Shown here piece after piece: positions 1 to 64,000 of a DNA stretch of 64,000 nt; within the stretch, counting starts at the first letter, position 1; every line of letters starts with the position of its first letter. The translations under genes and the position numbers were made by a program. The stretch spans positions 66,177 through 130,176 of the forward strand of contig CAZFYQ010000002.1 in the NCBI GenBank assembly GCA_964523905.1, read 5' to 3'. Source of the stretch: an uncultured Gammaproteobacteria bacterium (lineage in GTDB: Bacteria > Patescibacteriota > Microgenomatia > Daviesbacterales > UBA10151). Below the pieces are notes generated by a model. That model ran no database searches. It was not told where the DNA came from and saw only the letters and a list, made by a program, of their open reading frames with translations.

Positions 1-365
1 TTTATCCAGGTTGTGTTTTTAGGTAATAAGTGTTTGGCTTTTTCGGCCCATTCCACGAGTACTAAATTTTCCGGATTGTTAAAAATTTCTTCCAAACCTA
101 TGCCGGTGAAATCTTCCAAACGATACAGATCAATGTGATAAAGTGTTTTTTCGGTGTTGGGAATTTGGTGAAGGCGGATTAGCACAAAAGTCGGAGAGAT
201 AATTTTTTCTGTTATTCCTAAGGCTTTGGCAAAGCCCTGGACGAAGGTAGTTTTGCCGGCACCTAAGCCTCCTGATAAAGCAATTACTCCGTTATTAAAT
301 TCTTTAGCCAGTTTGGCTGCCAGCTGCTTGGTTTCTACATCAGACTTAGTTAGGAATTGTTTCAT
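1..365 (-). CDS. tsaE: tRNA threonylcarbamoyladenosine biosynthesis ATPase TsaE (YjeE). The start codon lies inside the window and the 3' end runs off the window edge.
   Basis: Reverse-complement translation from the ATG at 365..363 reads MKQFLTKSDVETKQLAAKLAKEFNNGVIALSGGLGAGKTTFVQGFAKALG... This carries the P-loop GxxGxGKT signature and the overall TsaE pattern. The ORF is open to position 1. Confidence 0.75.
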   Translation of the reverse strand, partial: MKQFLTKSDVETKQLAAKLAKEFNNGVIALSGGLGAGKTTFVQGFAKALGITEKIISPTFVLIRLHQIPNTEKTLYHIDLYRLEDFTGIGLEEIFNNPENLVLVEWAEKAKHLLPKNTTWI

Positions 366-1110
366 GACTTTTTCTACTGCGTAAGTATATAAAACCTAAA
401 GAGCCAAGTCCACCCAGGACTAAAATTCCTCCAATCCAGGGCAGAAAATTAAATAGTTGCTGACCAGCTACTTCGGTTTTAGTGTTTGGTTGAGGAGATG
501 GGGTAGTGGCAACTCCAGCAATTGAGGCAATTTGATAATCGGTTTTTGCAGCAGATGAAGCAGGAGAATTATTTCTTTGGCTTAGAATAGTGTATGCAGA
601 AACTGAGTTTGCTGAAGTAGTTGGAGTTTTAGTGACAGCAGAAACAGGAGTATTGGTCGGAATTTTTGGAGTTGGTGTGGGTGTTGGTGTTTTGGTGGGC
701 GTTGGAGTGGGTTTAGTTGTGGGAATTACAGTAGCAGTAGGTGCTGTTGTCGGTGTATCTGCAGCTGCCGCAAGGCTAAAAGACCAAATAGTACTCCAGT
801 CGCTCCAATTGCCACTGCTATCTTTGGCCTTTACTCGCCAATACCAGTTACCATAACTCAAAGTCGGTGCGTAATGAGTGTTACTAGTATAGTAATCTTT
901 ATTCAATGAACCAAAGCCAGAATCATCATCGACTTGTACACGATAAGGGTTGGAAGAATAAAGAGCATAGCTGGGTGCTTGCCAGTTTAAAGTGCTGGAT
1001 GACACAGTAGAATTATTTTCAGGACTACTTAGTGAAGGAGCGTCACCTGCATATACAGGAAAAGCAAATAATATGCTAGCCACAATGATCAGCAAGACGG
1101 TACGGATCAC
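346..1110 (-). CDS. Secreted or cell-surface protein. It has a signal peptide, an Fn3-like domain (WSDWS motif), a Pro/Thr-rich linker and a C-terminal TM anchor. It uses a GTG start.
   Basis: The ORF track gives 254 aa. The N-terminus is hydrophobic (MIRTVLLIIVASILFAFPVYA), followed by NWYWRVKAKDSSGNWSDWSTIWSF, then TPTPTPTKTPTPTPTP and a C-terminal hydrophobic stretch. Confidence 0.55.
   Translation of the reverse strand: MIRTVLLIIVASILFAFPVYAGDAPSLSSPENNSTVSSSTLNWQAPSYALYSSNPYRVQVDDDSGFGSLNKDYYTSNTHYAPTLSYGNWYWRVKAKDSSGNWSDWSTIWSFSLAAAADTPTTAPTATVIPTTKPTPTPTKTPTPTPTPKIPTNTPVSAVTKTPTTSANSVSAYTILSQRNNSPASSAAKTDYQIASIAGVATTPSPQPNTKTEVAGQQLFNFLPWIGGILVLGGLGSLGFIYLRSRKSHETIPN
640..730. repeat. 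Low-complexity GT-rich coding repeat (GGTGTKGG units).
   Basis: It encodes the TPTPTPKTPTPTPTP linker of the surface protein on the minus strand. It produces a spurious GVGVGV ORF on the plus strand. Confidence 0.5.
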
Positions 1111-1122
1111 GACAATATAATA

Positions 1123-2388
1123 TCACAACAGATGCCAGTAAAGAGCGACCAGGCCGATGCCGGAATCAATTACTAAACCTTTGGCTGGACCATGATCAAA
1201 GTTAATGCCGTTTATATTATTACCCGGACAGCCTGAGTCAGATAAAGAATATGAAGTACCATCAAAAGTTGCTAAAAGCGGAGTGCCAACAAAAGCATCA
1301 TCATATATATCCAGTCCGGTATGTTTTCCCAAAGCATAAATTTGGCCAAATTCCGTACTAATATGAGTTGATGTGGGATATCCCTGCATGGGCGGGCCAA
1401 TCTGGTTATTGTCCAGATAACTATGTGGATTAACTAAATAAGTCCAAATCCGGTTTGCATCACTTGATGAAGAAACCGGGACACCGGTGGTTTTATCCAC
1501 AATTGCCCCTTTTTGCACTTTGGCATTTTGGTAAATTTCAAAGTGCAAGTGTGGTCCGCTAGTACAACCAGTTAGACCCTCCTGAGCAATTACCTCACCT
1601 TTTTTAACCGGTCCAATTACAGTGCCAACATTATTAATAGCCCGGGCAATTGAATCCGCATCGGCTTTTAACTGAGTAATTAAAGCTTGATAGCGGGTTT
1701 CATTATTTTTGGTTAGTCGAAGTAGTTGGTCTTTACTTTGCTTTTGAGAATCTAACTGTTTTTGGTAACCGGCTAACTGTTGATTTAACCTCTCTTCCTC
1801 TAGCTGTTTATTTTGTTTATCCTGTTTTTGGTCATCATAGGAAAGTTTAGTGGCTTGCAGTTCATATAACTTTTGTTTTTCATAGGCCTGAGCGATTTGA
1901 ACATATTTAAATTTTTCCAACAGATCGCTAAATCCTTTGGCAGAAAACAGCAAGTTAAAGCTGCTGACAGTTTGATCATATTTGTAGGTTTGGATTATTC
2001 GAGCGATTAACAAATCAGATAAGCTGTCAACACTTACGCTAATTTGAGTAATATGCAAAGACAGGTTATTAATATCACGCTCAAGTTTAGCCAGATTTAA
2101 CTGAGTATCTTTTATTTTTAAATTAGTAACTTGGGTTTGTCCGTCAATAATATTTAACTGGGACTGCAGAGTATTTTCATTTTGTGATTCTTTATTATAA
2201 AGTTGCTGGCACTGGTTAATTAAATCATCTAAGCAGGCTTTTTTTTGATCTAATTGATCTGCAGGTATTTGGTCACATTTACTACTATCACTACAGCTTT
2301 GAGCGTAAACAGGAGTCAGGCTGTAGGCAACAGGCAACAGTAAAACTATTAAACTAATGCCTAATGCCTGTAGCCTATTGCCTCTCAT
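1123..2388 (-). CDS. Coiled-coil peptidoglycan hydrolase with a C-terminal M23 (LytM-type) metallopeptidase domain. The architecture is EnvC-like.
   Basis: It has a signal peptide, about 200 aa of Q/K/L-rich heptad sequence, and a C-terminus containing the M23 metal-binding motif TGCTSGPHLHFEIY. Confidence 0.7.
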   Translation of the reverse strand: MRGNRLQALGISLIVLLLPVAYSLTPVYAQSCSDSSKCDQIPADQLDQKKACLDDLINQCQQLYNKESQNENTLQSQLNIIDGQTQVTNLKIKDTQLNLAKLERDINNLSLHITQISVSVDSLSDLLIARIIQTYKYDQTVSSFNLLFSAKGFSDLLEKFKYVQIAQAYEKQKLYELQATKLSYDDQKQDKQNKQLEEERLNQQLAGYQKQLDSQKQSKDQLLRLTKNNETRYQALITQLKADADSIARAINNVGTVIGPVKKGEVIAQEGLTGCTSGPHLHFEIYQNAKVQKGAIVDKTTGVPVSSSSDANRIWTYLVNPHSYLDNNQIGPPMQGYPTSTHISTEFGQIYALGKHTGLDIYDDAFVGTPLLATFDGTSYSLSDSGCPGNNINGINFDHGPAKGLVIDSGIGLVALYWHLL

Positions 2389-3608
2389 TAGAAAGTAACT
2401 TTGTCAATTTCATGAATGCTGCCAATAGAATAATGGTCAGTAAAACTAATGTTGTGGCCGTTTGGCACAAATGGATCATTCATTTTATAATTTCCTCCAG
2501 AGCCACTTAGTAATACTACAAAATGATCTGGTCCCCTGCCAATTCCCACAATCACCGGGCGTCCGGCTGCCAGCTCTCCGTCAATTACTGACCCGGCTCT
2601 GCTTGATGAAATGCCATTAGCACTGATGCTGTATTTCAAAAAAGTGGGAGCATAGGCTGCAAAATTATCAGAATTAGCATTAATAGACAAAGGGGTGACG
2701 TCTTTATGACCGTAGTGGGTATAGACCATGGCCATGGAAGTCATTAAACAGCCAATATCAGCAATCCGATCACCGGTTCCATTTAAACCAACATTGCCCC
2801 ATTGAGAATCGCGCTGATTATAATAACAACCCCATTCATCACAAACTGTTTGTCCGGATAATATACTGGAATTTCCACCGGTAAAGGAAGTAAATCCGGC
2901 TAGTTGTGATTGGGCCTGGGCCAGTAATTTCTCATAAGTGGCCTCATTACCCTGAGTTTCGGAAAGCAGTTCCTGCTTGGTTTTTTTCTGATCAGTCAAT
3001 TGTTTTTGGTAAGTATCCAAATCTTTGCTAAGTTTTTCAGCTTCAGCCTGGCGCGTTACTTTATCCTGTTTTTGGTCGTTATAATCTAGCTTGGTAGCCT
3101 GCAGCTCATATAATTTTTGTTTATCATAGGCCTGGGCCACCTGGATATATTTTAATCTTTCTAAAAGATCAGTAATATTTCCAGAGGAAAAGATTAAATT
3201 AAAAGCTGAATCAGTATTGCCGTATTTATAGGTTTGGACAATTCTTTTGAGTAGCAGTTCTGATAAAGAATCCAAGGTACCGGAAATGCGATCAATTCTA
3301 GTTCCCAAATCAGAGATTTGACGCTTTAAAGTAGCTATTTTGGCATTAGTTTCTTGAATTTTTAAATTAGTTACTTTAGTTTGTCCATCAATAATAGCCA
3401 GTTGGGAAGTTAAGGTTTTTTCTTGGCCGCGGGTGACTTGCAGTTGTTGCTCACATTTATTAGTGACATCAGTTAAACAAGATACATCATCGGATCCGCA
3501 AGCTGAGGGATCACAACTTGCTTCAGCATAAACAGGGTACAGGGTGTAGGGTACAGGGTATAGGGTTAAAAATAGTAAAAAGAAATACAGTCGGATTTTC
3601 TTCATCAT
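2388..3608 (-). CDS. Coiled-coil cell-wall hydrolase with a C-terminal Cys/His (CHAP or C39-like) peptidase domain. The architecture is PcsB/CwlO-like.
   Basis: It has a signal peptide. The N-terminal coiled coil is about 55 percent identical to the upstream paralog (shared QAYDKQKLYELQATKL and DQKQDK). The C-terminus carries conserved Cys (IADIGCLMTSMAMV) and His (GPDHFVVLL) typical of CHAP/C39-like amidases. Confidence 0.6.
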   Translation of the reverse strand: MMKKIRLYFFLLFLTLYPVPYTLYPVYAEASCDPSACGSDDVSCLTDVTNKCEQQLQVTRGQEKTLTSQLAIIDGQTKVTNLKIQETNAKIATLKRQISDLGTRIDRISGTLDSLSELLLKRIVQTYKYGNTDSAFNLIFSSGNITDLLERLKYIQVAQAYDKQKLYELQATKLDYNDQKQDKVTRQAEAEKLSKDLDTYQKQLTDQKKTKQELLSETQGNEATYEKLLAQAQSQLAGFTSFTGGNSSILSGQTVCDEWGCYYNQRDSQWGNVGLNGTGDRIADIGCLMTSMAMVYTHYGHKDVTPLSINANSDNFAAYAPTFLKYSISANGISSSRAGSVIDGELAAGRPVIVGIGRGPDHFVVLLSGSGGNYKMNDPFVPNGHNISFTDHYSIGSIHEIDKVTF

Positions 3609-3617
3609 GTAGTTCCA

Positions 3618-4490
3618 TTAAATTTTTAGGTAACGTCTGACAGCGCTAAATGAACCAAAGCCGCCAATAATACAGGCAGCAAGTATTGCTGCTCCCAAAA
3701 TAGCTAACATAAATAATGGACTGACCGGAAGCAGTTTGACATCTCCTAAATAGCTTTGCAAAAAAGGTGTAAAATACCACAAAAGTCCATAAACAACTAC
3801 CCAGGCTGATAAAGCTCCGGCAACTCCGTAAAAAATACCTTCCAGTAAAAACGGATTGCGGATAAAACTAGGGGATGCTCCTAAAAGCCGCATGATTTCA
3901 ATCTCATTTCTTTTTAAACGGATTTTAAAACCAATAATCATCACCACCACCAAAGTGGCAAAGATCATTAAAAAGCCAACAATTGCCGAGCCCACTGTAC
4001 GGATAATCGTAGTCACTGAAGTTAAGGTGGCAACAACATCTTCAGGGACAATTACTTCTGAAACTGCCGGTTCTTTTTTCAAAATTTCAGCCACCGGCTT
4101 TAAATCTTGCGGATCTTGGGTAGAAATTTCCAAAGATGCCGGGAGGATGCTGGAAGTTACCAGTTCAAGGAGTGCCGGGTCATTTTGATTTTTCTGCTGA
4201 TAGATTTTTAAAGCATCCTCCTTGGAAACATATTTGGTTTTAGTAACCCGGGGTTCTTTTGATAGCGCATTTTGAATGGCTGTTACATCAGCTGGAGTAG
4301 TGCCATCTTTGAAAAAAGCAATCACCTGAGGTTTACTTTCAAAATACTTTAATGAGGCCTCACTGCCTGCTGCTACCAGAATAAAAACAAACAGCGCCAG
4401 GAAAGTTAAAAACATCACCATTGAGGCAGCAATCGCCTGCATTGGAGTTCTTCTGATATTTTTCTTGGCAAAAGTAATGGCGCGTGACAT
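3618..4490 (-). CDS. ftsX: Cell division permease-like protein FtsX.
   Basis: It has a 4-TM topology with a large extracytoplasmic loop. Its start overlaps the ftsE stop (TAATG) immediately downstream of ftsE. Confidence 0.75.
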   Translation of the reverse strand: MSRAITFAKKNIRRTPMQAIAASMVMFLTFLALFVFILVAAGSEASLKYFESKPQVIAFFKDGTTPADVTAIQNALSKEPRVTKTKYVSKEDALKIYQQKNQNDPALLELVTSSILPASLEISTQDPQDLKPVAEILKKEPAVSEVIVPEDVVATLTSVTTIIRTVGSAIVGFLMIFATLVVVMIIGFKIRLKRNEIEIMRLLGASPSFIRNPFLLEGIFYGVAGALSAWVVVYGLLWYFTPFLQSYLGDVKLLPVSPLFMLAILGAAILAACIIGGFGSFSAVRRYLKI

Positions 4491-5170
4491 TAGTGTAAAG
4501 TGTATTTCCCTTCTTTAGAATCAGACATTACTTTGCCTTTTTTTAAAGCAATCACCCGCCGTTTTAAAGTATTAACAATTTCCTGGTTGTGAGTAGCCAT
4601 TACAATAGTGGTGCCCCAGGAGTTTATCTCATTTAACAGCTGGATCACGCCCCAGGCTGTTTTAGGATCCAAGTCGCCAGTTGGCTCATCAGCCAGCAGT
4701 ACATCTGGTTTACCAACAATCGCCCTGGCAATTACGGTTCTTTGTGCCTCGCCCCCAGACAGCTGTCTAGGGAATAAATTGCGACGATCCCAAATTTCGA
4801 CCAGTTTTAAAATGTGCTCGACCTGTTTTTCTATTTCACTATCATTTTTCCCCAGCACTTCCAGAGTTAAAGCGACATTTTCAAAAACCGTGCGATCATC
4901 TAATAATTTAAAATCTTGGAAGACAGTACCGACTTTACGACGAAGAGCTGGGATTTCCGAATCCTTCATTTTAGTGATATCAGCATGTCCTACCTTGATA
5001 GTGCCGGAGGTAATGCCGGTTTCTCTGGTTAAAATTCGAAGCAGCGTGGATTTACCAGCGCCGGAAGGACCAACAATAAATACAAATTCACCCTGTTTAA
5101 TCTCTAAAGAGATATCCTCAAGGGCAAACGTCGAACCGAACTTCTTGGAGACAGATTCGAATAAGATCAT
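4490..5170 (-). CDS. ftsE: Cell division ABC ATPase FtsE.
   Basis: It has Walker A GPSGAGKST, the signature LSGGEAQR and Walker B LLADEPTGDLD. It is 226 aa. Confidence 0.85.
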   Translation of the reverse strand: MILFESVSKKFGSTFALEDISLEIKQGEFVFIVGPSGAGKSTLLRILTRETGITSGTIKVGHADITKMKDSEIPALRRKVGTVFQDFKLLDDRTVFENVALTLEVLGKNDSEIEKQVEHILKLVEIWDRRNLFPRQLSGGEAQRTVIARAIVGKPDVLLADEPTGDLDPKTAWGVIQLLNEINSWGTTIVMATHNQEIVNTLKRRVIALKKGKVMSDSKEGKYTLH

Positions 5171-5176
5171 TTAATT

Positions 5177-5620
5177 TCACTTTATTTCCTCAACCTTACC
5201 AACATCCATTAACCAGCCGGCATTTAAGGCTTTTTGAGTTTCACCGTAAACTTTAACTTTTTTACCTTCATATTTAGTTAAATCAACTACTGAGGAAGTT
5301 AGGGCCACTGGATCAGCGCCATCACGTTTTAAGATTTCCGTGCCTTCGGAATAATCTGAAGCATTTTTGTCTTTTGGTGTGACTACACCTTCAGCAAAAT
5401 CTTTGAAGGTAGTGGTATCTTGTTGAGCAGTTTTAGGAGCAACTCCGGGTAAGGAAATCGGGGAAACAGAGCCACCACCACCTTTGGTGGAAAGAATATA
5501 GCCACTGGCTACACCCAAAACTAAAGCAGCAATTAAAGTTCCCAGAAGCAGTCGTTTGGGATCGGAGGTTAACATTGGCTTGGTTAGCTTGTCTTCTGAG
5601 AATGTTTGAGATTCAATCAT
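5177..5620 (-). CDS. Hypothetical membrane-anchored protein with an N-terminal TM helix and an extracytoplasmic C-terminal domain.
   Basis: The ORF track gives 147 aa with one hydrophobic helix (LLLGTLIAALVLGVASGYIL). It sits between prfB and ftsE on the same strand. Confidence 0.4.
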   Translation of the reverse strand: MIESQTFSEDKLTKPMLTSDPKRLLLGTLIAALVLGVASGYILSTKGGGGSVSPISLPGVAPKTAQQDTTTFKDFAEGVVTPKDKNASDYSEGTEILKRDGADPVALTSSVVDLTKYEGKKVKVYGETQKALNAGWLMDVGKVEEIK

Positions 5621-5662
5621 TACTACTTATAATAACCATAAACTGGGTACTTTGTCTACCCA

Positions 5663-6739
5663 CTAATTTGACGGAAGTTTAACCTCAGCTTCAATAAAAT
5701 CAGTTAAATCACCATCAAGCACTGCCTCAGTATCTGAGGTCTCCACATTGGTTCGTAAATCCTTAACCATATGGTAAGGATGTAGCACATAAGATCGAAT
5801 CTGCGTGCCCCAGGAAGCTTGAGTATTGCTGCCTTTTAGTTCGGTTTGTTCTTTTTTCTGCTGAGACTGCTTAAGTGCCCACAGTTTAGCTTTTAACATT
5901 TTTAAAGCATTTTCCCGATTTTGCAGCTGAGAACGTTCGGTTTGACAAGTCACAGTAATTCCGGTGGGAATATGTTTTAACCGAACAGCAGTTGAGACTT
6001 TATTAACATTTTGGCCACCGGCTCCACCAGAACGGAAGCTGTCAAATTCAATTTCATCATCTTTTAATTCTATTTCTTTGTTATCCTCAATCACTGGTAA
6101 AACCTCGACCAAAGCAAAGGAAGTTTGACGCAGCTTATCGGCATTAAAAGGGGATTGGCGAACCAACCGATGCGTGCCGGCCTCGCCTTTTAAATTACCA
6201 AAGGCATAAGTTACATGAACAATCATTGAAAAAGTCTTAAAACCCGCTTCTTCTCCGGGATTTTCATCAGTGATCTCAAATTTCCAGTCACTACGTTCAA
6301 AAAAACGCTGATACATGCGGGCTAACATGGCTGCCCAGTCCATGGCCTCAACTCCCCCGGCTCCGGAATGAATGGAAACAATAGCTTCAGAGCCGTCATA
6401 TGGACCTGATAGAAAAGTTTTTAGCTCAAAAGCTTTTAGAAGCTTTTCAATTTCCCTGGCTTCAGTGAAAAGTTCATCCTGCATTGAATTATCGGCAGCT
6501 AATTCCAAAGCATCATCAATGCGCTTTTCCATAAGCTCTAGACTTTCCAATTGTTTTTGCATGTCTGCTAGCTGTCGACTGACAACTGTGGCCTGCTCCC
6601 GGTCATTCCAAAACCCCTCCTTCATAGTCAAAGCTTCCTTCTCGCGAATTTCCGTGCGAAGAGAGTCCCGGTCAATTGACAAGGAAATCTTCCCAAACCG
6701 CTCTTTTAAATCATGTAATCTGGATTTTATTTCTTCCAT
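5663..6739 (-). CDS. prfB: Peptide chain release factor 2. It is encoded in a single frame with no programmed frameshift.
   Basis: The GGQ motif ([24 protein letters not shown]) and the RF2-specific SPF motif (VRQSPF) are present. The likely ATG start is at 6739 (MEEIKSRL...). The track ORF extends to a TTG at 6787. Confidence 0.85.
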
Positions 6740-6805
6740 GAGGAAATTATATCCTATTCGCCACTTCGAAGCGTGGTTTGATCTCAACTGCTATAATACC
6801 CCCGT

Positions 6806-7255
6806 ATGGAATGGAAAAGGGGTTGGCAAGAATTAATGGCTCGCGCAAGAAGTTCTACCCCATCCCCGCATGCTGAGGTAGATGCTTTAGTGGACGGTCT
6901 ATATAATATGGCTGACGGTTGGAAAGCAGATGAGTCTTATAGATTATTGTTACCCCAACCTTACCAATTTTCTACTATTAAAGAAGTTTACCATGGTTTA
7001 CCAGAAATCACTGAAATGATTACAAGCATTGAAGGATGGAGTAGCAGGCTGCGCATTGTTTGTCATGCAGCGCCCCGCCAATTTTGGGTATTGGATATGC
7101 ATTATTCCAGGTCAAATCATAAAAGTGGAATCGATACACAAAGAACAATTAATTTTGCTGATCCCAGTTTTCGCATAAGAGTTATAGAAGAGGCACTCAC
7201 TGTTATTAATGACAATAAAGGTTTGGTGTATCAAGTACGTGGAGAAGAGGATTGA
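6806..7255 (+). CDS. Hypothetical protein. The ORF is locally GC-rich and has no recognisable domains.
   Basis: It is a 149-aa ORF with visibly higher GC than the flanks. It is followed by a canonical intrinsic terminator at 7318..7345. Confidence 0.4.
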   Translation: MEWKRGWQELMARARSSTPSPHAEVDALVDGLYNMADGWKADESYRLLLPQPYQFSTIKEVYHGLPEITEMITSIEGWSSRLRIVCHAAPRQFWVLDMHYSRSNHKSGIDTQRTINFADPSFRIRVIEEALTVINDNKGLVYQVRGEED

Positions 7256-7291
7256 CTGAGTCATTGCGAGGAGCGAAGCGACGTGGCAATC
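7254..7291. repeat. GC-rich imperfect palindromic element carrying the GTCAYY..GAG..AGCGAAG core (copy 1).
   Basis: The sequence tgactgagtcattgcgaggagcgaagcgacgtggcaatc contains the palindrome TGACTGAGTCA and shares a core with the two inverted copies at 20360..20419. Confidence 0.4.
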
Positions 7292-7317
7292 TTCTAAAAT
7301 TCCCTAGGTGTCAAGCT

Positions 7318-7345
7318 AGTCCACCTCCCAGGTGGACTTTTTTAT
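7318..7345 (+). terminator. Rho-independent terminator.
   Basis: AGTCCACCT-CCC-AGGTGGACT forms a 9-bp perfect stem with a 3-nt loop. It is followed by TTTTTTAT. Confidence 0.7.
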
Positions 7346-7356
7346 ACTTCTAGATA

Positions 7357-7935
7357 CTACCTAATCTGTCTTCGTCTAATTAATAACATCGCGCTAAAAA
7401 GCCCATTTGCTATAGTCCAGCTGGCAGGGTATAACCAGGTCACAATACTATATTGTTGTAGAGCAAACAGACTAAGTCCATGTCGAAAAGTGTTTAATCC
7501 ATATAGAAAAAGAGTTTCTGAATGAGGTTTATTCCATGATTTACGAATAGTTGGCACAAAGCCTAACATATCAGTTAAGGATACTAAAATAACTGAGAGT
7601 ACCGGCTGTTTTGCTATTACCCAAAGAAATAGAGCAATAAAAGAAAGAATTAAAAACAAAGTATCTAGTTTTGTTATATCTTGTTTACCATTTCTCAAAC
7701 CAAGTAAAAATACAGTAAAGCAGGCAATGACAATGGATAGAGTAATCCATGCACCAGCACCGGCACCGCCCTGAACTTGTAATCCAAATGCAATCGCAGT
7801 AACCAGTGCCCAGATAAACCAAGTATAAATATGGGGAGTAGTTTTTCCATTTAAAGTATCTCGAATATATGGAAAGTAGCCGACAAAAGTTAAAACAACA
7901 GCAATTACACTAATAGTAGTTTTTAGATCCAGCAT
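7357..7935 (-). CDS. Hypothetical polytopic membrane protein with about 6 TM helices.
   Basis: It is 192 aa and strongly hydrophobic, with a glycine-rich segment QVQGGAGAGAW. Confidence 0.4.
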   Translation of the reverse strand: MLDLKTTISVIAVVLTFVGYFPYIRDTLNGKTTPHIYTWFIWALVTAIAFGLQVQGGAGAGAWITLSIVIACFTVFLLGLRNGKQDITKLDTLFLILSFIALFLWVIAKQPVLSVILVSLTDMLGFVPTIRKSWNKPHSETLFLYGLNTFRHGLSLFALQQYSIVTWLYPASWTIANGLFSAMLLIRRRQIR

Positions 7936-7970
7936 ATCTGCAGTATAACAAAAAGTGGTAAAATCTGACC

Positions 7971-8318
7971 ATGCTTTTGCTAATTGATACTAAAGACCAG
8001 AAAAAGGTCACGGTTTCTTTAAAGGAAAACGGGAAAGATATTAAATCCTTAAGTAAAGAAAACGAATTTGGCTCGCAGGTTTTATTACCGATAATAATAG
8101 AATTGTTATCACGCACAAAGAAAACTAAAAATCCCGAGGTGGCATCGGGAATCAACCTCCGAGGTGGGATATGGAAAGTGATTGATGAGATAGAAGTAGA
8201 AACTGGTCCGGGTTCTTTTACCGGTCTACGTGTAGGTGTATCAGTAGCAAACTCCCTAGGTTACTCTTTGGGAATTCCGGTTAACGAAAAAAAGCTCGAG
8301 TCCGATTTGGTATACTGA
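7971..8318 (+). CDS. tsaB: TsaB/YeaZ-like protein, N-terminal domain only (short form).
   Basis: It opens MLLLIDT...VSL and contains GPGSFTGLRVGVSVANSLGYSLGIPV. This matches the TsaB N-terminal actin-like fold motif. The protein is only 115 aa. Confidence 0.5.
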   Translation: MLLLIDTKDQKKVTVSLKENGKDIKSLSKENEFGSQVLLPIIIELLSRTKKTKNPEVASGINLRGGIWKVIDEIEVETGPGSFTGLRVGVSVANSLGYSLGIPVNEKKLESDLVY

Positions 8319-8322
8319 TTAA

Positions 8323-9198
8323 ATGCAGTGGCATAAGTGGTTTATACCCCATCGTGATACTCATCAAAAAGCTCACCTACTTTCCTGGCAGGCCATGCTG
8401 GTGTATGTGCTGGTGTTTATCCTAATCCAAGTTAGTTTTTCCGTTGTTTCCTATACTAAGCCCGGAGTTTTGGGAATTACTGCTAATTTAGATCAAAAAC
8501 AACTTATTGCCCTAACCAACGTGGAACGCGCTAAGAAAGGTCTACCTCCCTTAACCGAAAATGATGCTTTGGATAAGGCAGCTGCCTTGAAAGCCCAAAA
8601 TATGTTCGCCGAAAATTACTGGGCTCATTTTGCACCAAGCGGGAAGACCCCTTGGGATTTTATTTTAGGTGCCGGGTATAAATTTACTTTTGCCGGAGAA
8701 AACCTAGCCAAAAATTTCTATAGTTCCCCGGAAGTAGTAAATGCCTGGATGAATTCCCCAACTCATCGGGATAATTTGTTAAATGGAAGTTACAAAGACA
8801 TTGGTATTGCCATTGCTGAAGGTACTTTAAATGGCCAAAAAACTACTTTAGTGGTGCAGGAATTTGGTACTACTGATTTTATTGCTCAAAAGCCGGCGGT
8901 TTCAGTCCAAGGTAAAAGTGTGGCAGTGCCGGATGCTGATTTAGCTTCTACTAAGCCGGCTTTGGCACCACCAACAGTAGAAGCGGCCACTACTCAGCCT
9001 TTGTTTGATCCGTTTAAATTCTCTAAATACGCCGGATATACCATTATTACAATGCTAGTGGTGTTACTTTTGGTAGATATGTGGGTACTCAGGAGACGGG
9101 GAGTATTTAGACTGTCATCTCATCATATTGCCCATATGGCAATTTTGGGACTGGCTGCCGGATCGTTATTTTTAGCCACACCAGGAGTTGTTCTATGA
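8323..9198 (+). CDS. CAP (SCP/PR1-like) domain protein flanked by an N-terminal and a C-terminal TM segment.
   Basis: The sequence AENYWAHFAPSGKTPWDFILGAGYKFTFAGENLAKNFYSSPEVVNAWMNSPTHRDNLLNGSYKDIGIAIAEG is typical of the CAP / YkwD family. Confidence 0.55.
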   Translation: MQWHKWFIPHRDTHQKAHLLSWQAMLVYVLVFILIQVSFSVVSYTKPGVLGITANLDQKQLIALTNVERAKKGLPPLTENDALDKAAALKAQNMFAENYWAHFAPSGKTPWDFILGAGYKFTFAGENLAKNFYSSPEVVNAWMNSPTHRDNLLNGSYKDIGIAIAEGTLNGQKTTLVVQEFGTTDFIAQKPAVSVQGKSVAVPDADLASTKPALAPPTVEAATTQPLFDPFKFSKYAGYTIITMLVVLLLVDMWVLRRRGVFRLSSHHIAHMAILGLAAGSLFLATPGVVL

Positions 9199-9353
9199 TA
9201 TTAATAAAACTGTTACTAGCAGGAGTGTTATTATATTTAGCCTTTGCCCTGAGGCATCATAAAAAAACCAAAAGTTTGACTTTGGAAATCCTTTTGGAGT
9301 ATCTTTTAATCTCTGCCCTGGTGTTAGTTATTCTTATGGGAGCTTTAACTTAA
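9195..9353 (+). CDS. Small hydrophobic protein of 52 aa. It is below the ORF-track size cutoff.
   Basis: Its ATG overlaps the upstream TGA (ATGA). Its TAA abuts the ATG of the next gene at 9354. The sequence MILIKLLLAGVLLYLAFALRHHKKTKSLTLEILLEYLLISALVLVILMGALT predicts two TM helices. Confidence 0.3.
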   Translation: MILIKLLLAGVLLYLAFALRHHKKTKSLTLEILLEYLLISALVLVILMGALT

Positions 9354-10385
9354 ATGAAAGGAATTATTCCAACCGGTGGTCGTGGTACCAGAATGCGACC
9401 ACTAACTTTTTCAACTAATAAACATTTTATCCCGGTTGCCAACAAGCCCTTAATTTTTTATCCAATAGAAACAGTAGCTGATGCCGGGATTAAAGAAATT
9501 GGCATTACCTATAATCCAGGATATCTGGAAGAGGTTAAGTCGATGCTAGGAGATGGTTCCAGATGGGGTTTAAAGATTACTTATGTGCTGCAGGAAGATC
9601 CTAAAGGTCTGGCCAATATTTTCCAGGTCTGTGAAGAATATTTAAACGGGGAATCATTTGTCATGCATCTGGGAGACAATATTTTTGTGGATGGAATCTC
9701 TGATTTAGTTTCTCATTTTGAGAAAAACAAACCAGAAGGACTGGTGGCCATGGTTCATCATAAAGAAAACACCCGTTTGGGTGTGCCATATTTTGATGAA
9801 GACGGTCATTTGGTGAAGTATGTTGAAAAACCGGAAAATCCACCTCATGATTTTGCTATTCCAGGCATTTATTTTTTCAGCTCCGTGGTTTTTCGCTGTT
9901 TTAAAGGAGCAGGCGCAATTAAACCATCTCCCAGAGGTGAATATGAAATCAGCGCGCCTTTTCAGTGGTTAATTGACCATGGTTTTAAAGTGGATGTTTT
10001 AGAATATAAAGGTAAATGGCTTGATCCGGGAAAAGTGGATGATTGGTTGGAAGCTAATGAATACATTTTAGGAAAGAATTTAGGGGACAAAGTCCAGCAA
10101 GGTAAAAATACCAAAGTGCGAAATTCCAAAATCACCGGGCCGGTAATACTGGGTGATAATGTGATCATTGAGAATTCAGAAATTGGTCCATTTACTGCAG
10201 TTGGTGACGGCTGTGAAATCATTGGCAGTAAAGTGGGCAGGTCAGTACTAATGAATGGAGTAAGAATTAGTGGAGTTAAGGAACGCCCGGTTGAAAATAG
10301 TTTAATTGGTACTGATACAGAGATAGTAGGTGATGGGGGTAAAACTGAGCTTTTTGTGGGAGAAAAGTGTAAAATTCAACTATGA
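9354..10385 (+). CDS. Sugar-1-phosphate nucleotidylyltransferase. It is a long-form RmlA-like protein with a C-terminal left-handed beta-helix.
   Basis: The N-terminal motif is GGRGTRMRPLT. The C-terminus carries hexapeptide repeats (GPVILGDNVIIENSEIGPFTAVGDGCEIIGSKVG). It is 343 aa. Confidence 0.7.
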   Translation: MKGIIPTGGRGTRMRPLTFSTNKHFIPVANKPLIFYPIETVADAGIKEIGITYNPGYLEEVKSMLGDGSRWGLKITYVLQEDPKGLANIFQVCEEYLNGESFVMHLGDNIFVDGISDLVSHFEKNKPEGLVAMVHHKENTRLGVPYFDEDGHLVKYVEKPENPPHDFAIPGIYFFSSVVFRCFKGAGAIKPSPRGEYEISAPFQWLIDHGFKVDVLEYKGKWLDPGKVDDWLEANEYILGKNLGDKVQQGKNTKVRNSKITGPVILGDNVIIENSEIGPFTAVGDGCEIIGSKVGRSVLMNGVRISGVKERPVENSLIGTDTEIVGDGGKTELFVGEKCKIQL

Positions 10386-11386
10386 AGCTTCTAGTAACAG
10401 GCGGAGCCGGTTTTATTGGCTCTAATTTTATTCATTATTGGTTAAAAAAACACCCGGATGATCAGATTGTTAATCTTGATGCGTTAACTTATGCGGGTCA
10501 TTTAGAGTCGCTTAAGGATATTAAAGATAACCCCAACTACCAGTTTATTGAAGGTAGTATTACAAATTCTGAAGATGTAAAAAATGCCATGACCGGAGTA
10601 GATTTAGTAGTTCACTTTGCTGCTGAATCTCATGTGGATCGGTCAATTATAGATCCACTGGCTTTTGTTAAAACCAATGTTTTGGGAACTGCAGAGTTAC
10701 TTAATGCTGCCTTAAATGCCAAGGTAAAACGATTTCACCATATCAGTACTGATGAAGTTTTTGGAGAACTTGGTCCTAATGATCCCGCTTTTAATGAAAA
10801 TAGTCCATATAAAGGTCGTACGCCCTATGCTAGCTCAAAAGCAGGGTCAGATTTGTTAGTAAGAGCTTATTTTGAAACTTATGGACTGCCAGTGACTATT
10901 ACTAATTGTGCCAATAATTTTGGGCCATTTCATGATCCGGAAAAATTATTTCCCAGATTTATTACCAATTTATTAGAAAATAAAAAAGTGCCTTTAATGG
11001 GAAAAGGAGAAAACATAAGACCTTGGTTATATGTCGAAGATCATTGTCGAGGGATTGAGCTAGTAATTGAAAAAGGGGAACTGGGGGAAACCTATTGTAT
11101 CGGTGGTGAAGAACAAACTAATTTAGAGGTGACCCAAAAAATAATTAAACTATTAGGAAAAGATGAAAGTTTTATAGAGTATGTCGAACATCGTTTAGGT
11201 CATGATTTCCGTTATGCCCTGGATAGTTCTAAAATTATGGCATTGGGTTGGAAACCAGAGCATAATTTTGATGAATGGTTAGAAAAAACAGTAGAGTGGT
11301 ATAAACAAAATGAATGGTGGTGGAAACCGCTTAAAGAGGGTCGGCCAAATGTAGATGCTTCGGCCCAAAAATCTTATGCAAAATAA
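10382..11386 (+). CDS. rfbB: dTDP-glucose 4,6-dehydratase.
   Basis: It has the Rossmann motif TGGAGFIGSNF, plus YAGHLESL, TDEVFG and YASSKAGSD. It is 334 aa. Confidence 0.8.
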   Translation: MKLLVTGGAGFIGSNFIHYWLKKHPDDQIVNLDALTYAGHLESLKDIKDNPNYQFIEGSITNSEDVKNAMTGVDLVVHFAAESHVDRSIIDPLAFVKTNVLGTAELLNAALNAKVKRFHHISTDEVFGELGPNDPAFNENSPYKGRTPYASSKAGSDLLVRAYFETYGLPVTITNCANNFGPFHDPEKLFPRFITNLLENKKVPLMGKGENIRPWLYVEDHCRGIELVIEKGELGETYCIGGEEQTNLEVTQKIIKLLGKDESFIEYVEHRLGHDFRYALDSSKIMALGWKPEHNFDEWLEKTVEWYKQNEWWWKPLKEGRPNVDASAQKSYAK

Positions 11387-11918
11387 CTATATTAAAGAAA
11401 CTTCTATTCCAGGTTTATTAATTTTAGAACGACCGATTCATCAGGATGACCGCGGATTTTTCCGGGAACTGTTTCATTTAGATGAGTTAGAAGAAGCATC
11501 CGGAATTTCTTTTAAAGCAATTCAAATGAATCATTCTCATTCCGAGCCGGGAGTGCTTCGGGGAATCCATGCGGAGCAGTGGAATAAAATTATCTATCCG
11601 ATAAATGGAGCAGCCTTTTTAGCAATTGTTGATATTCGTCCTGACTCCCCTACTTTTAAAAAGGTGGAAACTTTTAATATTAATGACAATAACCGGATTG
11701 GTTTATTTATTCCCAATGGTTTGGCAAATTCTGTTTGCGTCACAGGTAAAACCGCTGTTGATTATGTTTATTTGGTAGATGCCTACTGGGATGGTTCTGA
11801 TACACGGGCCATTGCCTGGGATGATCCGGAGTTAAATATTGATTGGCCGATTAAAAATCCGATTCTGTCAGAAAGGGATAAGAATAACCCTAGACTTAGG
11901 GATTTATTTCCGCTATAG
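11376..11918 (+). CDS. rfbC: dTDP-4-dehydrorhamnose 3,5-epimerase.
   Basis: It has a cupin fold signature (IPGLLILERPIHQDDRGFFRELF). The likely ATG is at 11376, overlapping the rfbB stop. Confidence 0.75.
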   Translation: MQNNYIKETSIPGLLILERPIHQDDRGFFRELFHLDELEEASGISFKAIQMNHSHSEPGVLRGIHAEQWNKIIYPINGAAFLAIVDIRPDSPTFKKVETFNINDNNRIGLFIPNGLANSVCVTGKTAVDYVYLVDAYWDGSDTRAIAWDDPELNIDWPIKNPILSERDKNNPRLRDLFPL

Positions 11919-11927
11919 TATTTGAAA

Positions 11928-12938
11928 ATGGCTAAACGAGCTTTTATTACCGGTATCTCCGGACAAGACGGATCTTATCTTTCAGAATTGCTACTGGATA
12001 AGGGTTATGAAGTAGGTGGTTTAATGCGCCGCAATGCGGTGGGGGAATTGGGTAACATTGAACACATTAAAGAAGACATCAAGATCTATTATGGTGATTT
12101 ACAGTCTCCTGAATCAATTGCCTTGGCTTTGGTAGATTTTAAACCGGACGAAGTTTATAATTTGGCTTCCCTGTCATCCCCTTTTGCTTCTTTTAGCGAT
12201 CGATTTGCCTCAATTATGATTACTGGCGTGGGGGCTTTACATGTTTTTGAAAGAGCAAAACAAATTGTCCCGGAGGCTAAAATTTATCAGGCTTCCACCT
12301 CAGAAATGTTTGGTGCTCCTAAAAATATTCCTCAAGATGAAAATACACCGTTTAATCCAGCCAATCCATATGCAGCTTCTAAAGAATTTGCCCACCGGAT
12401 GGCAGTAATTTCCCGTCATGATAAAAAATCTCCCCAGTTTATTTCCTGTGGAATTTTGTTTAATCATGAATCACCCAGACGCGGTATTAATTTTGTCACC
12501 AGAAAAATAACTGCTGCAGTGGCTTGTATAAAAAATAATAAAAAAGAGGGAATTCCCTTAAATGAACTGGGAGACCCGATTATAAAAGACGGTAAATTAA
12601 AGTTGGGTGATTTAACTGCCAAAAGAGACTGGGGATTTTCTCCGGATTATGTGGAAGCAATGTGGTTGATGTTACAGCAAGACAAACCAGATGATTTTGT
12701 AGTTGCTACTGGTGAAATCCATACAGTGGGAGAATTTGCCAAAGAAGCTTTTGCAGTGGTGGGGCTTGATGCTGACGATTACATTGTAACTGATCCTAGT
12801 TTTGTGCCACCGGTTGCAACTGGCCCTCTTTGTGGAGATGCGTCTAAAGCTAAAAAGGTTTTGGGTTGGGAGTCAAAAACTAAGTTTCAAGATTTGGTAA
12901 AAATAATGGTCCATTCAGATTTAGCCAAATTCTCCTAA
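11928..12938 (+). CDS. gmd: GDP-mannose 4,6-dehydratase.
   Basis: ITGISGQDGSYLSELLLDKGYEVGGLMRR matches the Gmd N-terminus. YAASK is the SDR catalytic motif. Confidence 0.65.
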   Translation: MAKRAFITGISGQDGSYLSELLLDKGYEVGGLMRRNAVGELGNIEHIKEDIKIYYGDLQSPESIALALVDFKPDEVYNLASLSSPFASFSDRFASIMITGVGALHVFERAKQIVPEAKIYQASTSEMFGAPKNIPQDENTPFNPANPYAASKEFAHRMAVISRHDKKSPQFISCGILFNHESPRRGINFVTRKITAAVACIKNNKKEGIPLNELGDPIIKDGKLKLGDLTAKRDWGFSPDYVEAMWLMLQQDKPDDFVVATGEIHTVGEFAKEAFAVVGLDADDYIVTDPSFVPPVATGPLCGDASKAKKVLGWESKTKFQDLVKIMVHSDLAKFS

Positions 12939-12980
12939 GTATCTTGTAAAAATCTTTCTGTTTACTTATAATCGTAGCAG

Positions 12981-13007
12981 AAAATCCTGCTTTCTTAAAG
13001 CAGGATT
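12981..13007. other. Perfect 11-bp stem-loop with no U-tract. It could be an attenuator, a terminator or an RNA processing site.
   Basis: AAAATCCTGCTTT-CTTAA-AGCAGGATT. Confidence 0.3.
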
Positions 13008-13112
13008 GAATGCAAGATTACAGTCTTCCGTGGACATTGCAATTTCTGCTACTTCTTGTAAACTTAAGAAGACCGCTGACTTTCAGTCCGCGGAAGTTTA
13101 TACTCGATCAAT

Positions 13113-14297
13113 ATGAAAAAAGTCTCAGTAGTGCTTCCTACATATAATGAAAAAGCCAACCTAGAATCGACCATTAACAAGATTTTTGCCCAGGAAAAGA
13201 ATTTACCAGGTTGGGAAATGCATATTATCGTCGCTGATGATATCCGATCTTCTGATGGTACAGACCTGATTGCCAAAAAGTTAGCAGCAAAAAATCCCCG
13301 GATTCATTTAATCAAAGTTGAACCGGGTTTAGGAGTTGGTTTAATTAAAGGGCACCAATATGCTATCGAGCATATTCATCCGGATGTGCTAGCACAACTG
13401 GATGCTGACGGTCAGGTAGAGGCAGATGTAGTAGTGCGCTTGGTCAAAGGAGTAGATCAGGGCTATGATTTTGTAATTGGTTCCCGGCATGTAGAAGGTG
13501 GAAAGAATAATTTAAGCTTGTCTCGCAGAATTTTTACTTTGGGGTCTTCCTGGGTTTGCCGGATTTTAATGGGACCAATGAATGTTAAAGAATTTTCCAA
13601 CTCGGCCAGGGCTTTTACACCGGCAATTTTTAATAAACTTAATTTAGATCGGCTTCCTTGGAAAGAAACCACTTTTATTGTCCAGCCGGCTTTTTTACAT
13701 GAAATGATGCTGGCAGGTGCTAAATATAAAGAAGTGCCCTTAATCTTTAAAAATCGTTTGGAAGGATATTCTAAAAACAAAGTTTTAAATTACACGTATG
13801 ACACCATTACTTATTGTTTTGATGCTTTTTTACACAGACTAGGTATTAATTTTCCTTTTTATAAATTTACTCATCGGATCAAAACCTTTGTTAAGTTTGC
13901 TATGGTTGGACTAATGGGCACGATTATTGATTTTTTGTTCTATAAAATTTTTATTAGGGCATTTGGACTGCCTCCGGCTACTTCCAAGGGATTCTCGGCT
14001 GAAATTGCCATCCTTTGTAATTTTGTCTTAAATAATTCCTGGACTTTTAAACATCGCAAAACCAAAACTAACACTTGGCAGAAACTGGGTATTTATAATT
14101 TGGTTAGTTTAGGAGGGTTAATAATTGGAGTATTCGTAGTTAAATATCTGCATAATCTTTATGGGGACGGTTCAATTCCTTTATTTGGTCATCCAGTGGC
14201 TTACAATAACTTTTACTTTTTAGCCACCATTCCTCCGGTGATGGTTTGGAACTTTGTAGTTAACCACTTTGTTACCTGGCGCCATCACAAGGAATGA
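13113..14297 (+). CDS. Polyprenyl-phosphate sugar synthase (GT2, Dpm1/GtrB-like) fused to a C-terminal GtrA-like 4-TM domain.
   Basis: The N-terminal half reads VVLPTYNEKANL...DDIRSSDGTD...QLDADGQV. The C-terminal segment FAMVGLMGTIIDFLFYKIF...AEIAILCNFVLNNSWTFKHR matches the GtrA family pattern. Confidence 0.7.
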   Translation: MKKVSVVLPTYNEKANLESTINKIFAQEKNLPGWEMHIIVADDIRSSDGTDLIAKKLAAKNPRIHLIKVEPGLGVGLIKGHQYAIEHIHPDVLAQLDADGQVEADVVVRLVKGVDQGYDFVIGSRHVEGGKNNLSLSRRIFTLGSSWVCRILMGPMNVKEFSNSARAFTPAIFNKLNLDRLPWKETTFIVQPAFLHEMMLAGAKYKEVPLIFKNRLEGYSKNKVLNYTYDTITYCFDAFLHRLGINFPFYKFTHRIKTFVKFAMVGLMGTIIDFLFYKIFIRAFGLPPATSKGFSAEIAILCNFVLNNSWTFKHRKTKTNTWQKLGIYNLVSLGGLIIGVFVVKYLHNLYGDGSIPLFGHPVAYNNFYFLATIPPVMVWNFVVNHFVTWRHHKE

Positions 14298-15412
14298 AAC
14301 TGCTTTTGATTTCCATTCCGGGAATTTTACTAATTAGTTTACTGGTTAGTGCACTTTTTCCACTACAATATCAGCCCCAGCCACTTTTTTTATCCGAATT
14401 AATAAATCATTCTCTTGGTGTTCCTTGGCAAATAATGCCGCTGTTTTGGTTGGGTAATTTGATTGTGATTTTTCTAATTGGCAAGCAATTATTTAATCGA
14501 AAACTGGGGTTACTCAGCAGTTTGATTTATAGCATAACACCCTATTTTGCTTATCTAACAGTTGCCGGTTCTTTTTACCTATATTTAAGCTTTTGGTTTT
14601 TGTTGCTATATTACGCTTTGTTAAAATCTAAACAGGGAAATTTATTCAAAGCAGTAGTAGTGATTAGTGTGGCAATAATTTGTTTTAGCTCTTTGTTTGG
14701 AGTGGTTTTATTAACTGGAGTAGCTTTTCTTAATCAGTCACGAATTTTTCTTAAAAGCTTAGCAGTATCAATAATAATTTTAGCTGTCTTTTGTTCTTTA
14801 AATTTTGCCGCTTTTAAAAATATTGCCAGTAATCAGATTACTTTTTTAGCCGACCCGGCGGTTTATCACAATGTGGACATTTTTCAAGGTGAGTCAAAGG
14901 CAGCTGGATACAAAATTGTAAGTCGATTAGTGGAGAATAAATATTTATACATTAGTAAATATCTATTATTAAAATTTTTGACAAATATTAATCCTTTAAT
15001 CTTTTTTACTGCTCAGGAAAAAATGTTGGGATTTTCTTTTACACCGCCTTTTTATCTAGGTTTATTAATACCTTTTTTCTTTGGGCTTTATAAACTGTTA
15101 CAAACCAAACAGATCAAAAAGTTAATCCTACTTTCTGTTATTTTGACATTACCGTCATTTTTCGGACAGAGTTTAATTGATTTAAACCGGGTAGTAATTC
15201 TGGCTCCGGTAATATTATTTGTGATCATTTTTGGACTGTGGGAAATTTATCAAATTAAATCTTTTACCATAAAAAAAACTATCTTGGGGTTGATGATGCT
15301 AATGCTGATAGTGCAAGTCTTAAGCATGTGTTTCGATATTAGGATGAGGGAATATCCTCGTTTTTTAAGATATCAAAGTAACTTTTATAATTTTAGTTTA
15401 GGGAAACAATGA
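14294..15412 (+). CDS. Hypothetical polytopic membrane protein. It may be a divergent GT-C protein.
   Basis: It is 372 aa with many TM helices. Its start overlaps the upstream stop (ATGA). Confidence 0.4.
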   Translation: MKLLLISIPGILLISLLVSALFPLQYQPQPLFLSELINHSLGVPWQIMPLFWLGNLIVIFLIGKQLFNRKLGLLSSLIYSITPYFAYLTVAGSFYLYLSFWFLLLYYALLKSKQGNLFKAVVVISVAIICFSSLFGVVLLTGVAFLNQSRIFLKSLAVSIIILAVFCSLNFAAFKNIASNQITFLADPAVYHNVDIFQGESKAAGYKIVSRLVENKYLYISKYLLLKFLTNINPLIFFTAQEKMLGFSFTPPFYLGLLIPFFFGLYKLLQTKQIKKLILLSVILTLPSFFGQSLIDLNRVVILAPVILFVIIFGLWEIYQIKSFTIKKTILGLMMLMLIVQVLSMCFDIRMREYPRFLRYQSNFYNFSLGKQ

Positions 15413-17037
15413 GTAAGCAATTGACTGTTTTAATACTAATTCTACTAACTTTGTTTGGTGGGTTTTTACGATTTTATAAAAACACGGAGAATCCCCCCGC
15501 ACTAAATATTGATGAAGTTTCTTTTGGTTATAGCGCTTATTCTATTTTAAAAACCGGCCGCGATGAAAATAATGTTTTTATGCCGGTATTCTTCAAATCC
15601 ACAGGAGATTATAAAAGTCCTGTTTTAACCTATTCATTGGTACCGGCGATTGCGGTATTTGGTTTAAATGAGTTTAGTGTCAGATTTACCACGGCTTTAG
15701 CAGGTACATTATCCATACCGGTATTTTTCCTTTTACTAATTACCTTACTCAAAAACCAAAAAATAGCTTTATACGGGACTATATTACTTACAATTTCTCC
15801 TTGGCATATTTATTATTCCAGGTATGCATCTGAAAGTGTGATTGGTATTTTTTTACTACTACTGGGGTTATGGTGCTTTCTGAAGATGTTTGAGGGAGGT
15901 AAATTCTGGGCAGTAGCAGCATCATTTATGCTTGCTTTATCAATGTATAGCTATCTTTCACCAAGATTATTTATTCCCTTATTTTTGCTGACTATTTTTC
16001 TAAACAAGGCCCGGCAATTAAAAGCTAAATCAGCAAATGTCTGGATATTTATTTTCACTATCCTAATATTAATTTCACCAATGGTCTTTTTGCTGATTTG
16101 GGGTGGTGCTAATAAAAGAGCCGGAATGGTTTTTCTATCTCAGGATATCGACTATACCAGATACGTCATACTTGATCATTCGCATCGTTTAGGTGAGAAT
16201 TTTTTACTATTTTTCTTCTGGGCTAAAAGATATTTAAATTACTTCCAACCGGATTTTTTATTCTCAACAGGATTGAATATGACTATGGCAGGTTCAGGAG
16301 GTTTAGGGGTGCTTTATCTTTTTGAATTACCATGGCTTTGTTTGGGGTTTTTAAAACTAGCTAAAAACAAATTTCCGGGTAAGTCAATTATTATCTATTG
16401 GATTTTACTAGGAATTATACCGGCAACTTTAGCAAATAATGAGCTTAGTTCATCGAGAACTATGTTAGTAGCGCCCGCACTAATTACAATAGTAGCAATC
16501 GGATTAAATTATTTCACAGAATTAATTACTTCAGTAAAAAAAACTGCCCTTAAGATAAGTATCATGCTAATCTATTCAATTTTTATATTAATCATTTTAC
16601 TTCAAGCAATATTAGTATTTGTGGTTCATTTTCCGATACAACAAGGCGAGGCATTCATGGAAGGCACCAAAGAGAGCGTGTTATATGCAATTAATAACAA
16701 GGATCAATACAAAGAAATAGTTTACGATCCTTTTCGGGGGATAGAGGCGCCTAATATTGTAAATATTCCCTATATGTATATTTTGTTTTATTCAAAATAT
16801 GATCCGGCCAAATTTCAAACCGAGCCAAAAATATCAATTAATGATTCCTTTCATTTTGATAAATACACCATCAGAAGTATTAACTGGAGAGAACATGCGG
16901 ACCGGGAAAGGAAAGGTACTTTATTTATTGGTAGCCCTTGGAGTTTACCGGAAAAGGATTTAAAAGATGCTAGGATTTTAAAGAAAATTTACTTAAGTAA
17001 TGGTAGCTTGGCTTTAATAATTGTCACACCCAATTAG
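15409..17037 (+). CDS. PMT/ArnT-like GT-C glycosyltransferase (GT39/GT83-type).
   Basis: The loop-1 motif is NIDEVSFGYSAYSILKTGRDENNVFMPVFF. The protein is polytopic and 542 aa. The same motif recurs in 7 paralogs. Confidence 0.65.
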   Translation: MSKQLTVLILILLTLFGGFLRFYKNTENPPALNIDEVSFGYSAYSILKTGRDENNVFMPVFFKSTGDYKSPVLTYSLVPAIAVFGLNEFSVRFTTALAGTLSIPVFFLLLITLLKNQKIALYGTILLTISPWHIYYSRYASESVIGIFLLLLGLWCFLKMFEGGKFWAVAASFMLALSMYSYLSPRLFIPLFLLTIFLNKARQLKAKSANVWIFIFTILILISPMVFLLIWGGANKRAGMVFLSQDIDYTRYVILDHSHRLGENFLLFFFWAKRYLNYFQPDFLFSTGLNMTMAGSGGLGVLYLFELPWLCLGFLKLAKNKFPGKSIIIYWILLGIIPATLANNELSSSRTMLVAPALITIVAIGLNYFTELITSVKKTALKISIMLIYSIFILIILLQAILVFVVHFPIQQGEAFMEGTKESVLYAINNKDQYKEIVYDPFRGIEAPNIVNIPYMYILFYSKYDPAKFQTEPKISINDSFHFDKYTIRSINWREHADRERKGTLFIGSPWSLPEKDLKDARILKKIYLSNGSLALIIVTPN

Positions 17038-18200
17038 TTAAATAAACTGACGTTAGGGATTGGAGCACTGTTAGCTAGGATAAAGTTTTGGGCGTATAAA
17101 TAGATGGCTACGGCAATAATCGGCAGAATAATTTTAAATTCCCTACTCGTTAATACTTTTTCAAAAGCAATTAAAACAAATGGGGTAATTGGTAAAATGT
17201 AACGGGAGACGTCACGATGGGCCACAAAAGCGGCGGCGGTTAAATAGGTCAACACAAAAATTGCCATTGGATATAATTTTTTCTTCCATAAAGTCACTCC
17301 GCCTAAAAAGCCTAAAATAAAAATATAAACAATATCCTCCAGCCAAATATCTCCCACCCAGAACTGGTTTTTGTTAAACACCTGAAAAGGTGGAAAAGTT
17401 AAGTGAATATTGTCTCCACTATGAAAGTAGGCCCAAAAATCTCCGTAACTTTGACTGAATAAATAGAATACTGCAAATAATCCTAGAGGAATTAGAAGAA
17501 GGGGAGAGTATTTTATATGGGTTTTCCAGGCTTTGCTAATAGTAAATGGTTTGTTAAGGAGTAATTGCCAATGAAAGTAAATTGCTAGAGCGATGAAAAG
17601 TAAAATCCCCGGGGGCCTGGTAACCTGTGCCAGTAAACCTGCTAACGCGCTATAAATTAAATAAGGGTATTTATTGGAATACTCAAACTTCATGAAAAAA
17701 TATACTGCCAGAATGGTAAAGAAAATAAAAGTTGGCTCAGATGCGCCCACACTATGGACAATTAACCAGCGGGCGGGTAGTAGCAGGAAGATAGTAGCAA
17801 GTAGTAAGGGATGATCGGATAGTTTAAAATCTTTGATTAAAAAGTAAAAGGCCCACACTGCCAAAATAGTAGAACCTAAAGTGATAAATAGCATTGATTT
17901 TAGGAATCCTAAAAAAGGTGCAAAAAGGGCAATTAATAAAGAAAACCCGGGAAAATGCGAGGCAAAGTAACTTGCCGGCAAAGATTGGGGAAGCTGGGCT
18001 ATTAAAGCCGAATTGTAAAAAGTTTTGGCAATAATTACATATTCCAAACCGTCAAAATTGCGATATATTGTGGCAAAGCCATTAGAAAAATTTAACCCCC
18101 AGAAATTTGGTAAAGCAAGTAGATGTGGTAGCCAAACTAAAAAAGTTACTGCTAAAACTAGTCCTAGTAAAATCCCCAGGTCTTTCGTTGTTTTGTGCAT
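17034..18200 (-). CDS. Polytopic membrane protein, putative GT-C mannosyltransferase-like (PIG-V/GT76-like).
   Basis: It is 388 aa with about 10 TM helices. The motif LLAQVTRPPGILLFIAL resembles 52125..53282 (AATRIFGILLLPAIL). Confidence 0.35.
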   Translation of the reverse strand: MHKTTKDLGILLGLVLAVTFLVWLPHLLALPNFWGLNFSNGFATIYRNFDGLEYVIIAKTFYNSALIAQLPQSLPASYFASHFPGFSLLIALFAPFLGFLKSMLFITLGSTILAVWAFYFLIKDFKLSDHPLLLATIFLLLPARWLIVHSVGASEPTFIFFTILAVYFFMKFEYSNKYPYLIYSALAGLLAQVTRPPGILLFIALAIYFHWQLLLNKPFTISKAWKTHIKYSPLLLIPLGLFAVFYLFSQSYGDFWAYFHSGDNIHLTFPPFQVFNKNQFWVGDIWLEDIVYIFILGFLGGVTLWKKKLYPMAIFVLTYLTAAAFVAHRDVSRYILPITPFVLIAFEKVLTSREFKIILPIIAVAIYLYAQNFILANSAPIPNVSLFN

Positions 18201-18225
18201 AATTTGATGTTAGCATATTACAAGA

Positions 18226-20358
18226 ATGATTAAAAACCTCTCGGTGTTTTTCCCGGTGTTTAATGAGGAAGGAAATATTGCTACCACGGTTGGTAAAGCG
18301 CTGGCTGTTTTGGAAAAATTAAACCTGGAACAATGTGAAGTAATTATCGTAAATGACGGCTCTACTGATGGAACCCAAAAAGTAGCCGATGAGTTGGCCA
18401 AGAAAAATTCCAGGGTGAGGGTGATTCATCATCCCAAAAATTTAGGCTATGGCGAGGCTTTAAAATCCGGTTTTTATAATGCCAAATATGAGGTAATTGT
18501 CTATACTGACGGTGATGGGCAGTTTGACTTTGCCGAAGTTTCTAAATTCCTGGAAAAAATTGAAACTGCAGATCTGGTGATTGGTCATCGCATCAAAAGA
18601 CAGGATCCACTTTTTCGGCTGTTATTTAAAGAAGGTTGGAAATTATCTTTGTTTGTAATTTTTAGATTAACTTTAAAAGATGTGGACTGTGGTTTTAAGA
18701 TGGTAAGACGCCAGGCTTTAGAAAAAATTTCTCACTTAGAATCTAGCCGGGGAGCGATGATCAATGCTGAACTGGCTATTAAAATTAAAAAAGCTCATTT
18801 AAGAACCGCTCAAGTGGGAGTTAATCATTATCCCAGGCTGTCTGGTAAACCAACTGGGGCCAATATTAATGTGATTTTTAAATCTTACTTAGATTTAGTG
18901 AAGTTATGGTGGAAATTAAAAACCGACAAAATGATTTCTGCCCTTATTATTTTGGTACTGATGCTGGCAGCTTTCCTGCGGCTTTACCAGATAGATCATT
19001 ATATGATCTTTCTGGGAGATGAAGGACGGGATGCGGTGATTGTGAAAGCGCTGGTGACAGGAGAGCATTATCCCCTAATTGGTCCACCTACATCAGTAGG
19101 AAATATTTATTTAGGACCAATGTATTACTACATGATGGCCATTCCAATGACCATTTTTTATCTAAATCCAGTGGCGGCATCAAGTATGGATGGGTTAATT
19201 GGAGTTTTTACTGTGGCTTTAATTTATCTTTTGGGGAAAATGTGGTTTGATAAAAAATCCGCTTTAGTGGCAGCTTTTCTATATGCCATTTCCCCTGTGA
19301 CCATCAGTTACAGCAATTTTTCCTGGAATCCCAATCCCCTGCCGTTTTTTTCCTTGATTTCTATTTTTAGTTTATACAAAATTCATCAAACCAAAAACTT
19401 TAATTGGCTGATATTAACCGGGTTGTCTTTGGCAGCGGCAGTGCAAATGCATTATCTGGCTTTGATTTTAATTCCGATTGCCGGGATACTTTGGTTAATG
19501 GAAATTATCCGCTACAAAAATTTAAATCATCTGATTTCCGGAACTTTGTTAGGGCTGGTGGCGTTTTTGCTTTTAATGTCTCCCCTGTTTTTGTTTGATT
19601 TAAAACATGACTTTATGAATGCCCGGTCAGTAAATCAGCTGTTTACAGGAACAACTTTTAAAGGAAATCTGCTGGATAATTTTTTAAGAATTCCTGATAT
19701 TTTTAACAATAAATTAATTGGCAGGTACATGGCCGGAGGAAATTTTTATCTGGCAGTAGTGATGTCAATTTTAGTAATTGCCGGGTTAATAGTTAACAGT
19801 GGTTGGCCTCTGTTAGCCTTAGGGATTTGGCTGGGGGTAGGGATTTTTTTGCTGTCTTTTTATCAGCAAAGTATTTATGATCATTACCTGGGATTTTTAA
19901 ATCCGGCACCATATCTTTTATTTGGATCACTTTTCTACAAAAGGAAATGGATGATGGCTTTGCCTTTGGCTGGACTACTACTGATATTAACCATTGTTAA
20001 TTTTCAAAAAAATCCTTTAAATAACCCTCCGAATAATCAGTTGCAAAGAACCAAAAATGTGGCTGGTTTTATCATCAGCAGGTCTGGGGAGCAGCCGTTT
20101 AATTTTGCTTTAATTGCCAAAAGCAATTATGATCCGGCTTATCAGTATTATTTAGATCTCTACGGACATAAGCCTTTGGTTTTGCCCACTGCAAAAGCTC
20201 AGCAATTATTTGTAGTGTGTGAAGATGCCCTGTGTGATCCAACACATAGTCCCAAATATGAAATCGCGGCCTTTGGCTATACAAAAATAGACTGGGAGCA
20301 GGATTTTGCCGGAGTTAAAATATACCGGCTGATTGCAAATCCCGGAGGTAAGCCTTGA
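18226..20358 (+). CDS. Fusion protein. The N-terminal part is a Dpm1/GtrB-like GT2 polyprenyl-phosphate sugar synthase. The C-terminal part is a GT-C (ArnT-like) membrane glycosyltransferase domain.
   Basis: Residues 1-230 read FFPVFNEEGNI...VNDGSTDGT...YTDGDGQF. Residues 235-710 are polytopic and carry the LGDEGRD loop motif. Confidence 0.65.
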   Translation: MIKNLSVFFPVFNEEGNIATTVGKALAVLEKLNLEQCEVIIVNDGSTDGTQKVADELAKKNSRVRVIHHPKNLGYGEALKSGFYNAKYEVIVYTDGDGQFDFAEVSKFLEKIETADLVIGHRIKRQDPLFRLLFKEGWKLSLFVIFRLTLKDVDCGFKMVRRQALEKISHLESSRGAMINAELAIKIKKAHLRTAQVGVNHYPRLSGKPTGANINVIFKSYLDLVKLWWKLKTDKMISALIILVLMLAAFLRLYQIDHYMIFLGDEGRDAVIVKALVTGEHYPLIGPPTSVGNIYLGPMYYYMMAIPMTIFYLNPVAASSMDGLIGVFTVALIYLLGKMWFDKKSALVAAFLYAISPVTISYSNFSWNPNPLPFFSLISIFSLYKIHQTKNFNWLILTGLSLAAAVQMHYLALILIPIAGILWLMEIIRYKNLNHLISGTLLGLVAFLLLMSPLFLFDLKHDFMNARSVNQLFTGTTFKGNLLDNFLRIPDIFNNKLIGRYMAGGNFYLAVVMSILVIAGLIVNSGWPLLALGIWLGVGIFLLSFYQQSIYDHYLGFLNPAPYLLFGSLFYKRKWMMALPLAGLLLILTIVNFQKNPLNNPPNNQLQRTKNVAGFIISRSGEQPFNFALIAKSNYDPAYQYYLDLYGHKPLVLPTAKAQQLFVVCEDALCDPTHSPKYEIAAFGYTKIDWEQDFAGVKIYRLIANPGGKP

Positions 20359-20359
20359 T

Positions 20360-20419
20360 TGTCACCCTGAACGCAGTGAAGGGTATAATCTTATATTCTT
20401 CGCTTTGCTCAGAATGACA
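20360..20419. repeat. Imperfect inverted repeat of about 60 nt, with 28-nt arms and TATAAT in and around the loop. The two arms are inverted copies of the GTCAYY..GAG..AGYGAAG element.
   Basis: The arm tgtcaccctgaacgcagtgaagggtata (20360..20387) pairs with the arm 20392..20419 (tatattcttcgctttgctcagaatgaca). There are 20 Watson-Crick and 4 G-U pairs out of 28. Confidence 0.45.
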
Positions 20420-20430
20420 AGGAATAAAAC

Positions 20431-21153
20431 ATGACTAAATTATCAGTAGTAATACCTTCTTATAACGAATCGAAGAACTTAAAAAACGGATCTTTGGATC
20501 AGGTGAAAGATTATCTTAAACAAAGTAAATTAAGCTATGAAATAATTATAGTAGATGATGGTTCCACAGATGCCTCAGTGGATTTAATAAAAAAATACCC
20601 TTTTCGTTTAATTCAAAATTCTCATGGTGGTAAAGCCATGGCAGTAATGACCGGTATGGAAAAAGCGACTGGTGACATCGTGCTGTTTACTGACATGGAC
20701 CAAGCCACTCCAATTAATCAGCTGGATAAATTCCTACCCAAATTTGAGGAGGGTTTTGATATTGTGATTGGTTCCCGAAGTGGCAGAAAAGGCGCCCCTT
20801 TTATCCGTAAATTATCGGCTTGGGGATTTTCAGTTTTAAGACGACTTATTTTAGGACTGCCTTTTTCCGATACTCAATGTGGTTTCAAAGCTTTCGACCA
20901 AAAAGCTATTAAAAAAATTATTCCTAGAATCAAAGGGGAGTGGGGAGTACTTCATTCTAAAACAGGAGCAGTAAATGCTGGTTTTGATGTAGAACTTTTA
21001 TACCTAGCCAAAAAATATGGCTTTAAAATTGCCGAAGTCCCCGTAGAATGGAACTATGTTGACACCGAGCGCGTCCAAGTAGTCAAAGATGCCGCGGCCG
21101 CCATCTATGACATGTTCCGCATTAGAATTAATGATCTTAAAGGAAAATACTAG
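20431..21153 (+). CDS. GT2 polyprenyl-phosphate sugar synthase (Dpm1/GtrB-like).
   Basis: It reads VVIPSYNESKNL...IIIVDDGSTDAS...FTDMDQAT and is 240 aa. Confidence 0.7.
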   Translation: MTKLSVVIPSYNESKNLKNGSLDQVKDYLKQSKLSYEIIIVDDGSTDASVDLIKKYPFRLIQNSHGGKAMAVMTGMEKATGDIVLFTDMDQATPINQLDKFLPKFEEGFDIVIGSRSGRKGAPFIRKLSAWGFSVLRRLILGLPFSDTQCGFKAFDQKAIKKIIPRIKGEWGVLHSKTGAVNAGFDVELLYLAKKYGFKIAEVPVEWNYVDTERVQVVKDAAAAIYDMFRIRINDLKGKY

Positions 21154-21207
21154 TATTGGGGATTTGTTGGGCTTGCCTAGTGGGCTTTGGGGACGTACAA
21201 TAAGTAG

Positions 21208-22719
21208 GTGGATTTTGTACGCAAAAATATTCTAAGTATTTCTGTTCTGTTGGGTTTAATTGCTGCCTATTTTCTAATTCGTATTCCTCATTTAACCTTA
21301 CAGCCGATTTTTGCTGATGAGGCCATCTACATCCGCTGGGCTCAGGTTATGAAATCTGAACCTACTTTGCGCTTTATTTCTTTATCCGATGGCAAAACCC
21401 CCTTATTTATGTGGCTAATGATTCCTTTATTTAAAGTAATTCATGATCCTTTAATGGCCGGCCGATTTTTATCAGTGATTTCCGGTTTTTTTACCTTGAT
21501 CGGGGTACTTTTATTAACCCGTAAAGTATTTGGTAGAAATGCCGCATTTTGGGCAGGACTTTTATATGTAATTACACCATACACTGTATTTTTTGATAGG
21601 ATGGCGCTGGTTGATTCTATGGAGTCCACCTTTACTGTCTGGATAATTTATCTGGCAATTTTGGTGGTGCAAAAAATGCGCTGGGATTTGGCCATGATAC
21701 TGGGATATTTACTGGGTGGTGTAGTGTTAACCAAAACCCCGGGAATGTTAAACAGTTTAATACTGCCGGTCTCCATCTTCGGATTCACACGGATTAAAAC
21801 GGATAAATATCGATTGCTACGGCTACTGTTGTTGTGGGCAGTAGCAATTGCCATCGCCTTAGTCATGTATAACATGCTGCGCCTGGGTCCGAATTTTCAA
21901 TCCTTATCTTCCCGCAATGCTGATTATGTTTTCTCACCGTTTGAACTAATGGGTAGACCGCTTGATCCATTTATTCCCCATTTTCATGACATTTCCGATT
22001 GGTTTCCCAAATTACTAACTTGGCCGGTGTTGGGACTTTTGGCAATTGGTTTATGGTTTCTTATTAAGAGTAAAAACAAACTGGGTTGGATGGTACTTTT
22101 GTGGGCATTGATACCAATGTTATTGTCAATGGCGTTTTTAAAAACCTTTACTGCTAGATATTTATTAACGTCTATTGCTCCGCTTTTGGTAATCGCCAGT
22201 TTTGGTGCTGCGGAATTACTGAAGATGATAAAGATACCAAATGTCGCAAAAGTCGCTGTAGTCGCAATAGTCGTGGGAGTATTGCCGCTGTGGTTTGATT
22301 TACAGTTAATTAACAATCCTCCCCCACCCAGTTTACCTAGAGAAGAAAGCCGGGGATATTTTGAAGAGTGGACTGCAGGATATGGTTTTAAACAAATTGC
22401 CAATTATTTAATTGCCCAAAAAGCTAAAGGATCGGTAGTGGTCGGGACTGATGGATATTTTGGTACTTTGCCGGATGGCTTATATATTTATTTGGATAAA
22501 GCTAATATCTCAATAGTTGGTGGGACCGGTACTATTTCTGCGAAGCTTCGCAACTCTGCCAAAGATCACCAAACCTATTATGTTGGTAATAAATTGGAAG
22601 TAGCAAAATCTGCTAAAAATTTATCTGAAATTATGGAATTTCCTAAAACTAGATCGTTAGATACTGGTTTACAAGATGCCACAGTGTTATGGCAAGTTTT
22701 ACCAATCAATGAAAAATAA
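21208..22719 (+). CDS. Divergent PMT/ArnT-like GT-C membrane glycosyltransferase with a GTG start.
   Basis: The DE loop is IFADEAIYIRWAQ. The protein is polytopic and 503 aa. Confidence 0.45.
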   Translation: MDFVRKNILSISVLLGLIAAYFLIRIPHLTLQPIFADEAIYIRWAQVMKSEPTLRFISLSDGKTPLFMWLMIPLFKVIHDPLMAGRFLSVISGFFTLIGVLLLTRKVFGRNAAFWAGLLYVITPYTVFFDRMALVDSMESTFTVWIIYLAILVVQKMRWDLAMILGYLLGGVVLTKTPGMLNSLILPVSIFGFTRIKTDKYRLLRLLLLWAVAIAIALVMYNMLRLGPNFQSLSSRNADYVFSPFELMGRPLDPFIPHFHDISDWFPKLLTWPVLGLLAIGLWFLIKSKNKLGWMVLLWALIPMLLSMAFLKTFTARYLLTSIAPLLVIASFGAAELLKMIKIPNVAKVAVVAIVVGVLPLWFDLQLINNPPPPSLPREESRGYFEEWTAGYGFKQIANYLIAQKAKGSVVVGTDGYFGTLPDGLYIYLDKANISIVGGTGTISAKLRNSAKDHQTYYVGNKLEVAKSAKNLSEIMEFPKTRSLDTGLQDATVLWQVLPINEK

Positions 22720-24346
22720 TTTACTGGCTTTAGTATTTTTAATTGTAATAACCATTCCAACATTACTGCCTTTTTTTAACGCCAGATTTTTTTATACTCA
22801 AGATTATATTTTTATTGCCCGTTTGCAACAAATGAGTACGGCTTTAGCTGACGGACAATTTCCGGTTCGCTGGGCTCCGGATTTGCGTTTTGGTGAGCCG
22901 ACTTTTAATTATTATGCTCCGTTTCCTTATTATATTGGCGCGTTAGTGCATCTTTTAGGAATTAACTATATCTGGACTGCCAAAATTTTATTTATGTTGG
23001 GCAGTATCTTGTCCGCCTTTGCAATGTATTTTTTCATCAAAGAATTATTAGGTCAAAAAGCCGGCCTGGTGTCGGCAGTGTTATATACATATGCGCCTTA
23101 CCGGGCAGTTGATATTTATGTTCGAGGATCTTTATCAGAGACCTGGGCTTTTATTTTTTTTCCTTTAATTTTTTATTATTGCCTAAAGATTGTAAAACAA
23201 ACTAGTTTAAAAAACGCTACCTTACTGGCTTTATCATTGGCCGGATTATTTTTAACACATAATGTGACTACCCTAATGTTTGCTCCTTTTTTAATTTTTT
23301 GGATGGGGTATTTAATTTGGCATTATCGTAATTTTAAAAGCCTGCTTTATTTTATTAAAGCTTTGGTTTTGGCTGTGGGACTGTCTGCCTTTTTTTTGTT
23401 GCCGGCTTTTTTGGAAAGAAATTTTATTCAGACCAAATATTTAACTGTTGGTTATTTTAATTTCCGGGCTCATTTTGTGGCAGTGCAGCAATTTTTCTCT
23501 TTATTTTGGGGATATGGTTCCTCTGTCTGGGGACCAGAAGATGGATTATCTTTTCAAGTGGGTTTAATTAATTGGTTAATTGTAGCAGCTGGAATAGTAG
23601 TGGGATTTATCAGCCGCAAAGACAAAAAAACTTTGGGGTTATTAATTTTTCTGGCAGTCAGTTTAGCTTTTTCAGTTTTTTTACAGCATAACAAATCAGC
23701 TTTTGTTTGGGAGGCATTTTCTTTAATGGCTTTTATTCAATTTCCCTGGCGGTTTTTGGCGATCTCCATTTTTATTGCGGCAATTGCCGGAGGAGTAATT
23801 ACGCCCATTTTCAAAAGCAAACAAAATATTTTTCTAGCGGTGATTATTATTGCCTCAATTGCGGCTACTTTTAATTATTTTAAGCCCAAAGAATATTCTG
23901 ATGACTCATTTTTTGATAAGTTTGTTAATGTTAGTAAAATGCATCAAGGCGTTGATTTAACTAAGGATTATCTACCAATTTGGGCGGAAAATACTGATAT
24001 CCCATTTTTCGAAACACTAAATGCTGTAAGCGGTAATATTTCGGTAACCGATATCAATAAAAGATCTACCTCCTTAACTGCTAAGATTAAAACTATCGAG
24101 GATAGTGAAGTTGTGGCTCCGATTACTTATTTCCCTGGTTGGCATGTTTTGGCTAATGGGCAGTCAGTTGCCGCTACTCCGGCCCCTCACACTGGTTTGA
24201 TTACGTTTAAATTACCAAAAGGGGAGTACAATGTAGCTATTGCCCTAACTGATACACCAATTCGGGTAATTGGTAACTGGGCCTCGCTATTTTCACTGGT
24301 GGTGGCAGCTGGATTTTTATTGATCGGTAAAAGATATTCCAAATGA
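22709..24346 (+). CDS. Large uncharacterised polytopic membrane protein (family A). It may be a GT-C or YfhO-like protein.
   Basis: It is about 545 aa with the conserved block FPVRWAPDLRFGEPTFNYYAPFPYYIGALVHLLG. The likely ATG is at 22709. Confidence 0.45.
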   Translation: MKNNLLALVFLIVITIPTLLPFFNARFFYTQDYIFIARLQQMSTALADGQFPVRWAPDLRFGEPTFNYYAPFPYYIGALVHLLGINYIWTAKILFMLGSILSAFAMYFFIKELLGQKAGLVSAVLYTYAPYRAVDIYVRGSLSETWAFIFFPLIFYYCLKIVKQTSLKNATLLALSLAGLFLTHNVTTLMFAPFLIFWMGYLIWHYRNFKSLLYFIKALVLAVGLSAFFLLPAFLERNFIQTKYLTVGYFNFRAHFVAVQQFFSLFWGYGSSVWGPEDGLSFQVGLINWLIVAAGIVVGFISRKDKKTLGLLIFLAVSLAFSVFLQHNKSAFVWEAFSLMAFIQFPWRFLAISIFIAAIAGGVITPIFKSKQNIFLAVIIIASIAATFNYFKPKEYSDDSFFDKFVNVSKMHQGVDLTKDYLPIWAENTDIPFFETLNAVSGNISVTDINKRSTSLTAKIKTIEDSEVVAPITYFPGWHVLANGQSVAATPAPHTGLITFKLPKGEYNVAIALTDTPIRVIGNWASLFSLVVAAGFLLIGKRYSK

Positions 24347-26051
24347 AAGATTTTTTAATTAAACACAAAGAGTTTTTACTGGGACTACTTTTGACTTTAA
24401 GTTTACTGTGGCCGCTGATGGCCGGCCCTTATTTTACCCATCATGACGATGTGCAAGTGATTAGGTTGTATGAGATGGATAAGTGTTTTAAGGATCATCA
24501 AATCCCTTGTCGTTGGGTGCCGGATTTGGGAGGACTGTATGGCTATCCGATTTTTAATTATTACGCACCAATGCCTATTATTTTGGAGAGTTAATTTATT
24601 TTCTAACTCATAGCTTGCTTGTTTCTGCCAAGGTGATGTTTGGGGTAAGTTTCATAGGTGCATATGTATTTATGTATCTTTTAGCTAGAAAATTCTGGGG
24701 TAATTTAGGAGGCGTCCTATCAGCCATTTTTTATAGTTTTGCGCCGTATCATAGTGTGGATTTTTATGTCAGAGGTGCAATGGGGGAAATGTGGGCCCTA
24801 ATGTTTTTTCCAGCCATTTTTTGGGCTTTAGCCCGGATGGAGGAAAATCCCAGTTTAGTTAATTTGGTACTTTTGGCACTAATGCAAGGACTGTTAATTG
24901 TTTCGCACAATTTATCAGCGATGCTGTTTTTACCAATTTGTTTGGTGTGGATGGTATTTTTGTATTTTAGAAACAAAAAGAAAAAATTTATTTGGTTTTC
25001 TTTTTTAGGATTTGTCCTGGGAATTTTACTTTCTTCTTTTTATCTTTTCCCAATGCTTTTTGAAAAACAATTAGTGCATGTTGATACCACCACCATTGGT
25101 TATTTCCACTATACCGAACATTTCAAGGGCTTAAAAAAATTATTCATTGAACGCACTTGGGGTTGGGGATCATCGGTTCGAGAAGTGCCGGGTGGAGAAA
25201 AAGACGGATTATCTTTCCAAATCGGCTGGGTGCATTTAGCAGCCTGGGCTTTGGCGCTTTTAACGGCTTTTTTATTATGGAAGAAGCAAAAATGGTTTAG
25301 TATCCTAATTATCTTAAGTACAGTAGCCACTTTATTTTCTGTATTTATGATACATCCTCGTTCGGAATTTATCTGGCGAGCAATTGATCCTTTAAAATAT
25401 ATCCAATTTCCCTGGAGATTTTTGATGCTAATTATATTTTTTATCTGTTTTACTTCCGGAAGTTTTATATTAACCAATCTTAAATTTAAAAAAATAATTT
25501 GGTGGGGGCTGATTATTTTAGTGGTCATACTTAACTTTTCTTATTTTGTTCCGGAAAAAATCATTCAAACAACTGACGCTATGCGGCTATCAGATGGTGA
25601 TTTTACCAACCAAATTAACCGTTCTATTTTTGATTATTTACCAATTTATGCTAAGGCTCCTCCAGGGGCACTGGCTGATAAAAGATATGAACTGCTAACC
25701 GGTGACTCAACAGTATTTAATTTTTATGAGGGTACCAACTGGATTAGTTTTGATACTTACACCCAAACACATACTATTATTCGTTTGTCACAGTATTATT
25801 TCCCGGACTGGAAGATTTTTGTTGACGGAAAAGAAACCATGATTGATTACCAAAATAACCCGCTTGGTTTAATGACGATTATTTTAGGCGAAGGAAATCA
25901 CCAGGTCAGAGCCAGGTTATATGATACGCCGGTCCGGTCAATTTCCAATTGGCTATCAGTTGCCACCATGTTAGCGCTTTTGACAATCTATATTATTAGT
26001 TTTAAAAAAGTCCGCAAATGGATTGCTTATTACCGGAAGGGGATTAATTAA
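24343..26051 (+). pseudogene. Frameshifted paralog of 22709..24346, split into an 83-aa N-terminal piece and a 478-aa piece.
   Basis: Frame 1 reads ...FNYYAPMPIILES* with the stop at 24592..24594. Frame 3 continues from about 24576 as YYFGELIYFLTHSLLVSAKVMFGVSF. The two pieces align collinearly to the upstream paralog across the break. Confidence 0.55.
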
Positions 26052-27480
26052 AGTGGGGGATGGTGTTAAAAAAAAGATTGCTAAGGGGTTTTTAAGTTTA
26101 ACTTTTCGAAAAGCAATTTTACTGGCCATTAATTATTTAACCATTAATATTGTGCTGGCGCGGATTTTGCCGGTTTCCACAATTGGGGTATTTAATATTG
26201 CCTCCTCAATTTTAGCTTTTTTTGCATTTTTTTCTGATATTGGTTTGGCCGCCTCTTTAATCCAAAAAAAAGAAATATCTCTGGAAGATATTAAAACCAC
26301 CTTTACTATCCAGACTATCTTAGCTTTTTCAATCAGCATTATTGTGTTTTTAGCTGCTCCTTATTTTGCTAATTTATATAATCTGGATTTTCAAGGCATG
26401 TGGTTAGTTCGCACTTTAGCCCTAAGTTTTTTCCTAGTTTCTTTAAAAGTAGTGCCCTCGGTTTTGCTGGAGCGGGACTTAAGATTTCAGCCACTGGTAG
26501 CAATTGAAGTAGCAGAAACAATTGTTTTTAATTTGATTTTAACTTTTCTGGTTTTCTCGGGTTTATCAGTTTCTTCTTTTAGTTATGCCACTGCTGCCAG
26601 AAGTATCATTGGAGTGATCTTAATCTATTCCTGGGCACCGTGGAAAGTTTCTTTAGGAGTTTCCAGACAATCAATCAGAGCTTTGCTTAGTTTTGGTTTG
26701 CCGTTTCAGCTAAATTCTTTACTGGCTTTACTAAAAGATCGCTTAGTTCCTCTGGTGATTGCCCGGATGGTTGGTAGTGTGGGAGTAGGACTAATTACCT
26801 GGTCTCAAAGTTTGGCTTTCCTACCTTTAGAGGTGATGAATATTATGACTCGGGTGACTTTTCCGGCTTTTTCCCGCTTGGCTGATAACAAAGAGCACTT
26901 AAGGGAGACTTTAGAAGATTCCTTGTTTGCAACCGGTGTGGTTTTATATCCAATGTTATTTGGATTAAATGCGGTCACTCATAGTTTAATAACGCATGTA
27001 GTATCCAGTAAGTGGCAGCTTGCAGAACCCTTAGTCCACTTGTTTTCAATCGGTGCTTTTTTTGCCACCTTATCCTCTCCTTTTACCAATTTTTTAAACG
27101 CCATTGGCAAGGTCAAAACTACTTTAAAATTAATGGTGATGTGGACGGTTTTAGAATGGTTACTGACTCCGGTATTAACTGTCTACTACGGTTTTTTAGG
27201 TGCCGGAATGGCCTCGGCTTTAATTTCTGTGACCTCAATTATTCCTTTGTTAATTATTAAGAAAATGATGAAAATTGATGTGTTAAAAAATATTTGGCAG
27301 CCGATTTTTGCCTCAGTGGTAATGGGGTTACTGGTTTATATCTTAAGTCCAATGGTAGTTTATAATTTTTTAAGTTTACTTATTCTGGTAGTTATTAGTG
27401 GGCTTTTTTATGTTGGTTTAATGTTACTTTTGGCTAAAAATAGAATGGTGAAATATTATCAAAGTTTTAAACATGGTTAA
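26023..27480 (+). CDS. Wzx-like oligosaccharide flippase / polysaccharide biosynthesis protein (MOP superfamily).
   Basis: It has about 12-14 TM helices and the N-terminal motif KGFLSLTFRKAILLAINYL. The start is uncertain. An in-frame GTG at 26053 lies just after the upstream stop. Confidence 0.55.
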   Translation: MLITGRGLIKVGDGVKKKIAKGFLSLTFRKAILLAINYLTINIVLARILPVSTIGVFNIASSILAFFAFFSDIGLAASLIQKKEISLEDIKTTFTIQTILAFSISIIVFLAAPYFANLYNLDFQGMWLVRTLALSFFLVSLKVVPSVLLERDLRFQPLVAIEVAETIVFNLILTFLVFSGLSVSSFSYATAARSIIGVILIYSWAPWKVSLGVSRQSIRALLSFGLPFQLNSLLALLKDRLVPLVIARMVGSVGVGLITWSQSLAFLPLEVMNIMTRVTFPAFSRLADNKEHLRETLEDSLFATGVVLYPMLFGLNAVTHSLITHVVSSKWQLAEPLVHLFSIGAFFATLSSPFTNFLNAIGKVKTTLKLMVMWTVLEWLLTPVLTVYYGFLGAGMASALISVTSIIPLLIIKKMMKIDVLKNIWQPIFASVVMGLLVYILSPMVVYNFLSLLILVVISGLFYVGLMLLLAKNRMVKYYQSFKHG

Positions 27481-30400
27481 ACTAATTGCTTTAATACTGA
27501 CAATATTTGCTTTTACAACTCCGGTTTTTGCCTCGGGAAATAATTTTGTTAATGTGGTAAATCCGGTAAGAGGTGGAGATTTTTGGTCAATTACCAATCA
27601 GCAGCCGGAAACTGTGGTGGAAGGACAAATTCAAATTTTAAATAAGCTGAATTTACCAGCTACCTGGCTGCTTCGCTTCGACGCCTTAGAAAATCAAAAG
27701 ATTATCACTGATTTAAATAGTCCCATTGATCAAAAAGGTCTATTTTTAGAAGTTACTCCTACTTGGGCCAAGGAGGCAGGAGTAACTTATCAAACAGGAC
27801 CTAGTTGGCATGATGCTGGCAGCGCTTTATTAACCGGCTACAGTCCTAGTGACAGAATAAAGCTAATTGATAGCGCTTTTAATAAATTCAAACAGACTGT
27901 TGGGTTTTATCCAAAAGCAGTTGGTGCTTGGTGGATAGATGCCTATTCCCTGGACTACATGCAAAAAAAATATGGTATTACCTCAAGTATGATAGTTTCC
28001 GATCAGTATAGTACGGATAATTACCAGATCTGGGGCCAGTATTTTTCTACTCCTTACTACCCGGCATTGAAAAACGCTTTGCACCCGGCACAGACCGTGG
28101 ATAATAAAATCCCAGTGGTGATGTTACAGTGGGCGCCTCGTGATCCGGTTAATTCATATGGTAATGGGGTATTTGAAAGTACATTTAGTGTTCAACCAAA
28201 TGATTATATTGATTATCATAAACTAGATGCTAAATATTTCACCAATTTACTAGATTTATATCAAAGCCAAAAGTTTAATAAATTTTCTGAAGTGGTAGTA
28301 GGTTTAGAAAATACTTATCAGTGGAGCAATTATTCTGCGGAATACCAAAACCAAATGCAGGTTTTAGCAAACCAAAGAAATAGTGGGAAAATTTCTTTAA
28401 TAACTATGGATGGGTTTGCTTCCTTTTATAAACAAGCTTTTCCGGATTTATCCCCTACTCAAATAATTGTTGGAAGTGATCCTCTAGGCACTGATAAAAA
28501 AGTAGTCTGGTATATGAATCCCTATTACCGGGCTGGGTGGTTTTACAATAATGAAGGTGCTTTATTTAGGGATATCCGTCAGTATGTTGATGGACAAGAG
28601 GAGCTTTGTTTTAGTACCAGATGCTCGACTGTTAATTTTGCTACCTCTGCCACCAGGGTGTTGGATGAAGTTAGTTTTGGCCAAAAATTATTGCTGGACT
28701 CGGGGAAAATTTCCAATTTTGATGTCACTCAAAATGCAGATAAATTTGTTTTAACATATCAGAACGAAGCCGGTAAACAAAGAGAGGTGGGTTTTCTGCC
28801 CCGGGATATTGAAATTGACGGCAAGGTTAGTTCAATTGATACCACTATTTTAAATGCCACCAAAAATAGTACGAGTAAGTCACCTACGGTTAACCAGACT
28901 ATTAGCGGTCCGTTTATTTTTTCTGTTTCATCAACCATTTTAGAATCCTTAAAGTTTCTACTATTTATAACTTTTGGCATGGTGATTCCGGGAATAGTAT
29001 TTACTAGACTGGCAATTAACCAAAAGTTGGGTTCATTAAACAGATTATTTTTATCAGCTGTTAGCGGTTTGGTGGTTTTTACTTTAATCTTTTATCTTTT
29101 GGCAGAATTTAAATTAACTGTTTTAATTTATGTTTATCTGATTTTGTCATTACTAATCTTTTTGTGGTTTTATGTTAAGGATACTTTAAGTATGGCCTTA
29201 CCAAAAATTAAAAGTATCTATGACTTAGGACTTGTGATCATAGTTACTTTGGGAACTATTTTTCAAGTCCTGCCTACTTTTCAAAGCGGTTTACGGTTTG
29301 GATATGGCATGGGACTGTGGGGACCTAATACCCATGATGGAATGTGGCATCTGGCGTTGATTAATCAGTTATTAAAACAAGTGCCACCGCAAAACCCGAT
29401 TTTTGCCAGAACTATCTTAAAAAATTATCACTATCTATATGATTTATTAGTTGCTGCTACTGTTTCCATATCTAAAGTTCCTGCCACTGATTTAGTATTT
29501 AGATTTTATCCAATCTTATTCTCACTACTTTTGGGAATTGGCAGTTATTATTTAATATCCCGATTATTTAATCAAAAATCTCTGATAAAAATTAAATTAA
29601 TTTCCTTATTTAGTTTGTATTTTATTTACTTTGCCGGATCATTTGGTTGGATTGTGGAATATATTCATCAAAAACATTGGGGAGGGGAGTCGGCTTTTTG
29701 GGCTAACCAATCAATCTCTTTTAATCTTAATCCACCGTTTGCCATCTCTTTGGTAATTATGATTGCGCTATTACAGTTGTTGCCATATTTATCTACTAAA
29801 AACCGAGGGCTCATTATTTTACTATCAATAATTTCCGGAGCTTTAATTTCTTTTAAAGCTTATGCTGGTATTTTAGTATTATCAACACTTCTAACAGTAG
29901 CCATACTAAAACGATCCATGTCCCATTTGTCAGTTTTTGTGCTTAGTTTTTTATTATCAGCATTACTATTTTTATCCAATTTTTCTGTTGGTCAAAGTCT
30001 AATTATGGTTTCACCATTTTGGTTTGTAAATTCAATGATTGATGCACCGGATCGGGTTGGTTGGTATAGGCTTTCTTTAACACGGAATGTGGGACTGGCT
30101 ACTGGTAATTGGTTTAAGTTTATTGGCGCGGAAATTATTAGTCTAGTAATTTTTATTGCGGGGAATTTGGGTACTAGGGTATTTGCGTTAATTAGTTTGA
30201 TTAAATTAAAAGCTATTTGGAAAAATAATCACTATCTATTTTTGCTAATCTTAGGACTCTTTTCATTACTAATTCCGATTATTTTTATTCAGGCAGGAAA
30301 CCCTTGGAATACTATCCAATTTATCTATTACTTTTTATATTTAGCTGCCTTAATAAACGGTGTAGTCATGGTTAAAATGCTAACAAAGTTTAACAAGGTA

Positions 30401-30895
30401 GTAGGTTTTTTACTGTGTTTCGTAATTTTAACCTTAACACCAATTAATGCTTGGACTACTGCTAAGGGTTACCTAAACGAGCAACCTCATGCTTATATCA
30501 GTAATGATGAGTTAAGTGCTTTACAATTTCTTAAGGATCAGCCGGATGGAGTGGTACTGACCTATCCTTATGATAGTAATCTAAAAGGCGGTATTGCCCA
30601 GCCCTGGCCACTGGTTGCCTATGACAGCACGGCTTATGTAGCAGCTTTTAGTAATAAACCAAGTTTTCTGGAAGATGAAGCCCAAAACCAGATTTTATTA
30701 ACTAATAATCAAAAGAGATTAATTGCATCAAAAGATTTTTTTACCCAGCCAAATCCTGATTTAAATTTTCTAAGGAAAAATCAGATTAAATACATTTATC
30801 TTCCCAAAATATATAATGTAAGGGTTGATCAAAGTCAGGGTAGCATTAAAACTTTGCTGGAAAATAGCCAGGTAGTTATTTATGAAATCAATTAG
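27473..30895 (+). CDS. Very large protein (family B). It has a signal peptide, an extracytoplasmic domain of about 480 aa and a polytopic domain of about 650 aa.
   Basis: It is 1140 aa. The membrane domain block HDGMWHLALINQLLKQVPPQNPIFA is shared with 34397..36376 (HDGLWHISLMQEYQKGYPLQNPVFA). Confidence 0.5.
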   Translation: MVKLIALILTIFAFTTPVFASGNNFVNVVNPVRGGDFWSITNQQPETVVEGQIQILNKLNLPATWLLRFDALENQKIITDLNSPIDQKGLFLEVTPTWAKEAGVTYQTGPSWHDAGSALLTGYSPSDRIKLIDSAFNKFKQTVGFYPKAVGAWWIDAYSLDYMQKKYGITSSMIVSDQYSTDNYQIWGQYFSTPYYPALKNALHPAQTVDNKIPVVMLQWAPRDPVNSYGNGVFESTFSVQPNDYIDYHKLDAKYFTNLLDLYQSQKFNKFSEVVVGLENTYQWSNYSAEYQNQMQVLANQRNSGKISLITMDGFASFYKQAFPDLSPTQIIVGSDPLGTDKKVVWYMNPYYRAGWFYNNEGALFRDIRQYVDGQEELCFSTRCSTVNFATSATRVLDEVSFGQKLLLDSGKISNFDVTQNADKFVLTYQNEAGKQREVGFLPRDIEIDGKVSSIDTTILNATKNSTSKSPTVNQTISGPFIFSVSSTILESLKFLLFITFGMVIPGIVFTRLAINQKLGSLNRLFLSAVSGLVVFTLIFYLLAEFKLTVLIYVYLILSLLIFLWFYVKDTLSMALPKIKSIYDLGLVIIVTLGTIFQVLPTFQSGLRFGYGMGLWGPNTHDGMWHLALINQLLKQVPPQNPIFARTILKNYHYLYDLLVAATVSISKVPATDLVFRFYPILFSLLLGIGSYYLISRLFNQKSLIKIKLISLFSLYFIYFAGSFGWIVEYIHQKHWGGESAFWANQSISFNLNPPFAISLVIMIALLQLLPYLSTKNRGLIILLSIISGALISFKAYAGILVLSTLLTVAILKRSMSHLSVFVLSFLLSALLFLSNFSVGQSLIMVSPFWFVNSMIDAPDRVGWYRLSLTRNVGLATGNWFKFIGAEIISLVIFIAGNLGTRVFALISLIKLKAIWKNNHYLFLLILGLFSLLIPIIFIQAGNPWNTIQFIYYFLYLAALINGVVMVKMLTKFNKVVGFLLCFVILTLTPINAWTTAKGYLNEQPHAYISNDELSALQFLKDQPDGVVLTYPYDSNLKGGIAQPWPLVAYDSTAYVAAFSNKPSFLEDEAQNQILLTNNQKRLIASKDFFTQPNPDLNFLRKNQIKYIYLPKIYNVRVDQSQGSIKTLLENSQVVIYEIN

Positions 30896-32504
30896 TAAAT
30901 CAATTCAAATACTACTGCTCATACTGTTTGTGGCATTAATTTTGCGAGTGGTTTTTATTAACTCCAGCCCGCTTTCTTTATACGGCGATGAATTGACGAT
31001 TACCTTAGACGCTAATTCTTTAATTCGTACCGGTTACGATCAGTTGGGTAATATTTTACCTTTAACTTTTCCAATGGGAGCAGGTAGACCAGGAGGATAT
31101 GTTTATTTTTCAATGCCGTTTATGCTGCTTTTTGGCCCAACTGCCTTAGGAGTTAGAGCACTGTCTATCTTATCAGGTCTGGGAATTATTACGCTTTTAT
31201 ATTTTATCTGTAGAAAATTATTTTCTGAGAAAGCCGCAGTAATGGTGGCAATTATGGCAGCAATTGATCCTTGGGAAATCTCTTTAAGCAGGGGAGGGTT
31301 TGAGGCTCATTTTGCTCTGTTTTTGCTACTTTTGGGACTTTATTTTCTGTTAAAAGCTAAGGAAAAGCCTATTTTTTATTTATGGTCAGCTATTAGTTTG
31401 GGTCTGACAGTGCACACCTATCCTACATATAAAGTGACCTTGCCCTTGTTTTTACTGCTGGCTGTTTGGTTTATTGGATTTAAACAAATGATTGGTGAAT
31501 CGAGAAAATATTTTATCAGTGGCCTGGTGATTTTATGTTTAATTGGACTAGTGGCTTTTAGCCAAACTTTTATTGGTGGATCGGAAGTGAGATTTTTTAG
31601 TATCAATGTTTTTTCACAAACAGATATTAAAGCAATGATTGAACAAAAACTTAATCTGGAAAGAAGTATCACAGTTTTGCCAGAATCTTTGGCGAAATTT
31701 TTTCATAATAAACCAGTTGAGTATTTCAAAATTTTATCTGAAAATTATTTACATAATTTTTCCTTTGATTTTTTGTTTATTCATGGTGACCGTAACCCCC
31801 GACATAATATGACCACCATGGGCGAATTTTACGCAGCAGAAATGGTTCTGATATTAATTGGACTGTTGTCTTTGGCGGGAAACAAAAAAACTTTGTTTTT
31901 TTTGATAAGCTGGATTTTAATTGGTCCTTTGGCTAGTGCGGTGATCGGAGACCCACATGCTTTAAGAAGTGCTTTGGAATTTGCTCCATTAACTATTTTA
32001 TCTGGCCTTGGGCTGCTTGCGTTATATAACCAAAAAAGTAAATTGCCATTAATGCTGGTCAGTTTTGCTTTAATTATACAAATGATTTTCTTTTTGCAAA
32101 AATTATATTTTCTGGCACCTAGGGAATATGCCAATTTCTGGGCCTATTCGGCAAAATTGGCAACCAATATTGTGTTAGAAAATAGATCTCAATATGATTA
32201 TATTTTTGTATCCGATCAAATTGACAGCGTAGAATTTGGTTATCCGGTTTATGCCAAGGTGAACCCGGCTGATGTGATTGATCGTAATAAAAATAAATAT
32301 CAGCTAAATGGCTTAAGTTTTAAAAAGTTTGATAATGTTTACGTAGGTTTTATTCCCAAAACTGACACTGAAAAATTTCTAAACACTATTAAAGGAAAAG
32401 TGTTATTTATTGGGGATGCGGAAATGAGTAAGTATTTAAAGGATTATCAAATTATCAAAGGAGAGGATAAATTTACCACCTTGATTGTAAGTAAACATCT
32501 GTAA
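30882..32504 (+). CDS. PMT/ArnT-like GT-C glycosyltransferase.
   Basis: The loop motif is LYGDELTITLDANSLIRTGYDQLGNILPLTF. It is 540 aa. Confidence 0.55.
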   Translation: MKSISKSIQILLLILFVALILRVVFINSSPLSLYGDELTITLDANSLIRTGYDQLGNILPLTFPMGAGRPGGYVYFSMPFMLLFGPTALGVRALSILSGLGIITLLYFICRKLFSEKAAVMVAIMAAIDPWEISLSRGGFEAHFALFLLLLGLYFLLKAKEKPIFYLWSAISLGLTVHTYPTYKVTLPLFLLLAVWFIGFKQMIGESRKYFISGLVILCLIGLVAFSQTFIGGSEVRFFSINVFSQTDIKAMIEQKLNLERSITVLPESLAKFFHNKPVEYFKILSENYLHNFSFDFLFIHGDRNPRHNMTTMGEFYAAEMVLILIGLLSLAGNKKTLFFLISWILIGPLASAVIGDPHALRSALEFAPLTILSGLGLLALYNQKSKLPLMLVSFALIIQMIFFLQKLYFLAPREYANFWAYSAKLATNIVLENRSQYDYIFVSDQIDSVEFGYPVYAKVNPADVIDRNKNKYQLNGLSFKKFDNVYVGFIPKTDTEKFLNTIKGKVLFIGDAEMSKYLKDYQIIKGEDKFTTLIVSKHL

Positions 32505-33766
32505 TGTTTCACGCTTTAGATAATATCAGTTTAAAAAAATTATTTATTCTGGCAATCCTTCTAAGACTTTTGGTGATGCCGTTTTATTTTCATCCGGATA
32601 TTAAAACAACTTATTTTCAAACTTCATTTTTAAGTAAAGGGGTAGTTAATATTTATACATATATCAGTAACAATAAAACTAGCTTGCCTGTTAGAGATGA
32701 TTTTACATATTTTCCCTTAACCTATTTTTTGCTGGGTGGTTATGAAATTTTAGTATCACCAATATTAGGAATTGATTTTCAAAAATGGTTATTTGATGCC
32801 TCAACTTACGCCCCAACCGCCGCTCATATTTTTAAATATCTATTTGTTTTAAAGCTGCCATATCTAGTTTTAGATATCTTAACCGGCTTTTTATTAATGC
32901 AATTTTTTGTAAATAGGCAGGATCAAAAAAAGGCTGCTGTTTTTTGGTTATTTAATCCAATTTGGCTAATTCTAATTCACATATATAGTAACTTTGATAT
33001 TATTCCGGTTTTCATTACCACAGCCGCATTACTGCTATTTATCAAAGGCAAGAATTTTCTGTCAGCTGTTTTAATTGGGGTCGCTGCTGGTTTTAAAGCC
33101 TATCCGCTACTTTTTTTACCATTTATGATGCTTTATACAAAAAATCTTAAGCAGTCGCTGGTCACTTTATTATCAGGCCTGATAACATTTATATTAATTG
33201 TCTTACCTTTTTGGTCAGAAAGTTTTAAAAATCAGGCTTTAGTGTCAGGACTAACCTCGCGAATCTTTTTATCTAGTATTAGTATCGGATTTGGTGAAGC
33301 CTTGCCGGTTTCAATTATTTTATTTTCTCTACTGTTTTTCTATTGTTTAAATAAAAAAGATAAAAAAAGAGAGGATGTGCTACCGGTTTTACTGGCAGAG
33401 CTATTAATTTTATTTTCCTTTATACATTTCCATATTGCCTGGCTGCTTTGGCTGGCGCCGCTTTTTACCATTATTTTAATCATGAAAACTGCTTTGCAAA
33501 AGATTTTATATCTTAATTTAATAATTGCTTTTTTAATCCCTCTGTTATATCAAGATCAGTCAATGACTTTTGGGCTGCTTAGGGCCATTAGTCCAATTTA
33601 TAATCAACTACCAATGCCTTTTGTAATATTGCAGCACTTTTATGATCCTTATCTGGTACAGAGTGCCCTGCAAAGTGCACTAGCAGGAGGAAGCTTAATA
33701 TTGATTTGGAATTTGTTCCAGGCAAACCCTGAAAGAACAAGTTCTTTAAGAGAAGAAAAAATATGA
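32504..33766 (+). CDS. DUF2029/GT87-like polytopic membrane protein (putative GT-C).
   Basis: WLFNPIWLILIHIYSNFDIIPVFITTAALLLFIKGKNF...GFKAYPLLFLPF is paralogous to 39232..40371. Confidence 0.4.
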   Translation: MFHALDNISLKKLFILAILLRLLVMPFYFHPDIKTTYFQTSFLSKGVVNIYTYISNNKTSLPVRDDFTYFPLTYFLLGGYEILVSPILGIDFQKWLFDASTYAPTAAHIFKYLFVLKLPYLVLDILTGFLLMQFFVNRQDQKKAAVFWLFNPIWLILIHIYSNFDIIPVFITTAALLLFIKGKNFLSAVLIGVAAGFKAYPLLFLPFMMLYTKNLKQSLVTLLSGLITFILIVLPFWSESFKNQALVSGLTSRIFLSSISIGFGEALPVSIILFSLLFFYCLNKKDKKREDVLPVLLAELLILFSFIHFHIAWLLWLAPLFTIILIMKTALQKILYLNLIIAFLIPLLYQDQSMTFGLLRAISPIYNQLPMPFVILQHFYDPYLVQSALQSALAGGSLILIWNLFQANPERTSSLREEKI

Positions 33767-34440
33767 AAAGTATAATAACCACTGTTTCCATAATTTTGCT
33801 GCTTATTGTATTGCCTGCTCTGCTTACTTTGGGAGTTAGATACTTACCTGATAGATATCAACCATCCTTAGATAAAGTATTTGATCTTTATGGACCGACT
33901 TCCTTATCTCAGAGTTTTATAGCAACAGATGATAACCTTGCCATAATTGGTCTAAGTATTAAAAATCCTAATCTACAAAACAAAAAAGATCTAACCCTAA
34001 CAGTTGTTGATAGCGGTAACAATATTTTGAGCACATCTACACTAAATGGAGCTTCGATTCCGGATGGTGATTTTGTGAAATTTAAATTCTCACCGATTAT
34101 CAGTAGCAAAAGTAAGCATTTAACATTTGTCTTGTCATCGCCATCTTCCAATAGAAATGACGCTTTGGAAATATTTTTGACAAAACAAAAACTGACCGGG
34201 GTAGATGACTTAAAGAAATTACCTCTTAGTGTTGACGCATCTGATGTGGCTTCCACCAGTGCCTCATTTGTGCCTTTTTATAAGGTAAACTCGCCGCTTT
34301 CTTTAATTAAAAATACGGTTTCAGATTTTTCCAGTCGCTTTTTTGCAGATCGAATTTTTGCAGTTTGCTATATTCTGCTAGTAGCTCTACTTTTAATTAC
34401 TTTACTTGCCAAATTTCCACTAAATCGTTTGAGAAAATAG
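33763..34440 (+). CDS. Hypothetical bitopic protein with N- and C-terminal TM helices and an extracytoplasmic Ser/Asn-rich middle region.
   Basis: It is 225 aa. Its 3' end overlaps the convergent gene by 44 nt. Confidence 0.35.
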   Translation: MKSIITTVSIILLLIVLPALLTLGVRYLPDRYQPSLDKVFDLYGPTSLSQSFIATDDNLAIIGLSIKNPNLQNKKDLTLTVVDSGNNILSTSTLNGASIPDGDFVKFKFSPIISSKSKHLTFVLSSPSSNRNDALEIFLTKQKLTGVDDLKKLPLSVDASDVASTSASFVPFYKVNSPLSLIKNTVSDFSSRFFADRIFAVCYILLVALLLITLLAKFPLNRLRK

Positions 34441-36376
34441 GTTTTAAGTCGGTTTTGGTTAGATCTACTAGGGGTTTTTGGGCTTTGGGAAAATATAGAT
34501 AACTGACATTTAGGGCTTTGATTCTAGATTCAAAAGTTTTCGGCTCAGTCTCTAAAAACAATTCTTGTTGGGTGTTTAGTCTTGGTTTTAAGTCGTATCC
34601 CATGATATCAACTTGTTCTGTATCTGCCAGATAAGTTCTTCTATTAGATAGGGCTGTCACATAGCCCGTGTCAGACCAATCCCATATTTGCGGGACAATG
34701 GATGGTAAGTTTAAGTATTGGTTGTATGGCGGCGTTAAAACTACACTGTTATCGTCTGAATTCTGTTTCAAAAAATTAAGAGCTACGAGTTCCTTTTGAT
34801 CGACTTTGGCAAAAGGAGGCCGGCTATAAAAGCTATTAATTAATGAAATCTGTGTAGGAACTGCTAACAAGATAATTAAAAAACCGAGCAGGAAATTTAT
34901 GAAGCGGTACTTAATTTTTTTAGATATTTCACTGACAAAAACCGCAGAGATTATTCCCATTAGCAGTAAATAGTATTGCAAAAACTGAATTGAATTTGAG
35001 GCCACCCCTTTTTGCAAAAAAAGCATCGGTAAAATAAATGAGATCAAAATGATCAGAATTATTATCAAATTTAAATGATTACTAAAAGATTTTTTAATAA
35101 GTCTTGGTAGGGAAAATAGAGCTAAAAATCTCATGCCAAGATTTCCAAAAAAGAAAATTAAAAAAGCCTCAGTTTCTAGCTGGATCACTCTTTTCCAGTT
35201 ATGGTCGGCAATATAGGTTTGTCTCCGGAGCTCCATATCCAGTTGGTTTAATCTGTCTGGAGTCACAACCATGGTTCTGACATACCACCATGGCTGAAAT
35301 ATTAAAAAAGCGCCTGAGTCTTGAGAGTTTGGTAAATAAAGTATTGCAGAAAGTATGCTGCTGCTAAAAAACAAAGATAGGATATTAAACTTTCTTTCTC
35401 TGATTAATTGCCAAAGGCCTACTAAGCCTAAGCTGGCTAAGATGACCACCGCTCCATAAACTTTAAATACTGCCAGGGTTCCTGCCAAAATTGTGCACAC
35501 AAAAAATAAATATTTGGTCTGTTTTTCGATAAAAAAACTAAATAAATACAAAAAAGCTAAAACAATAATAAAAGCCGCGGCTTGAGGGGGATTACCAATT
35601 GAGCTTTGGACTTGTGAGGCCCAGAAGATACTTTCTCCGCCAATAGAACGGTCTTTTAAGTAAGTGAGAATATAACCAAAGCTACCGGCAAAATAAGTAA
35701 AAACTGTCGCCCAAAGACCGGTTTGAAAATTACCACCCAGCTTTTTTCCTAACAGATATGCTAGTCCGCCTAAGAGTATTGAGAAAAGCAAAGGAAAAAA
35801 TCTAAAATAAAGATCAAACAAGGAAAATTTAAAAAACAAATTAAAATCAGATGGGGCAATATCAGAAAAAAAATGATAATTTACTAGTCTGGTACCGGCA
35901 AAGACCGGGTTTTGCAGAGGATAACCTTTTTGATATTCCTGCATTAAACTAATGTGCCACAGCCCATCATGGCCATGAGAACTCCAAAACACTAAATCTC
36001 CATTTAAATTAATTCCGCTAGGTGCAATTATGAGCAATTGTCCGGTGATGCCAATGATAAAGACTAGTAAAATTAAACTAAGTCTTTTTCCAGAAGGTCG
36101 GGTGTATTTTTTAAACAGGTTAGGTAGTTTTTTAATCTCCAGAAAAGAAAATATCAAAATTAGCGGTAACAATAGAAAATGTAACTTTATAACACTAAAC
36201 AAATAAGAAACTAAAGAAAAAAATACCAGTCCTACCACAGACCCCAGGATAATTTTTTCCCAGAAATTTAATTTATCTGTAGACTTTTCTAAAAAATAAA
36301 TGCCTGGTAGAGTAAAAAAAGCTGTTGCAAGGCCAATAAAAGCCACTAACTGAACTATCAGTAAAACGAAATACAT
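34397..36376 (-). CDS. Family B polytopic membrane protein. It is a paralog of the membrane domain of 27473..30895.
   Basis: It is about 659 aa. It shares the HDGLWH block and a C-terminal pattern with the 1140-aa protein. The first ATG is at 36376, and there is a GTG at 36382. Confidence 0.5.
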   Translation of the reverse strand: MYFVLLIVQLVAFIGLATAFFTLPGIYFLEKSTDKLNFWEKIILGSVVGLVFFSLVSYLFSVIKLHFLLLPLILIFSFLEIKKLPNLFKKYTRPSGKRLSLILLVFIIGITGQLLIIAPSGINLNGDLVFWSSHGHDGLWHISLMQEYQKGYPLQNPVFAGTRLVNYHFFSDIAPSDFNLFFKFSLFDLYFRFFPLLFSILLGGLAYLLGKKLGGNFQTGLWATVFTYFAGSFGYILTYLKDRSIGGESIFWASQVQSSIGNPPQAAAFIIVLAFLYLFSFFIEKQTKYLFFVCTILAGTLAVFKVYGAVVILASLGLVGLWQLIRERKFNILSLFFSSSILSAILYLPNSQDSGAFLIFQPWWYVRTMVVTPDRLNQLDMELRRQTYIADHNWKRVIQLETEAFLIFFFGNLGMRFLALFSLPRLIKKSFSNHLNLIIILIILISFILPMLFLQKGVASNSIQFLQYYLLLMGIISAVFVSEISKKIKYRFINFLLGFLIILLAVPTQISLINSFYSRPPFAKVDQKELVALNFLKQNSDDNSVVLTPPYNQYLNLPSIVPQIWDWSDTGYVTALSNRRTYLADTEQVDIMGYDLKPRLNTQQELFLETEPKTFESRIKALNVSYLYFPKAQKPLVDLTKTDLKPIFSNDLVEIWQVK

Positions 36377-36464
36377 ATTCACATTATGCCAGAAAGGATC
36401 GTTAGAAACTAGCTGAAGGTGGATTTGATTTTACATACACCCCCTAAATTAGTAAGATAAGACT

Positions 36465-37349
36465 ATGACAAAGATATCGGCTGTTGTAAATGCCTTTAAT
36501 GAGGAAAAAAACATTCAAATAGCCATTAAATCCGTAAAATGGGCTGCTGAAGTATTAGTGTGTGACATGGAATCTTCAGATAAGACGGTTAGTATTGCCA
36601 AAGCCTTAGGAGCTAAAGTAATTTCACATAAGAATATGGGTTTTGTTGAACCAGGGCGAAATTTCGCAATCGAGAAGGCTGCAGGGGATTGGATTTTAAT
36701 TTTAGATGCTGATGAAGAGATCCCGGAAACCTTGGCCAAACATTTGCAGCAGTTGGCTGATAAAAATCCGGAAATAAATTATGTTGAAATTCCCCGCAAA
36801 AATATTATCTTTAATAAATGGATTGAGCACACTGGTTGGTGGCCGGATACGCAGATCCGCTTTTTTAAAAAAGGTACTGTGACCTGGAAGGACCAAATTC
36901 ATAGTAAACCAGAAACTAAAGGCCTCGGTCTTACTCTGGAGCCAGAAGAACAGTGGGCCATTATTCACAGAAATTACCGCTCAATTTCTGATTACCTGGG
37001 GAAATTAAACCGTTATACAGATGTTCAGGCAAAAGAACTATTAGATACCGGTTATGAATTCAAAAAAGAAGATCTATGGAATAAACCACTTGCTGAATTT
37101 TTATCCCGTTATTTTGCAAATAATGGATACCATGATGGATTACATGGATTGGTTTTGAGTTTGCTGCAGGCGGTCTCTTTTTTGGTTTTGTATTTAAAAG
37201 TTTGGGAGAAAAAAGGATTTAGTCAACAGGATATCGAATTATCAGAGTTTAATGAGCAAACCAAAATTATTGGCAAAGATGTTGATTACTGGGTTAAGCA
37301 AATCAAAGGGGGATCTTTAAAGCAAATATTTAAGATTTTTAAAAAATGA
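36465..37349 (+). CDS. GT2 family glycosyltransferase.
   Basis: The N-terminus reads AVVNAFNEEKNI, followed by DMESSDKT and the DxD motif ILDADEEI. Confidence 0.65.
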   Translation: MTKISAVVNAFNEEKNIQIAIKSVKWAAEVLVCDMESSDKTVSIAKALGAKVISHKNMGFVEPGRNFAIEKAAGDWILILDADEEIPETLAKHLQQLADKNPEINYVEIPRKNIIFNKWIEHTGWWPDTQIRFFKKGTVTWKDQIHSKPETKGLGLTLEPEEQWAIIHRNYRSISDYLGKLNRYTDVQAKELLDTGYEFKKEDLWNKPLAEFLSRYFANNGYHDGLHGLVLSLLQAVSFLVLYLKVWEKKGFSQQDIELSEFNEQTKIIGKDVDYWVKQIKGGSLKQIFKIFKK

Positions 37350-38149
37350 TTAGTGTAATTATTATTGCTAAAAATGAGGAGCAAAGAATTAAGGTCTGTT
37401 TAGAATCTGTTAAATGGGCTGATGAAATAATTGTGTGTGCTAATGGTTCTACAGATCAGACAGTTGAGATTGCCAAAAAATATACTAAAAAAATTATCAG
37501 CTTTAAGGGTGAAGATTTTGCTGAGTGGAGAAATCAGGCTACCAAGGAAGCTACCGGAGACTGGATTCTATACATTGATCCGGATGAGCGGGTTACTGAA
37601 AAACTTAAATTAGAGATTTTACAAATTGTACAAACCGGGGATCGGGTTGCTTATGCAATTTCTCGGAAGAATTTTATTTTTGGTGAAAGAGTTACTTATG
37701 GACCATTTTGGCCGGATTGGGTCATTAGATTAATTAAACAAGATGCCCTAGAGGGTTGGTTTGGTAAAGTTCATGAACAGCCAAAATATCAAGGCAGGTT
37801 GGGTTATTTATCAGGATCATTAATACATTTGACTCATCGAAATCTAGACCAAATTGTTTTAAAAAGTTTGGAGTGGAGCAAAATTGATGCCAAATTAAGA
37901 CTAGACTCTCACCATCCAAAAATGTCCGGCTGGAGATTTCTACGGATTTTTATTAGCGAAACCTGGAATCAGGGAATTAAAAGAGGCGGTTTTTTTAACG
38001 GCACTGTTGGAGTAATGGATTCCTTGCTTCAGTCATTTAGTTTATTTATGACCTATGTTAGGTTGTGGGAAATGCAGCAGCAAAAATCCCGTGAAGAGAT
38101 TTACGATGAACTTGATCAAAAATTACTGGAAAGCCATTTTGAACTTTAA
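37346..38149 (+). CDS. GT2 family glycosyltransferase. It is a paralog of the preceding gene.
   Basis: IIIAKNEEQRI...ANGSTDQT...YIDPDERV. Its start overlaps the upstream stop (ATGA). Confidence 0.65.
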   Translation: MISVIIIAKNEEQRIKVCLESVKWADEIIVCANGSTDQTVEIAKKYTKKIISFKGEDFAEWRNQATKEATGDWILYIDPDERVTEKLKLEILQIVQTGDRVAYAISRKNFIFGERVTYGPFWPDWVIRLIKQDALEGWFGKVHEQPKYQGRLGYLSGSLIHLTHRNLDQIVLKSLEWSKIDAKLRLDSHHPKMSGWRFLRIFISETWNQGIKRGGFFNGTVGVMDSLLQSFSLFMTYVRLWEMQQQKSREEIYDELDQKLLESHFEL

Positions 38150-38161
38150 GGAAACATTATT

Positions 38162-39235
38162 TTGAAGGTAGCCATTTATTCTCCATATTTAGATACTTTG
38201 GGTGGGGGAGAGCGCTATATGATGAGTATTGCTGAGGTGCTTTCTAAGCCGGATATCAGAGTGGATGTTTTACTTGACGGCCATTTGTTTAAAATTGGTG
38301 CCGATTATTTAAAAAAGCAGTTAACGAAGCGCTTTGGGCTTAATTTATCAAGGGTTAATTTTCTTGCTGCCCCCATTGGAGGGGGCAGCAATTTTGTTTC
38401 GCGACATTTTTTTTTAAAAACTTATGACGTTTGTTTTTACCTAACTGATGGCAGTATTTTTTATCCTTCCAGCAAGAAGAACTTCTTGCATATTCAGTCT
38501 CCTCTGGTGGGACAACCAGCTAAAAGTACCTGGGGTAAGAAAAAATTGGCCGGATGGGATTTAATTATTTATAACTCCACTTTTACCAAACAAGCTGCAC
38601 AAAATTATTGGCCGATTAAATCAGAAGTAATCTATCCTCCGGTAGATACAGATGTTTTTAAACCATTAAAAAAAGAAAAAATTATTCTTAGTGTTGGCAG
38701 ATTTTTTGGTTTTCTAAAAGATAAAAAGCAGGAAATTTTAATTGATACCTTTATTAAAATACAAAAGCAACATAAGCTAACTGGTTGGAGCTTAGCTTTA
38801 GCCGGTTCTGCTAAAGAAGGAGACCTGGATTATTTAGATAATTTAAAGAAACAGGCCGGAAAATTCGAAGTAAAGTTTTTCCCTAATTTGGAGTATGATG
38901 AATTAATCAATCTCTACGGTAGATCAAGTATTTATTGGCACGGGGCGGGATACCAAGAAACTGATCCAACTAAAATGGAACATTTTGGGATTTCTACAGT
39001 GGAGGCCATGGCAGCTGGAGCTGTACCAGTAGTGATTGGTCTAGGTGGACAAGTAGAAATTGTTGAAAATGGTAAATCAGGACTACTGTGGAATAGTTTG
39101 GATCAGTTAGAGGAGGAGACCTTAAGAGTAGTTGAGGATGAAAAACTTTTTGCTAAATTGTCAAAGGCAGCCATTGAAAGAGCCAAGAATTTTAGTAAGG
39201 AAAAATTTAGAGAGAAAATTCTAAATCTTATATGA
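38162..39235 (+). CDS. GT4 family glycosyltransferase with a TTG start.
   Basis: It has the EX7E region FGISTVEAMAAGAVPVV. AAGGAA lies 10 nt upstream of the TTG. Confidence 0.6.
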   Translation: MKVAIYSPYLDTLGGGERYMMSIAEVLSKPDIRVDVLLDGHLFKIGADYLKKQLTKRFGLNLSRVNFLAAPIGGGSNFVSRHFFLKTYDVCFYLTDGSIFYPSSKKNFLHIQSPLVGQPAKSTWGKKKLAGWDLIIYNSTFTKQAAQNYWPIKSEVIYPPVDTDVFKPLKKEKIILSVGRFFGFLKDKKQEILIDTFIKIQKQHKLTGWSLALAGSAKEGDLDYLDNLKKQAGKFEVKFFPNLEYDELINLYGRSSIYWHGAGYQETDPTKMEHFGISTVEAMAAGAVPVVIGLGGQVEIVENGKSGLLWNSLDQLEEETLRVVEDEKLFAKLSKAAIERAKNFSKEKFREKILNLI

Positions 39236-40371
39236 ACAAAAAACTGTGGATTATTTTAATAATTGGCATTATTTTAAGAATTGTCCTGGCTGTTTCTACT
39301 TATCACCCGGATAGCTTAGCTTTTAAATTAGGAGGACAGTTAGTTGCCAAAGGCTTAATATTAAATCTATATGATTTTTCTGATTCTAATATTGCAGTTT
39401 TAAATTATCCCCCTGTGATTTATTGGTTTCACGGAATTTTTCAACTCTTACTTGCCAGTTTTATTCCGGCAATTTTGGCTGTGAAATTACCATATTTACT
39501 GTTTGATATAGGACTGGCATTTATTCTGCTAAATTTATTTCCCAATCAAAAACAAGGCAATCTAGCTTTTAGTTTATGGATGTTTAATCCGTTAACTTTA
39601 TATGCCAGTTACATGATGGGACAATTTGATGTAATTCCCACTTTTTTTACAGTTCTTTCTATTTATTATATTGCTAAGGGTAAACTGGATGCTGCTGCGC
39701 TGGCCTTGGGCGGAGGAATTGCCTTTAAAATTTATCCGATTTTTTTACTAATCCCACTGATATTTTTAGGAAAAGATTACTGGCAAAAGATCAAACTTCT
39801 TTTCATAGGTATGGCTCCATATCTTTTATCTATTTTGATTTATTTACCATCACACAGTTTTAGAAGTATTGCTTTATTTGCTGCCCAAAGCTCAAAAAGT
39901 TTATATGCGGCCATCCCGGTTTCTGGTGGAGAATCAATCTTACTATTTCCATTGGCTTTACTAGTTTTTTACTTAATTCTTTGGCAAAGAAAAGTCAGTC
40001 TAAATAATTTCTGGAAGATTTATTCAATCCCTTTGTTTTTCTTTTTTATATTCACACATTATCACCCCCAATGGTTAATCTGGATTACTCCGTTTTTAAT
40101 TATTGGTTTAGTAATAGAGTGGAAAGTAACAATTCTTCCAGTGATGATTATTTTGCTTAGTTGGTTAGCATCACTTTTTTTCTTTGACCCTTCATTAACT
40201 TTAGGAATTTTTTCCCCGGTAATTTTTACATCAAAGGATGCTTTAAGTATCTGGAGTTATTTGCATCTTAATCCGGATTACAACTTTTCTCGCAGTGTAA
40301 TACAGACCGTGTTTACTGGTGGTCTACTTTATCTGATATATGAATACTTCCCCCGATTTTCTAATGAATAA
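39232..40371 (+). CDS. DUF2029/GT87-like polytopic membrane protein.
   Basis: WMFNPLTLYASYMMGQFDVIPTFFTVLSIYYIAKGK...IAFKIYPIFLLIPL. Confidence 0.4.
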   Translation: MNKKLWIILIIGIILRIVLAVSTYHPDSLAFKLGGQLVAKGLILNLYDFSDSNIAVLNYPPVIYWFHGIFQLLLASFIPAILAVKLPYLLFDIGLAFILLNLFPNQKQGNLAFSLWMFNPLTLYASYMMGQFDVIPTFFTVLSIYYIAKGKLDAAALALGGGIAFKIYPIFLLIPLIFLGKDYWQKIKLLFIGMAPYLLSILIYLPSHSFRSIALFAAQSSKSLYAAIPVSGGESILLFPLALLVFYLILWQRKVSLNNFWKIYSIPLFFFFIFTHYHPQWLIWITPFLIIGLVIEWKVTILPVMIILLSWLASLFFFDPSLTLGIFSPVIFTSKDALSIWSYLHLNPDYNFSRSVIQTVFTGGLLYLIYEYFPRFSNE

Positions 40372-41845
40372 GTTATCGATATTTTTCCTAGTTTTTTTAA
40401 TTGCCGGCTGGTATTTTTTTAGTTACAGAATTACCGATGTACCTCCGGGAATAAATGGAGATGAAGCGGCAATTGGTTACAATGCGGCTCTGGTTTCCAA
40501 AACTGGCCATGATTCATCCGGACGTTTCTTACCATTATTTATTTCAGCCTTTGATTTAACTGATTGGAAGCAACCCGTGACGTTTTATTCAACAGTGTTA
40601 GCATTTAAGTTATTTGGAACCACTTATGAGATGTTAAGGCAAGTTAGTGTGGTTTTTGTATTGATTTCAGCGGCATTAGTGTTTTTTTTGTCTCGAGAAA
40701 TTTTTGGCAAAAAACTTGCCTTTGTTAGTTTAGGACTTTTTCTAACAATTCCTGCCATATTAATTCAATCCCATCTTGCCTTAGAGAATATTGCTCCTGT
40801 GCCAATTACCATTTTGTGGTTACTAATGTTGGTTAAATATCTAAAATCTAGCAAAGCTAGATTTTTGTATTTATCTGGTTTATTTTTAGGCATTGATTTA
40901 TTTACCTATCCAGGACTTCGGATTATTTTTCCGGTTTACTTTTGTTTATCACTAGGGTTAATTTTTTACTTACAAAAAAAGAGGGATTTTAAATATGTAA
41001 TACCAAAATGGTTTAAGTTTGCAGTGGTTGCTTTAATTTTTCCGGCGATTATGTGGTCAGTAAAAAATCAATATCCAGGTGCGATACTTGCTTATAACCG
41101 GCCACATTCTTTGCCTTCTTATCAAAATTTTTTCCTGTCATATATTTCCTCTTATGACCCCTCATTTTTATTTATTAATGGAGATTCCACCCCTTACCAT
41201 TCTACTGGCAAGCAAGGAGTATTTTTACTTTCCACACTACCCTTATTCATCTTAGGACTAATCTGGATTATTCGAAAAAAGGATGTCATGTTATGGTTTG
41301 TCCTACTTGTTTTTTTCTTAAGTCCTCTACTTTATGGATTGGCTGAAACAATACATAGGGGTAGCAGATTGCTCGTGATGTTGCCACCTTATGCTTTAAT
41401 CACAACAGCCGGAGTACTTTCTATAACTCAAATAAAAAAAAGAAAATGGGCAATGACTGTCTTGGGGATTTTAGTTTTATTAATTTCTCTAAATTATTTT
41501 GATTTCTTAAGAGATTATTATTTTGATTATCCTAAACGAGTGGAATCTCAATTTGCCAAGCCTTATCAATTGACCTTTGAAAAGGTTGCTATTTTAGCTA
41601 AAAGTAAGAACCTAAATCCTTATATTTGGCAGGATTTTGGAACTGAAAATAAAATAGCCATCGATTTCTTTAAGCAAGTAATGCCTGGTGATTTAAAAAG
41701 CTGGACTGAGAATGAAGTTATTCCTGCCCACAGTGTTATTATCGTTCCTGAGTATATTTTAAAAAACAGGCAGCAAGTACCCCAAGATAATAGTGGTTAT
41801 GGATTTGGCCTATTAATTAATAACTCTCAAAATGAAATTCGATAA
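40364..41845 (+). CDS. PMT/ArnT-like GT-C glycosyltransferase (tandem array member 1).
   Basis: INGDEAAIGYNAALVSKTGHDSSGRFLPLFI. Confidence 0.6.
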   Translation: MNKLSIFFLVFLIAGWYFFSYRITDVPPGINGDEAAIGYNAALVSKTGHDSSGRFLPLFISAFDLTDWKQPVTFYSTVLAFKLFGTTYEMLRQVSVVFVLISAALVFFLSREIFGKKLAFVSLGLFLTIPAILIQSHLALENIAPVPITILWLLMLVKYLKSSKARFLYLSGLFLGIDLFTYPGLRIIFPVYFCLSLGLIFYLQKKRDFKYVIPKWFKFAVVALIFPAIMWSVKNQYPGAILAYNRPHSLPSYQNFFLSYISSYDPSFLFINGDSTPYHSTGKQGVFLLSTLPLFILGLIWIIRKKDVMLWFVLLVFFLSPLLYGLAETIHRGSRLLVMLPPYALITTAGVLSITQIKKRKWAMTVLGILVLLISLNYFDFLRDYYFDYPKRVESQFAKPYQLTFEKVAILAKSKNLNPYIWQDFGTENKIAIDFFKQVMPGDLKSWTENEVIPAHSVIIVPEYILKNRQQVPQDNSGYGFGLLINNSQNEIR

Positions 41846-43394
41846 ACTACTAATTGCTTTACTATTACTGTCTCTTATTATTAGAGTTTTTCCACTGGGT
41901 TTTCCCAGTTTTACCAGTGATGAAGCCAGAATCGCAGTTCGCGGTCATGTTTTATCAACATTAGGTAAGGATGAACTGGGAAATTCTTTTCCATTATTTT
42001 TTAATTCATCAGCTGACTACCAATTTCCTGTGGTGCCATACCTAACTGCGGTAGGAGAGCTAGTATTTGGTAACAATGACTTTGGAGCTAGAATCCCGTT
42101 TATTTTAATTGGTACTATTTTAGTATTTTTAAGTTACAAAATTGCTGAATCATTTAACAGTGATCAATGGTTTAAGCTAGGCAGTGCATTTATTGTAGCC
42201 ACCAGTCCGGTTTTAATCTTTCTATCCAAAACACCAAATGAAATTATTGTTTTAACCAGTTTTTTTGCGCTGCTTTATTTATTGCTAATCAAACAAAAGA
42301 AATTTTGGATGATTGGTAGCGTGATGTTTTTAACTATACTAACATCCAAATTAGCATTATTTTTTCTAATCCCGTTTACTTGGCTGACTGTATACAAACA
42401 GAACAAAAAGTTAGTAATTCTGTCAGTTATTATTGTAGTTTTAGGGCTATTACTTTTTTTTACCAATGAGCAAGCCAAGAGAAGTTTTATGGAAAATAAT
42501 TTTTCATTGCTCTCTGATGTTACTGTTAAAAACGGTATTGATAAATTAAGGGGTGAGGGGCTTAAAGCCGGTTGGCCAAGTTTTGTTAATTTTATCTTGT
42601 TTAATAAGTCGCACTATTTAATCATTGGGTTTTTGCACTGGGTTTCGTATTTTAGTCCGGCATTATATGTTGGACAATTTGATTCATCAGGACTGGTTAA
42701 TTATTTTTTCCTGGGTGTTTGGGCCAAAATTTTAATTATTCCTTTTATAATTGGCCTGATACAACTGATTAGAAAACAAACTAACTTAAGATTTTTACTA
42801 GGGTATACACTTATTTTTACATTTCCGGCGTTATTTAATTATCCTAAATTTGATCCAGTGCTAATTGTTTTAAGTATTCCGTTTATAGCACTGGTTATTA
42901 CTTTCGGTTTACTAAAATTGAATAAATTATTTGCAATATTTGTTCTTTGTTTAGTAATTCTTGAGTTGTCTGTAAACATCTACAGCTTGACTCCGCAATA
43001 TAAAAATGCTCTAAATTTGCGGCCTAATTGGGTAAAGAGTTTAGTTTTAAGTATTGATCAAACTAGTAAATCAGAAAATACCTATGTGTCTGATGATATT
43101 GTCTCGGATATTGGTCCTTTCATGGAATGGTACACCAACTTTAATCCCAAAGATGGCTTTGAGCAAGTTAAATCGCCTTATAAATTTACTCAGTATAAAA
43201 TTGGTAAAGTTAAACTTTTGGGAGCTGGACAAATATTTACGACCTGCGGCAAAGAGCAGAAGCTGATTATTTATGCCAGTCCCAGGGATTTAAAGAAAAT
43301 AAAAAATGATTTCAAGCCGATAGTGGACGGCACTTTTTCAGACAGCAATGGTCAGATTAGACTATATCGGATTAATAATACCTGTATCAGATGA
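41832..43394 (+). CDS. PMT/ArnT-like GT-C glycosyltransferase (array member 2).
   Basis: FTSDEARIAVRGHVLSTLGKDELGNSFPLFF. Confidence 0.55.
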   Translation: MKFDKLLIALLLLSLIIRVFPLGFPSFTSDEARIAVRGHVLSTLGKDELGNSFPLFFNSSADYQFPVVPYLTAVGELVFGNNDFGARIPFILIGTILVFLSYKIAESFNSDQWFKLGSAFIVATSPVLIFLSKTPNEIIVLTSFFALLYLLLIKQKKFWMIGSVMFLTILTSKLALFFLIPFTWLTVYKQNKKLVILSVIIVVLGLLLFFTNEQAKRSFMENNFSLLSDVTVKNGIDKLRGEGLKAGWPSFVNFILFNKSHYLIIGFLHWVSYFSPALYVGQFDSSGLVNYFFLGVWAKILIIPFIIGLIQLIRKQTNLRFLLGYTLIFTFPALFNYPKFDPVLIVLSIPFIALVITFGLLKLNKLFAIFVLCLVILELSVNIYSLTPQYKNALNLRPNWVKSLVLSIDQTSKSENTYVSDDIVSDIGPFMEWYTNFNPKDGFEQVKSPYKFTQYKIGKVKLLGAGQIFTTCGKEQKLIIYASPRDLKKIKNDFKPIVDGTFSDSNGQIRLYRINNTCIR

Positions 43395-44998
43395 AAAAGA
43401 TTATCTTGTTAGTATTAATAGTTTTACTTAGTGCAGTCTTACGTTTTTGGGATTTAAGCAATTTTCCTATACAGTTGGATCATGATGAAGTAAGCCAGCT
43501 TTATGATACCCGATCAATAGTAGAAACTGGTAAGGATATTTACGGGAATTTTCTACCATTGGCTTTTCCTTCAACAGGGGATTATAAAGTAGGTCACTAT
43601 ATTTATATTTCAACTATCTTTTATCGAATATTTGGCATGAGAGAAGTTACGATTCGATTACCAGCTGCTTTTTTTGGTAGTTTAACCGTACTGGCAGTAT
43701 TTTTATTTGTCTTAGAGCTAACTGGTAATTGGTGGATCGCTTTAGCATCTAGCTTAATGGTAGCCATTACCCCGTCGGAGATTTTTTATTCTCGCAAAAG
43801 TTTTGAAAATGCCATTGGAGTCAGCTTAGATTTCTGGGGATTATTTTTATTGTTAAAGAGCTTAAAATCAAAAAAAACGACCTATTGGCTGCTAGGAGGT
43901 AGTTTGATACTAGCACTGGCAATGTATATTTATACTGCCCAAACAATTATTATTCCGCTATTAATTATTCTTTTTGCCTGGCTTTATCAAGGAAAAGAAA
44001 ATCTTTCTCGGAAAAATATTACTTTTTTAATTCTTTCCGGACTGATATTTATTGCTCCTCTTCTATATATTTCTGCCACTGATGCTGGGATTCGGTTTAG
44101 GGCTAGCTCGGTTTTTATTACTCAAGACCCCGATCTAGGTAGTCTAATTAATCTGACTCAAAATATCATAAAATCGTATCTGGATTTTGGTTTTAACAGA
44201 TACTTAAATCAATTTAACCCAATATACCTTTTTGCCAATGGATTGGATTTAACAGATCAGGGATTAATTGGGTCTGGGCCTTTATTACTTATTCAATTAC
44301 CATTTTTAATTCTGGGGATTCTGTTCCTTTTGCGATCAAAGAACTTAGGTAAGGCCGGTCAGTTGTTACTGGGAATAGTAATAATTGCGATTATTCCATC
44401 GAGCATTACTTTTGAGAAAGTTAGCCCGCATCGGGCAATGCTGGCTTTTTCCACAATGAGTATTATTTCCGGCTTTGGTTTGTACTGGTTTTATAATGTT
44501 TTACAAAAAGTAAAACCACCAGTCAAGTTGATAATTTTGTCGATAATTTCGCTAGCCTTTTTGTTAAACCTAATTTACTTTGTATTCATCTACTCAGTGG
44601 GTTATCCGTTTGAAAAATCGCATAAGCTGCAATATCCATTTAAACAAGTCGCGCAATTTGCCTGGTCTGAGTATCCTAACTTCAGTCAAATTATTTGGGA
44701 TCCCAAGTATGGAGATATTGCTCCAATTGTCGGTGTTGGCACTCATTACTATTTAGCCTATTATGGTAATTATTCACCAGTCCAATTTCAAAAAAAATAT
44801 CATACTGATTTGCGTGGTCAATATTTTGATAAATTTGCAATTCGCAATGTAATATGGGGAGGAGATAAGAATTTGAAAAACACATTATTAATTGTTAGCC
44901 CCTGGAGTGTGCCGGAAAATGAAGTGCCACAGAGTCTAATAATTAAAAAATTCTACTTCTATAATGGACAATTGGCGTTTTATGCCATTAAACTATAG
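43391..44998 (+). CDS. PMT/ArnT-like GT-C glycosyltransferase (array member 3).
   Basis: LDHDEVSQLYDTRSIVETGKDIYGNFLPLAF. Confidence 0.55.
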   Translation: MKKIILLVLIVLLSAVLRFWDLSNFPIQLDHDEVSQLYDTRSIVETGKDIYGNFLPLAFPSTGDYKVGHYIYISTIFYRIFGMREVTIRLPAAFFGSLTVLAVFLFVLELTGNWWIALASSLMVAITPSEIFYSRKSFENAIGVSLDFWGLFLLLKSLKSKKTTYWLLGGSLILALAMYIYTAQTIIIPLLIILFAWLYQGKENLSRKNITFLILSGLIFIAPLLYISATDAGIRFRASSVFITQDPDLGSLINLTQNIIKSYLDFGFNRYLNQFNPIYLFANGLDLTDQGLIGSGPLLLIQLPFLILGILFLLRSKNLGKAGQLLLGIVIIAIIPSSITFEKVSPHRAMLAFSTMSIISGFGLYWFYNVLQKVKPPVKLIILSIISLAFLLNLIYFVFIYSVGYPFEKSHKLQYPFKQVAQFAWSEYPNFSQIIWDPKYGDIAPIVGVGTHYYLAYYGNYSPVQFQKKYHTDLRGQYFDKFAIRNVIWGGDKNLKNTLLIVSPWSVPENEVPQSLIIKKFYFYNGQLAFYAIKL

Positions 44999-46654
44999 AT
45001 GATGAAATATAAGATTTACTTATCACTATTTTTGATTGTTATTGCTGCTTTCGCGCTTCGTTTTTACAAAGTAACTGAAATACCGCCTGCATTAAACTGG
45101 GATGAGGTGTCGATTGGTTATAATGCTTATTCAATTTTAAAAACCGGTAAAGATGAATGGGGGCAATTTCTTCCTGTTCATTTTAAAGCTTATGGCGAAT
45201 ATAAATTACCAGTGCAAATTTATGCTTCAATTCCGGCAATTGCCATATTTGGCTTAAACGAATTGGGTGTCAGAATTACCCCGGTGGTTTATGGAACTCT
45301 GACTGTGCTGATAACATTTTTTCTGGCAAGAGCTTTATTTCAAAGTGAGCTGCTAGGTCTAATCGCCGCTTTTTTACTAGCAATTTCTCCTTGGCATATT
45401 CAACTTACCCGAGCATCTTTTGAAAGTTCATTTTCTGTATTTTGGGTGGAGCTGGGGATATGGTTTCTAATTAAAGGGTTTTCTAATAAACGTTGGTTAA
45501 TTTTTTCGATGATACCATTTGCAATTTCGACATTTACCTATAATAGCACCCTGATATTTACTCCACTTTTTCTTTTTGTGATTTTGCTGGTGTTTCATAA
45601 GACCTTTATCAAAATGAAAAGAACAATTTTAATAGCGGCGATTATTTTTATGATTTTACTGCTTCCCGAAACCCCCTATTTATTAAGCGGCAATAGGAGC
45701 TCTCGGTATAAGCTGGTTAGTATTAGTGATGATGCCGGTCTGATACCCAGAATTAATCAAAACAGAGGAAACTCAAAGTTGCCACAACCCTTGCCAAGAC
45801 TGGTTCATAACAAGATAACTTATATTGCTTTTTATTTTACTGAAAATTATCTGGCGCATTTTACACCGCAATTTTTATTTATTAGTGGGGCACCTCATAA
45901 ACAGCACAATGTGCAAAATATGGGTGAATTATATTTATTCCAGGCACCTTTTTTGCTGCTAGGACTTTATCTGTTGTTTAAACGAAAAAATCGTCACCGC
46001 TATCTGCTGCTTTCCTGGATCTTACTGGTGAATGTTCCGGTGGCAACTACTAATGATAGTATCCCCAATGCCTTAAGAACTGCCATTGCCAACCCTTTTT
46101 ATCAACTAATTACTGCTCTGGGAATTTTGGAAATGATTAATTGGCTTAGAAATAAAAATATCTCTTTAAAAATTGGTGCTTTGGTGGTTTCGATTGTAAT
46201 TTTGGCTGTTAGCTTAAATTATTATTTCTATCAATATTATGTTGTTTATCCAGCAAGTTTCTCTAGGGATTGGCAGTATGGTTATAAACAAGTAGTAGAT
46301 TATATTGGTCAGCACCAAAATGACTACGATCTAGTGGTATTTAGCAGATACTACGGTGAGCCACATATGTTTACTCTATTTTTCTTAAACTATGATCCAG
46401 CTAAATACCAAAATAATCCCAATTTAGACCGCTTTGAAACATTTAATTGGGTGTGGGTACTCAAATTTGATAAATACTATTTTCCTGACCTAGGAGATCC
46501 TGGTACTCACTATGCCGATATTATTAAACAAAATCCTGGTAAAAAAATCTTATTTATCGGTAAACCAGGAGATTTCCCAGCTGATAAGCAAAAGCTGTTA
46601 ACGGTTGATTTCTTAAATGGAAATGAAGCCTTTGAGATAGTAGATTCTAAATAA
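44999..46654 (+). CDS. PMT/ArnT-like GT-C glycosyltransferase (array member 4).
   Basis: LNWDEVSIGYNAYSILKTGKDEWGQFLPVHF. It is nearly identical in this motif to 15409..17037. Confidence 0.6.
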   Translation: MMKYKIYLSLFLIVIAAFALRFYKVTEIPPALNWDEVSIGYNAYSILKTGKDEWGQFLPVHFKAYGEYKLPVQIYASIPAIAIFGLNELGVRITPVVYGTLTVLITFFLARALFQSELLGLIAAFLLAISPWHIQLTRASFESSFSVFWVELGIWFLIKGFSNKRWLIFSMIPFAISTFTYNSTLIFTPLFLFVILLVFHKTFIKMKRTILIAAIIFMILLLPETPYLLSGNRSSRYKLVSISDDAGLIPRINQNRGNSKLPQPLPRLVHNKITYIAFYFTENYLAHFTPQFLFISGAPHKQHNVQNMGELYLFQAPFLLLGLYLLFKRKNRHRYLLLSWILLVNVPVATTNDSIPNALRTAIANPFYQLITALGILEMINWLRNKNISLKIGALVVSIVILAVSLNYYFYQYYVVYPASFSRDWQYGYKQVVDYIGQHQNDYDLVVFSRYYGEPHMFTLFFLNYDPAKYQNNPNLDRFETFNWVWVLKFDKYYFPDLGDPGTHYADIIKQNPGKKILFIGKPGDFPADKQKLLTVDFLNGNEAFEIVDSK

Positions 46655-46655
46655 G

Positions 46656-47282
46656 ATGAAAATTTACGATGTGACAATGCCAATTTCAGAAGAAATGCTG
46701 GTTTGGCGAGGTGATGACCCTGTCTCTATTAAAGCAGTAGCAAGTGTTAAAGAAGACGGTGTAGCTGTATCCCAGCTTACCTTAAGTAGTCATACCGGCA
46801 CTCATGTAGATGCACCCAGTCATTTTCTAGAAAATAGTACCGGAGTTGACATTATTGATCCGGAAAAATTAATAGGGGACTGCATTGTGGTTGATTTAAC
46901 AGATATTGATCACCAGGAGATTACTGTTAAAGATCTGGAAAGCATTGATCTTACCTGTTTACGAGTTGTATTTAAAACCGGTAATTTTAAGTACTTAAAA
47001 CAAAATACTTTTCCTGATAAATATATCTCATTATCTGTTGAAGGAGCTAAATATCTAGTGGATAAAGGAATAGTTTTAGTAGGAACGGATTTTTTGGGAA
47101 TAGAAAAAGAGAAAAACCCTGGGCATCCTGTACATACAACACTGCTGGAGGCTGGAATTGTCAATGTTGAAGGATTAGACTTAAGCGAAGTGCCTGCTGG
47201 AGAGTATCAAATTATTTGTGCACCTCTTAAAATCAAAGACTGTGACGGCGCCCCATCCCGGGTCTTTTTAATTAAGAATTAA
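46656..47282 (+). CDS. Cyclase-family protein (kynurenine formamidase-like, PF04199-type).
   Basis: LSSHTGTHVDAPSHF is the His-rich metal-binding motif of the putative cyclase/arylformamidase family. It is 208 aa. Confidence 0.55.
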   Translation: MKIYDVTMPISEEMLVWRGDDPVSIKAVASVKEDGVAVSQLTLSSHTGTHVDAPSHFLENSTGVDIIDPEKLIGDCIVVDLTDIDHQEITVKDLESIDLTCLRVVFKTGNFKYLKQNTFPDKYISLSVEGAKYLVDKGIVLVGTDFLGIEKEKNPGHPVHTTLLEAGIVNVEGLDLSEVPAGEYQIICAPLKIKDCDGAPSRVFLIKN

Positions 47283-47308
47283 CCAGATCTTCATGCTATG
47301 ATTATGTT

Positions 47309-48709
47309 ATGGCTAAATCATGGCTATTTAGTACCAAAGGAATACTGGTTTTAATATGCGCGCTGTTTCTTTTTACCAGGCTGTATAAAATCGCTGAAAT
47401 TCCAGTTTCTGTGTACTGGGACGAGGCTTCCATTGGCTATAACGCCTATGCTATTTCTACTGATTTAAAGGATGAATGGGGCAAGATGTTACCAATCCAT
47501 TTTAGGGCCTTTGGCGAGTTTAAACTGCCGGTTTACATCTATTCAGTAGTGCCAGTTGTTAAGACATTTGGCTTAAATGCTTTTTCCGTTCGGTTTCCGG
47601 CAGTACTTTATTCCTTGGGATCAGTAATTTTAACTTTCTTTTTAGTTCGTAAACTTACTGCGAGTGAGGCAATTGGGCTATGGAGTAGTTTTTTACTTGG
47701 TATTTCTCCCTGGTTTTTTATTTTTTCCCGGACCGGCTATGAAGTTACAGCAGGATTGACGTTTTACCTACTGGGAATACTATTTTTCTTAAATATTAAG
47801 AAAAAAAACCGCTTTTTTCTATTTTCCACCGTTAGTTTTATTTTAAGTGCCTATAGTTATAATAGTTTTAGAATAATTGCCCCGCTGACGGTGAGCAGTC
47901 TATTTCTATTCAACTTAAATTATTTAAAACAACTATTGGCCAAGGGGAAATTATATTTGCTTCTCGCTATTATCTTAGTTATTGCTGCTATTATCCCAAT
48001 TTACAGGTTATATAAATATGATGCTGGAGGTGTACGACTTTCGACAATTGGTGGTGAATCTACGCAGCAAATGGTAAAAAATTATCTGTCTCATTTTAAT
48101 CCGCAATTTCTTTTTATTCAGGGGGATAAAAACCTAAGGTCCCAGCAAGCTAATTTTGGTCAGTTGTTCTTTCCGGATCTAGTTTTATTGCCTTTAGGTC
48201 TGGTGTATTTACTAAGGTCAAGAATAAAATACAAATGGTTAATATTTTCTCTAATCTTACTTGGCCCAATTCCAGCAGCAATTACTAAAGAATCGCCCCA
48301 TGCCTTGCGGTCTCTGTCCATGGTACCTTTTTTGCATTTAGTTTCCGCCTGCGGGATCCTTTATTTGATGCAAATCTCTAGTAAAAGGCTGAGCGCTTTC
48401 CTTTTCATCAGTTTGTTTTTAGTATTATTTGGCAATTATTTTTACAACTTCTTAACTGTCTATCCCAAGCAGTCCGCCAAAGATTGGCAATACTCATATA
48501 AACAGATTTTTACAGGATCGTTAAAGCCGTACGAACAAAATGGTAAGTTTGTTATTTCTGACAAAGAAGCTCAGCCATATATTTTTGGTTTGTTTTATTT
48601 AAAATACAATCCGGTTCAATTTCGTCAAGAGGTAGTGCGTAATCCAGTTAATAATTGGGGATTTTCCACAGTAAAAGAATTTGGCAATTTTCAATTTACA
48701 AATCAATGA
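47309..48709 (+). CDS. PMT/ArnT-like GT-C glycosyltransferase (array member 5).
   Basis: VYWDEASIGYNAYAISTDLKDEWGKMLPIHF. Confidence 0.55.
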   Translation: MAKSWLFSTKGILVLICALFLFTRLYKIAEIPVSVYWDEASIGYNAYAISTDLKDEWGKMLPIHFRAFGEFKLPVYIYSVVPVVKTFGLNAFSVRFPAVLYSLGSVILTFFLVRKLTASEAIGLWSSFLLGISPWFFIFSRTGYEVTAGLTFYLLGILFFLNIKKKNRFFLFSTVSFILSAYSYNSFRIIAPLTVSSLFLFNLNYLKQLLAKGKLYLLLAIILVIAAIIPIYRLYKYDAGGVRLSTIGGESTQQMVKNYLSHFNPQFLFIQGDKNLRSQQANFGQLFFPDLVLLPLGLVYLLRSRIKYKWLIFSLILLGPIPAAITKESPHALRSLSMVPFLHLVSACGILYLMQISSKRLSAFLFISLFLVLFGNYFYNFLTVYPKQSAKDWQYSYKQIFTGSLKPYEQNGKFVISDKEAQPYIFGLFYLKYNPVQFRQEVVRNPVNNWGFSTVKEFGNFQFTNQ

Positions 48710-50301
48710 GCAATTTAACAAAAATTTTACTGGGTTTAATTATCATCTTGTCCTTGGTCCTTAGAGTGTACAAGATAGATTCAGTGCCTCCTTCAATTTC
48801 TTGGGATGAAGCAGCTGTTGGATATAACGCCTGGACTATTGCCAACTACGGGCGCGATGAATACGGAAAATTTTTGCCCTTATATTTTCGCTCTTTTGGA
48901 GAAGATAAAAACCCAGTTGATATTTATATCACCGCAATTTTTGTCAAGACAATGGGCTTAAATGAATTAAGTATTAGGTTGCCCTCAGTCTTATTTGGAG
49001 TGTTAGATGTATTGATGATTTTCTTTTTGGCTAGAATACTTTTCAAGAATGATCAGGTTGGTTTAATTGCTGCATTATTTTTGGCTATCTCACCTTACAA
49101 TTTACATTTCTCACATTTTAATCACGAAGCAAATCTGGCTTTGTTTTTCTTTATGCTAGGAGTTAGCTTATTTATATTGGGTCTTAAAAAAAGCAGTTGG
49201 ATGCTTTCATTTTCCATGATCAGTTTTTGTTTGGCTTTTATCTCCTATAACCCTCCGAAGCTAATTGTACCATTGGTGATATTAATGTTGGTGTGTGTTT
49301 ATGCCAAGCAGTTAATAAAAAGTCCGAAGAAATTAATTGCCCCAGTAGTTATTTTAGTTTTATTCATTACTCTAATTTTCTTTAATCAAAATTTGCTGGC
49401 TGGTAACCGTATTAGTCAGACGATTCAGGGTAACGCTGATATTGAAAAAACCCAGTTGTTTAAAATGACTCACAATGAGTTGTTAGGTCGGGTGAATTTA
49501 GCGCTAACTCAATATAGTTGGCATTTTACGCCAAAATTTTTGTTTATTTCCGGTGATAAAAATCCAGTTCTATCATCTCAATCGAACGGAGAATTCTACT
49601 TAATTGATGGTTTATTCCTGATTTCGGGTGTAGTATTTTTGGTCTGGAAAAGAAGTCGTGAAGGCTTATTATTGTTAGGTATTGCTCTGATTGCTCCACT
49701 ACCGTCTGCTTTAACAGCAGAAGCACCACATGCTGGAAGAGCAATGTTTATGATGGGTAGCTGGAATTTAATTTCTGCATTTGGATCATATTCTTTGCTA
49801 GGACTTTTTAAAAAACTGCAGATTAAATGGGTAATTATGGGAATTACCGTGGTAATTCTTAGTTTTTCTCTAAAAAATTATCTGACCTATTATTACGTAG
49901 AGTATGCGAAAAGATATGCGATTGATTGGCAGTATGGAATGAAGCAGATCGTAAGTTATGTAAAAGCTCATCCAGAGTACGCTCAGGTTTATATGACTGA
50001 TGCTCGTTCCCAGCCCTATATCTTTTTCTTATACTACCTTCAAACTCCATTACCGGAATATTTAAACAGCGTAATATATAATAACAACAAAGAGTCAAAC
50101 AGTTTTAGTAATGTGACAACTTTTGGACGTTTCTATTTTGAGGGCTGGGATCCGATTGAGAGTACGCCGCAAAGAGATGTGTTGTATATCGTTACCCCCA
50201 GTCAATATGATGGGTTAAGACATAAAGCTGTATTTAAGGTAGAAAAAAAGATTGATTATCCAAATGGTTTGGATGCTTTTTATCTGGTGGGAATAAATTA
50301 A
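48706..50301 (+). CDS. PMT/ArnT-like GT-C glycosyltransferase (array member 6).
   Basis: ISWDEAAVGYNAWTIANYGRDEYGKFLPLYF. The ATG at 48706 overlaps the upstream TGA. Confidence 0.55.
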   Translation: MSNLTKILLGLIIILSLVLRVYKIDSVPPSISWDEAAVGYNAWTIANYGRDEYGKFLPLYFRSFGEDKNPVDIYITAIFVKTMGLNELSIRLPSVLFGVLDVLMIFFLARILFKNDQVGLIAALFLAISPYNLHFSHFNHEANLALFFFMLGVSLFILGLKKSSWMLSFSMISFCLAFISYNPPKLIVPLVILMLVCVYAKQLIKSPKKLIAPVVILVLFITLIFFNQNLLAGNRISQTIQGNADIEKTQLFKMTHNELLGRVNLALTQYSWHFTPKFLFISGDKNPVLSSQSNGEFYLIDGLFLISGVVFLVWKRSREGLLLLGIALIAPLPSALTAEAPHAGRAMFMMGSWNLISAFGSYSLLGLFKKLQIKWVIMGITVVILSFSLKNYLTYYYVEYAKRYAIDWQYGMKQIVSYVKAHPEYAQVYMTDARSQPYIFFLYYLQTPLPEYLNSVIYNNNKESNSFSNVTTFGRFYFEGWDPIESTPQRDVLYIVTPSQYDGLRHKAVFKVEKKIDYPNGLDAFYLVGIN

Positions 50302-50303
50302 CA

Positions 50304-51074
50304 ATGAAATTATCAGTTGTTTTAGCAGTTTATAATGAAGAGGAAAATCTAAAGAGCTGTTTAGACTCAGTTAAGGATTTAGCAAACGAAATTATTATCG
50401 TTGACGGAGGCTCAACAGATAAAACAATAGAAATTGCTAAGGGTTTTAAGGCCAAAGTGATTGAAACAACTAATCCAGCGGTTTTCCATATTAACAAAAA
50501 CAAAGCAATTGATGCTGCAACTGGTGATTGGATTTTACAACTGGATGCTGATGAGCAAGTTAGTCAAGAATTAGCAGAGGAAATAGGGAAAGTCATTTCA
50601 GAAACGACAGATATTAATGGTTACTGGATTCCCCGAAGAAACTTTTTTTTGGGAAGATTTTTAACAAAAGGCGGACAATATCCGGATTACACTTTGCGTC
50701 TTTATAAAAAGGGAAAGGGCCGGTTACCAGCCAAAGATGTTCATGAGCAGGCAGAAGTGGAAGGAAAGGTGGGTTATCTTAAAAATGACCTGTTACATAT
50801 ACGGGATAAGAATTTCTCAATTTATTTAGAAAGATTTAATCGCTATACCAGTTTAATCGCAGATCAGTTAAAGGATGCTAAAGTAACTGTTAATCCAATT
50901 TCTTTTCTAGATTATATTTTTATTAAACCATTGTACTGGTTTCTAAAAGTTTACTTCCGCAATCGAGCGTATGTTGATGGTTTCCCGGGATTTGTGTTTG
51001 TGTTATTTTCTTCTTTAAGATTTCCAATTGCCTATTTAAAATTGTGGAGTAAATATAATGAAAATAGCGATTAA
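50304..51074 (+). CDS. GT2 family glycosyltransferase.
   Basis: VVLAVYNEEENL...VDGGSTDKT...QLDADEQV. Confidence 0.65.
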   Translation: MKLSVVLAVYNEEENLKSCLDSVKDLANEIIIVDGGSTDKTIEIAKGFKAKVIETTNPAVFHINKNKAIDAATGDWILQLDADEQVSQELAEEIGKVISETTDINGYWIPRRNFFLGRFLTKGGQYPDYTLRLYKKGKGRLPAKDVHEQAEVEGKVGYLKNDLLHIRDKNFSIYLERFNRYTSLIADQLKDAKVTVNPISFLDYIFIKPLYWFLKVYFRNRAYVDGFPGFVFVLFSSLRFPIAYLKLWSKYNENSD

Positions 51075-52128
51075 CACCTTACCTCTTAAAACTGGGCATA
51101 AAGATCGAGGGATTGGTAATTATACTGCTAACTTAATTGAAGCTTTAAAATCAGAGGGGAAAATTGAGATAATTGAGTTTACGAATTTGTCACAAATTAA
51201 AGATGCAGATTTAGTGCATTATCCTTGGTTTGACTTTTACTACCATACGCTTCCAATCAAAAAACCTTTTCCTACCGTTGTTACAATTCATGATGTAATT
51301 CCCCTTAAATTTAAAGAACATTTTCCAACTGGTGTAAAAGCCAGATTTAGCTTAGGTTTACAAAAATTAGCATTATCTTCTGTAAAACAAATCCTGACTG
51401 ATTCTAATGTTTCTAAAAAAGATATTACGGATTTATTAGGTATAAAGCAAGACAAAATTTCTGTTGTGCATTTATCAGTTGGTGAAGATTTTAAACAGTT
51501 AACAAATACTGAAAGCTTATTTGCTAAAAGAAAATATCAGCTGCCTGATCGGTATTTATTATACGTAGGAGATGCTAATTGGACAAAAAATATCCCCTTT
51601 TTAATTGAAAGTTTTAATGAATTAGTTAAAAATGACGAATTTAAGGATGTAAAGTTAGTTTTGATTGGCGGAGTGTTCTTAAAAAAAGTGGAAAATATTA
51701 ATCACCGTGAACTGGAAAGTTTAAAATTAGTTAACCGGTTAATTGAACAATACAGGTTGACTGATCAAATAATACGACCTGGCAATATCGAAACAAAAGA
51801 TTTGGTCGCTTTTTATAATCTGGCTACCATTTACATACAACCATCAATCTATGAAGGCTTTGGATTGCCAATCATTGAGGCAATGGCTTGTGGAGCCCCT
51901 GTGGTTTCATCAAATGGAGGTAGCTTGGTGGAAGTAGGGGGGCAAGCTCCGGTTTATTTTAATCCAACAAATAGCCAGCAGGTGTTTACTCTTATTAAAG
52001 AAATACTTGCAAGTAAGTCATTGCAAAACAAATTGTCTGAGCTGGGATTAAAAAGAGCTCAACAATTCTCTCCTCTGCAATTTGCCAGCGAAATGATTAA
52101 AATTTATTCTCAAATAATTAATTCATGA
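51058..52128 (+). CDS. GT4 family glycosyltransferase.
   Basis: EGFGLPIIEAMACGAPVVSSNGGSLVEV. Confidence 0.65.
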   Translation: MKIAINTLPLKTGHKDRGIGNYTANLIEALKSEGKIEIIEFTNLSQIKDADLVHYPWFDFYYHTLPIKKPFPTVVTIHDVIPLKFKEHFPTGVKARFSLGLQKLALSSVKQILTDSNVSKKDITDLLGIKQDKISVVHLSVGEDFKQLTNTESLFAKRKYQLPDRYLLYVGDANWTKNIPFLIESFNELVKNDEFKDVKLVLIGGVFLKKVENINHRELESLKLVNRLIEQYRLTDQIIRPGNIETKDLVAFYNLATIYIQPSIYEGFGLPIIEAMACGAPVVSSNGGSLVEVGGQAPVYFNPTNSQQVFTLIKEILASKSLQNKLSELGLKRAQQFSPLQFASEMIKIYSQIINS

Positions 52129-53282
52129 AACTGATTAGAAAATCTGATGTATTAACAATCTCGGTACTATTTATTGCATGGCGGATATATTTAATGATAG
52201 TGGCTTTTTTTGCCGGTAAATTTTTGCCTTTGGCTCAGACAGATAAATTACTCGGAGGTGGGCCAATTAATTTTCCAATTGCCCCACAAGTTTTTTCTTG
52301 GGCCAATTTTGATGGAGAGCATTATTTATCAATTGCCATATTTGGCTATAAAAGTTTAGAACAAGCTTTTTTTCCGGTTTACCCAATGTTAATTTCTTTT
52401 TTTTCTAAACCGTTTTGGGGAAATCAGTTTGCAACCATCTTATCCGCCACAATTATTGGACTGCTAATATCAAACGCGGCTTTTTTGATTGCGCTAATTT
52501 TTTTATACAAATTAATTTGTTTGGAGTTTTCTAAAAGAATCGCCTTTATGTCGATAGTCCTACTACTTATTTTTCCCACATCATTTTTCTTTGGAGCTGT
52601 ATACAGCGAGTCACTTTTTTTACTATTTTCGGTTTTATGTTTTTACCTTGTCAGGAAAGAAAATTATTGGTTAGCCGGTTTTTTTGGAATGTTAGCTGCT
52701 GCAACTAGGATTTTCGGAATTTTATTACTCCCAGCTATATTAATTGATGTAATTAGGCAAAAAGAGAGCCTCTTGAAATCTTTGGGAGTTTTTCTAATTC
52801 CAATTGGTTTAGGCATATATATGTGGTATCAATACGTTACAGTAGGGGATGCCTTGGCTTTTTATCATTTACAGCAAATAGTAGGACCACAGCATCAAAG
52901 CGGTTTAGTAACCTTACCTCAGGTTTATTATCGCTACGGGAAAATGCTCATCACTGTAGATAGTGGTAATACGATTTATCAAACTATCTTATTGGAATTT
53001 TTTGTTGGAATTTCTTTTTTCCTACTACCTATATATGGATTTTTTAAAAAAATTAGGTGGTCATATCTTTTTTATGCAATGGTAGGCTTCATTGCTCCCA
53101 CCATTCAGGGAAGTTTTTCCTCAACTCCTCGGTATGTAATTGTATTGTTTCCAGCGTTTATTGCCATGGCATTTTTTTTAAATAAGTGGTCCAAATTATC
53201 AAAAACTCTTTTTTTTCTTTCTTTAGTTTTTCTACTGACGCTTGAAACAACATTATTTATTAGAGGATACTGGGTAGCATGA
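52125..53282 (+). CDS. Polytopic membrane protein, putative GT-C mannosyltransferase-like. It is related to 17034..18200.
   Basis: It is 385 aa with about 10 TM helices and the motif AATRIFGILLLPAILIDV. Confidence 0.35.
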   Translation: MKLIRKSDVLTISVLFIAWRIYLMIVAFFAGKFLPLAQTDKLLGGGPINFPIAPQVFSWANFDGEHYLSIAIFGYKSLEQAFFPVYPMLISFFSKPFWGNQFATILSATIIGLLISNAAFLIALIFLYKLICLEFSKRIAFMSIVLLLIFPTSFFFGAVYSESLFLLFSVLCFYLVRKENYWLAGFFGMLAAATRIFGILLLPAILIDVIRQKESLLKSLGVFLIPIGLGIYMWYQYVTVGDALAFYHLQQIVGPQHQSGLVTLPQVYYRYGKMLITVDSGNTIYQTILLEFFVGISFFLLPIYGFFKKIRWSYLFYAMVGFIAPTIQGSFSSTPRYVIVLFPAFIAMAFFLNKWSKLSKTLFFLSLVFLLTLETTLFIRGYWVA

Positions 53283-54523
53283 AGACTATCAGAAATTTTA
53301 TTAATAATCCACTTTTTGCAGGAAGCTTGGTAATGCTTGTTGGCCTAAGTTTTGTTAATGTTTTAAATTACCTTTACCATTTTATAATGGTAAAGCTCTT
53401 AGTTGATCCAACTCAATACGGGGAGCTAGTTGCGCTAATTTCTTTAATGGCCCTTTTGGGCATAATTCCTGGATCATTTAATTTGGTGATCATTAAATAC
53501 ATTTCCGCTGCAAAAACTGATCAGGAAGTTAGTCAACTAACAAAGTGGTTTGCTGATAAGGGTTTAAAGCTTTCTTTGCTATTTTTTGTCTTTACTATCT
53601 CAATGTCACCACTTATCTCTTCCTTTTTACATATTAGTAATGTCTGGTTTATTGTGGCCATTGGAATCTCTTTTATTTTTTCCATCCCTACTCTCTTGAA
53701 TAGAGCTGTTTTACAGGGATTGTTAAAATTTAAGGAAATGATTTTTTCTTTAATAATTGAAAATGGATTTAAGCTAGTACTTGGTGTAATTTTTGTATAT
53801 ATAGGATTAAGCGTCAGTGGAGCTATGCTTGGGCTACTGATTGCTTTAATTATCGGATGGTATATAACCAAAATATATATTGGAAAATATTCGCAAGAAA
53901 AAAGGACTCTTTTTGTTGATGTCAAATCCATTTTAAAATTTTCTATTCCAACTATTGTTTATTCTTTTGCAACTACTTCCTTATATACATCAGATATAAT
54001 TTTAGTTAAGCACTTCTTTTCGGCCCATGATGCAGGTTTATATGCTGCACTTTCAACGTTAAGTAAAATTATTCTATTTGGGGCAGGGCCTATTGGTGCT
54101 GTAATGTTTCCTTTAGTTTCCAGAAAACATTCTCGCGGAGAAAATTACAGAAAAGTATTTTTATATAGTCTAGGGGCCACATTAGTTTTTGGTCTGCTAG
54201 TTCTGTTAATATATTGGATATTCCCAGGTTTGATTATTACTCTTCTGTTTAAATCAGCATATTCTGAAATAAATGGTTTACTAGTATGGTTTGGTTTATT
54301 TATAACGCTTTTTACCCTGGCCTTACTTTTAACTACTTACAGTTTGTCTTTAGGAAGAACAAAGGTAGTGGTACTACCTTTAATAGCGGCAATAAGCCAA
54401 ATTGTTATTATTTGCTTCAATCATCAAACATTGTTTTCAGTTATCTTAACCTCAACTATGGTCGCCACTTTACTATTAGCCTCCCTACTCATATACTTTG
54501 TATACGAAGAGAGAAATCATTAA
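53279..54523 (+). CDS. Wzx-like flippase / polysaccharide biosynthesis membrane protein.
   Basis: It is 414 aa with about 12 TM helices. Its N-terminal region resembles 26023..27480. Confidence 0.5.
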   Translation: MKTIRNFINNPLFAGSLVMLVGLSFVNVLNYLYHFIMVKLLVDPTQYGELVALISLMALLGIIPGSFNLVIIKYISAAKTDQEVSQLTKWFADKGLKLSLLFFVFTISMSPLISSFLHISNVWFIVAIGISFIFSIPTLLNRAVLQGLLKFKEMIFSLIIENGFKLVLGVIFVYIGLSVSGAMLGLLIALIIGWYITKIYIGKYSQEKRTLFVDVKSILKFSIPTIVYSFATTSLYTSDIILVKHFFSAHDAGLYAALSTLSKIILFGAGPIGAVMFPLVSRKHSRGENYRKVFLYSLGATLVFGLLVLLIYWIFPGLIITLLFKSAYSEINGLLVWFGLFITLFTLALLLTTYSLSLGRTKVVVLPLIAAISQIVIICFNHQTLFSVILTSTMVATLLLASLLIYFVYEERNH

Positions 54524-55330
54524 ATGGAGATAAAGTTAATCTCGGTAATAGTCCCTTGTTATAAACAAGAAAATACAATTGTTAAAGACCTACAAAAAAT
54601 CTACCAAGCAATGGAGCAGCTAAGATATAATAGCGAAATTATTTGTGTCGTTGATGGTAGAGTTGATAAAACATTTGAAAACGCCGATCTGTTTGCCAAA
54701 GAACATCCAAATATAAAGGTAAAAGGTTATGATACCAACAAAGGTAAAGGTTATGCAGTGCGTTTTGGAATGGCAGAAAGTAAAGGAGATATTGTTGGAT
54801 TTATCGATGCTGGGATGGATATTAATCCAAATGGTCTAGCCATGCTACTAGAGCATTTTGAATGGTACAATGCAGATATTATTGTCGGTTCTAAAAGACA
54901 CCCAGTATCTAAGGTAGATTATCCCTGGCAAAGGAGAATACTTTCAATAGGTTATCAGCTTCTGGTTTTTCTTCTTTTTGGTTTAAAAATTAGAGATACA
55001 CAAGTAGGAATGAAGTTTTTTAAACGAGGAGTTCTAGAAAAAGTTCTACCACGACTTTTAGTAAAAAGATTTGCTTTTGATATAGAAATGCTTGCTGTGG
55101 CAAATTACTTACACTTTAACAGAATTTATGAAGCTCCCATAGATATAACACTAAGTTTTGGAGGGACCTCCACTATTACCAGCCAAAGATTTATCAGGAC
55201 AGTTTTAGCAATGCTGATGGATACATTGGCTGTTTTCTATAGATTGAAAATATTGAGGTATTATTCTGATGAGAATAGGAGAAAATGGAGATTTGATCCA
55301 GAATTAAACTTTAGAGTAAATATTATCTAA
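54524..55330 (+). CDS. GT2 polyprenyl-phosphate sugar synthase-like glycosyltransferase.
   Basis: ISVIVPCYKQENTI...FIDAGMDI. Confidence 0.6.
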   Translation: MEIKLISVIVPCYKQENTIVKDLQKIYQAMEQLRYNSEIICVVDGRVDKTFENADLFAKEHPNIKVKGYDTNKGKGYAVRFGMAESKGDIVGFIDAGMDINPNGLAMLLEHFEWYNADIIVGSKRHPVSKVDYPWQRRILSIGYQLLVFLLFGLKIRDTQVGMKFFKRGVLEKVLPRLLVKRFAFDIEMLAVANYLHFNRIYEAPIDITLSFGGTSTITSQRFIRTVLAMLMDTLAVFYRLKILRYYSDENRRKWRFDPELNFRVNII

Positions 55331-55340
55331 AATTTCCCCT

Positions 55341-56462
55341 ATGAAGATATTAATTTTTTCCTGGAGAGGACCAAAGCATCCGTTGGCAGGTGGAGCGGAG
55401 ATTGTAACTCATGAACATGCCAAAGCCTGGGTTAAGGCAGGTCATGAAGTAACTCTTTTTACATCTTTTTATTCTGGTGCTAAAAACAGTGATGTGATTG
55501 ATGGTGTAAAAATTATACGTGAAGGACATCAAATACTAAGTGTACAATTCGCAGCGTTTAAGTGGTACCTTTTCCAAAGAAAAGAAAAATTTGATTTAGT
55601 AATTGATCATTTTCATGGTTTGCCTTTTTTTACTCCACTGTTTGTTAAGTCTAAAATATTAGGATTTATTCATGAAGTTGCTAAAGAAGTGTGGCAGTTC
55701 AATTCTTTGCCAAGGCCTTATAGTTATTTCCCGGCAGGTTTAGGAAGAATATTTGAACCGTTTATCTTTCTAATGTACAGAAAAATTCCTTTTATGACTG
55801 TTTCAGCATCTACTAAGCAAGATTTAATTAGTTGGGGGATACCGAAGGAAAAAATATCAGTAATTCACAGTGGTGTAACCAGATTAAAAAATAGACTAGC
55901 GCACAAGAAAGAAAAACATAAAACTCTTATATTCTTAGGCGCCTTAAGTAAGGATAAAGGAATAGAAGATGCGTTAAGAGTTTTTTCCTTACTGCATAAA
56001 AAAGAAAGTGATTATAAACTTTGGGTAGCTGGAGTAGCTGAAAGCAATTACCTTAACAAAATCCAAAATTTATGTCAACAACTTAAGATTGAAAAAGATG
56101 TTACCTTTTTTGGATTTGTTAGTGAAGAAAGAAAATTTGAATTATTATCAAAAGCTCATTTGTTAATTAGTACCTCGATTCGTGAGGGTTGGGGACTTGT
56201 GGTGATTGAGGCAGCCACAGTAGGAACCCCAACAGTGGCTTTTGATGCGTCTGGTTTAAGGGATTCTATAAAGAATGGACAAACAGGTTTTCTTTGTCAA
56301 GAAAGAGATGTTAGTCAGTTAGCCGATTTAATAGATCAAATCTATAAAGATCAGGACAAGCTAAATCAAATTAGTAAAAATGCTATTATTTGGAGTAAAA
56401 AATTTACCTGGGAAGGATCAACACAGCAAAGTTTAAAGCTAATCAGTAGTCTAGCTGGTTGA
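55341..56462 (+). CDS. GT4 family glycosyltransferase.
   Basis: EGWGLVVIEAATVGTPTVAFDASGLRDSI. Confidence 0.65.
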   Translation: MKILIFSWRGPKHPLAGGAEIVTHEHAKAWVKAGHEVTLFTSFYSGAKNSDVIDGVKIIREGHQILSVQFAAFKWYLFQRKEKFDLVIDHFHGLPFFTPLFVKSKILGFIHEVAKEVWQFNSLPRPYSYFPAGLGRIFEPFIFLMYRKIPFMTVSASTKQDLISWGIPKEKISVIHSGVTRLKNRLAHKKEKHKTLIFLGALSKDKGIEDALRVFSLLHKKESDYKLWVAGVAESNYLNKIQNLCQQLKIEKDVTFFGFVSEERKFELLSKAHLLISTSIREGWGLVVIEAATVGTPTVAFDASGLRDSIKNGQTGFLCQERDVSQLADLIDQIYKDQDKLNQISKNAIIWSKKFTWEGSTQQSLKLISSLAG

Positions 56463-56500
56463 ATTTTTTTGCTAGATTAGCTACACTTTGTGATATCAAA

Positions 56501-57469
56501 ATGGAAAAAGTTGTTGTTACTGGAGCAGGGGGATTTATAGGTAGTCATTTAGTAACTTTCCTCAAGAAGAAAGGCTATTGGGTAAGAGGTGTTGACTTAA
56601 AATATCCGGAATATGGGAAATCCGATGCTGACGAATTTAAGCTTTTAGATTTAAGAGACAGAGCAAATGCATTAAAAGCCATGGCTGGAATGGATTACGT
56701 ATATTCTTTGGCGGCTGATATGGGAGGTATGGGATTTATTTCATTCAATAATGCCTTAATTTTATACAATAATGCCTCCATTGATTTAAATACCTTGGAC
56801 AGCGCTAAACAAAACAAAGTAAAGAAAGTCTTTTACTCCTCATCTGCCTGTGTATATCCGGAGTACAAACAAAGTAAAGCCAAATTAGTTCCCTTAAAAG
56901 AAGAAGACGTTTATCCGGCCCAGCCTCAGGATGCATATGGGTGGGAAAAACTTTTTACTGAACTGCTGGCTAAATACTACACAGAAGATTATGGTATGCA
57001 AACTAGAGTTGCCAGGTTTCATAATATTTTTGGACCATTAGGTACCTGGGATGGTGGTAGGGAAAAAGCCCCGGCTGCCATTTGTAGAAAAGTAGCAATT
57101 GCTAAATTATCAGGAAAGCATGAAATTGAAATTTGGGGAGATGGAGAGCAGACCAGGTCCTTTTGTTACATTGATGATTGCGTTAAGGGAATATATAAAT
57201 TAATGATGTCTAATTATAAAGAGCCATTAAACATTGGACAAGACCGCATGGTTACCATCAATCAATTAGTTGATATGGTATCTTCTATAGCCGGAATTAA
57301 AGTAACAAAAAAATATATCAAGGGCCCGCAAGGAGTAAGAGGAAGAAATTCAGATAATACAAAACTTAAGGAGGTTCTTAAATGGGAACCGGATATTACA
57401 TTAGAAAAAGGTCTGGAACAAACTTATCAATGGATTGAAGCCCAGGTAGGAAAAAAGTATGGCAAGTAA
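56501..57469 (+). CDS. GDP-mannose 3,5-epimerase-like SDR.
   Basis: [15 protein letters not shown]...[26 protein letters not shown]...[20 protein letters not shown]...[12 protein letters not shown] closely tracks the characteristic GME blocks known from plants ([42 protein letters not shown]). Confidence 0.65.
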
Positions 57470-58520
57470 GACGGTACTAGTGACTGGATCAGCTGGCTTA
57501 ATCGGTTCTGAGGCAGTTAGGTTTTTTGCAGATAAGGGTTTTAAAATAATTGGTATTGATAATAATTCCAGAAGATACTTCTTTGGTCCCGCTGCGTCTA
57601 CTCTTTGGAATAAAAACAAATTAAAAAGAGAAATTAAAGATTACACACATGTAAATGTTGATATCAGGAATCAAAAAAAAATTGAACAAGTTTTTAAAGA
57701 TAATAAAATTGATTTAGTAATTCATGCAGCAGCACAACCATCTCATGATTGGGCAGCCAAAGAGCCTCTAACTGATTTCACTATTAATGCCTTAGGTACC
57801 TTGATTATGCTGGAAGCCTACCGAAAATTTGCACCGGAGGCAGTGTTTATTTTTACTTCAACAAATAAGGTTTATGGGGATAATCCCAATAAATTGCCAC
57901 TAAAGGAGTTATCTACTCGCTGGGAATTACCGAAGACTCACAAATATTATAATGGTATCGATGAAAGTATGAGTCTGGATGATACCACTCATTCGATCTT
58001 TGGAGTTTCTAAAACCTCTGCTGATTTAATGGTACAAGAGTACGGTCGTTATTTTGGGTTAAAAACAGGTGTATTTAGAGGCGGTTGTTTAACTGGTCCT
58101 GCTCATTCTTCTGCTCAGTTACATGGCTTTTTAGCATATCTAGTGGCCTCTATTGCCAGAAAACAGCCGTATACGATTTTTGGGTATAAAGGAAAACAAG
58201 TAAGGGATAATATTCATGCTTATGATGTGGTTAATGCTTTTTATCAATACTTTCAAAATCCACGTCAAGGAGAGGTATATAATTTAGGCGGATCAAGACA
58301 TTCCAATATTTCAGTAATGGAAGCAGTGGAAAAGATCCAAAAGATAACTGGAAATAAAGCAAAAATAGAATATAACAAAACAAATAGGATAGGGGATCAT
58401 ATCTGGTATATTTCTGATGTATCCAAATTTCAAAAACACTATCCAAAATGGGAATATACATATGACTCAGATAAAATTTTAGAAGAACTTTGTGATTTTG
58501 CCATGCATCAGAAGAAATAA
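57459..58520 (+). CDS. NAD-dependent sugar epimerase (CDP-paratose 2-epimerase-like SDR).
   Basis: It has [29 protein letters not shown] and GKQVRD. Confidence 0.55.
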
Positions 58521-58521
58521 T

Positions 58522-59649
58522 TTACTGTGCTTTTAATAGCCCCTTGGCTTTTAATTGTTCAGATGCTTTTTCAAATAGATCTTCAGCTTTTTCTTTCTCG
58601 CTCCAGGTAATTAAATCTTTCATTCCTTCTGTAAAACTCCATTTAGGAGACCAGCCCAAGGTTCTCTTAATTAAAGATATATCAGAGCTGCAGTGTCTGA
58701 CATCACCGGACCTGAATTTTCCGGTAATTTCTGGGCTAATATTTTTCTTGAGTAACTTTGCCAAGATTTCTGCAATTTCCTTGATGGTAATTGCTTTGCC
58801 CGCTCCTAAATTAAAGATTTGCCCAAAAGCTTTTTCATTTTCCAAAGCTGCAATATTAGCATCTGCAATGTCATAGACTGAAACAAAATCACGAGTTTGT
58901 AATCCATCTTCATAAACCACTGGTTGGTGATCATTTTTCAATCTACTTAAGAAAATAGCAGCGACCCCGGTGTATGGATTAGAAAGAGATTGACGCGGCC
59001 CATAAACATTAAAATATCGAAAAGCTGTGGCAGCAGTTCCATAGGCTTTTCCAAAAATCATTACCATATCTTCCTGAGATTGTTTTGTAACAGCATATAT
59101 AGAATTGGATCTAAATGGTTGATCCTCGGAAATTCCTACAGGTGTAAGTAAGCGATGACAATTAGGACAAAATAGTTCCCACTTTTTTCCAGACATTTGC
59201 TGATCATCTCGAAGATTTGGTCTGACTAAACCGCATTTTGGACAATTATATAGTCCTTCACCATAGGCACTCATGGAAGAGGCGACAATAATTCGTTTTA
59301 CAGAAGTTTTATTATTTGCTAGGTAATCTAGCAGCTTAGCTGTTCCTAAAGTATTGTTATATACATATTTTTCTATCTCATACATGCTTTGACCGACTCC
59401 TACCACTGCTGCCTCATGATAAATAGCATCCATACCAACGATTGCTTTTTTCAAATCACTAAAATTAGTGACGTCTCCTTTAATAAACTCAGCTTTTTTG
59501 TTTAGATATACTGGTTTTCCATTTTGATGAACTTGATCTGTTAAATTATCTAAAATTCTGACTTGGTATTTTTTTGTAATTAACCTATCTACTAAATGAG
59601 AACCAATAAATCCGGCCCCGCCTGTAACTAAAACCTTTTTAATCTTCAT
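58522..59649 (-). CDS. NAD-dependent epimerase/dehydratase family protein with an inserted CxxC-X17-CxxC zinc-ribbon-like segment.
   Basis: It has [12 protein letters not shown] and YAVTK. An insertion reads YNCPKCGLVRPNLRDDQQMSGKKWELFCPNCH. Confidence 0.55.
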   Translation of the reverse strand: MKIKKVLVTGGAGFIGSHLVDRLITKKYQVRILDNLTDQVHQNGKPVYLNKKAEFIKGDVTNFSDLKKAIVGMDAIYHEAAVVGVGQSMYEIEKYVYNNTLGTAKLLDYLANNKTSVKRIIVASSMSAYGEGLYNCPKCGLVRPNLRDDQQMSGKKWELFCPNCHRLLTPVGISEDQPFRSNSIYAVTKQSQEDMVMIFGKAYGTAATAFRYFNVYGPRQSLSNPYTGVAAIFLSRLKNDHQPVVYEDGLQTRDFVSVYDIADANIAALENEKAFGQIFNLGAGKAITIKEIAEILAKLLKKNISPEITGKFRSGDVRHCSSDISLIKRTLGWSPKWSFTEGMKDLITWSEKEKAEDLFEKASEQLKAKGLLKAQ

Positions 59650-59672
59650 ATTTCGCTATTTTATCATATCAA

Positions 59673-60458
59673 TTAACTTGGATTATAATAGCCAGCGGCG
59701 GCTTTTATTTGTGCTGATAAGAAGCCTAGATTACCCTTGAAAAAACTAATTTTAGTGTGAACTTTGCCTGGAGCGTATCTTCTTTCAACTGGGATTTCCT
59801 TTGTTTTTAATCCCAATTGGTTAGCCCTAACTGTTAGGTACATGTTTAATTCATAACTGGTAAAGATATTACGAAAAGGTTTTACTTTAGGGTGAGTTAA
59901 ATATTTGACACTATATCCTCTAAAACCATTGGTTACATCTGTATACCAATACATTGCTCCGATAGATAAAATTGGTGCAGCAAGTAACCTAACAGCGAAG
60001 AATCTCATCGGAGGAGTATTAATGGCCCTGCCGCCTTTTACAAACCGTGATCCTTGTACATAATCATAACTTTCGTCTAATGCCTTAATGAAATCAGGAA
60101 TAGCTTCAACACCATCTTTGTTATTACCATCAATTTGGATGATTCCTTTATAACCTTGGGATAAAGCATAAGAAAAAGCCATTCTAAGTTGGGTGCCCTG
60201 TTTACCTTTAGTGACCAGTGTCAAAAGAGTTCTGACATTCATCTGTTTAAGAAACTTGGGATTGGTTGATTCATCAGTTGATCCCCAATCAGCAATAATG
60301 ATGTCTGCCAATTTAGAAAAGGGAAGCATTCTTTTTAATTGGGTTTTAATTTTTTCACCTTCATTTAATACCGGAATACAAATACAGTATTTAGCTGTTT
60401 TTTTTCTAAATTCTTGTTTTTTATAATCAGGAATTTGCCAACCGCTTTTTTTAGTCAT
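59673..60458 (-). CDS. GT2 family glycosyltransferase.
   Basis: CICIPVLNEGEKI...IIIADWGSTDEST. Confidence 0.55.
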   Translation of the reverse strand: MTKKSGWQIPDYKKQEFRKKTAKYCICIPVLNEGEKIKTQLKRMLPFSKLADIIIADWGSTDESTNPKFLKQMNVRTLLTLVTKGKQGTQLRMAFSYALSQGYKGIIQIDGNNKDGVEAIPDFIKALDESYDYVQGSRFVKGGRAINTPPMRFFAVRLLAAPILSIGAMYWYTDVTNGFRGYSVKYLTHPKVKPFRNIFTSYELNMYLTVRANQLGLKTKEIPVERRYAPGKVHTKISFFKGNLGFLSAQIKAAAGYYNPS

Positions 60459-60485
60459 GCGTTGGATATGATATCATTCTAGAAT

Positions 60486-61316
60486 ATGAAAAAGAAAGGT
60501 TTGGTTTCAGTAATTATCACTACCAAAAATGAAGCCACAGTTATCGGAACTCTTTTGCAAAGTATTCATCAGCAAACCTACCCTAAAATAGAAACTATTT
60601 TAGTTGATAATAATTCAACAGATAACACAAAAAAAATTGCTGAGCAAAATAAAACAGTGAAGATTTACTCTGTTGGTCCAGAAAGATCAGCTCAAAGAAA
60701 TTTTGGAGCCAAAAATTCTTCTGGAGATTTTCTATTTTTTCTTGATGCTGATATGGAATTAACATCAAAAGTAATAGCAGTTTGTGTTCAAAAGATAGCC
60801 AAGGAAAATATTGCTGGAGTGGTGGTGCCTGAGGAATCTAAATGGACTAACTTTTGGGGACAGGTAAAAGCATTTGAACGATCATTTTATAGTGAGAAAG
60901 GAGATCCAATTACTGATGCCGCTAGGTTTTTTTCTAAAAAAGTATTTAATAAGGTAGGTGGATACGATGAATCCATTACCGGACCGGAGGATTGGGACTT
61001 ACCAGATAGAATTAGAGAACAGGGTTATAAAATAGATAGAATTACAGAAAAAATTTATCATCATGAACAAGAATTATCTCTTGGAAGATTGTTTAAGAAA
61101 AAATTTTATTATGGCCTTAATGCGCATAGATATTTATCAAAGCACAAAATTGGAGTCCTTAGCCCAAAAACAATTTATTTTTTAAGACCCCTTTTTTACA
61201 AAAACTGGACTAAGCTAATTATTCATCCACTGCTTTCTTTGGCGATGATCTATATGCTTTCAGTAGAATTAATTGGTGGCGGATTAGGATACATTATCGG
61301 AAGGTTTAATAAGTGA
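60486..61316 (+). CDS. GT2 family glycosyltransferase.
   Basis: VSVIITTKNEATVI...VDNNSTDNT...FLDADMEL. Confidence 0.65.
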   Translation: MKKKGLVSVIITTKNEATVIGTLLQSIHQQTYPKIETILVDNNSTDNTKKIAEQNKTVKIYSVGPERSAQRNFGAKNSSGDFLFFLDADMELTSKVIAVCVQKIAKENIAGVVVPEESKWTNFWGQVKAFERSFYSEKGDPITDAARFFSKKVFNKVGGYDESITGPEDWDLPDRIREQGYKIDRITEKIYHHEQELSLGRLFKKKFYYGLNAHRYLSKHKIGVLSPKTIYFLRPLFYKNWTKLIIHPLLSLAMIYMLSVELIGGGLGYIIGRFNK

Positions 61317-62422
61317 AAGTTTTACAACTAACTGTACATTTTTCACCCAACGTAGGCGGAGTGGAGACTCACTTATCAGATTTAGTAAAGTTTTTAGTGA
61401 AACAAAATATACAGGTATTTGTACTTTGTTACCAGCCTCTTTCCGTAAAGGTTGGATGGAAGATGTATGAAAAAGAAACAGCACTGGAAATTTTCCGTAT
61501 TCCCTGGATTGCCGGTTTATTTTACAAGTTAATCAAAAGTCCGATACTGGAATTTATTTACTTAGTCCCGGGTTTGTTCATAATTACTCCTTTGATACTG
61601 GTTATTAAAAATCCTAAGATTATACATGCCCACGGAATAGTAGCAGGCTTTGTAGCTGTATTTTGGGGAAAATTATTTAACAAAAGGATAATTATTTCTA
61701 CACACAGCATTTATTCATTCCCAAAAAGCGGTTTGTATCATGACTTTGCCAGATTTATTTTTGTCGGAGCAGATCAAGTACTTTGTTTATCTAATCAGTC
61801 TAAAAATGAATTAATTAAGCTCATTAGTGTAAGTAAGCTTAAAACATTTACATACTGGATTGATTTGAATAAATTCACCAGACAAAAAGAAAGCAGTTTT
61901 AAATTTAAGGAAAAGTTTGTGGTCTTATTTGTAGGAAGACTTATTTTAGAAAAAGGATTGGATGTATTACTGGATTCGGTAAAATCCTGGAATAAAAATA
62001 TCGGATTGGTGATAGCAGGAACAGGACCATTGGAAAATTTGGTAAAAAAACAATCCAGTGAAAATTTCCAAATTCATTTTCAAGGAAAAGTAGATCAAAG
62101 CAATTTGCCGGATTTATATAATAGCGTCAATCTTTTAATTGTTCCATCTACTACAGAAGAAGGTTTTGGTAGGGTGATAATTGAGTCACTTGCATGCGGA
62201 ACCCCGGTAGTAGCTGCTAATAGGGGAGCTATTACGGAAGCGATGGATAGTAGTGTAGGTAGATTAATAGACATCTCTCCCCAAAGCATCAAAAATGCAG
62301 TTGAGGATTTATATAATCATCCGGCAAAACTGAATTTAATGGCAAAAAATGCCAGAAGCTTTGCGGAGAGGAGGTATTCGGAGAAAAATGGACAAACAAT
62401 TATCAACTCCTACAAGGATTAA
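61313..62422 (+). CDS. GT4 family glycosyltransferase with a GTG start.
   Basis: EGFGRVIIESLACGTPVVAANRGAITEAM. The GTG overlaps the upstream TGA (GTGA). Confidence 0.6.
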   Translation: MKVLQLTVHFSPNVGGVETHLSDLVKFLVKQNIQVFVLCYQPLSVKVGWKMYEKETALEIFRIPWIAGLFYKLIKSPILEFIYLVPGLFIITPLILVIKNPKIIHAHGIVAGFVAVFWGKLFNKRIIISTHSIYSFPKSGLYHDFARFIFVGADQVLCLSNQSKNELIKLISVSKLKTFTYWIDLNKFTRQKESSFKFKEKFVVLFVGRLILEKGLDVLLDSVKSWNKNIGLVIAGTGPLENLVKKQSSENFQIHFQGKVDQSNLPDLYNSVNLLIVPSTTEEGFGRVIIESLACGTPVVAANRGAITEAMDSSVGRLIDISPQSIKNAVEDLYNHPAKLNLMAKNARSFAERRYSEKNGQTIINSYKD

Positions 62423-63227
62423 ACTAGATCGATTACTTGATAATGCAGGCGATATGGCTTTAAAAAGAAGAGCAAGACGAATTATTGAGGCTATTAATCC
62501 CCAAACTAATGAACAGATTATGGATTTGGGTTGTGGCACTGGGTATTATCTTTTTCTATTATCCAGTTTACCAGTTAAACTTCAGTTAACAGGTTTGGAT
62601 AATGATAAGAAAGCTTTAGTTGAAGGAAAAGAGTCTCTTAAAGGACGGGGTATAAAATTTGTCTTGAATGATTCACGTAAATTACCCTTCCCTAAAAGCA
62701 GTTTCGATAAAATTGTAGCCTCTGAAGTATTAGAGCATGTTGAAAATGATGAACAAGTCCTAAAAGAAATTTATCGAGTATTAAAACCAGGTGGTAGATT
62801 GGTGATCTCTGTTCCGTCAATCAATTATCCATTTTTCTGGGATCCCATTAATTGGACTTTGCAACATTTATTTAATACACATATTAAAACCGGTTTTTTT
62901 TCCGGGTTATGGTATGGACATTTAAGATTATATCAAAAAGAAAACCTCAGAAAAAAATTTATCAAAGCCGGGTTTAAAGTAGCAAATTGTGAGGAATTAA
63001 CTTTCTGGTGTTTACCATTTAATCACTATCTAATTAATTTAGTAGCAAGGCTTTTATATGATGTTAAAATCTCTCCTAAAATTGCTGATAGTCTATCAAA
63101 ATTTAAAGAAACTAAGAAGCCCCTTTTTATAAGGTTAGCTTTTGGTTTAATTAATACAGTTGATAGTCTAAACGAACTATTTCCTCAAGGTAGTGGAGTA
63201 AATGTATTTGTTGTAGGGGATAAATAG
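62388..63227 (+). CDS. Class I SAM-dependent methyltransferase.
   Basis: Motif I is DLGCGTGYY. The motif VLEHVENDEQVLKEIYRVLKPGGRLVIS is also present. The start is ambiguous (62349, 62388 or 62454). Confidence 0.6.
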   Translation: MDKQLSTPTRIKLDRLLDNAGDMALKRRARRIIEAINPQTNEQIMDLGCGTGYYLFLLSSLPVKLQLTGLDNDKKALVEGKESLKGRGIKFVLNDSRKLPFPKSSFDKIVASEVLEHVENDEQVLKEIYRVLKPGGRLVISVPSINYPFFWDPINWTLQHLFNTHIKTGFFSGLWYGHLRLYQKENLRKKFIKAGFKVANCEELTFWCLPFNHYLINLVARLLYDVKISPKIADSLSKFKETKKPLFIRLAFGLINTVDSLNELFPQGSGVNVFVVGDK

Positions 63228-63229
63228 CC

Positions 63230-63955
63230 TTATTTATATAAGCCTTTGATCTCATTTAACTTTATTTTCACTAGTTCTGTAAGTGAATAAATAATCGCAT
63301 CCGGAAATTTTACTTTTGTTCCCAGATCATTCCTCCATTCTACAGGAATTTCCTTAATGGAATGTTTTTTTATCTTACCAATATATAAGATTTCAGAATC
63401 AAATCCCCATCTGCCAATTTGTTGCCTGCTAAAGATTTCTTCCGCGGCTTTATCGGAAAAACATTTAAAGCCACAGGTAAAATCAGAAATGTCCATTTGT
63501 AATATTGTCTGAGACATTTTAGTAAACATTTTTCCAAGAGCCTCACGAACTATTGGTTGCCTAATGATTATTTTAGAATTTTTCATCTTGCGGGACCCAA
63601 TAATAATTGGATATTTTTTAAAGTGGGGTAGTAATTTATTAAACTCAGTTATTGGGGTAGATAGATCAACATCCAGAAAAAAACGATACTTACCTTTAGC
63701 ACTGAGCATTCCTTGTTTTATTGCCGCCCCTTTACCGCGATTAGGAGCATAGGAAACTAGTTTAAATTTTAATTTCTTTTGTAAACTATTAAGAAGTTTT
63801 AAAGTCTTATCAGTTGAACCATCGTTAATGATAATTACTTCCCAGCTAAATTTTTGCTTCTTAAAGAAATCGATTATTGAATTAATATTACCTAATCTTT
63901 TCTGCTCATTAAAAACTGGAATAATTACTGATAAATACGGATTTTGTTTTTTCAT
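63230..63955 (-). CDS. GT2 polyprenyl-phosphate sugar synthase (Dpm1/GtrB-like).
   Basis: LSVIIPVFNEQKRL...IIINDGSTDKT...FLDVDLSTP. It is 241 aa. Confidence 0.7.
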   Translation of the reverse strand: MKKQNPYLSVIIPVFNEQKRLGNINSIIDFFKKQKFSWEVIIINDGSTDKTLKLLNSLQKKLKFKLVSYAPNRGKGAAIKQGMLSAKGKYRFFLDVDLSTPITEFNKLLPHFKKYPIIIGSRKMKNSKIIIRQPIVREALGKMFTKMSQTILQMDISDFTCGFKCFSDKAAEEIFSRQQIGRWGFDSEILYIGKIKKHSIKEIPVEWRNDLGTKVKFPDAIIYSLTELVKIKLNEIKGLYK

Positions 63956-64000
63956 TGCTTTATCTTTTTTGCAATTGTTACCAAAGATGTTCCTATAGGA

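Follow-up and report, generated by a model that had tools for sequence, protein, structure and literature searches.

A single-base frame break in the second of two tandem genes for putative GT-C-type membrane glycosyltransferases (PF10131) in a Candidatus Daviesbacteria surface-glycan cluster

The stretch of 64,000 nucleotides analyzed here (the window) carries two adjacent forward-strand genes, copy 1 at 22709..24346 and copy 2 at 24343..26051, which as judged from their sequences are old tandem paralogs of the GT-C-fold membrane glycosyltransferase family PF10131, and the second of which has lost its reading frame. We conclude that this break reflects either very recent inactivation, private to this genome, or an error in the consensus; an ordinary new mutation or a sequencing slip is the most likely cause, in preference to a genetic on/off switch. 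Our preferred explanation, held with evenly balanced confidence, is that copy 2 is a very young loss-of-function allele that arose when codon 78 lost one base, a deletion private to this genome; we infer that this deletion is present in the cells, and not just in the assembly.

Copy 1 is an intact open reading frame of 545 amino acids. When copy 2 was frame-corrected by joining 24343..24576 to 24576..26051 (569 amino acids), the two products aligned with 33% identity over 516 columns (E = 2e-90), in an alignment that was collinear throughout and crossed the frame change without interruption. The blocks quoted when this pair was first described as tandem collinear paralogs (FPVRWAPDL.../IPCRWVPDL... 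and YAPYRAVDIYVRG.../FAPYHSVDFYVRG...) were found in both copies, and that description is borne out. The stop codon of copy 1 overlaps the start codon of copy 2 in the sequence ATGA at 24343..24346, close relatives have the same two-gene layout with the ATGA overlap, and copy 1 orthologs of 545 and 564 amino acids occupy the corresponding position in two related loci, L001 and L004. Among relatives, the size of the tandem array ranges from 2 to 4 copies. The donor or acceptor specificity probably differs between copy 1 and copy 2.

Pfam searches matched copy 1 and the repaired copy 2 to PF10131 (PTPS_related) with 58.7 and 35.5 bits, respectively, relative to a gathering cut-off of 26.4 bits, and copy 1 also matched PMT_2 (26.2 bits). 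Orthologs in the protein database have a precomputed PF10131 match and bear the NCBI name '6-pyruvoyl-tetrahydropterin synthase-related protein', and NCBIfam holds no model for PF10131-type proteins. PF10131 belongs to the GT-C glycosyltransferase clan CL0111, and the active site of related GT-C families is described as a DD motif located in EL1, the first external loop (PMC7801869). The original prediction had called these genes an uncharacterised membrane protein, which still applies to function, since PF10131 is given as of function unknown (PMC7801869), but a family can now be assigned from the above-threshold profile matches and the GT-C-like predicted structure. That structure, an AlphaFold model (pLDDT 79.2, pTM 0.85), has helices at 2-27 and 34-50, and its top 21 Foldseek matches in the PDB were all GT-C enzymes (probability 0.99-1.00, TMq mostly 0.35-0.45), with STT3, PglB, AglB, ArnT, AftD, AftA and DPY19 at the top. 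These modest TM-scores support the GT-C fold class and not a particular subfamily; a profile search of PDB chains gave no sequence-level match. Following its first hydrophobic helix, copy 2 carries the motif H33-H34-D35-D36. D35 did not vary in any of 30 orthologs and paralogs, and the orthologs show at least 90% conservation of D36; Q53, P55, R57, P60, G67, P69 and F71 are likewise invariant in orthologs and paralogs. By analogy with the related families, D35 and D36 of this motif would be the catalytic residues.

The gene pair lies within a surface-glycan cluster of ~50 kb in the genome of a Candidatus Daviesbacteria (Patescibacteria/CPR) organism, and at least 15 GT-C-type open reading frames were found in the window by Pfam. 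On the upstream side, a forward-strand gene for a PMT_2-type GT-C glycosyltransferase of 503 amino acids (21208..22719) overlaps copy 1 at its start and belongs to the same operon-like run; both L001 and L004 have this gene in synteny. On the downstream side, a forward-strand gene of the Polysacc_synt_3/Polysacc_synt family (26053..27480; Pfam PF13440, 6e-51), whose start was set at the first start codon past the copy 2 stop, begins 2 nt beyond that stop; its product is presumably, by family, a Wzx-type flippase, and a 475-amino-acid ortholog of it lies 3' of the 569-amino-acid gene in L001 and L004. A promoter and terminator scan around the gene junction returned nothing above chance level. 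Candidate GT2 genes for polyprenyl-phosphate sugars are located at 20431-21153, at 13080-14297 (with a GtrA domain) and at 18226-20358 (fused to PMT_2). On the basis of family membership, each PF10131 enzyme would reside in the membrane, use a polyprenyl-phosphate-linked sugar from the neighboring GT2 enzymes, and pass it, on the outer face, to an acceptor that is either a glycan or a protein, with the acidic HHDD motif of the first external loop as its putative catalytic center.

The interruption of copy 2 by a one-nucleotide frame change near 24576, as had been proposed, was confirmed by comparison with orthologs, which keep their frame where the window is one base short in codon 78. Codons 1-78 of copy 2 (24343..24575, frame 1) encode transmembrane helix 1 and the HHDD-bearing first external loop; the frame then changes by -1 between 24575 and 24576, and all other transmembrane helices are encoded by codons 79-569 (24576..26051, frame 3), along with an extracytoplasmic beta-sandwich (~residues 449-526) and a helix at the C-terminus. 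Translation in frame 1 gives ...NYYAPMPIILES* and terminates at 24592..24594, for an 83-amino-acid product, and translation in frame 3 gives ...YYFGELIYFLTHS... starting at 24576 and is open through to 26051. The tblastn HSPs from 30 relatives change from frame 1 to frame 3 at this site. The gene call of the source begins the copy 2 body at an ATG at 24636 (471 amino acids), and one protein (P0001) is 100% identical to the repaired copy 2 over 83% of the query.

DNA alignment with three orthologs (L001, L003 and L004) placed the lesion at 24574..24578, where codon 78 (CCN) lacks exactly one base before TAT TAT. The orthologs read CTG GCT TAT TAT TTT GG or CTA CCC TAT TAT TTT GG, the window reads ATG CC- TAT TAT TTT GG, and across the fetched loci codon 78 was CCT in 17, CCC in 9, CCA in 6, CCG in 2 and another codon in 6. 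The T/A-rich string cctattatttt, in which the break had been situated, is indeed present, but its T run is unaltered and the missing base falls at CCN|TAT. Placing the deletion in the TTTT run instead (...PIIFGE...) was rejected, because it needs extra substitutions and loses the invariant YY, and because the window and the three aligned orthologs share TAT TAT TTT GG exactly. The only homopolymers within ~25 nt of the lesion are T5 (24551-24555), T4 (24581-24584), T3 (24595-24597) and T4 (24599-24602), and the absent base lies outside all four.

The break was private to this DNA in every comparison that we made. The repaired copy 2 has the length of most orthologs, all near-full-length homologs (119/119) were uninterrupted, and the lesion site was read through in one frame in each of the 25 complete orthologous genomic loci and in all 40 metagenome loci spanning it. 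Orthologous loci were compared for a matching split, as the original prediction had advised, and none was split, the orthologs being single genes of 557-578 amino acids. As none of the relatives examined has an interrupted ortholog, selection normally keeps this gene. No sequence from the same species was found: the closest relative has 78% protein identity, with the more distant relatives all in frame, and when genome and metagenome contigs were scanned with the protein as guide, nothing above this identity to copy 2 was returned. Exact look-ups of the 83-, 545- and 471-amino-acid products yielded no other contig, and hence no independent same-strain assembly; a search of metagenome contigs for the exact DNA pattern, with the base at the lesion either present or absent, also had no match. 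The 90% cluster of the 83-amino-acid fragment includes a 110-amino-acid member from another sample (SRR3989338) that is in frame across the site. We rejected this member as evidence on the source population, as it is a different, divergent ortholog.

Apart from the missing base, nothing in copy 2 looks degenerate. The 491 codons 3' of the break are still open, and the gene contains no extra stops or frameshifts. Its identity to L001 is 77.5%, versus 69.5% for copy 1, and the other GT-C neighbors are also below copy 2; its share of the divergence on the window branch is inside the range of neighboring genes. With matched taxon sampling, private changes at invariant columns numbered 9 of 198 in copy 2, versus 6 of 179 to 10 of 184 in neighboring genes. 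Copy 2 has one of the marks of a recent pseudogene, a frame disrupted relative to intact orthologs, and shows neither further degeneration nor relaxed constraint, which indicates that the lesion, if real, is very recent. At columns 445-464, four deviations from near-invariant residues lie close together, and we considered whether they mark a second, compensated frameshift; this was rejected, as they are plain substitutions, one of which is common to the nearest relatives.

Indel errors, in long-read and in most short-read data, fall mainly in homopolymer runs. The lesion site is not in a homopolymer run of 4 or more, and the break in copy 2 was the only frame switch detected by tblastn and Pfam scans in the ~58 open reading frames of the window, suggesting that the assembly is not generally indel-prone. 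With tblastn of relatives' open reading frames, no other frame switch was found in the covered stretches of 10.7-39.2 kb, and Pfam scans of the other window open reading frames revealed no split domain pairs, all domain matches being unsplit. The clean consensus of the window and the location of the site outside homopolymers thus favor a real deletion in copy 2. With this private deletion in codon 78, translation of copy 2 would end after 83 residues, and any product of a downstream restart (residue 99 onwards) would be devoid of the DD loop; the organism retains copy 1 and over a dozen other GT-C genes. We suggest that the loss of copy 2 is tolerable because of redundancy, both in the GT-C-type genes of the window and in an array whose copy number varies among relatives.

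It is also quite possible, at somewhat less than an even chance, that the organism has an intact copy 2 of 569 amino acids and that the base is absent only in the deposited contig, which is of the metagenome type and has no named protein records. One inserted base restores the exact ortholog length and recovers Y79, Y80 and K97, which are invariant, the gene has no second lesion, rate acceleration or excess of changes at conserved positions, and the break is absent from the 119 homologs and from every related locus covering the site. An undecayed copy 2 with intact orthologs fits an assembly error equally well, so that both of the explanations offered earlier, assembly or indel error and recent pseudogenisation, stay live. 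We consider it unlikely that the deletion is both real and segregating, in a Daviesbacteria population where, inside a hyper-expanded glycan cluster, one GT-C glycosyltransferase gene would exist as both a functional and a null allele. If it were, the surface glycan would differ between cells through ordinary loss-of-function mutation and not a repeat-based switch, and phage or host-attachment pressure could drive the allele variation, which would match the variation in copy number among relatives.

Surface-glycan glycosyltransferases are often phase-variable in host-associated bacteria, and the original prediction had raised a slippery-site, phase-variable switch. In such a switch, slipped-strand mispairing in the T/A tract would reversibly toggle copy 2 on and off and so vary the surface glycan. 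Copy 2 would be a glycosyltransferase of this kind, and T4 and T5 runs occur close by in this AT-rich region. However, the absent base lies outside repeats, the adjacent T4 run has the same length as in the three aligned orthologs, homopolymers of 6 or more and short tandem repeats are both lacking at the site and in its vicinity, and no relative has an out-of-frame allele at this site. In the absence also of an X XXY YYZ heptamer and of any split in homologs and loci, we regard such a switch as highly improbable. Equally hard to credit is that the arrangement is functional, through programmed -1 ribosomal frameshifting, transcriptional slippage, or a two-piece enzyme composed of the 83-amino-acid TM1/EL1 peptide and a C-terminal body: the frames overlap by only ~35 nt (24558..24591), so that a single -1 event would yield the full protein, and a GGAG at 24585-24588 is followed by ATG or TTG codons at 24615 and 24636, but the overlap (TTA TTA CGC ACC AAT GCC TAT TAT TTT GGA GAG ...) has no X XXY YYZ heptamer in 0-frame phasing and no long A/T run, the conserved P-Y-Y would need a shift on CCU-AUU without re-pairing, a restart at 24615 or 24636 loses residues 79 to ~98 (including the invariant Y79, Y80 and K97), and all orthologs have one continuous frame.

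The frameshift itself is an ordinary finding, of little import except for clean annotation. There, the pair is best entered as two PF10131/GT-C glycosyltransferase genes, the second marked as carrying a frameshift (a pseudogene, possibly, or a sequencing error), and the 83- and 471-amino-acid pieces of copy 2 should not be annotated as separate proteins. Of more interest than the frameshift is the cluster in which it occurs, with its many GT-C-type enzymes in a CPR genome that is expected to be small. To our knowledge, the function of the PF10131 family has never been determined.

Like the solved GT-C enzymes (STT3/PglB/AglB, ArnT, AftD/AftA and DPY19), the predicted product of copy 2 is polytopic and has an acidic DD motif in its first external loop, but the Foldseek alignments to these enzymes have only 11-15% identity, with TM 0.35-0.45 over 420-520 columns, and no WWDYG-type periplasmic domain like that of the oligosaccharyltransferases was apparent. 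The match to the PF10131 profile spans only positions ~1-326 of 621, and the C-terminal third (beta-sandwich and terminal helix) is unmatched. Contingency loci such as the glycosyltransferase genes of Neisseria, Haemophilus and Campylobacter contain poly-G/poly-C or tetranucleotide tracts. Copy 2 resembles these phase-variable genes in being a putative surface-glycan gene with an out-of-frame allele, but it has no such hypermutable tract, and its relatives do not vary in length at the site. Copy 2 is also like the frameshifted pseudogenes and indel artefacts of metagenome-assembled genomes, in which a single-base break likewise interrupts an otherwise intact, conserved gene in one assembly, and among which the break in copy 2 is unusual only in sitting outside a homopolymer.

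Copy 1 of the gene pair starts at 22709 and ends at 24346 (545 aa) according to both the ORF list and the raw sequence, and its stop codon shares an ATGA overlap with the ATG of copy 2 at 24343; a longer start at 22676 was rejected, as it was used neither by the orthologs nor by the source's own gene call. Copy 2 (24343..26051) is open in frame 1 for 83 codons, up to a stop at 24592..24594, and in frame 3 from 24558 to 26051. Fusing codons 1-78, read in frame 1, with frame 3 starting at 24576 yielded a 569-aa protein (the repaired protein, with one base restored) that aligned with copy 1 at 33% identity over 516 columns (E = 2e-90), unbroken over the junction. The original prediction of tandem collinear paralogs with a frame change in the second was therefore correct, and far beyond chance.

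This split was absent in relatives. Among the best 120 homologs, 119 were 557-578 aa long, and the sole short one (471 aa, 100% identical) was the source contig's own C-terminal gene call. With the repaired protein as tblastn query, each of the 25 genomic loci containing a complete ortholog produced one unbroken HSP of high identity, and so did each of the 40 metagenome loci covering residues 60-100. Since homologs and loci all read through, the possibility that the orthologs are two bona fide genes was refuted; the 83-aa cluster's single additional member proved to be a divergent ortholog with in-frame read-through at the site. Alignment of the first 330 nt of copy 2 with three orthologs contained exactly one gap, in codon 78, and the TAT TAT TTT GG directly after it was the same in all four sequences. 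Codon 78 in the fetched loci was nearly always a proline codon (CCT, CCC, CCA or CCG) followed by TAY TAY; the window therefore lost a single base, either from CCN or as one of the Ts in CCT TAT. At 24581-24584 the T4 run was intact. Deletion within this T run was rejected, as it would give PIIFGE against the invariant PYYFGE and need extra substitutions.

The window consensus is not generally indel-prone. When relatives' ORFs were compared with the window by tblastn, the only frame switch was at about 24576 (30 supporting proteins), and the 10.7-39.2 kb stretches covered by these ORFs held no other. Stop-to-stop ORFs tiled the entire window, the largest gap (212 nt) being this site, and in Pfam scans the other ORFs had domain matches and no split pairs. 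Copy 2 itself showed no decay: all 491 codons past the break were open, identity to the closest ortholog was 77.5% (69.5% for copy 1, and also lower for other GT-C neighbours), and the window branch, relative to the other two branches, had a length inside the span seen for neighbouring genes. Under matched taxon sampling, invariant columns carried similar numbers of private changes: 9/198 in copy 2 and 10/184, 6/179 and 14/363 in neighbours. No other contig encoding the same products was found, and no same-species DNA in the public collections searched. The break is therefore either a very recent mutation or an artefact.

A real mutation in copy 2 is about an even bet: the clean consensus and non-homopolymer context lean slightly this way, but the perfect preservation of copy 2 and its universal retention in relatives point to error. 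These latter observations favour a sequencing or assembly error at the site, against which the clean consensus and the position outside a homopolymer speak, and to which we give somewhat less than an even chance; the remainder goes to exotic readings. A conserved programmed frameshift is refuted, as the split was seen in none of the 25 genomic and 40 metagenome loci. The proposed phase-variable or slippery-site switch was rejected, because no homopolymer of at least 6 nt or short tandem repeat lay near the lesion, the sequence of the frame-overlap window 24558..24591 held no X XXY YYZ heptamer, and the T4 run was unchanged; the break itself was confirmed, and the other two explanations originally offered, error and recent mutation, both stay live.

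Both copies exceeded the Pfam gathering threshold of PF10131 (PTPS_related) and had weaker PMT_2 matches; NCBIfam had no model for either. PF10131 is a member of clan CL0111 (GT-C glycosyltransferases), in which a DD motif of the first external loop forms the active site (PMC7801869). In the alignment of orthologs and paralogs, D35 of the HHDD motif, right behind the first hydrophobic helix, was invariant, as were Q53, P55, R57, P60, G67, P69, F71 and the QFPWRFL block at 355-361. A profile search found no solved structures by sequence for the family. The AlphaFold model of repaired copy 2 (pLDDT 79, pTM 0.85) had best PDB matches that were all GT-C (STT3, PglB, AglB, ArnT, AftD, AftA and DPY19; probability ~1.0, TM-scores 0.35-0.45), and also contained, towards the C-terminus, a beta-sandwich (about 449-526) and a terminal helix. 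Pfam, the DD motif and the model matches together indicate that both copies are GT-C-fold membrane glycosyltransferases. Some copy 2 orthologs (P0020, P0083, P0084 and P0101) carry a precomputed Pfam match to STT3 (PF02516), and STT3, PglB and AglB are also the model's best structural matches, a hint that the family might lie nearer to the oligosaccharyltransferases than to PMT/ArnT.

The homologs carry the names Candidatus Daviesbacteria or Patescibacteria, and the window has a GC content of 36%. The closest relatives kept the local order, PMT_2, PF10131 (545 aa), PF10131 (569 aa), flippase and a roughly 1140-aa protein, and also the four-base overlap of the paralogs. At least one paralog lay directly upstream of the copy 2 ortholog in 25/25 genomic loci where that ortholog is complete. 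Two copies make up the array in the window (22709..26051) and its closest relatives; eleven other Daviesbacteria/Patescibacteria genomes (loci L009, L010, L016, L018, L019, L021-L023, L026, L027 and L030) have three paralogs upstream (29-39% identity to copy 2), some 3.7-10 kb before the match, making four consecutive copies. The conserved upstream paralogs and the range of two to four copies show that the duplication is old and the array size variable. Directly behind the flippase, the 1140-aa ORF (27473..30895, plus strand) had no match in Pfam or NCBIfam; its orthologs in the same position in relatives are 1138-1148 aa, one with a weak DUF3863 match, and by eye its translation is soluble-looking in the N-terminal half and strongly hydrophobic in the C-terminal half. 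In the closest relative, whose copy 2 is 78% identical, a mobile-element-like block lies just upstream of the PMT_2 gene (859..6800 of locus L001, 300..3639 of L002), with a Pif1-family helicase, an RNase_T exonuclease, RadC, an M78 peptidase, DUF5678 and an aspartyl-protease-like ORF; glycosyltransferase genes occupy this position in the window and in locus L004.

The pair lies in a glycan-biosynthesis region running from about 9.35 kb (about 9354) to the window end at 64000, with dTDP-rhamnose-type nucleotide-sugar genes, many GT2 and GT4 genes, two Polysacc_synt-family (flippase-type) genes and at least 15 GT-C-type ORFs (within 15397..53282). Besides the PF10131 ORFs starting at 22709 and 24343, there are PMT_2/PMT-like ORFs (starts 15397, 18226, 21208, 30876, 40337, 41817, 43379, 44999, 47276 and 48655), a GT87/PIG-U-like ORF (start 32495), a PIG-V-like ORF (start 52122) and two ORFs without a Pfam match, 39211-40371 and 17034-18209 (minus strand), the latter with an L004 ortholog that weakly matches PMT_2. 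This density is exceptional, and a very large investment for a CPR genome expected to be small. The ORF at 18226..20358 (plus strand, 710 aa) fuses a GT2 domain to a PMT_2/PMT GT-C domain, and its ortholog in L004 (723 aa) carries both domains too. GT2 domains of this kind include polyprenyl-phosphate sugar synthases, and such a fusion would place donor synthesis and transfer on one polypeptide.

Upstream of this region, the 264-position TsaD/TsaB Pfam profile is matched by a 115-aa TsaB-like ORF (7971..8318, plus strand) at positions 49-84 only, so that this ORF may be either a minimal TsaB or a gene that has been truncated; TsaE is encoded at the window start on the opposite strand (3..395, minus). 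The release-factor gene at 5663..6787 (minus strand; PCRF and RF-1 domains) is identified as RF2-type by its SPF tripeptide. Many bacterial prfB genes have an in-frame stop and a +1 programmed frameshift site; this one is a single uninterrupted ORF with neither.

If the deletion is real, copy 2 would be non-functional. The 83-aa product extends over the first helix and through the DD loop, and any products restarting at TTG 24615 or ATG 24636 miss 10 of the 41 columns invariant in orthologs and paralogs, D35 included, as well as Y79, Y80 and K97. As copy 1 is still present, along with numerous further GT-C enzymes, a single glycan-modification step would be expected to be lost.

This site has neither the repeat tract that defines phase-variable loci nor the slippery heptamer and conserved split that define programmed frameshifts. 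PF10131 is a catalogued, biochemically uncharacterised family, and public records annotate the orthologs; private frame breaks of one base are routine, and the finding is an ordinary one.

What the first reader, a model, noticed from the sequence alone, without database searches (positions are those of the whole stretch)
27473..36382. A second family of giant polytopic proteins (HDG[ML]WH block), one carrying a 480-aa extracytoplasmic domain
The 1140-aa protein at 27473 and the 659-aa protein at 34397 (minus strand) share a membrane domain with the conserved block HDG[ML]WH[IL][AS]L[IM].....P.QNP[IV]FA, plus a similar C-terminal tail. Only the first has an additional N-terminal extracytoplasmic domain of about 480 aa after a signal peptide (NPVRGGDFWSI...). 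I cannot place this family in a named GT-C or polymerase family from the sequence alone. Its position in the island and its size suggest a polymerase- or transferase-type enzyme acting on lipid-linked substrates.
Basis: seen in the sequence. Interest (0 to 1): 0.6.

Follow-up and report, generated by a model that had tools for sequence, protein, structure and literature searches.

The report
Unclassified GT-C glycosyltransferase pair, Microgenomates
The two large membrane proteins are paralogous members of an unnamed family of GT-C-fold, lipid-donor-dependent glycosyltransferases found mainly in Microgenomates (CPR bacteria), and one of them carries an extra external sugar-enzyme-like domain; this is an uncharacterised branch of a well-known enzyme class, not a new kind of system.

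Summary
Protein A (27473-30895, +, 1140 aa) and protein B (34397-36382, -, 659 aa from the ATG) align over about 650 residues (32% identity, E 2e-75). Both carry the HDG[ML]WH block, and only A has a signal peptide plus a ~465-aa extra domain.

Neither protein matches Pfam, NCBIfam or any PDB sequence. An AF2 model of B (pLDDT 90.7) matches only GT-C glycosyltransferases: STT3, AglB and PglB (E 1e-10 to 1e-7), DPY19, AftA (best TM-score, 0.53), AftD, ArnT and PMT. Profile-profile comparison links the family to the PMT_2 and PTPS_related paralogs in the window (Prob ~95%). It places the family-invariant Asp (B D137, A D622) on their EL1 Asp. B reads as three accessory TMs, an 11-TM GT-C core and an alpha/beta C-terminal domain.

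A's N-domain is a distant DUF3863-like (beta/alpha)7 barrel (3lm3, E 1e-14) without the CE4 metal triad.

The family has about 2,000 clusters at 50% identity. It sits in a conserved glycan locus, and a member lies directly downstream of a Wzx flippase in 31 of 31 loci.

Most likely these are glycosyltransferases that use polyprenyl-phosphate-linked donors to build a cell-envelope glycan. Donor and acceptor are unknown. I rate it a new variant of a known kind, of moderate interest.

The parts
27473..30895 (+). Gene A: 1140-aa fusion protein made of a signal peptide, a DUF3863-like domain, 3 accessory TMs, a GT-C core and a C-terminal domain
   Evidence: ORF and translation. More than 120 full-length ortholog clusters at 54-66% identity.
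27473..27535 (+). A residues 1-21: Sec-type signal peptide (MVK, hydrophobic core, VFA|SG)
   Evidence: Read from the sequence. Helix 2-13 followed by low pLDDT at 15-20 in the model. The cleavage site is inferred.
27536..28447 (+). A residues ~22-325: seven-stranded (beta/alpha) barrel, DUF3863-like, of the glycoside hydrolase/deacetylase superfamily
   Evidence: AF2 pLDDT 87.5. Foldseek hit to 3lm3 at E 1e-14, then CE4 deacetylases and the GH38 N-domain. The domain profile hits 3lm3 by sequence at E 9e-6. Invariant N30, E93, D156, D177, Q178, D224 and E279 lie at strand ends.
28448..28870 (+). A residues ~326-466: beta-sandwich subdomain of the N-terminal module
   Evidence: DSSP strands 330-454 in the model. 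The second colinear HMM stretch to 3lm3 falls here.
28937..29203 (+). A residues ~489-577: three accessory TM helices and a Lys/Arg-rich cytoplasmic loop that precede the GT-C core
   Evidence: Aligned to B residues 9-95. Absent from the ~560-aa family members. Lies outside the region aligned to PMT_2.
29204..30475 (+). A residues ~578-1001: 11-TM GT-C core
   Evidence: Aligned to B residues 96-518. Fold and profile evidence come from B.
29333..29407 (+). A residues 621-645: HDGMWH...PPQNPIFA block in the first long external loop. D622 (29336-29338) is the predicted catalytic base and H626 its i+4 partner.
   Evidence: Regex match. The Asp is invariant in 133 of 133 family members. It aligns to the EL1 Asp of PMT_2.
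30476..30892 (+). A residues ~1002-1140: extracytoplasmic alpha/beta C-terminal domain (the 'tail')
   Evidence: Aligned to the B tail. Weak fold match to the AglB C-terminal globular domain 3vu0. Homologous to the tail of the 675-aa family.
34397..36382 (-). Gene B: 659-aa paralog (ATG at 36376) without the N-terminal domain
   Evidence: 599 homologs found at E <= 1e-3, none named.
36092..36376 (-). B residues 1-95: three accessory TMs and the cytoplasmic loop KKLPNLFKKYTRPS
   Evidence: AF2 helices 2-32, 38-62 and 66-81. Positive-inside count.
34823..36091 (-). B residues 96-518: 11-TM GT-C core. It has a two-helix first external loop (134-150 and 170-182) and a long loop at 351-393.
   Evidence: AF2 pLDDT 90.7, pTM 0.92. 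Foldseek hits to GT-C structures. hhalign to PMT_2 and PTPS_related at Prob ~95%.
35897..35971 (-). B residues 136-160: HDGLWH...PLQNPVFA block. D137 (35966-35968) is the predicted catalytic base.
34400..34822 (-). B residues 519-659: extracytoplasmic alpha/beta C-terminal domain
26023..27480 (+). Wzx/MOP flippase gene whose end overlaps the start of A by 8 nt; a conserved partner of the A type
   Evidence: Polysacc_synt_3 at E 6e-51. MOP flippase family. A family member lies immediately downstream on the same strand in 31 of 31 loci. One fused ORF, P0385.
20431..21153 (+). Small GT2 in the same + strand gene run; candidate polyprenyl-phosphate-sugar synthase that could supply the donor
   Evidence: Glycos_transf_2. 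Best NCBIfam resemblances are PgfS, ArnC, dolichyl-phosphate hexose transferase and PpgS, all below cut-off.
33763..34440 (+). 225-aa bitopic protein of unknown function, convergent with B and overlapping its 3' end by 44 nt; a conserved neighbour of B
   Evidence: Present next to B in 43 of 65 loci.

Best explanation
A and B are paralogous GT-C-fold integral-membrane glycosyltransferases from an unnamed family. Each has three accessory N-terminal TM helices, an 11-TM GT-C core and an extracytoplasmic alpha/beta C-terminal domain. The active site faces outward. The invariant Asp (B D137, A D622) sits at the start of the first helix of the first long external loop and is proposed to act as general base. 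H141, Y167, H168, K305, N262, Q455 and Q464 would then hold the phosphate or sugar of a polyprenyl-phosphate-linked donor. The donors would be made on the cytoplasmic face by the ArnC/DPM1-like GT2 enzymes of the island and flipped by the Wzx (or GtrA) proteins. [quoted passage not shown] The enzymes would add sugars to a cell-envelope glycan that the 15 or so other GT-C, GT2 and GT4 enzymes of the conserved locus assemble. A's extra DUF3863-like barrel, also outside the cell, most likely binds or processes that same glycan by hydrolysis, transglycosylation or trimming. It is not a CE4-type deacetylase. What is shown: paralogy, fold, topology logic, conserved residues and synteny. What is inferred: catalytic role of the Asp, donor class, acceptor and N-domain activity.
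For: Paralogy is E 2e-75. The AF2 model of B has pLDDT 90.7 and pTM 0.92. Foldseek against PDB gives 23 GT-C chains at probability 1.00: STT3 at 1e-10, AglB, DPY19 at 6e-9, PglB at 3e-8, AftA with TM-score 0.53/0.58, AftD, ArnT and PMT. Nothing else is credible. hhalign of the 97-sequence family profile against the window's PMT_2 gene at 44999 gives Prob 95.8% and E 7e-9 over 388 columns. PTPS_related gives 95.3% and two further PMT_2 paralogs give 94.2% and 90.8%. The Wzx control gives 0.5%. In that alignment D137 falls on the Asp of the PMT_2 'TGKDEWG' motif, and B's TM4 corresponds to PMT_2's TM1. D137, Y167, H168, K305, G411 and Q464 are invariant across 133 and 97 diverse members. All of them map to external loops in a 14-TM N-out/C-out topology, which is supported by a K+R count of 31 inside against 12 outside. 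Short family members start exactly at the core, with one TM before the loop. The model shows the GT-C hallmarks listed for AftA in PMC10265970: an 11-TM core plus extra N-terminal TMs, an Asp on a two-helix first long loop with an i+4 basic partner, a long ECL5 and an alpha/beta C-terminal domain. On context, a Wzx ortholog is directly followed by a family member in 31 of 31 loci, the locus is syntenic across 65 genomes, and the island encodes ArnC/PgfS/Dol-P-hexose-transferase-like GT2s and a GT2-GtrA fusion. Wzx-type flippases are known to serve GT-C systems that use C55-P-sugars (PMC8035078). For the N-domain: 3lm3 at E 1e-14, a profile hit to 3lm3 at E 9e-6, and invariant carboxylates at the C-terminal ends of the barrel strands.
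Against: There is no biochemical evidence. The family fails every curated sequence model and every PDB sequence search. The equivalence of D137 with the catalytic Asp rests on a profile alignment of low per-residue confidence and on a predicted model; no structural superposition was possible. The best Foldseek E-values go to oligosaccharyltransferases rather than to monosaccharide transferases, and Wzx flippases more often carry PP-linked oligosaccharides. Both points favour the en-bloc rival. The acceptor is entirely unknown. No initiating phosphoglycosyltransferase or LCP ligase was seen in the window. The N-domain's closest relative, DUF3863/BDI_3119, has no known function, so 'glycan processing' rests on fold and conservation pattern only.
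Confidence: 0.6

Rival explanations
1. En-bloc transferase, ligase or polymerase. In this reading the family, at least the A type, takes the Wzx-flipped polyprenyl-PP-linked oligosaccharide and transfers it whole to a protein or wall acceptor, or polymerises it. It would work like STT3/PglB/AglB, as the last step of an ALG-like pathway: cytoplasmic GT4/GT2 enzymes, then a MOP flippase, then external GT-C extensions, then en-bloc transfer.
For: The best Foldseek E-values go to STT3, AglB and PglB (1e-10 to 1e-7), and the tail resembles the AglB C-terminal globular domain 3vu0. The Wzx gene is always directly upstream (31 of 31 loci), and one database ORF fuses Wzx, the N-domain and the GT-C. 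The locus also has cytoplasmic GT2 and GT4 genes and many external GT-Cs.
Against: No WWDYG or DK/MI-type motif is conserved in the tail; only structural Leu and Tyr residues are. Only one acidic residue is invariant, whereas OSTs use an acidic metal-binding triad. There is no Pfam STT3 hit. The highest TM-score goes to AftA, a monosaccharide transferase. Sequence-profile affinity is to PMT_2 and PTPS_related. Loci carry two or three paralogs, which suits stepwise enzymes better than a terminal ligase. The tail domain also occurs without any GT-C core. Wzx-type flippases also serve C55-P-monosaccharide systems.
Confidence: 0.22
2. Protein glycosyltransferase. The chemistry and lipid-P-sugar donor are as in the best explanation, but the acceptor is a secreted or surface protein such as an S-layer protein or pilin, as for PMT, DPY19 or TMTC, rather than a glycan.
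For: The fold matches PMT and DPY19 and there is profile homology to PMT_2. Several neighbouring GT2s resemble AglJ and PgfS, which are enzymes of protein glycosylation.
Against: The fused N-domain belongs to a carbohydrate-active superfamily. The locus is rich in sugar-nucleotide and polysaccharide-type genes: Wzx, GT4, GT87 and PIG-V-like. No candidate target protein is encoded nearby. None of this is decisive.
Confidence: 0.12
3. A's N-terminal domain is an active CE4/NodB-type metal-dependent de-N-acetylase that deacetylates the product. A would then be a bifunctional glycosyltransferase-deacetylase in the manner of PgaB or PelA.
For: After 3lm3, the next fold matches are CE4 enzymes: HP0310, PdaC, PgdA and BC1960, at E 3e-7 to 1e-3.
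Against: The family has no conserved His pair and no Asp-Asp at the end of strand 1, where 'NPVR' replaces 'TFDD'. The only nearly invariant His is H113. There is no Polysacc_deac_1 hit at E <= 1. TM-scores to CE4 enzymes are low relative to the query (0.27-0.40).
Confidence: 0.06
4. The proteins are not enzymes but polytopic transporters or scaffolds, and the conserved block is structural.
For: There is no curated family hit. One nearest database name for a homolog is only 'hypothetical'.
Against: Transporter folds score probability below 0.3 and TM-score below 0.15, against 1.00 and about 0.46-0.53 for GT-Cs. The invariant polar residues cluster on external loops at positions that are catalytic in GT-Cs.
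Confidence: 0.03

Closest known systems
AftA (GT85) and the mycobacterial arabinosyltransferases AftD and EmbA/B/C
   Same: AftA gives the highest TM-score (0.53/0.58). The architecture is the same: extra N-terminal TMs outside an 11-TM GT-C core, a catalytic Asp with an i+4 basic partner on a two-helix first long loop, a long ECL5 and an alpha/beta periplasmic C-terminal domain. Both belong to loci in which many GT-Cs build a wall glycan from polyprenyl-P-sugars, and both can carry accessory sugar-related external domains.
   Different: There is no detectable sequence similarity. The motif differs (HDGxWH, with His rather than Arg at i+4). The accessory domain is an N-terminal DUF3863-like barrel rather than CBMs. 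The phylum differs and the sugar is unknown.
PMT_2 / ArnT / PMT-type GT-C enzymes (GT83, GT39) and PTPS_related (PF10131) membrane proteins
   Same: These are the only families reachable by sequence profiles (Prob 91-96%). The EL1 Asp aligns, they are encoded in the same locus, and they use polyprenyl-P-monosaccharide donors.
   Different: The family fails the Pfam gathering thresholds outright, with no hit at E <= 1. It has three extra N-terminal TMs and a different C-terminal domain. The DE motif is replaced by HDGxWH.
Oligosaccharyltransferases STT3, AglB and PglB (GT66)
   Same: They give the best Foldseek E-values, and a globular C-terminal domain follows the last TM. A flippase is upstream.
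   Different: There is no WWDYG or DK/MI motif, no conserved acidic triad and no Pfam STT3 match. The core has 11 TMs plus 3 accessory TMs, not the 13-TM arrangement.
Multi-component transmembrane glycosylation systems (GacI/J/K/L; CsbB/GtcA/YfhO; GtrA/B/V)
   Same: The logic is the same: a GT2 C55-P-sugar synthase, a GtrA- or Wzx-type flippase and a GT-C transferase acting outside the membrane. The gene pair Wzx followed by a GT-C is conserved.
   Different: The GT-C is from a different family. The locus contains more than ten GT-Cs rather than one, and the fused hydrolase/deacetylase-like domain is not a feature of those systems.
DUF3863 (PF12979; BDI_3119, PDB 3lm3), in the glycoside hydrolase/deacetylase (beta/alpha)7 superfamily with CE4, GH38-N and GH57
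   Same: It is the best fold match for A's N-domain (E 1e-14, TM-score 0.59/0.65). There is a profile-level sequence link at E 9e-6, with shared Q..DG and PFYPS..PAQ stretches.
   Different: The match is below the Pfam threshold (13-17 bits against 27). The family-specific WWID and LQWAxRDP motifs are not shared. The domain is membrane-tethered and fused to a GT-C. DUF3863 itself has no known function.

Membership tests
GT-C fold glycosyltransferase superfamily | Polytopic core with the conserved GT-C helix arrangement | tested here: met
   Foldseek gives probability 1.00 to 23 GT-C chains and to no other class. hhalign to PMT_2 and PTPS_related gives Prob ~95%, against 0.5% for the Wzx control.
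GT-C fold glycosyltransferase superfamily | Conserved catalytic Asp/Glu on the first long extracytoplasmic loop, which is formed by two helices | tested here: met
   D137 is invariant in 133 of 133 members. It lies at the N-terminus of helix 134-150, and a second loop helix spans 170-182. It aligns to the PMT_2 EL1 Asp. Its catalytic role is inferred, not shown.
GT-C fold glycosyltransferase superfamily | Long external loop between two distal TMs (ECL5-like) and an external C-terminal alpha/beta domain | tested here: met
   The loop at 351-393 has helices 364-371 and 379-390 and carries the conserved P362 and W364. The C-terminal domain at 519-659 has 5 strands and about 6 helices. The feature list is from PMC10265970.
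GT-C fold glycosyltransferase superfamily | Use of a polyprenyl-phosphate-linked glycosyl donor | not testable with these tools
   Only context bears on this: ArnC/PgfS-like GT2s and flippases are in the locus.
Pfam PMT_2 (PF13231) / PMT (PF02366) | Score above the gathering threshold of the family HMM | tested here: not met
   No family at E <= 1 for A or B, nor for ortholog P0333, although UniRef names P0333 'Glycosyltransferase RgtA/B/C/D-like domain-containing protein'.
Oligosaccharyltransferase STT3/AglB/PglB (GT66) | WWDYG motif (and DK/MI motif) in the C-terminal domain | tested here: not met
   B has IWDWSDTGY and A has PWPLVAYDSTAY. Neither is conserved family-wide, and no polar residue of the tail reaches 90% conservation.
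Oligosaccharyltransferase STT3/AglB/PglB (GT66) | Conserved acidic residues on EL1, EL2 and EL5 that bind the divalent cation | tested here: inconclusive
   Only D137 is invariant. D172 and E248 are conserved in the close subfamily only. D374 is conserved in 114 of 126 members. No superposition was possible.
Oligosaccharyltransferase STT3/AglB/PglB (GT66) | Match to the Pfam STT3 model or sequence similarity to solved OSTs | tested here: not met
AftA (GT85) | Sequence similarity to AftA | tested here: not met
   There is no PDB sequence hit even with a 97-sequence profile. Only the fold is similar.
DUF3863 (PF12979) | Score above the Pfam gathering threshold (27 bits) | tested here: not met
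   A gives no hit. Orthologs score 13-17 bits over profile positions ~104-210. Remote homology is supported by Foldseek at E 1e-14 and by the profile hit to 3lm3 at E 9e-6.
CE4 / NodB polysaccharide deacetylases | Asp-His-His metal triad and catalytic motifs (TFDD, H[ST]xxH, LxH) | tested here: not met
   There is no invariant His and no Asp pair at the end of strand 1 (NPVR instead) in 34 homologs. There is no Polysacc_deac_1 hit.
Wzy polymerase / WaaL O-antigen ligase | Wzy_C domain or a fold match to WaaL or Wzy | tested here: not met
   There is no Wzy_C hit for A or B, and no WaaL, Wzy or SEDS chain appears among the Foldseek matches listed.

The most novel reading that the evidence does not exclude
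The HDGxWH proteins would be the terminal, OST- or ligase-like en-bloc transferases of a pathway conserved across Microgenomates that parallels eukaryotic and archaeal lipid-linked-oligosaccharide assembly. The steps would be cytoplasmic GT4/GT2 enzymes, a MOP flippase, a series of external GT-C extensions fed by polyprenyl-P-sugars, and then en-bloc transfer. The fused DUF3863-like barrel would trim or select the glycan or acceptor. This would be a new OST-like family with a built-in glycan-processing domain.
Probability: 0.1. Interest if true: 0.8.

Novelty: new variant of a known kind. Interest (0 to 1): 0.45.

Why it matters
Microgenomates and other CPR bacteria are uncultured, and their cell envelopes are chemically unknown. 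This family has about 2,000 clusters at 50% identity and no Pfam, NCBIfam or PDB anchor. It sits at the centre of a locus conserved across Daviesbacteria and Woesebacteria that encodes more than ten GT-C enzymes. That suggests an elaborate envelope glycan assembled outside the membrane, comparable in logic to mycobacterial arabinogalactan. Defining the family, its likely catalytic residues (D137, H141, Y167, H168, K305) and its fixed pairing with a Wzx flippase gives annotators a handle. It also gives experimenters specific constructs and mutants to test. The recurrent fusion of a GT-C to a DUF3863-like barrel offers the first functional context for that orphan domain.

Tried and rejected
Searches that found nothing:
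- Pfam and NCBIfam scans of A and B gave nothing at E <= 1.
- PDB sequence searches with single sequences and with 37- and 97-sequence profiles gave only noise.
- hhalign of the family profile against single window GT-C sequences was not significant. It became significant only once ortholog profiles were built from the fetched loci.
- The look-up of encoding contigs had no record of B's exact sequence.
- Literature searches for DUF3863, BDI_3119, 3LM3 and GT-C in CPR or Patescibacteria found nothing on this family.
- There are no tRNA or Rfam features in the window.

Readings considered and rejected:
- Transporter: fold probability below 0.3.
- Wzy or WaaL polymerase/ligase: no fold or domain match.
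- STT3-family membership: motifs absent.
- Active CE4 deacetylase: triad absent.
- The 24615-26051 ORF as a C-terminal continuation of the PTPS_related gene: it matches the same profile region, so it is a separate paralog.
- A programmed frameshift in the release-factor gene at 5663-6787: a plain ATG start is present.

Full report
**Observation.** The ORF list shows a 1140-aa ORF at 27473-30895 (+), called A here. It also shows a 661-aa ORF at 34397-36382 (-), called B here. B is 659 aa from the ATG at 36376, and that form is the one held in public databases. BLASTP aligns A residues 489-1140 with B residues 9-661 at 32% identity and E 2e-75, colinear to the last residue. The spacer before P.QNP is 7 residues, not 5. 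Only A has the first ~488 residues, which begin with a Sec-type signal peptide. No other copy of either module is in the window.

**No named family.** hmmscan against Pfam-A and NCBIfam returns nothing at E <= 1 for either protein. phmmer and hmmsearch against all PDB chain sequences return only noise, even with profiles of 37 and 97 family members. The family itself is large. There are 599 clusters at 90% identity with E <= 1e-3 for B. More than 120 full-length ortholog clusters of A exist at 54-66% identity. An exhaustive profile search of 1.84 billion representatives finds 2,036 clusters at 50% identity with E <= 1e-3, of which 960 are below 1e-30. All members are labelled hypothetical, except one ortholog that UniRef names 'Glycosyltransferase RgtA/B/C/D-like domain-containing protein'. 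Current Pfam does not reproduce that hit.

**Fold of the membrane part.** An AF2 model of B built on 37 sequences has mean pLDDT 90.7 and pTM 0.92. Foldseek against the PDB returns GT-C glycosyltransferases only, all at probability 1.00:
- STT3 of the human and yeast OST at E 1e-10 to 5e-9
- archaeal AglB
- the C-mannosyltransferase DPY19 at 6e-9
- PglB at 3e-8 to 1e-7
- AftA, with the highest TM-score (0.53/0.58)
- AftD, ArnT and Pmt1/2

Transporters follow with probability below 0.3 and TM-score below 0.15. The C-terminal 140 residues separately resemble the C-terminal globular domain of an AglB (3vu0, TM-score to target ~0.5).

**Sequence-level link.** Comparison against single sequences was not significant. 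I therefore built ortholog profiles of the window's other membrane proteins from 65 fetched loci. hhalign of the 97-sequence family profile gives:
- Prob 95.8%, E 7e-9 over 388 columns to the PMT_2 gene at 44999-46654
- 95.3% to the PTPS_related gene at 22676-24346
- 94.2% and 90.8% to two further PMT_2 paralogs
- 0.5% to the Wzx control, and 2-12% to the GT87-like protein and the uncharacterised 379-aa membrane protein at 39232-40371

The alignment starts at family position ~96 against PMT_2 position ~5. It places B D137 on the Asp of the PMT_2 EL1 motif TGKDEWG.

**Anatomy and topology.** B has 14 TM helices in the model. The first three (residues 2-81) lie outside the region homologous to PMT_2. 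They are missing from the ~560-aa family members, which begin with a single TM before the HDGxWH loop. The core is therefore 11 TMs, as described for AftA. In AftA, TM1-2 are accessory, the catalytic Asp128 sits on a two-helix first long loop and pairs with R132, a long ECL5 gates the donor site, and an alpha5beta5 C-terminal domain covers the active site (PMC10265970). B shows all of these features:
- a loop at 118-185 with helices 134-150 and 170-182
- D137 and H141 at i and i+4
- a loop at 351-393 with two short helices
- a C-terminal domain at 519-659 with five strands and about six helices

With A's N-domain outside the cell, the topology is N-out and C-out. The K+R count near helix ends is 31 inside against 12 outside.

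Across 133 and 97 diverse members the invariant residues are D137, Y167, H168, K305, G411 and Q464. H141, W140, N262, P362, W364, N412, R416 and Q455 are conserved at 90% or more. In this topology most of these polar residues map to external loops or the outer membrane face; exceptions are N412 and R416 (within TM 394-430) and Q464. The tail has no conserved polar motif, and in particular nothing equivalent to WWDYG.

**The extra domain of A.** An AF2 model of residues 1-486 has pLDDT 87.5. It shows a seven-stranded beta/alpha barrel (~24-325) followed by a beta-sandwich (~330-454) and a disordered linker. Foldseek's best match is 3lm3 (BDI_3119, 'putative glycoside hydrolase/deacetylase', the DUF3863 structure) at E 1e-14 and TM-score 0.59/0.65. 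CE4 deacetylases and the GH38 N-domain follow. The domain-family profile also finds 3lm3 by sequence at E 9e-6. Pfam's DUF3863 model scores only 13-17 bits in some orthologs, against a threshold of 27, and nothing in A itself. Invariant residues in 34 homologs lie at the C-terminal ends of the barrel strands: N30/P31, D70 (nearly invariant), E93, W153/W154/D156, D177/Q178, Q219/W220/R223/D224 and E279. This is the pattern of an active or sugar-binding site. The CE4 Asp-His-His triad and the TFDD and HSxxH motifs are absent.

**Modularity.** 34 of the 150 best family representatives carry this N-domain, joined to the core by either four or two TMs. Both arrangements keep the loop outside the cell. 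Most stand-alone homologs of the N-domain are ~675-aa proteins made of the N-domain, two TMs and a ~130-aa tail. That tail is homologous to the C-terminal domain of A and B (hhalign Prob 97%, E 8e-11). In effect these proteins are A without the GT-C core. One representative (P0385, 1639 aa) joins a Polysacc_synt_3 flippase, the N-domain and the GT-C in one ORF. I could not tell whether this is real or a frameshift artefact.

**Context and distribution.** The window is a 35% GC glycan island. It encodes:
- dTDP-rhamnose and GDP-sugar genes
- GT2-GtrA and GT2-PMT_2 fusions and small ArnC/PgfS-like GT2s
- about ten PMT_2 paralogs
- PTPS_related, GT87-like and PIG-V-like membrane proteins
- GT4s and two MOP flippases

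A's start overlaps the stop of the Wzx gene by 8 nt, and A's stop overlaps the next PMT_2 gene. A scan of one genome per GTDB species found 65 loci. Those with informative record titles are mostly labelled Daviesbacteria, Woesebacteria or Patescibacteria; 26 of the 65 carry only a generic 'uncultured Gammaproteobacteria' title. There is also a full-length member in a 67% GC Kiritimatiellia MAG (hhalign Prob 100%). Gene order is conserved: PTPS, then the uncharacterised 478-aa ORF (24615-26051), Wzx, A, sometimes a third paralog, PMT_2, GT87 and the 225-aa protein (33763-34440). B follows on the opposite strand, and beyond it lie GT2, GT2, GT4 and the 379-aa protein (39232-40371). Wherever the Wzx ortholog is present, a family member is immediately downstream on the same strand (31 of 31 loci). 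Loci hold one to three family copies.

**Mechanism.** The evidence shows a GT-C glycosyltransferase with an outward-facing active site. By analogy with AftA, ArnT and PMT, I infer that D137 (A D622) is the general base activating the acceptor hydroxyl. K305, H168, Y167 and H141 would then hold the donor's phosphate. I favour polyprenyl-monophosphate sugar donors made by the island's GT2s and flipped by Wzx or GtrA. This matches the multi-component transmembrane glycosylation scheme, in which Wzx-type flippases such as GacK are known to serve (PMC8035078). The acceptor would be a cell-envelope glycan under assembly, and A's N-domain would bind or trim that glycan.

The main rival is en-bloc transfer of the Wzx-flipped PP-linked glycan, in the manner of an OST or ligase. 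It is favoured by the Foldseek E-value ranking and by the Wzx pairing. It is disfavoured by five points: the absence of the OST motifs and acidic triad, the profile affinity to PMT_2, the higher TM-score to AftA, the multiple paralogs per locus, and the occurrence of the tail without a GT-C core. A protein acceptor cannot be excluded.

**Comparison and novelty.** The family works like a GT-C and meets the fold-level features that define the superfamily. It fails the membership tests for PMT_2, STT3/GT66, AftA/GT85, Wzy/WaaL, DUF3863 (by the Pfam threshold) and CE4. It is best described as an unclassified GT-C family with its own EL1 signature and a recurrent fusion to a DUF3863-like barrel, that is, a new variant of a known kind. 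I found no paper describing it.

Noticed in passing
window 40340-50301: Six tandem PMT_2 (GT-C) paralogs in one + strand run, interrupted by a PF04199 'putative cyclase' gene at 46656-47282. The run is conserved in order across Woesebacteria and Daviesbacteria loci.
   Followed up: partly
window 18226-20358: A single 710-aa ORF fuses an ArnC/PgfS-like GT2 (a lipid-P-sugar synthase type) to a PMT_2 GT-C domain that also resembles Agl23. This is donor synthase and consumer in one protein.
   Followed up: no
related proteins P0155, P0199, P0239; locus L008: A widespread ~675-aa family consists of the DUF3863-like domain, two TMs and a tail homologous to the GT-C C-terminal domain (Prob 97%). In effect it is protein A with the GT-C core removed. 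In L008 it lies next to a B ortholog. It is not present in the window.
   Followed up: partly
protein P0385 (1639 aa, from the representative library): One ORF joins a Polysacc_synt_3 flippase, the N-domain and the GT-C. It is either a true Rosetta-stone fusion or a frameshift artefact of the 8-nt gene overlap seen in the window.
   Followed up: no
proteins P0121, P0123: Two A orthologs (59% identity) stop early after '...HWGGGSRLFGQTSRSHSI', where the family has HWGGES.FWA.Q. This looks like a frameshift, from either a pseudogene or an assembly error.
   Followed up: no
loci L001-L063: Many records titled 'uncultured Gammaproteobacteria bacterium' carry the low-GC, Microgenomates-type locus with the same gene order as Daviesbacteria and Woesebacteria records. 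The titles look generic or wrong.
   Followed up: no
window 33763-34440: A 225-aa protein with TM helices at both ends and a beta-rich middle. It has no Pfam hit, overlaps B's 3' end convergently by 44 nt and is conserved next to B in 43 of 65 loci.
   Followed up: partly
loci L041-L063 compared with window 30882: In many Daviesbacteria a third family paralog (~44% identical to B) lies directly downstream of A. In the window A is followed directly by the PMT_2 gene.
   Followed up: no
locus L065, 9644-11764: A full-length family member (706 aa, AHAHDAPWH motif) occurs in a 67% GC Kiritimatiellia MAG, next to two epimerase/dehydratase genes and a methyltransferase. The family is therefore not strictly confined to CPR bacteria.
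   Followed up: partly
window 1-64000: No tRNA gene and no Rfam family at gathering score in 64 kb. The left end holds FtsE/FtsX, PcsB-like and M23 peptidase genes and a release factor.
   Followed up: no

Follow-up and report, generated by a model that had tools for sequence, protein, structure and literature searches.

Six genes that encode GT-C-type membrane glycosyltransferases lie on the forward strand between positions 40364 and 50301 of the window, which is the entire 64,000-nucleotide stretch of DNA that was analysed. They are C1 (40364-41845; 493 amino acids), C2 (41832-43394; 520 amino acids), C3 (43391-44998; 535 amino acids), C4 (44999-46654; 551 amino acids), C5 (47309-48709; 466 amino acids, with a short C-terminal domain) and C6 (48706-50301; 531 amino acids). 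The reading frames of C1 and C6 could alternatively begin at 40340 and 48655; the starts at 40364 and 48706 match the NCBI gene calls for the contig exactly and produce ATGA-type overlaps with the respective upstream genes, which in the case of C6 is C5. Overlapping stop and start codons give the genes of the locus an operon-like packing. The first-pass annotation described the six genes as consecutive, but a cyclase/arylformamidase-like gene (46656-47282, forward strand; 208 amino acids; PF04199, 87.9 bits; TIGR03035, 126.9 bits, under the cut-off of 223) separates the fourth from the fifth. This gene is absent from every related locus examined, including that of an 82%-identical relative (L085), and is not part of the glycosylation system.

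The six proteins and four others encoded elsewhere in the window (C7, C8, C10 and the C-terminal domain of a fusion protein at 18226) all match the PMT_2 profile (PF13231) in a Pfam search, with scores of 27.5 to 60.4 bits against a gathering cut-off of 26.1 bits. Within the array, PMT_2 scores include 38.3 (C1), 31.8 (C2), 44.3 (C3), 27.5 (C5) and 60.4 bits (C6). Seven of the ten also pass the threshold for PMT (PF02366), with scores of 23.4 bits for C3 and 27.6 bits for C5, and orthologs carry the NCBI name 'glycosyltransferase family 39 protein'. In BLAST comparisons, only eight proteins recognise one another along their full length (22-37% identity) and form a single family; the C-terminal domain of 18226 and C10 fall in a more distant PMT_2 branch. 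The DE dyad (residues 33-34 in C1) is invariant in a 10-way protein alignment. The full motif, DE..GYNA....G.DE.G..LP, is retained in C4, C5, C6 and C7 and largely in C1, is degraded in C2, C3 and C8, and is reduced to the DE in 18226 and C10. With the full motif in about five of the ten copies, the earlier statement that all carry it is too strong, although it holds for the dyad.

The dyad had been proposed to be the hallmark of the first external loop of PMT/ArnT-type enzymes, and structural comparisons agree. In an AlphaFold model, D35 and E36 (C4 numbering) lie at the beginning of the helix after the first transmembrane helix, within external loop 1. Fold searches return GT-C enzymes as the only matches, and profile-to-PDB alignment pairs the DE with D55/E56 of ArnT and the conserved K69 with ArnT K85. 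In ArnT, D55/E56 is the active-site dyad, and K85 contacts the phosphate of the lipid carrier (PMC7801869). All orthogroups retain the DE, D52, K/Q/R69, R92 and E142. Universally conserved positions (13.8%) and group-specific conserved positions (16.9%) both reach their highest share in external loop 1, and the C-terminal domain has no universally conserved position.

The four copies outside the array all pass the PMT_2 cut-off, but the resulting count of ten is too low. C8 (30882-32504, forward strand; 540 amino acids; PMT_2, 39.6 bits) lies upstream of the array. C7 (15409; 542 amino acids; PMT_2, 39.3 bits; PMT, 36.5 bits) ends a forward-strand group (13113-17037) that begins with a GT2 fused to a GtrA-like membrane domain (13113; PF00535 and PF04138). 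Between them is m14 (14294-15412), an eleventh paralog that lacks the DE loop; its hhalign alignment covers C4 residues 96-385 (profile columns 99-388) with 99.4% probability and an E-value of 5.5e-21. The gene at 18226-20358 (forward strand) encodes an N-terminal GT2 (PF00535, 108.8 bits) resembling the polyprenyl-P-sugar synthases PgfS, ArnC and PpgS, fused to a C-terminal GT-C (PMT_2, 48.1 bits; PMT, 41 bits) with the DE at residues 265-266, past its first transmembrane helix at about 236. The fusion is conserved in the best 120 clusters, at 59-72% identity, all of which have both PF00535 and PF13231. A further synthase-like GT2 (20431) precedes C10 (21208) on the forward strand (20431-22719).

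Besides the eleven PMT_2-type paralogs, the locus encodes about seven other GT-C-like membrane proteins. A PTPS_related-type pair (22676 and 24615; PF10131, 58.6 bits) is followed by an MOP/Wzx flippase (26023; NF007773, 156.6 bits, under the cut-off of 273), all on the forward strand (22676-27480). The pair match each other at 214-222 bits, and 22676 falls barely above the PMT_2 cut-off at 26.2 bits. The segment from 32504 to 36382 contains a GT87/PIG-U-like membrane protein (32504, forward strand), a conserved 225-amino-acid protein (33763, forward strand) and X34 (34397-36382, reverse strand). X34 represents an unannotated family, with a GT-C fold that is modelled confidently (pLDDT 88.1) and a C-terminal domain that is predicted to be oligosaccharyltransferase-like. 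Its paralog X27 (27473-30895, forward strand; 1140 amino acids) has no Pfam hit; the N-terminal half has an unknown fold, and the C-terminal half is related to X34 (32% identity over 665 amino acids).

The island opens with genes for nucleotide-sugar supply (9354-12938, forward strand), which encode a long-form RmlA (TIGR01208, 322.1 bits; cut-off, 320.25), RmlB (TIGR01181, 447.9 bits; cut-off, 365.1), RmlC (PF00908) and a Gmd-like dehydratase. Directly upstream of the array (36465-40371, forward strand) are two GT2 genes (36465 and 37346), a GT4 gene (38162) and a gene for a polytopic membrane protein (39232) that is paralogous to 32504 (113-118 bits). Downstream (50304-56462, forward strand), Pfam and NCBIfam matches indicate a GT2 (50304), a GT4 (51058), a PIG-V-like GT-C (52125), a Wzx/MOP flippase (53279), a GT2 that resembles polyprenyl-P-sugar synthases (54524) and a GT4 (55341). 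GT2 proteins in the window resemble ArnC, PgfS, PpgS and dolichyl-P-hexose transferase; 50304 falls into another, SunS/MftF-like subgroup. Matches of the GT2 and GT-C proteins to named NCBIfam equivalogs are all far under the cut-offs, which prevents any donor sugar from being assigned. Searches of the window's open reading frames found no priming phosphoglycosyltransferase (WecA/WbaP type), a gap in any route to a lipid-linked acceptor.

The array belongs to a cell-surface sugar-building locus of ~50 kb that is conserved across the Microgenomatia, a class of ultra-small CPR bacteria. Among 81 loci from Daviesbacteria, Woesebacteria, Shapirobacteria and other Microgenomates, most contain the block C4-C5-C6-GT2-GT4-PIG-V-like, with C4 adjacent to C5 in 66, C5 to C6 in 63, C6 to the GT2 at 50304 in 67, and this GT2 to the GT4 in 64. 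Other copies are found less often: C1 in 24 of the 81 loci, C3 in 27 and the m14-C7 pair in nine. X34 and C8 are adjacent in 34 loci and C8 and C4 in 18; in Woesebacteria-type loci, C8 is directly upstream of C4. The upstream order 2a-2b-4a-g87b-C1 (two GT2 genes, GT4, membrane protein, C1) recurs in Daviesbacteria loci, and the downstream order C6-2c-4b-pigV-wzx2-2d (C6, GT2, GT4, PIG-V-like, flippase, GT2) is conserved between loci. A dedicated GT2 synthase for each copy, a possibility raised earlier as something to check, was not seen; the only fixed pairs are C6 with 50304, m14 with C7, C3 with a following GT2 (12 of the 27 loci with C3) and the fusion at 18226.

Sequence comparisons indicate that each copy forms a separate, conserved orthogroup. 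Positional orthologs in Daviesbacteria have mean identities of 42-60% per copy, versus 19-28% between copies, and several copies also have positional orthologs in Woesebacteria and Shapirobacteria. In one locus (L003), positional orthologs are 39-66% identical, versus 22-37% between paralogs. C4 is the most conserved copy (orthologs 49-84% identical) and anchors the conserved core, and C2 is the most divergent and fastest evolving (39-50%). Neighbour-joining on distances recovers the copies as clades (bootstraps: C1, 100; C2, 91; C3, 100; C4, 96; C5, 77; C6, 74; C8, 100), with weak support for deep branches such as C5+C6 (60%) and C3+C7 (40%). The duplications are ancient: they took place before Daviesbacteria, Woesebacteria and Shapirobacteria diverged and do not reflect a recent local expansion. 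Serial tandem duplication, as first proposed, fits C4-C5-C6, but is a less obvious fit for C3, whose best BLAST match (229 bits) and neighbour in the tree is the distant C7 and none of the adjoining copies. Diversification after duplication is consistent with the separate orthogroups and with the concentration of group-specific positions in loop 1, and the overall view of diversified GT-C paralogs is supported.

Several known systems share features with the locus. ArnT (CAZy GT83; undecaprenyl-phosphate-L-Ara4N:lipid A transferase; PDB 5ezm/5f15) is just 11% identical in structural alignment and is a single gene, in contrast to eleven or more paralogs here. The arn operon context is also missing, with no ArnA, ArnB or ArnD, and with ArnC-like GT2 proteins that are distant and well under the equivalog cut-off. 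Given the Gram-positive-like envelope of CPR bacteria of this group, lipid A is unlikely to be the acceptor. Protein O-mannosyltransferases (CAZy GT39; Pmt1/Pmt2/Pmt4 and bacterial Pmt) are another comparison, but the profile matches Pmt4 weakly (E 0.004) and the genes here have polysaccharide-type surroundings. Mycobacteria have tandem embC-embA-embB paralogs, AftA-D, MptA-C and PimE, but these belong to families GT53, GT85, GT87 and others rather than PMT_2, the Emb carbohydrate-binding domains are absent, and the locus belongs to a CPR bacterium whose genome measures about 1 Mb. The GtrA-GtrB-Gtr*, CsbB-GtcA-YfhO, GtlA-GtcA-GtlB and GacI/J-GacK-GacL systems have the same three types of parts as the window. 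In this established pattern of transmembrane glycosylation, a polyprenyl-P-sugar GT2 synthase and a GtrA- or Wzx-type flippase serve a PMT_2-type or other GT-C that acts outside the membrane (PMC8035078; PMC11127046). Such systems have one GT-C each, and one to a few occur per genome. By contrast, this locus brings together 11 PMT_2-type copies and the other GT-C-like proteins, C4-C6 form a fixed triad into which no synthase-like GT2 is inserted, and one GT2 is covalently fused to a GT-C (18226).

The paralogs are an ancient family, kept in fixed order in a Candidatus Daviesbacteria envelope-glycan locus, and we consider it probable, at roughly 60%, that they add lipid-linked sugars to a surface glycan. 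Nucleotide sugars would be made in the cytoplasm by RmlA, RmlB and RmlC and by Gmd-like and Fcl-like dehydratases and epimerases. GT2 proteins like ArnC, PgfS or dolichyl-P-hexose synthase (candidates: 13113, the N-terminal domain of 18226, 20431, 54524, 59673 and 63230) would place single sugars on polyprenyl phosphate, and the GtrA-like domain of 13113, the MOP/Wzx proteins 26023 and 53279, or both, would flip them outward. Each GT-C paralog might then pass one lipid-linked sugar to the growing glycan at the outer face, with the loop-1 aspartate (D35 in C4) acting on the acceptor hydroxyl or binding a metal ion and K69 holding the lipid phosphate. The paralogs could act in series, like mycobacterial Emb/Aft/Mpt or ALG3/9/12/6/8/10 in the ER lumen. 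The conserved fusion at 18226 supports coupling between synthase and GT-C. With about six synthase-like GT2 proteins for at least 11 PMT_2-type GT-C proteins in the window, a simple model of one synthase per GT-C fails. A literature search returned nothing on these genes and no biochemical or glycan-structure data for any Microgenomatia organism.

From sequence alone, enzymes that work serially on one polymer would look the same as enzymes that work in parallel on several polymers or proteins. Parallel side-chain decoration is exemplified by CsdAB/CD/EF in Lactococcus and GtlB/YfhO in Listeria. Perhaps each GT-C ends its own multi-component system and decorates a separate, previously assembled polymer or site with a side-chain sugar; teichoic-acid-like polymers, wall polysaccharides and lipoglycans would be examples of such acceptors. 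The known PMT_2-type enzymes GtlB and GttB, which are paired with GT2 proteins, are side-chain decorators of this kind (PMC8035078). The group 13113-m14-C7, the fusion at 18226, the pair 20431-C10 and the GT2 that follows C3 in 12 loci are compatible with this arrangement, and the gain and loss of C1-C3, C7 and C8 between genomes is expected of decorations. However, over 60 of the 81 loci keep C4, C5 and C6 side by side without an intervening synthase-like GT2, the GT2 in the fixed position behind C6 is outside the ArnC/PgfS-like group, and synthase-like GT2 proteins are fewer than GT-C proteins; we regard this alternative as rather unlikely.

Still less probable is an en-bloc pathway, in which GT4 and GT2 proteins start an oligosaccharide on a cytoplasmic polyprenyl carrier, Wzx flips it, the paralogs extend it outside in the manner of ALG3/9/12, and the oligosaccharyltransferase-like X34 and X27 transfer the finished product to protein or wall. 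The confident GT-C model of X34, its position with C8 directly upstream of C4-C5-C6 in Woesebacteria-type loci, and the two MOP flippases and several GT4 proteins would fit. However, searches of Pfam and the PDB gave no sequence-level match between X34 and STT3, PglB or AglB, the WxW[FS]D segment of X34 resembles WWDYG only loosely and has no counterpart in X27, and the window lacks a priming transferase. Similarly improbable is O-glycosylation of Ser/Thr in secreted or surface proteins (S-layer proteins or pilins), with different copies for different protein substrates or sugars: the PMT matches and the family 39 name of the orthologs point that way, but the family profile is far closer to ArnT (E 5.6e-8) than to Pmt4 (E 0.004), the match to the NCBIfam Pmt equivalog reaches 20 bits where 800 are required, protein O-mannosylating bacteria have, to our knowledge, a single Pmt, and the gene context, with Wzx flippases and GT4/GT2 Leloir enzymes, is typical of polymer or oligosaccharide assembly.

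The array thus consists of six genuine genes for an ArnT/PMT-type membrane sugar-transferring enzyme, whose copies diverged long ago. The copies differ most in the group-specific positions of loop 1 and in the C-terminal external domain, a pattern suggestive of a distinct linkage for each, and we infer that lipid-linked sugars are their donors. The type of enzyme is ordinary, and it is the density of its copies in this locus that is notable.

The GT-C family of this locus was first counted as ten proteins: those of the six array genes at 40364, 41832, 43391, 44999, 47309 and 48706 (C1 to C6), two encoded at 15409 (C7) and 30882 (C8), the C-terminal part of a fusion at 18226, and a protein at 21208. 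Their assignment as PMT_2-type GT-C proteins, proposed in the first-pass annotation, is nearly certain. All ten exceed the Pfam gathering cut-off of 26.1 bits for PMT_2 (PF13231), with 38.3, 31.8, 44.3, 37.4, 27.5 and 60.4 bits for C1 to C6, 39.3 for C7, 39.6 for C8, 48.1 for 18226 and 44.0 for 21208, and seven of the ten also pass PF02366 (PMT) marginally, at 23-41 bits. C1 to C8 form one BLAST family with 22-37% full-length identity; the C-terminal part of 18226 and the 21208 protein are a distant branch. The first-pass starts of 40364 and 48706 are preferable to those of the longest reading frames, because they give the usual ATGA overlaps and match independent gene calls (493 and 531 aa) on the NCBI contig.

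The count of ten was too low. An additional paralog, m14 (14294-15412, + strand), lies directly upstream of C7 and is recognized by hhalign with 99.4% probability (E 5.5e-21), while reaching 17 bits with PMT_2. It aligns with residues 96-385 of C4 (profile columns 99-388) and, because the alignment spans only this region, is without the DE-containing loop and the C-terminal domain. The position of m14 beside C7 is kept in nine related loci, and the protein could be a non-catalytic partner subunit.

The fold is that of GT-C_A enzymes. In the AlphaFold model of C4, a first transmembrane helix (residues 2-22) is followed by an external loop with helices at 34-49 and 71-84, and then by multiple transmembrane helices to about residue 420. 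Hydropathy profiles give 6-11 hydrophobic peaks per copy in all copies. Members of this class are polytopic, with 7-13 transmembrane helices and a long first external loop, and the proteins share this organization along with similarity in three dimensions to solved GT-C enzymes. The class is also marked by conserved acidic residues in external loop 1, and here an Asp-Glu (DE) dyad is invariant in the ten-protein alignment and present in every orthogroup. The longer loop motif that all ten had been said to carry is complete in 44999, 47309, 48706 and 15409, near-complete in 40364 and eroded in 41832, 43391 and 30882, with DE alone left in 18226 and 21208.

Searched against the PDB, a profile built from the ten proteins matches ArnT best (5ezm; E 5.6e-8), then STT3 (8e-4) and Pmt4 (4e-3). 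The alignment to 5ezm places the family DE on the DE of ArnT, and the conserved Lys of a [DE]-[YF]-K-x-P string (K69 in C4) on the Lys of ArnT FEKPP. Once the chain numbering, which is offset by 3 residues, is corrected, the aligned ArnT residues are D55/E56 and E84/K85. ArnT D55/E56 and Pmt1 D77/E78 form the active-site dyad in the loop between the first two transmembrane helices, and ArnT K85 contacts the phosphate of the lipid carrier (PMC7801869). By alignment, then, the family has counterparts of the loop-1 catalytic Asp and the phosphate-binding Lys that mark GT83/ArnT enzymes (D55 and K85 in C. metallidurans ArnT).

More specific NCBIfam models do not claim the family. The GT39/Pmt model NF058602 matches only C4 among the ten proteins, at 20.3 bits against a cut-off of 800, and no ArnT equivalog is among the matches of the ten. 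The archaeal flippase-activity-associated protein Agl23 (TIGR03663) is the top match for nine of the ten, at 16.8-51.8 bits, below its cut-off of 126.25. An arn context is likewise missing: ArnC-like GT2 matches are distant, at 25-68 bits where the cut-off is 529, 58522 matches the ArnA model partially, in an SDR domain, with 55.5 bits (cut-off 777), and no ArnB or ArnD matches were found among the window ORFs scanned. Judged by these comparisons, the ten proteins constitute a divergent PMT_2 subfamily that is nearer in sequence to ArnT than to PMT and orthologous to neither. The enzyme type is well known, and NCBI names the orthologs 'glycosyltransferase family 39 protein'; the original observation is for that reason unsurprising.

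The C4 orthologs are found in many genomes at 49-84% identity, and C4 homologs carry the names Candidatus Daviesbacteria or Microgenomates, which marks the source of the window as a Daviesbacteria-like bacterium within the CPR class Microgenomatia. A Daviesbacteria comparison locus, L003, has the same gene order as the window: GT2, GT2, GT4, membrane protein and six GT-C genes, followed by GT2, GT4, PIG-V-like, Wzx, GT2, GT4 and epimerase genes. Each of its six GT-C proteins is the top match for the window copy in the corresponding position, at 39-66% identity, with runners-up at 24-35%. A scan using one genome per species yielded 80 loci from Daviesbacteria, Woesebacteria, Shapirobacteria and other Microgenomates, in which genes were labelled by best hit. 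Their core order is C4-C5-C6-GT2(50304)-GT4(51058)-PIG-V-like(52125), often then Wzx(53279)-GT2(54524). Adjacency is kept in 66 of 81 loci for C4-C5, 63 of 81 for C5-C6, 67 of 81 for C6-GT2 and 64 of 81 for GT2-GT4. The same statistics lend no support to the idea that each copy has a GT2 synthase of its own. Daviesbacteria-type loci are marked by C1-C3 and the upstream GT2-GT2-GT4 block, and in Woesebacteria-type loci the 30882-36382 genes (C8, a GT87-like gene, a small protein and X34, which is described below) lie directly upstream of C4. Among the related loci (L006-L084), many metagenome-assembled records with this Microgenomatia-specific locus bear the title 'uncultured Gammaproteobacteria bacterium isolate binchicken_...', an evident taxonomic mislabel in the public databases.

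All six array reading frames exist, and in the window they are not strictly consecutive. A cyclase/arylformamidase-like gene at 46656-47282 (+ strand; PF04199, and TIGR03035 at 127 bits, below cut-off) splits the array. It is not at this position in the other loci examined, including L085, a relative with an 82%-identical C4 that has the six GT-C genes, and appears to be an unrelated gene that has recently entered an operon of otherwise constant make-up.

A bootstrapped neighbour-joining tree of 118 sequences assigns each copy its own clade, with support of 100 for C1, 91 for C2, 100 for C3, 96 for C4, 77 for C5, 74 for C6 and 100 for C8. Mean identity is 42-60% inside clades versus 19-28% across them, and at least two clades contain no window member. 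C3 groups with the non-adjacent C7, its top BLAST match (229 bits), at a bootstrap value of only 40%. Because of the positional orthology, the conserved order and the per-copy clades, we conclude that the family diversified before Daviesbacteria, Woesebacteria and Shapirobacteria split and has been kept since. The adjacency and relatedness of C4, C5 and C6 fit tandem duplication. A recent tandem expansion, as in antigenic or phage-escape variation, is rejected, since one-to-one positional orthologs are 39-71% identical versus 22-37% between copies.

The residues DE, D52, K/Q/R69, R92 and E142 (C4 numbering) are retained in every clade and orthogroup, so the ten copies all look catalytically competent. 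On the strength of these residues, catalytically dead copies are rejected among the ten, with m14, in which the loop is absent, as the only possible case. External loop 1 is the best-conserved region, with the top share of both universal positions (13.8%) and clade-specific fixed positions (16.9%), and not one position of the C-terminal external domain is conserved universally. This is the pattern expected if the copies have distinct donor or acceptor specificities built upon a common catalytic core.

The surrounding DNA is about 35% G+C and carries, from about 9.3 kb to the window end, a dense run of envelope-glycan genes mainly on the plus strand. The stretch before about 9.3 kb has ordinary genes, namely those for a release factor, for FtsE/FtsX, for two hydrolases of the PcsB/M23-like type and for a CAP-domain protein. 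Encoded there are two neighbouring coiled-coil paralogs (1123-2388 and 2388-3608, both - strand) with 52% identity across the N-terminal 224 aa; an M23 peptidase match is present in one, and the other gives sub-threshold C39-like and PcsB coiled-coil matches. They adjoin FtsE/FtsX (3618-5170, - strand), in a layout like that of the FtsEX-PcsB cell-division hydrolase system.

The fusion at 18226-20358 (+ strand) joins a GT2 domain to a PMT_2 GT-C domain with DE after the first transmembrane helix. The top NCBIfam matches of its GT2 part are PgfS, PgaC/IcaA, AglJ, ArnC and PpgS. This architecture persists at 59-72% identity across the best 120 clusters, all of which have PF00535 and PF13231, and is a 'Rosetta stone' that ties donor synthesis to transfer. 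Other synthase-like GT2 genes are at 13113 (a fusion to a GtrA-like domain, GtrA_DPMS_TM), 20431, 54524, 59673 and 63230, and a second GT2 subgroup is at 36465, 37346 and 50304. MOP/Wzx flippases are encoded at 26023 and 53279, and Leloir GT4 enzymes at 38162, 51058, 55341 and 61313. Nucleotide-sugar supply is represented by RmlA and RmlB (both over NCBIfam cut-offs), RmlC, and Gmd-like and Fcl-like proteins. Further polytopic proteins include two PTPS_related-type GT-C-like paralogs (22676-24346 and 24615-26051, + strand), one of which barely passes PMT_2, two GT87/PIG-U-like paralogs (32504-33766 and 39232-40371, + strand), a PIG-V-like GT-C protein (52125) and a 388-aa membrane protein (17034-18200, - strand) with a faint match to the latter. 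In all, about 18 GT-C-like proteins (the PMT_2 copies, X34 and its paralog X27, and the other polytopic types) are encoded within 50 kb, in a genome whose total size is about 1 Mb.

Extracytoplasmic glycosylation is known to proceed by GT2 synthesis of a polyprenyl-phosphate sugar, flipping by a GtrA- or Wzx-type protein, and transfer by a GT-C enzyme outside the membrane (PMC8035078, PMC11127046). The predicted functions of the window genes match this scheme, with co-located synthase-type GT2s (13113, the N-terminal part of 18226, 20431, 54524, 59673 and 63230), flippases (26023 and 53279) and GT-C proteins. A lipid-phosphate-linked donor used on the non-cytoplasmic face is indirectly supported by the K85-equivalent Lys, the co-located synthase-like GT2s and the GT2-GT-C fusion. 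Here, too, GT2 proteins would make the polyprenyl-phosphate sugars, a GtrA- or Wzx-type protein would flip them and the GT-C copies would transfer the sugars outside. In the best reading, to which we give a probability of roughly 60% together with the family assignment, the copies would act serially on one surface glycan, with one linkage per copy. Such action would resemble that of the mycobacterial Emb/Aft/Mpt and the lumenal ALG enzymes, and embCAB is a precedent for tandem GT-C paralogs. What sets the locus apart from the established multi-component scheme is its many conserved GT-C orthogroups, of which three form a fixed, uninterrupted triad. Perhaps the copies instead decorate several polymers in parallel, but we regard this as rather unlikely.

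The X34 protein (34397-36382, - strand) represents a second, unannotated family. It is 32% identical over 665 aa to the C-terminal half of the protein encoded at 27473-30895 (X27). Neither has a Pfam match, even at E 10; the best 120 of 599 X34 homologs have no Pfam domain, and the few named ones are called hypothetical. Profile comparison of X34 with the family of the C copies gives 69.6% probability (E 4e-5), and the AlphaFold model is confident (pLDDT 88.1, pTM 0.91). X34 thus has a GT-C fold, with its domains arranged in an oligosaccharyltransferase-like way, and is a candidate transferase. After the last transmembrane helix, X34 has a W-x-W-[FS]-D-[TS]-x-Y string that is only loosely WWDYG-like and is not retained in the 27473 paralog. 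Searches of Pfam (E up to 10) and of PDB profiles, using the whole protein and the C-terminal domain, gave no sequence link to STT3, PglB or AglB. Nor is X34 orthologous to the gene annotated as YfhO that precedes the L003 array, since BLASTP detects no similarity. The gene at 33763-34440 (+ strand) encodes a 225-aa protein that begins with a hydrophobic segment and matches no family; 27 related loci keep it in its place between X34 and the GT87-like gene.

In another reading, the locus would be the bacterial counterpart of the lipid-linked-oligosaccharide pathway known from eukaryotes and archaea. Synthesis of an oligosaccharide would begin in the cytoplasm, Wzx would flip the product, 8-11 PMT_2-type GT-C paralogs would extend it outside in a fixed series with polyprenyl-phosphate sugars, and the oligosaccharyltransferase-like X34/X27 family would transfer it en bloc in the last step. 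Although the island at 9354-63955 has two Wzx flippases and numerous genes of the GT2 and GT4 types, its scanned ORFs gave no match to a priming polyprenyl-phosphate phosphoglycosyltransferase of the WecA/MraY-like or WbaP-like kind; any initiating enzyme would therefore be encoded elsewhere. We consider such a counterpart quite doubtful, and X34 as its finishing transferase a similarly long shot. If this reading were true, the system would take up about 50 kb of the roughly 1-Mb genome and might be the basis of the surface that these episymbionts show their hosts. Protein O-glycosylation, which in Pmt enzymes moves mannose from polyprenyl-phosphate-mannose to Ser/Thr of proteins, is very improbable. 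Serial assembly of one surface glycan is the interpretation that we prefer.

Daviesbacteria and other CPR bacteria are uncultured, ultra-small and thought to be attached to other cells. The literature searched contained nothing relevant on GT-C/PMT expansions in CPR, Patescibacteria or Daviesbacteria, and Meheust 2019 does not mention these families. Both the class-wide conservation of the array and the density of GT-C-like proteins (about 18 per 50 kb) appear to be undescribed in that literature. The analysis provides orthogroups C1 to C8, predicted catalytic residues, a GT2-GT-C fusion and an unannotated candidate transferase family. The class Microgenomatia keeps a fixed, operon-like GT-C set, which suggests that a complex, conserved surface glycan built outside the cytoplasm belongs to the core traits of these bacteria.
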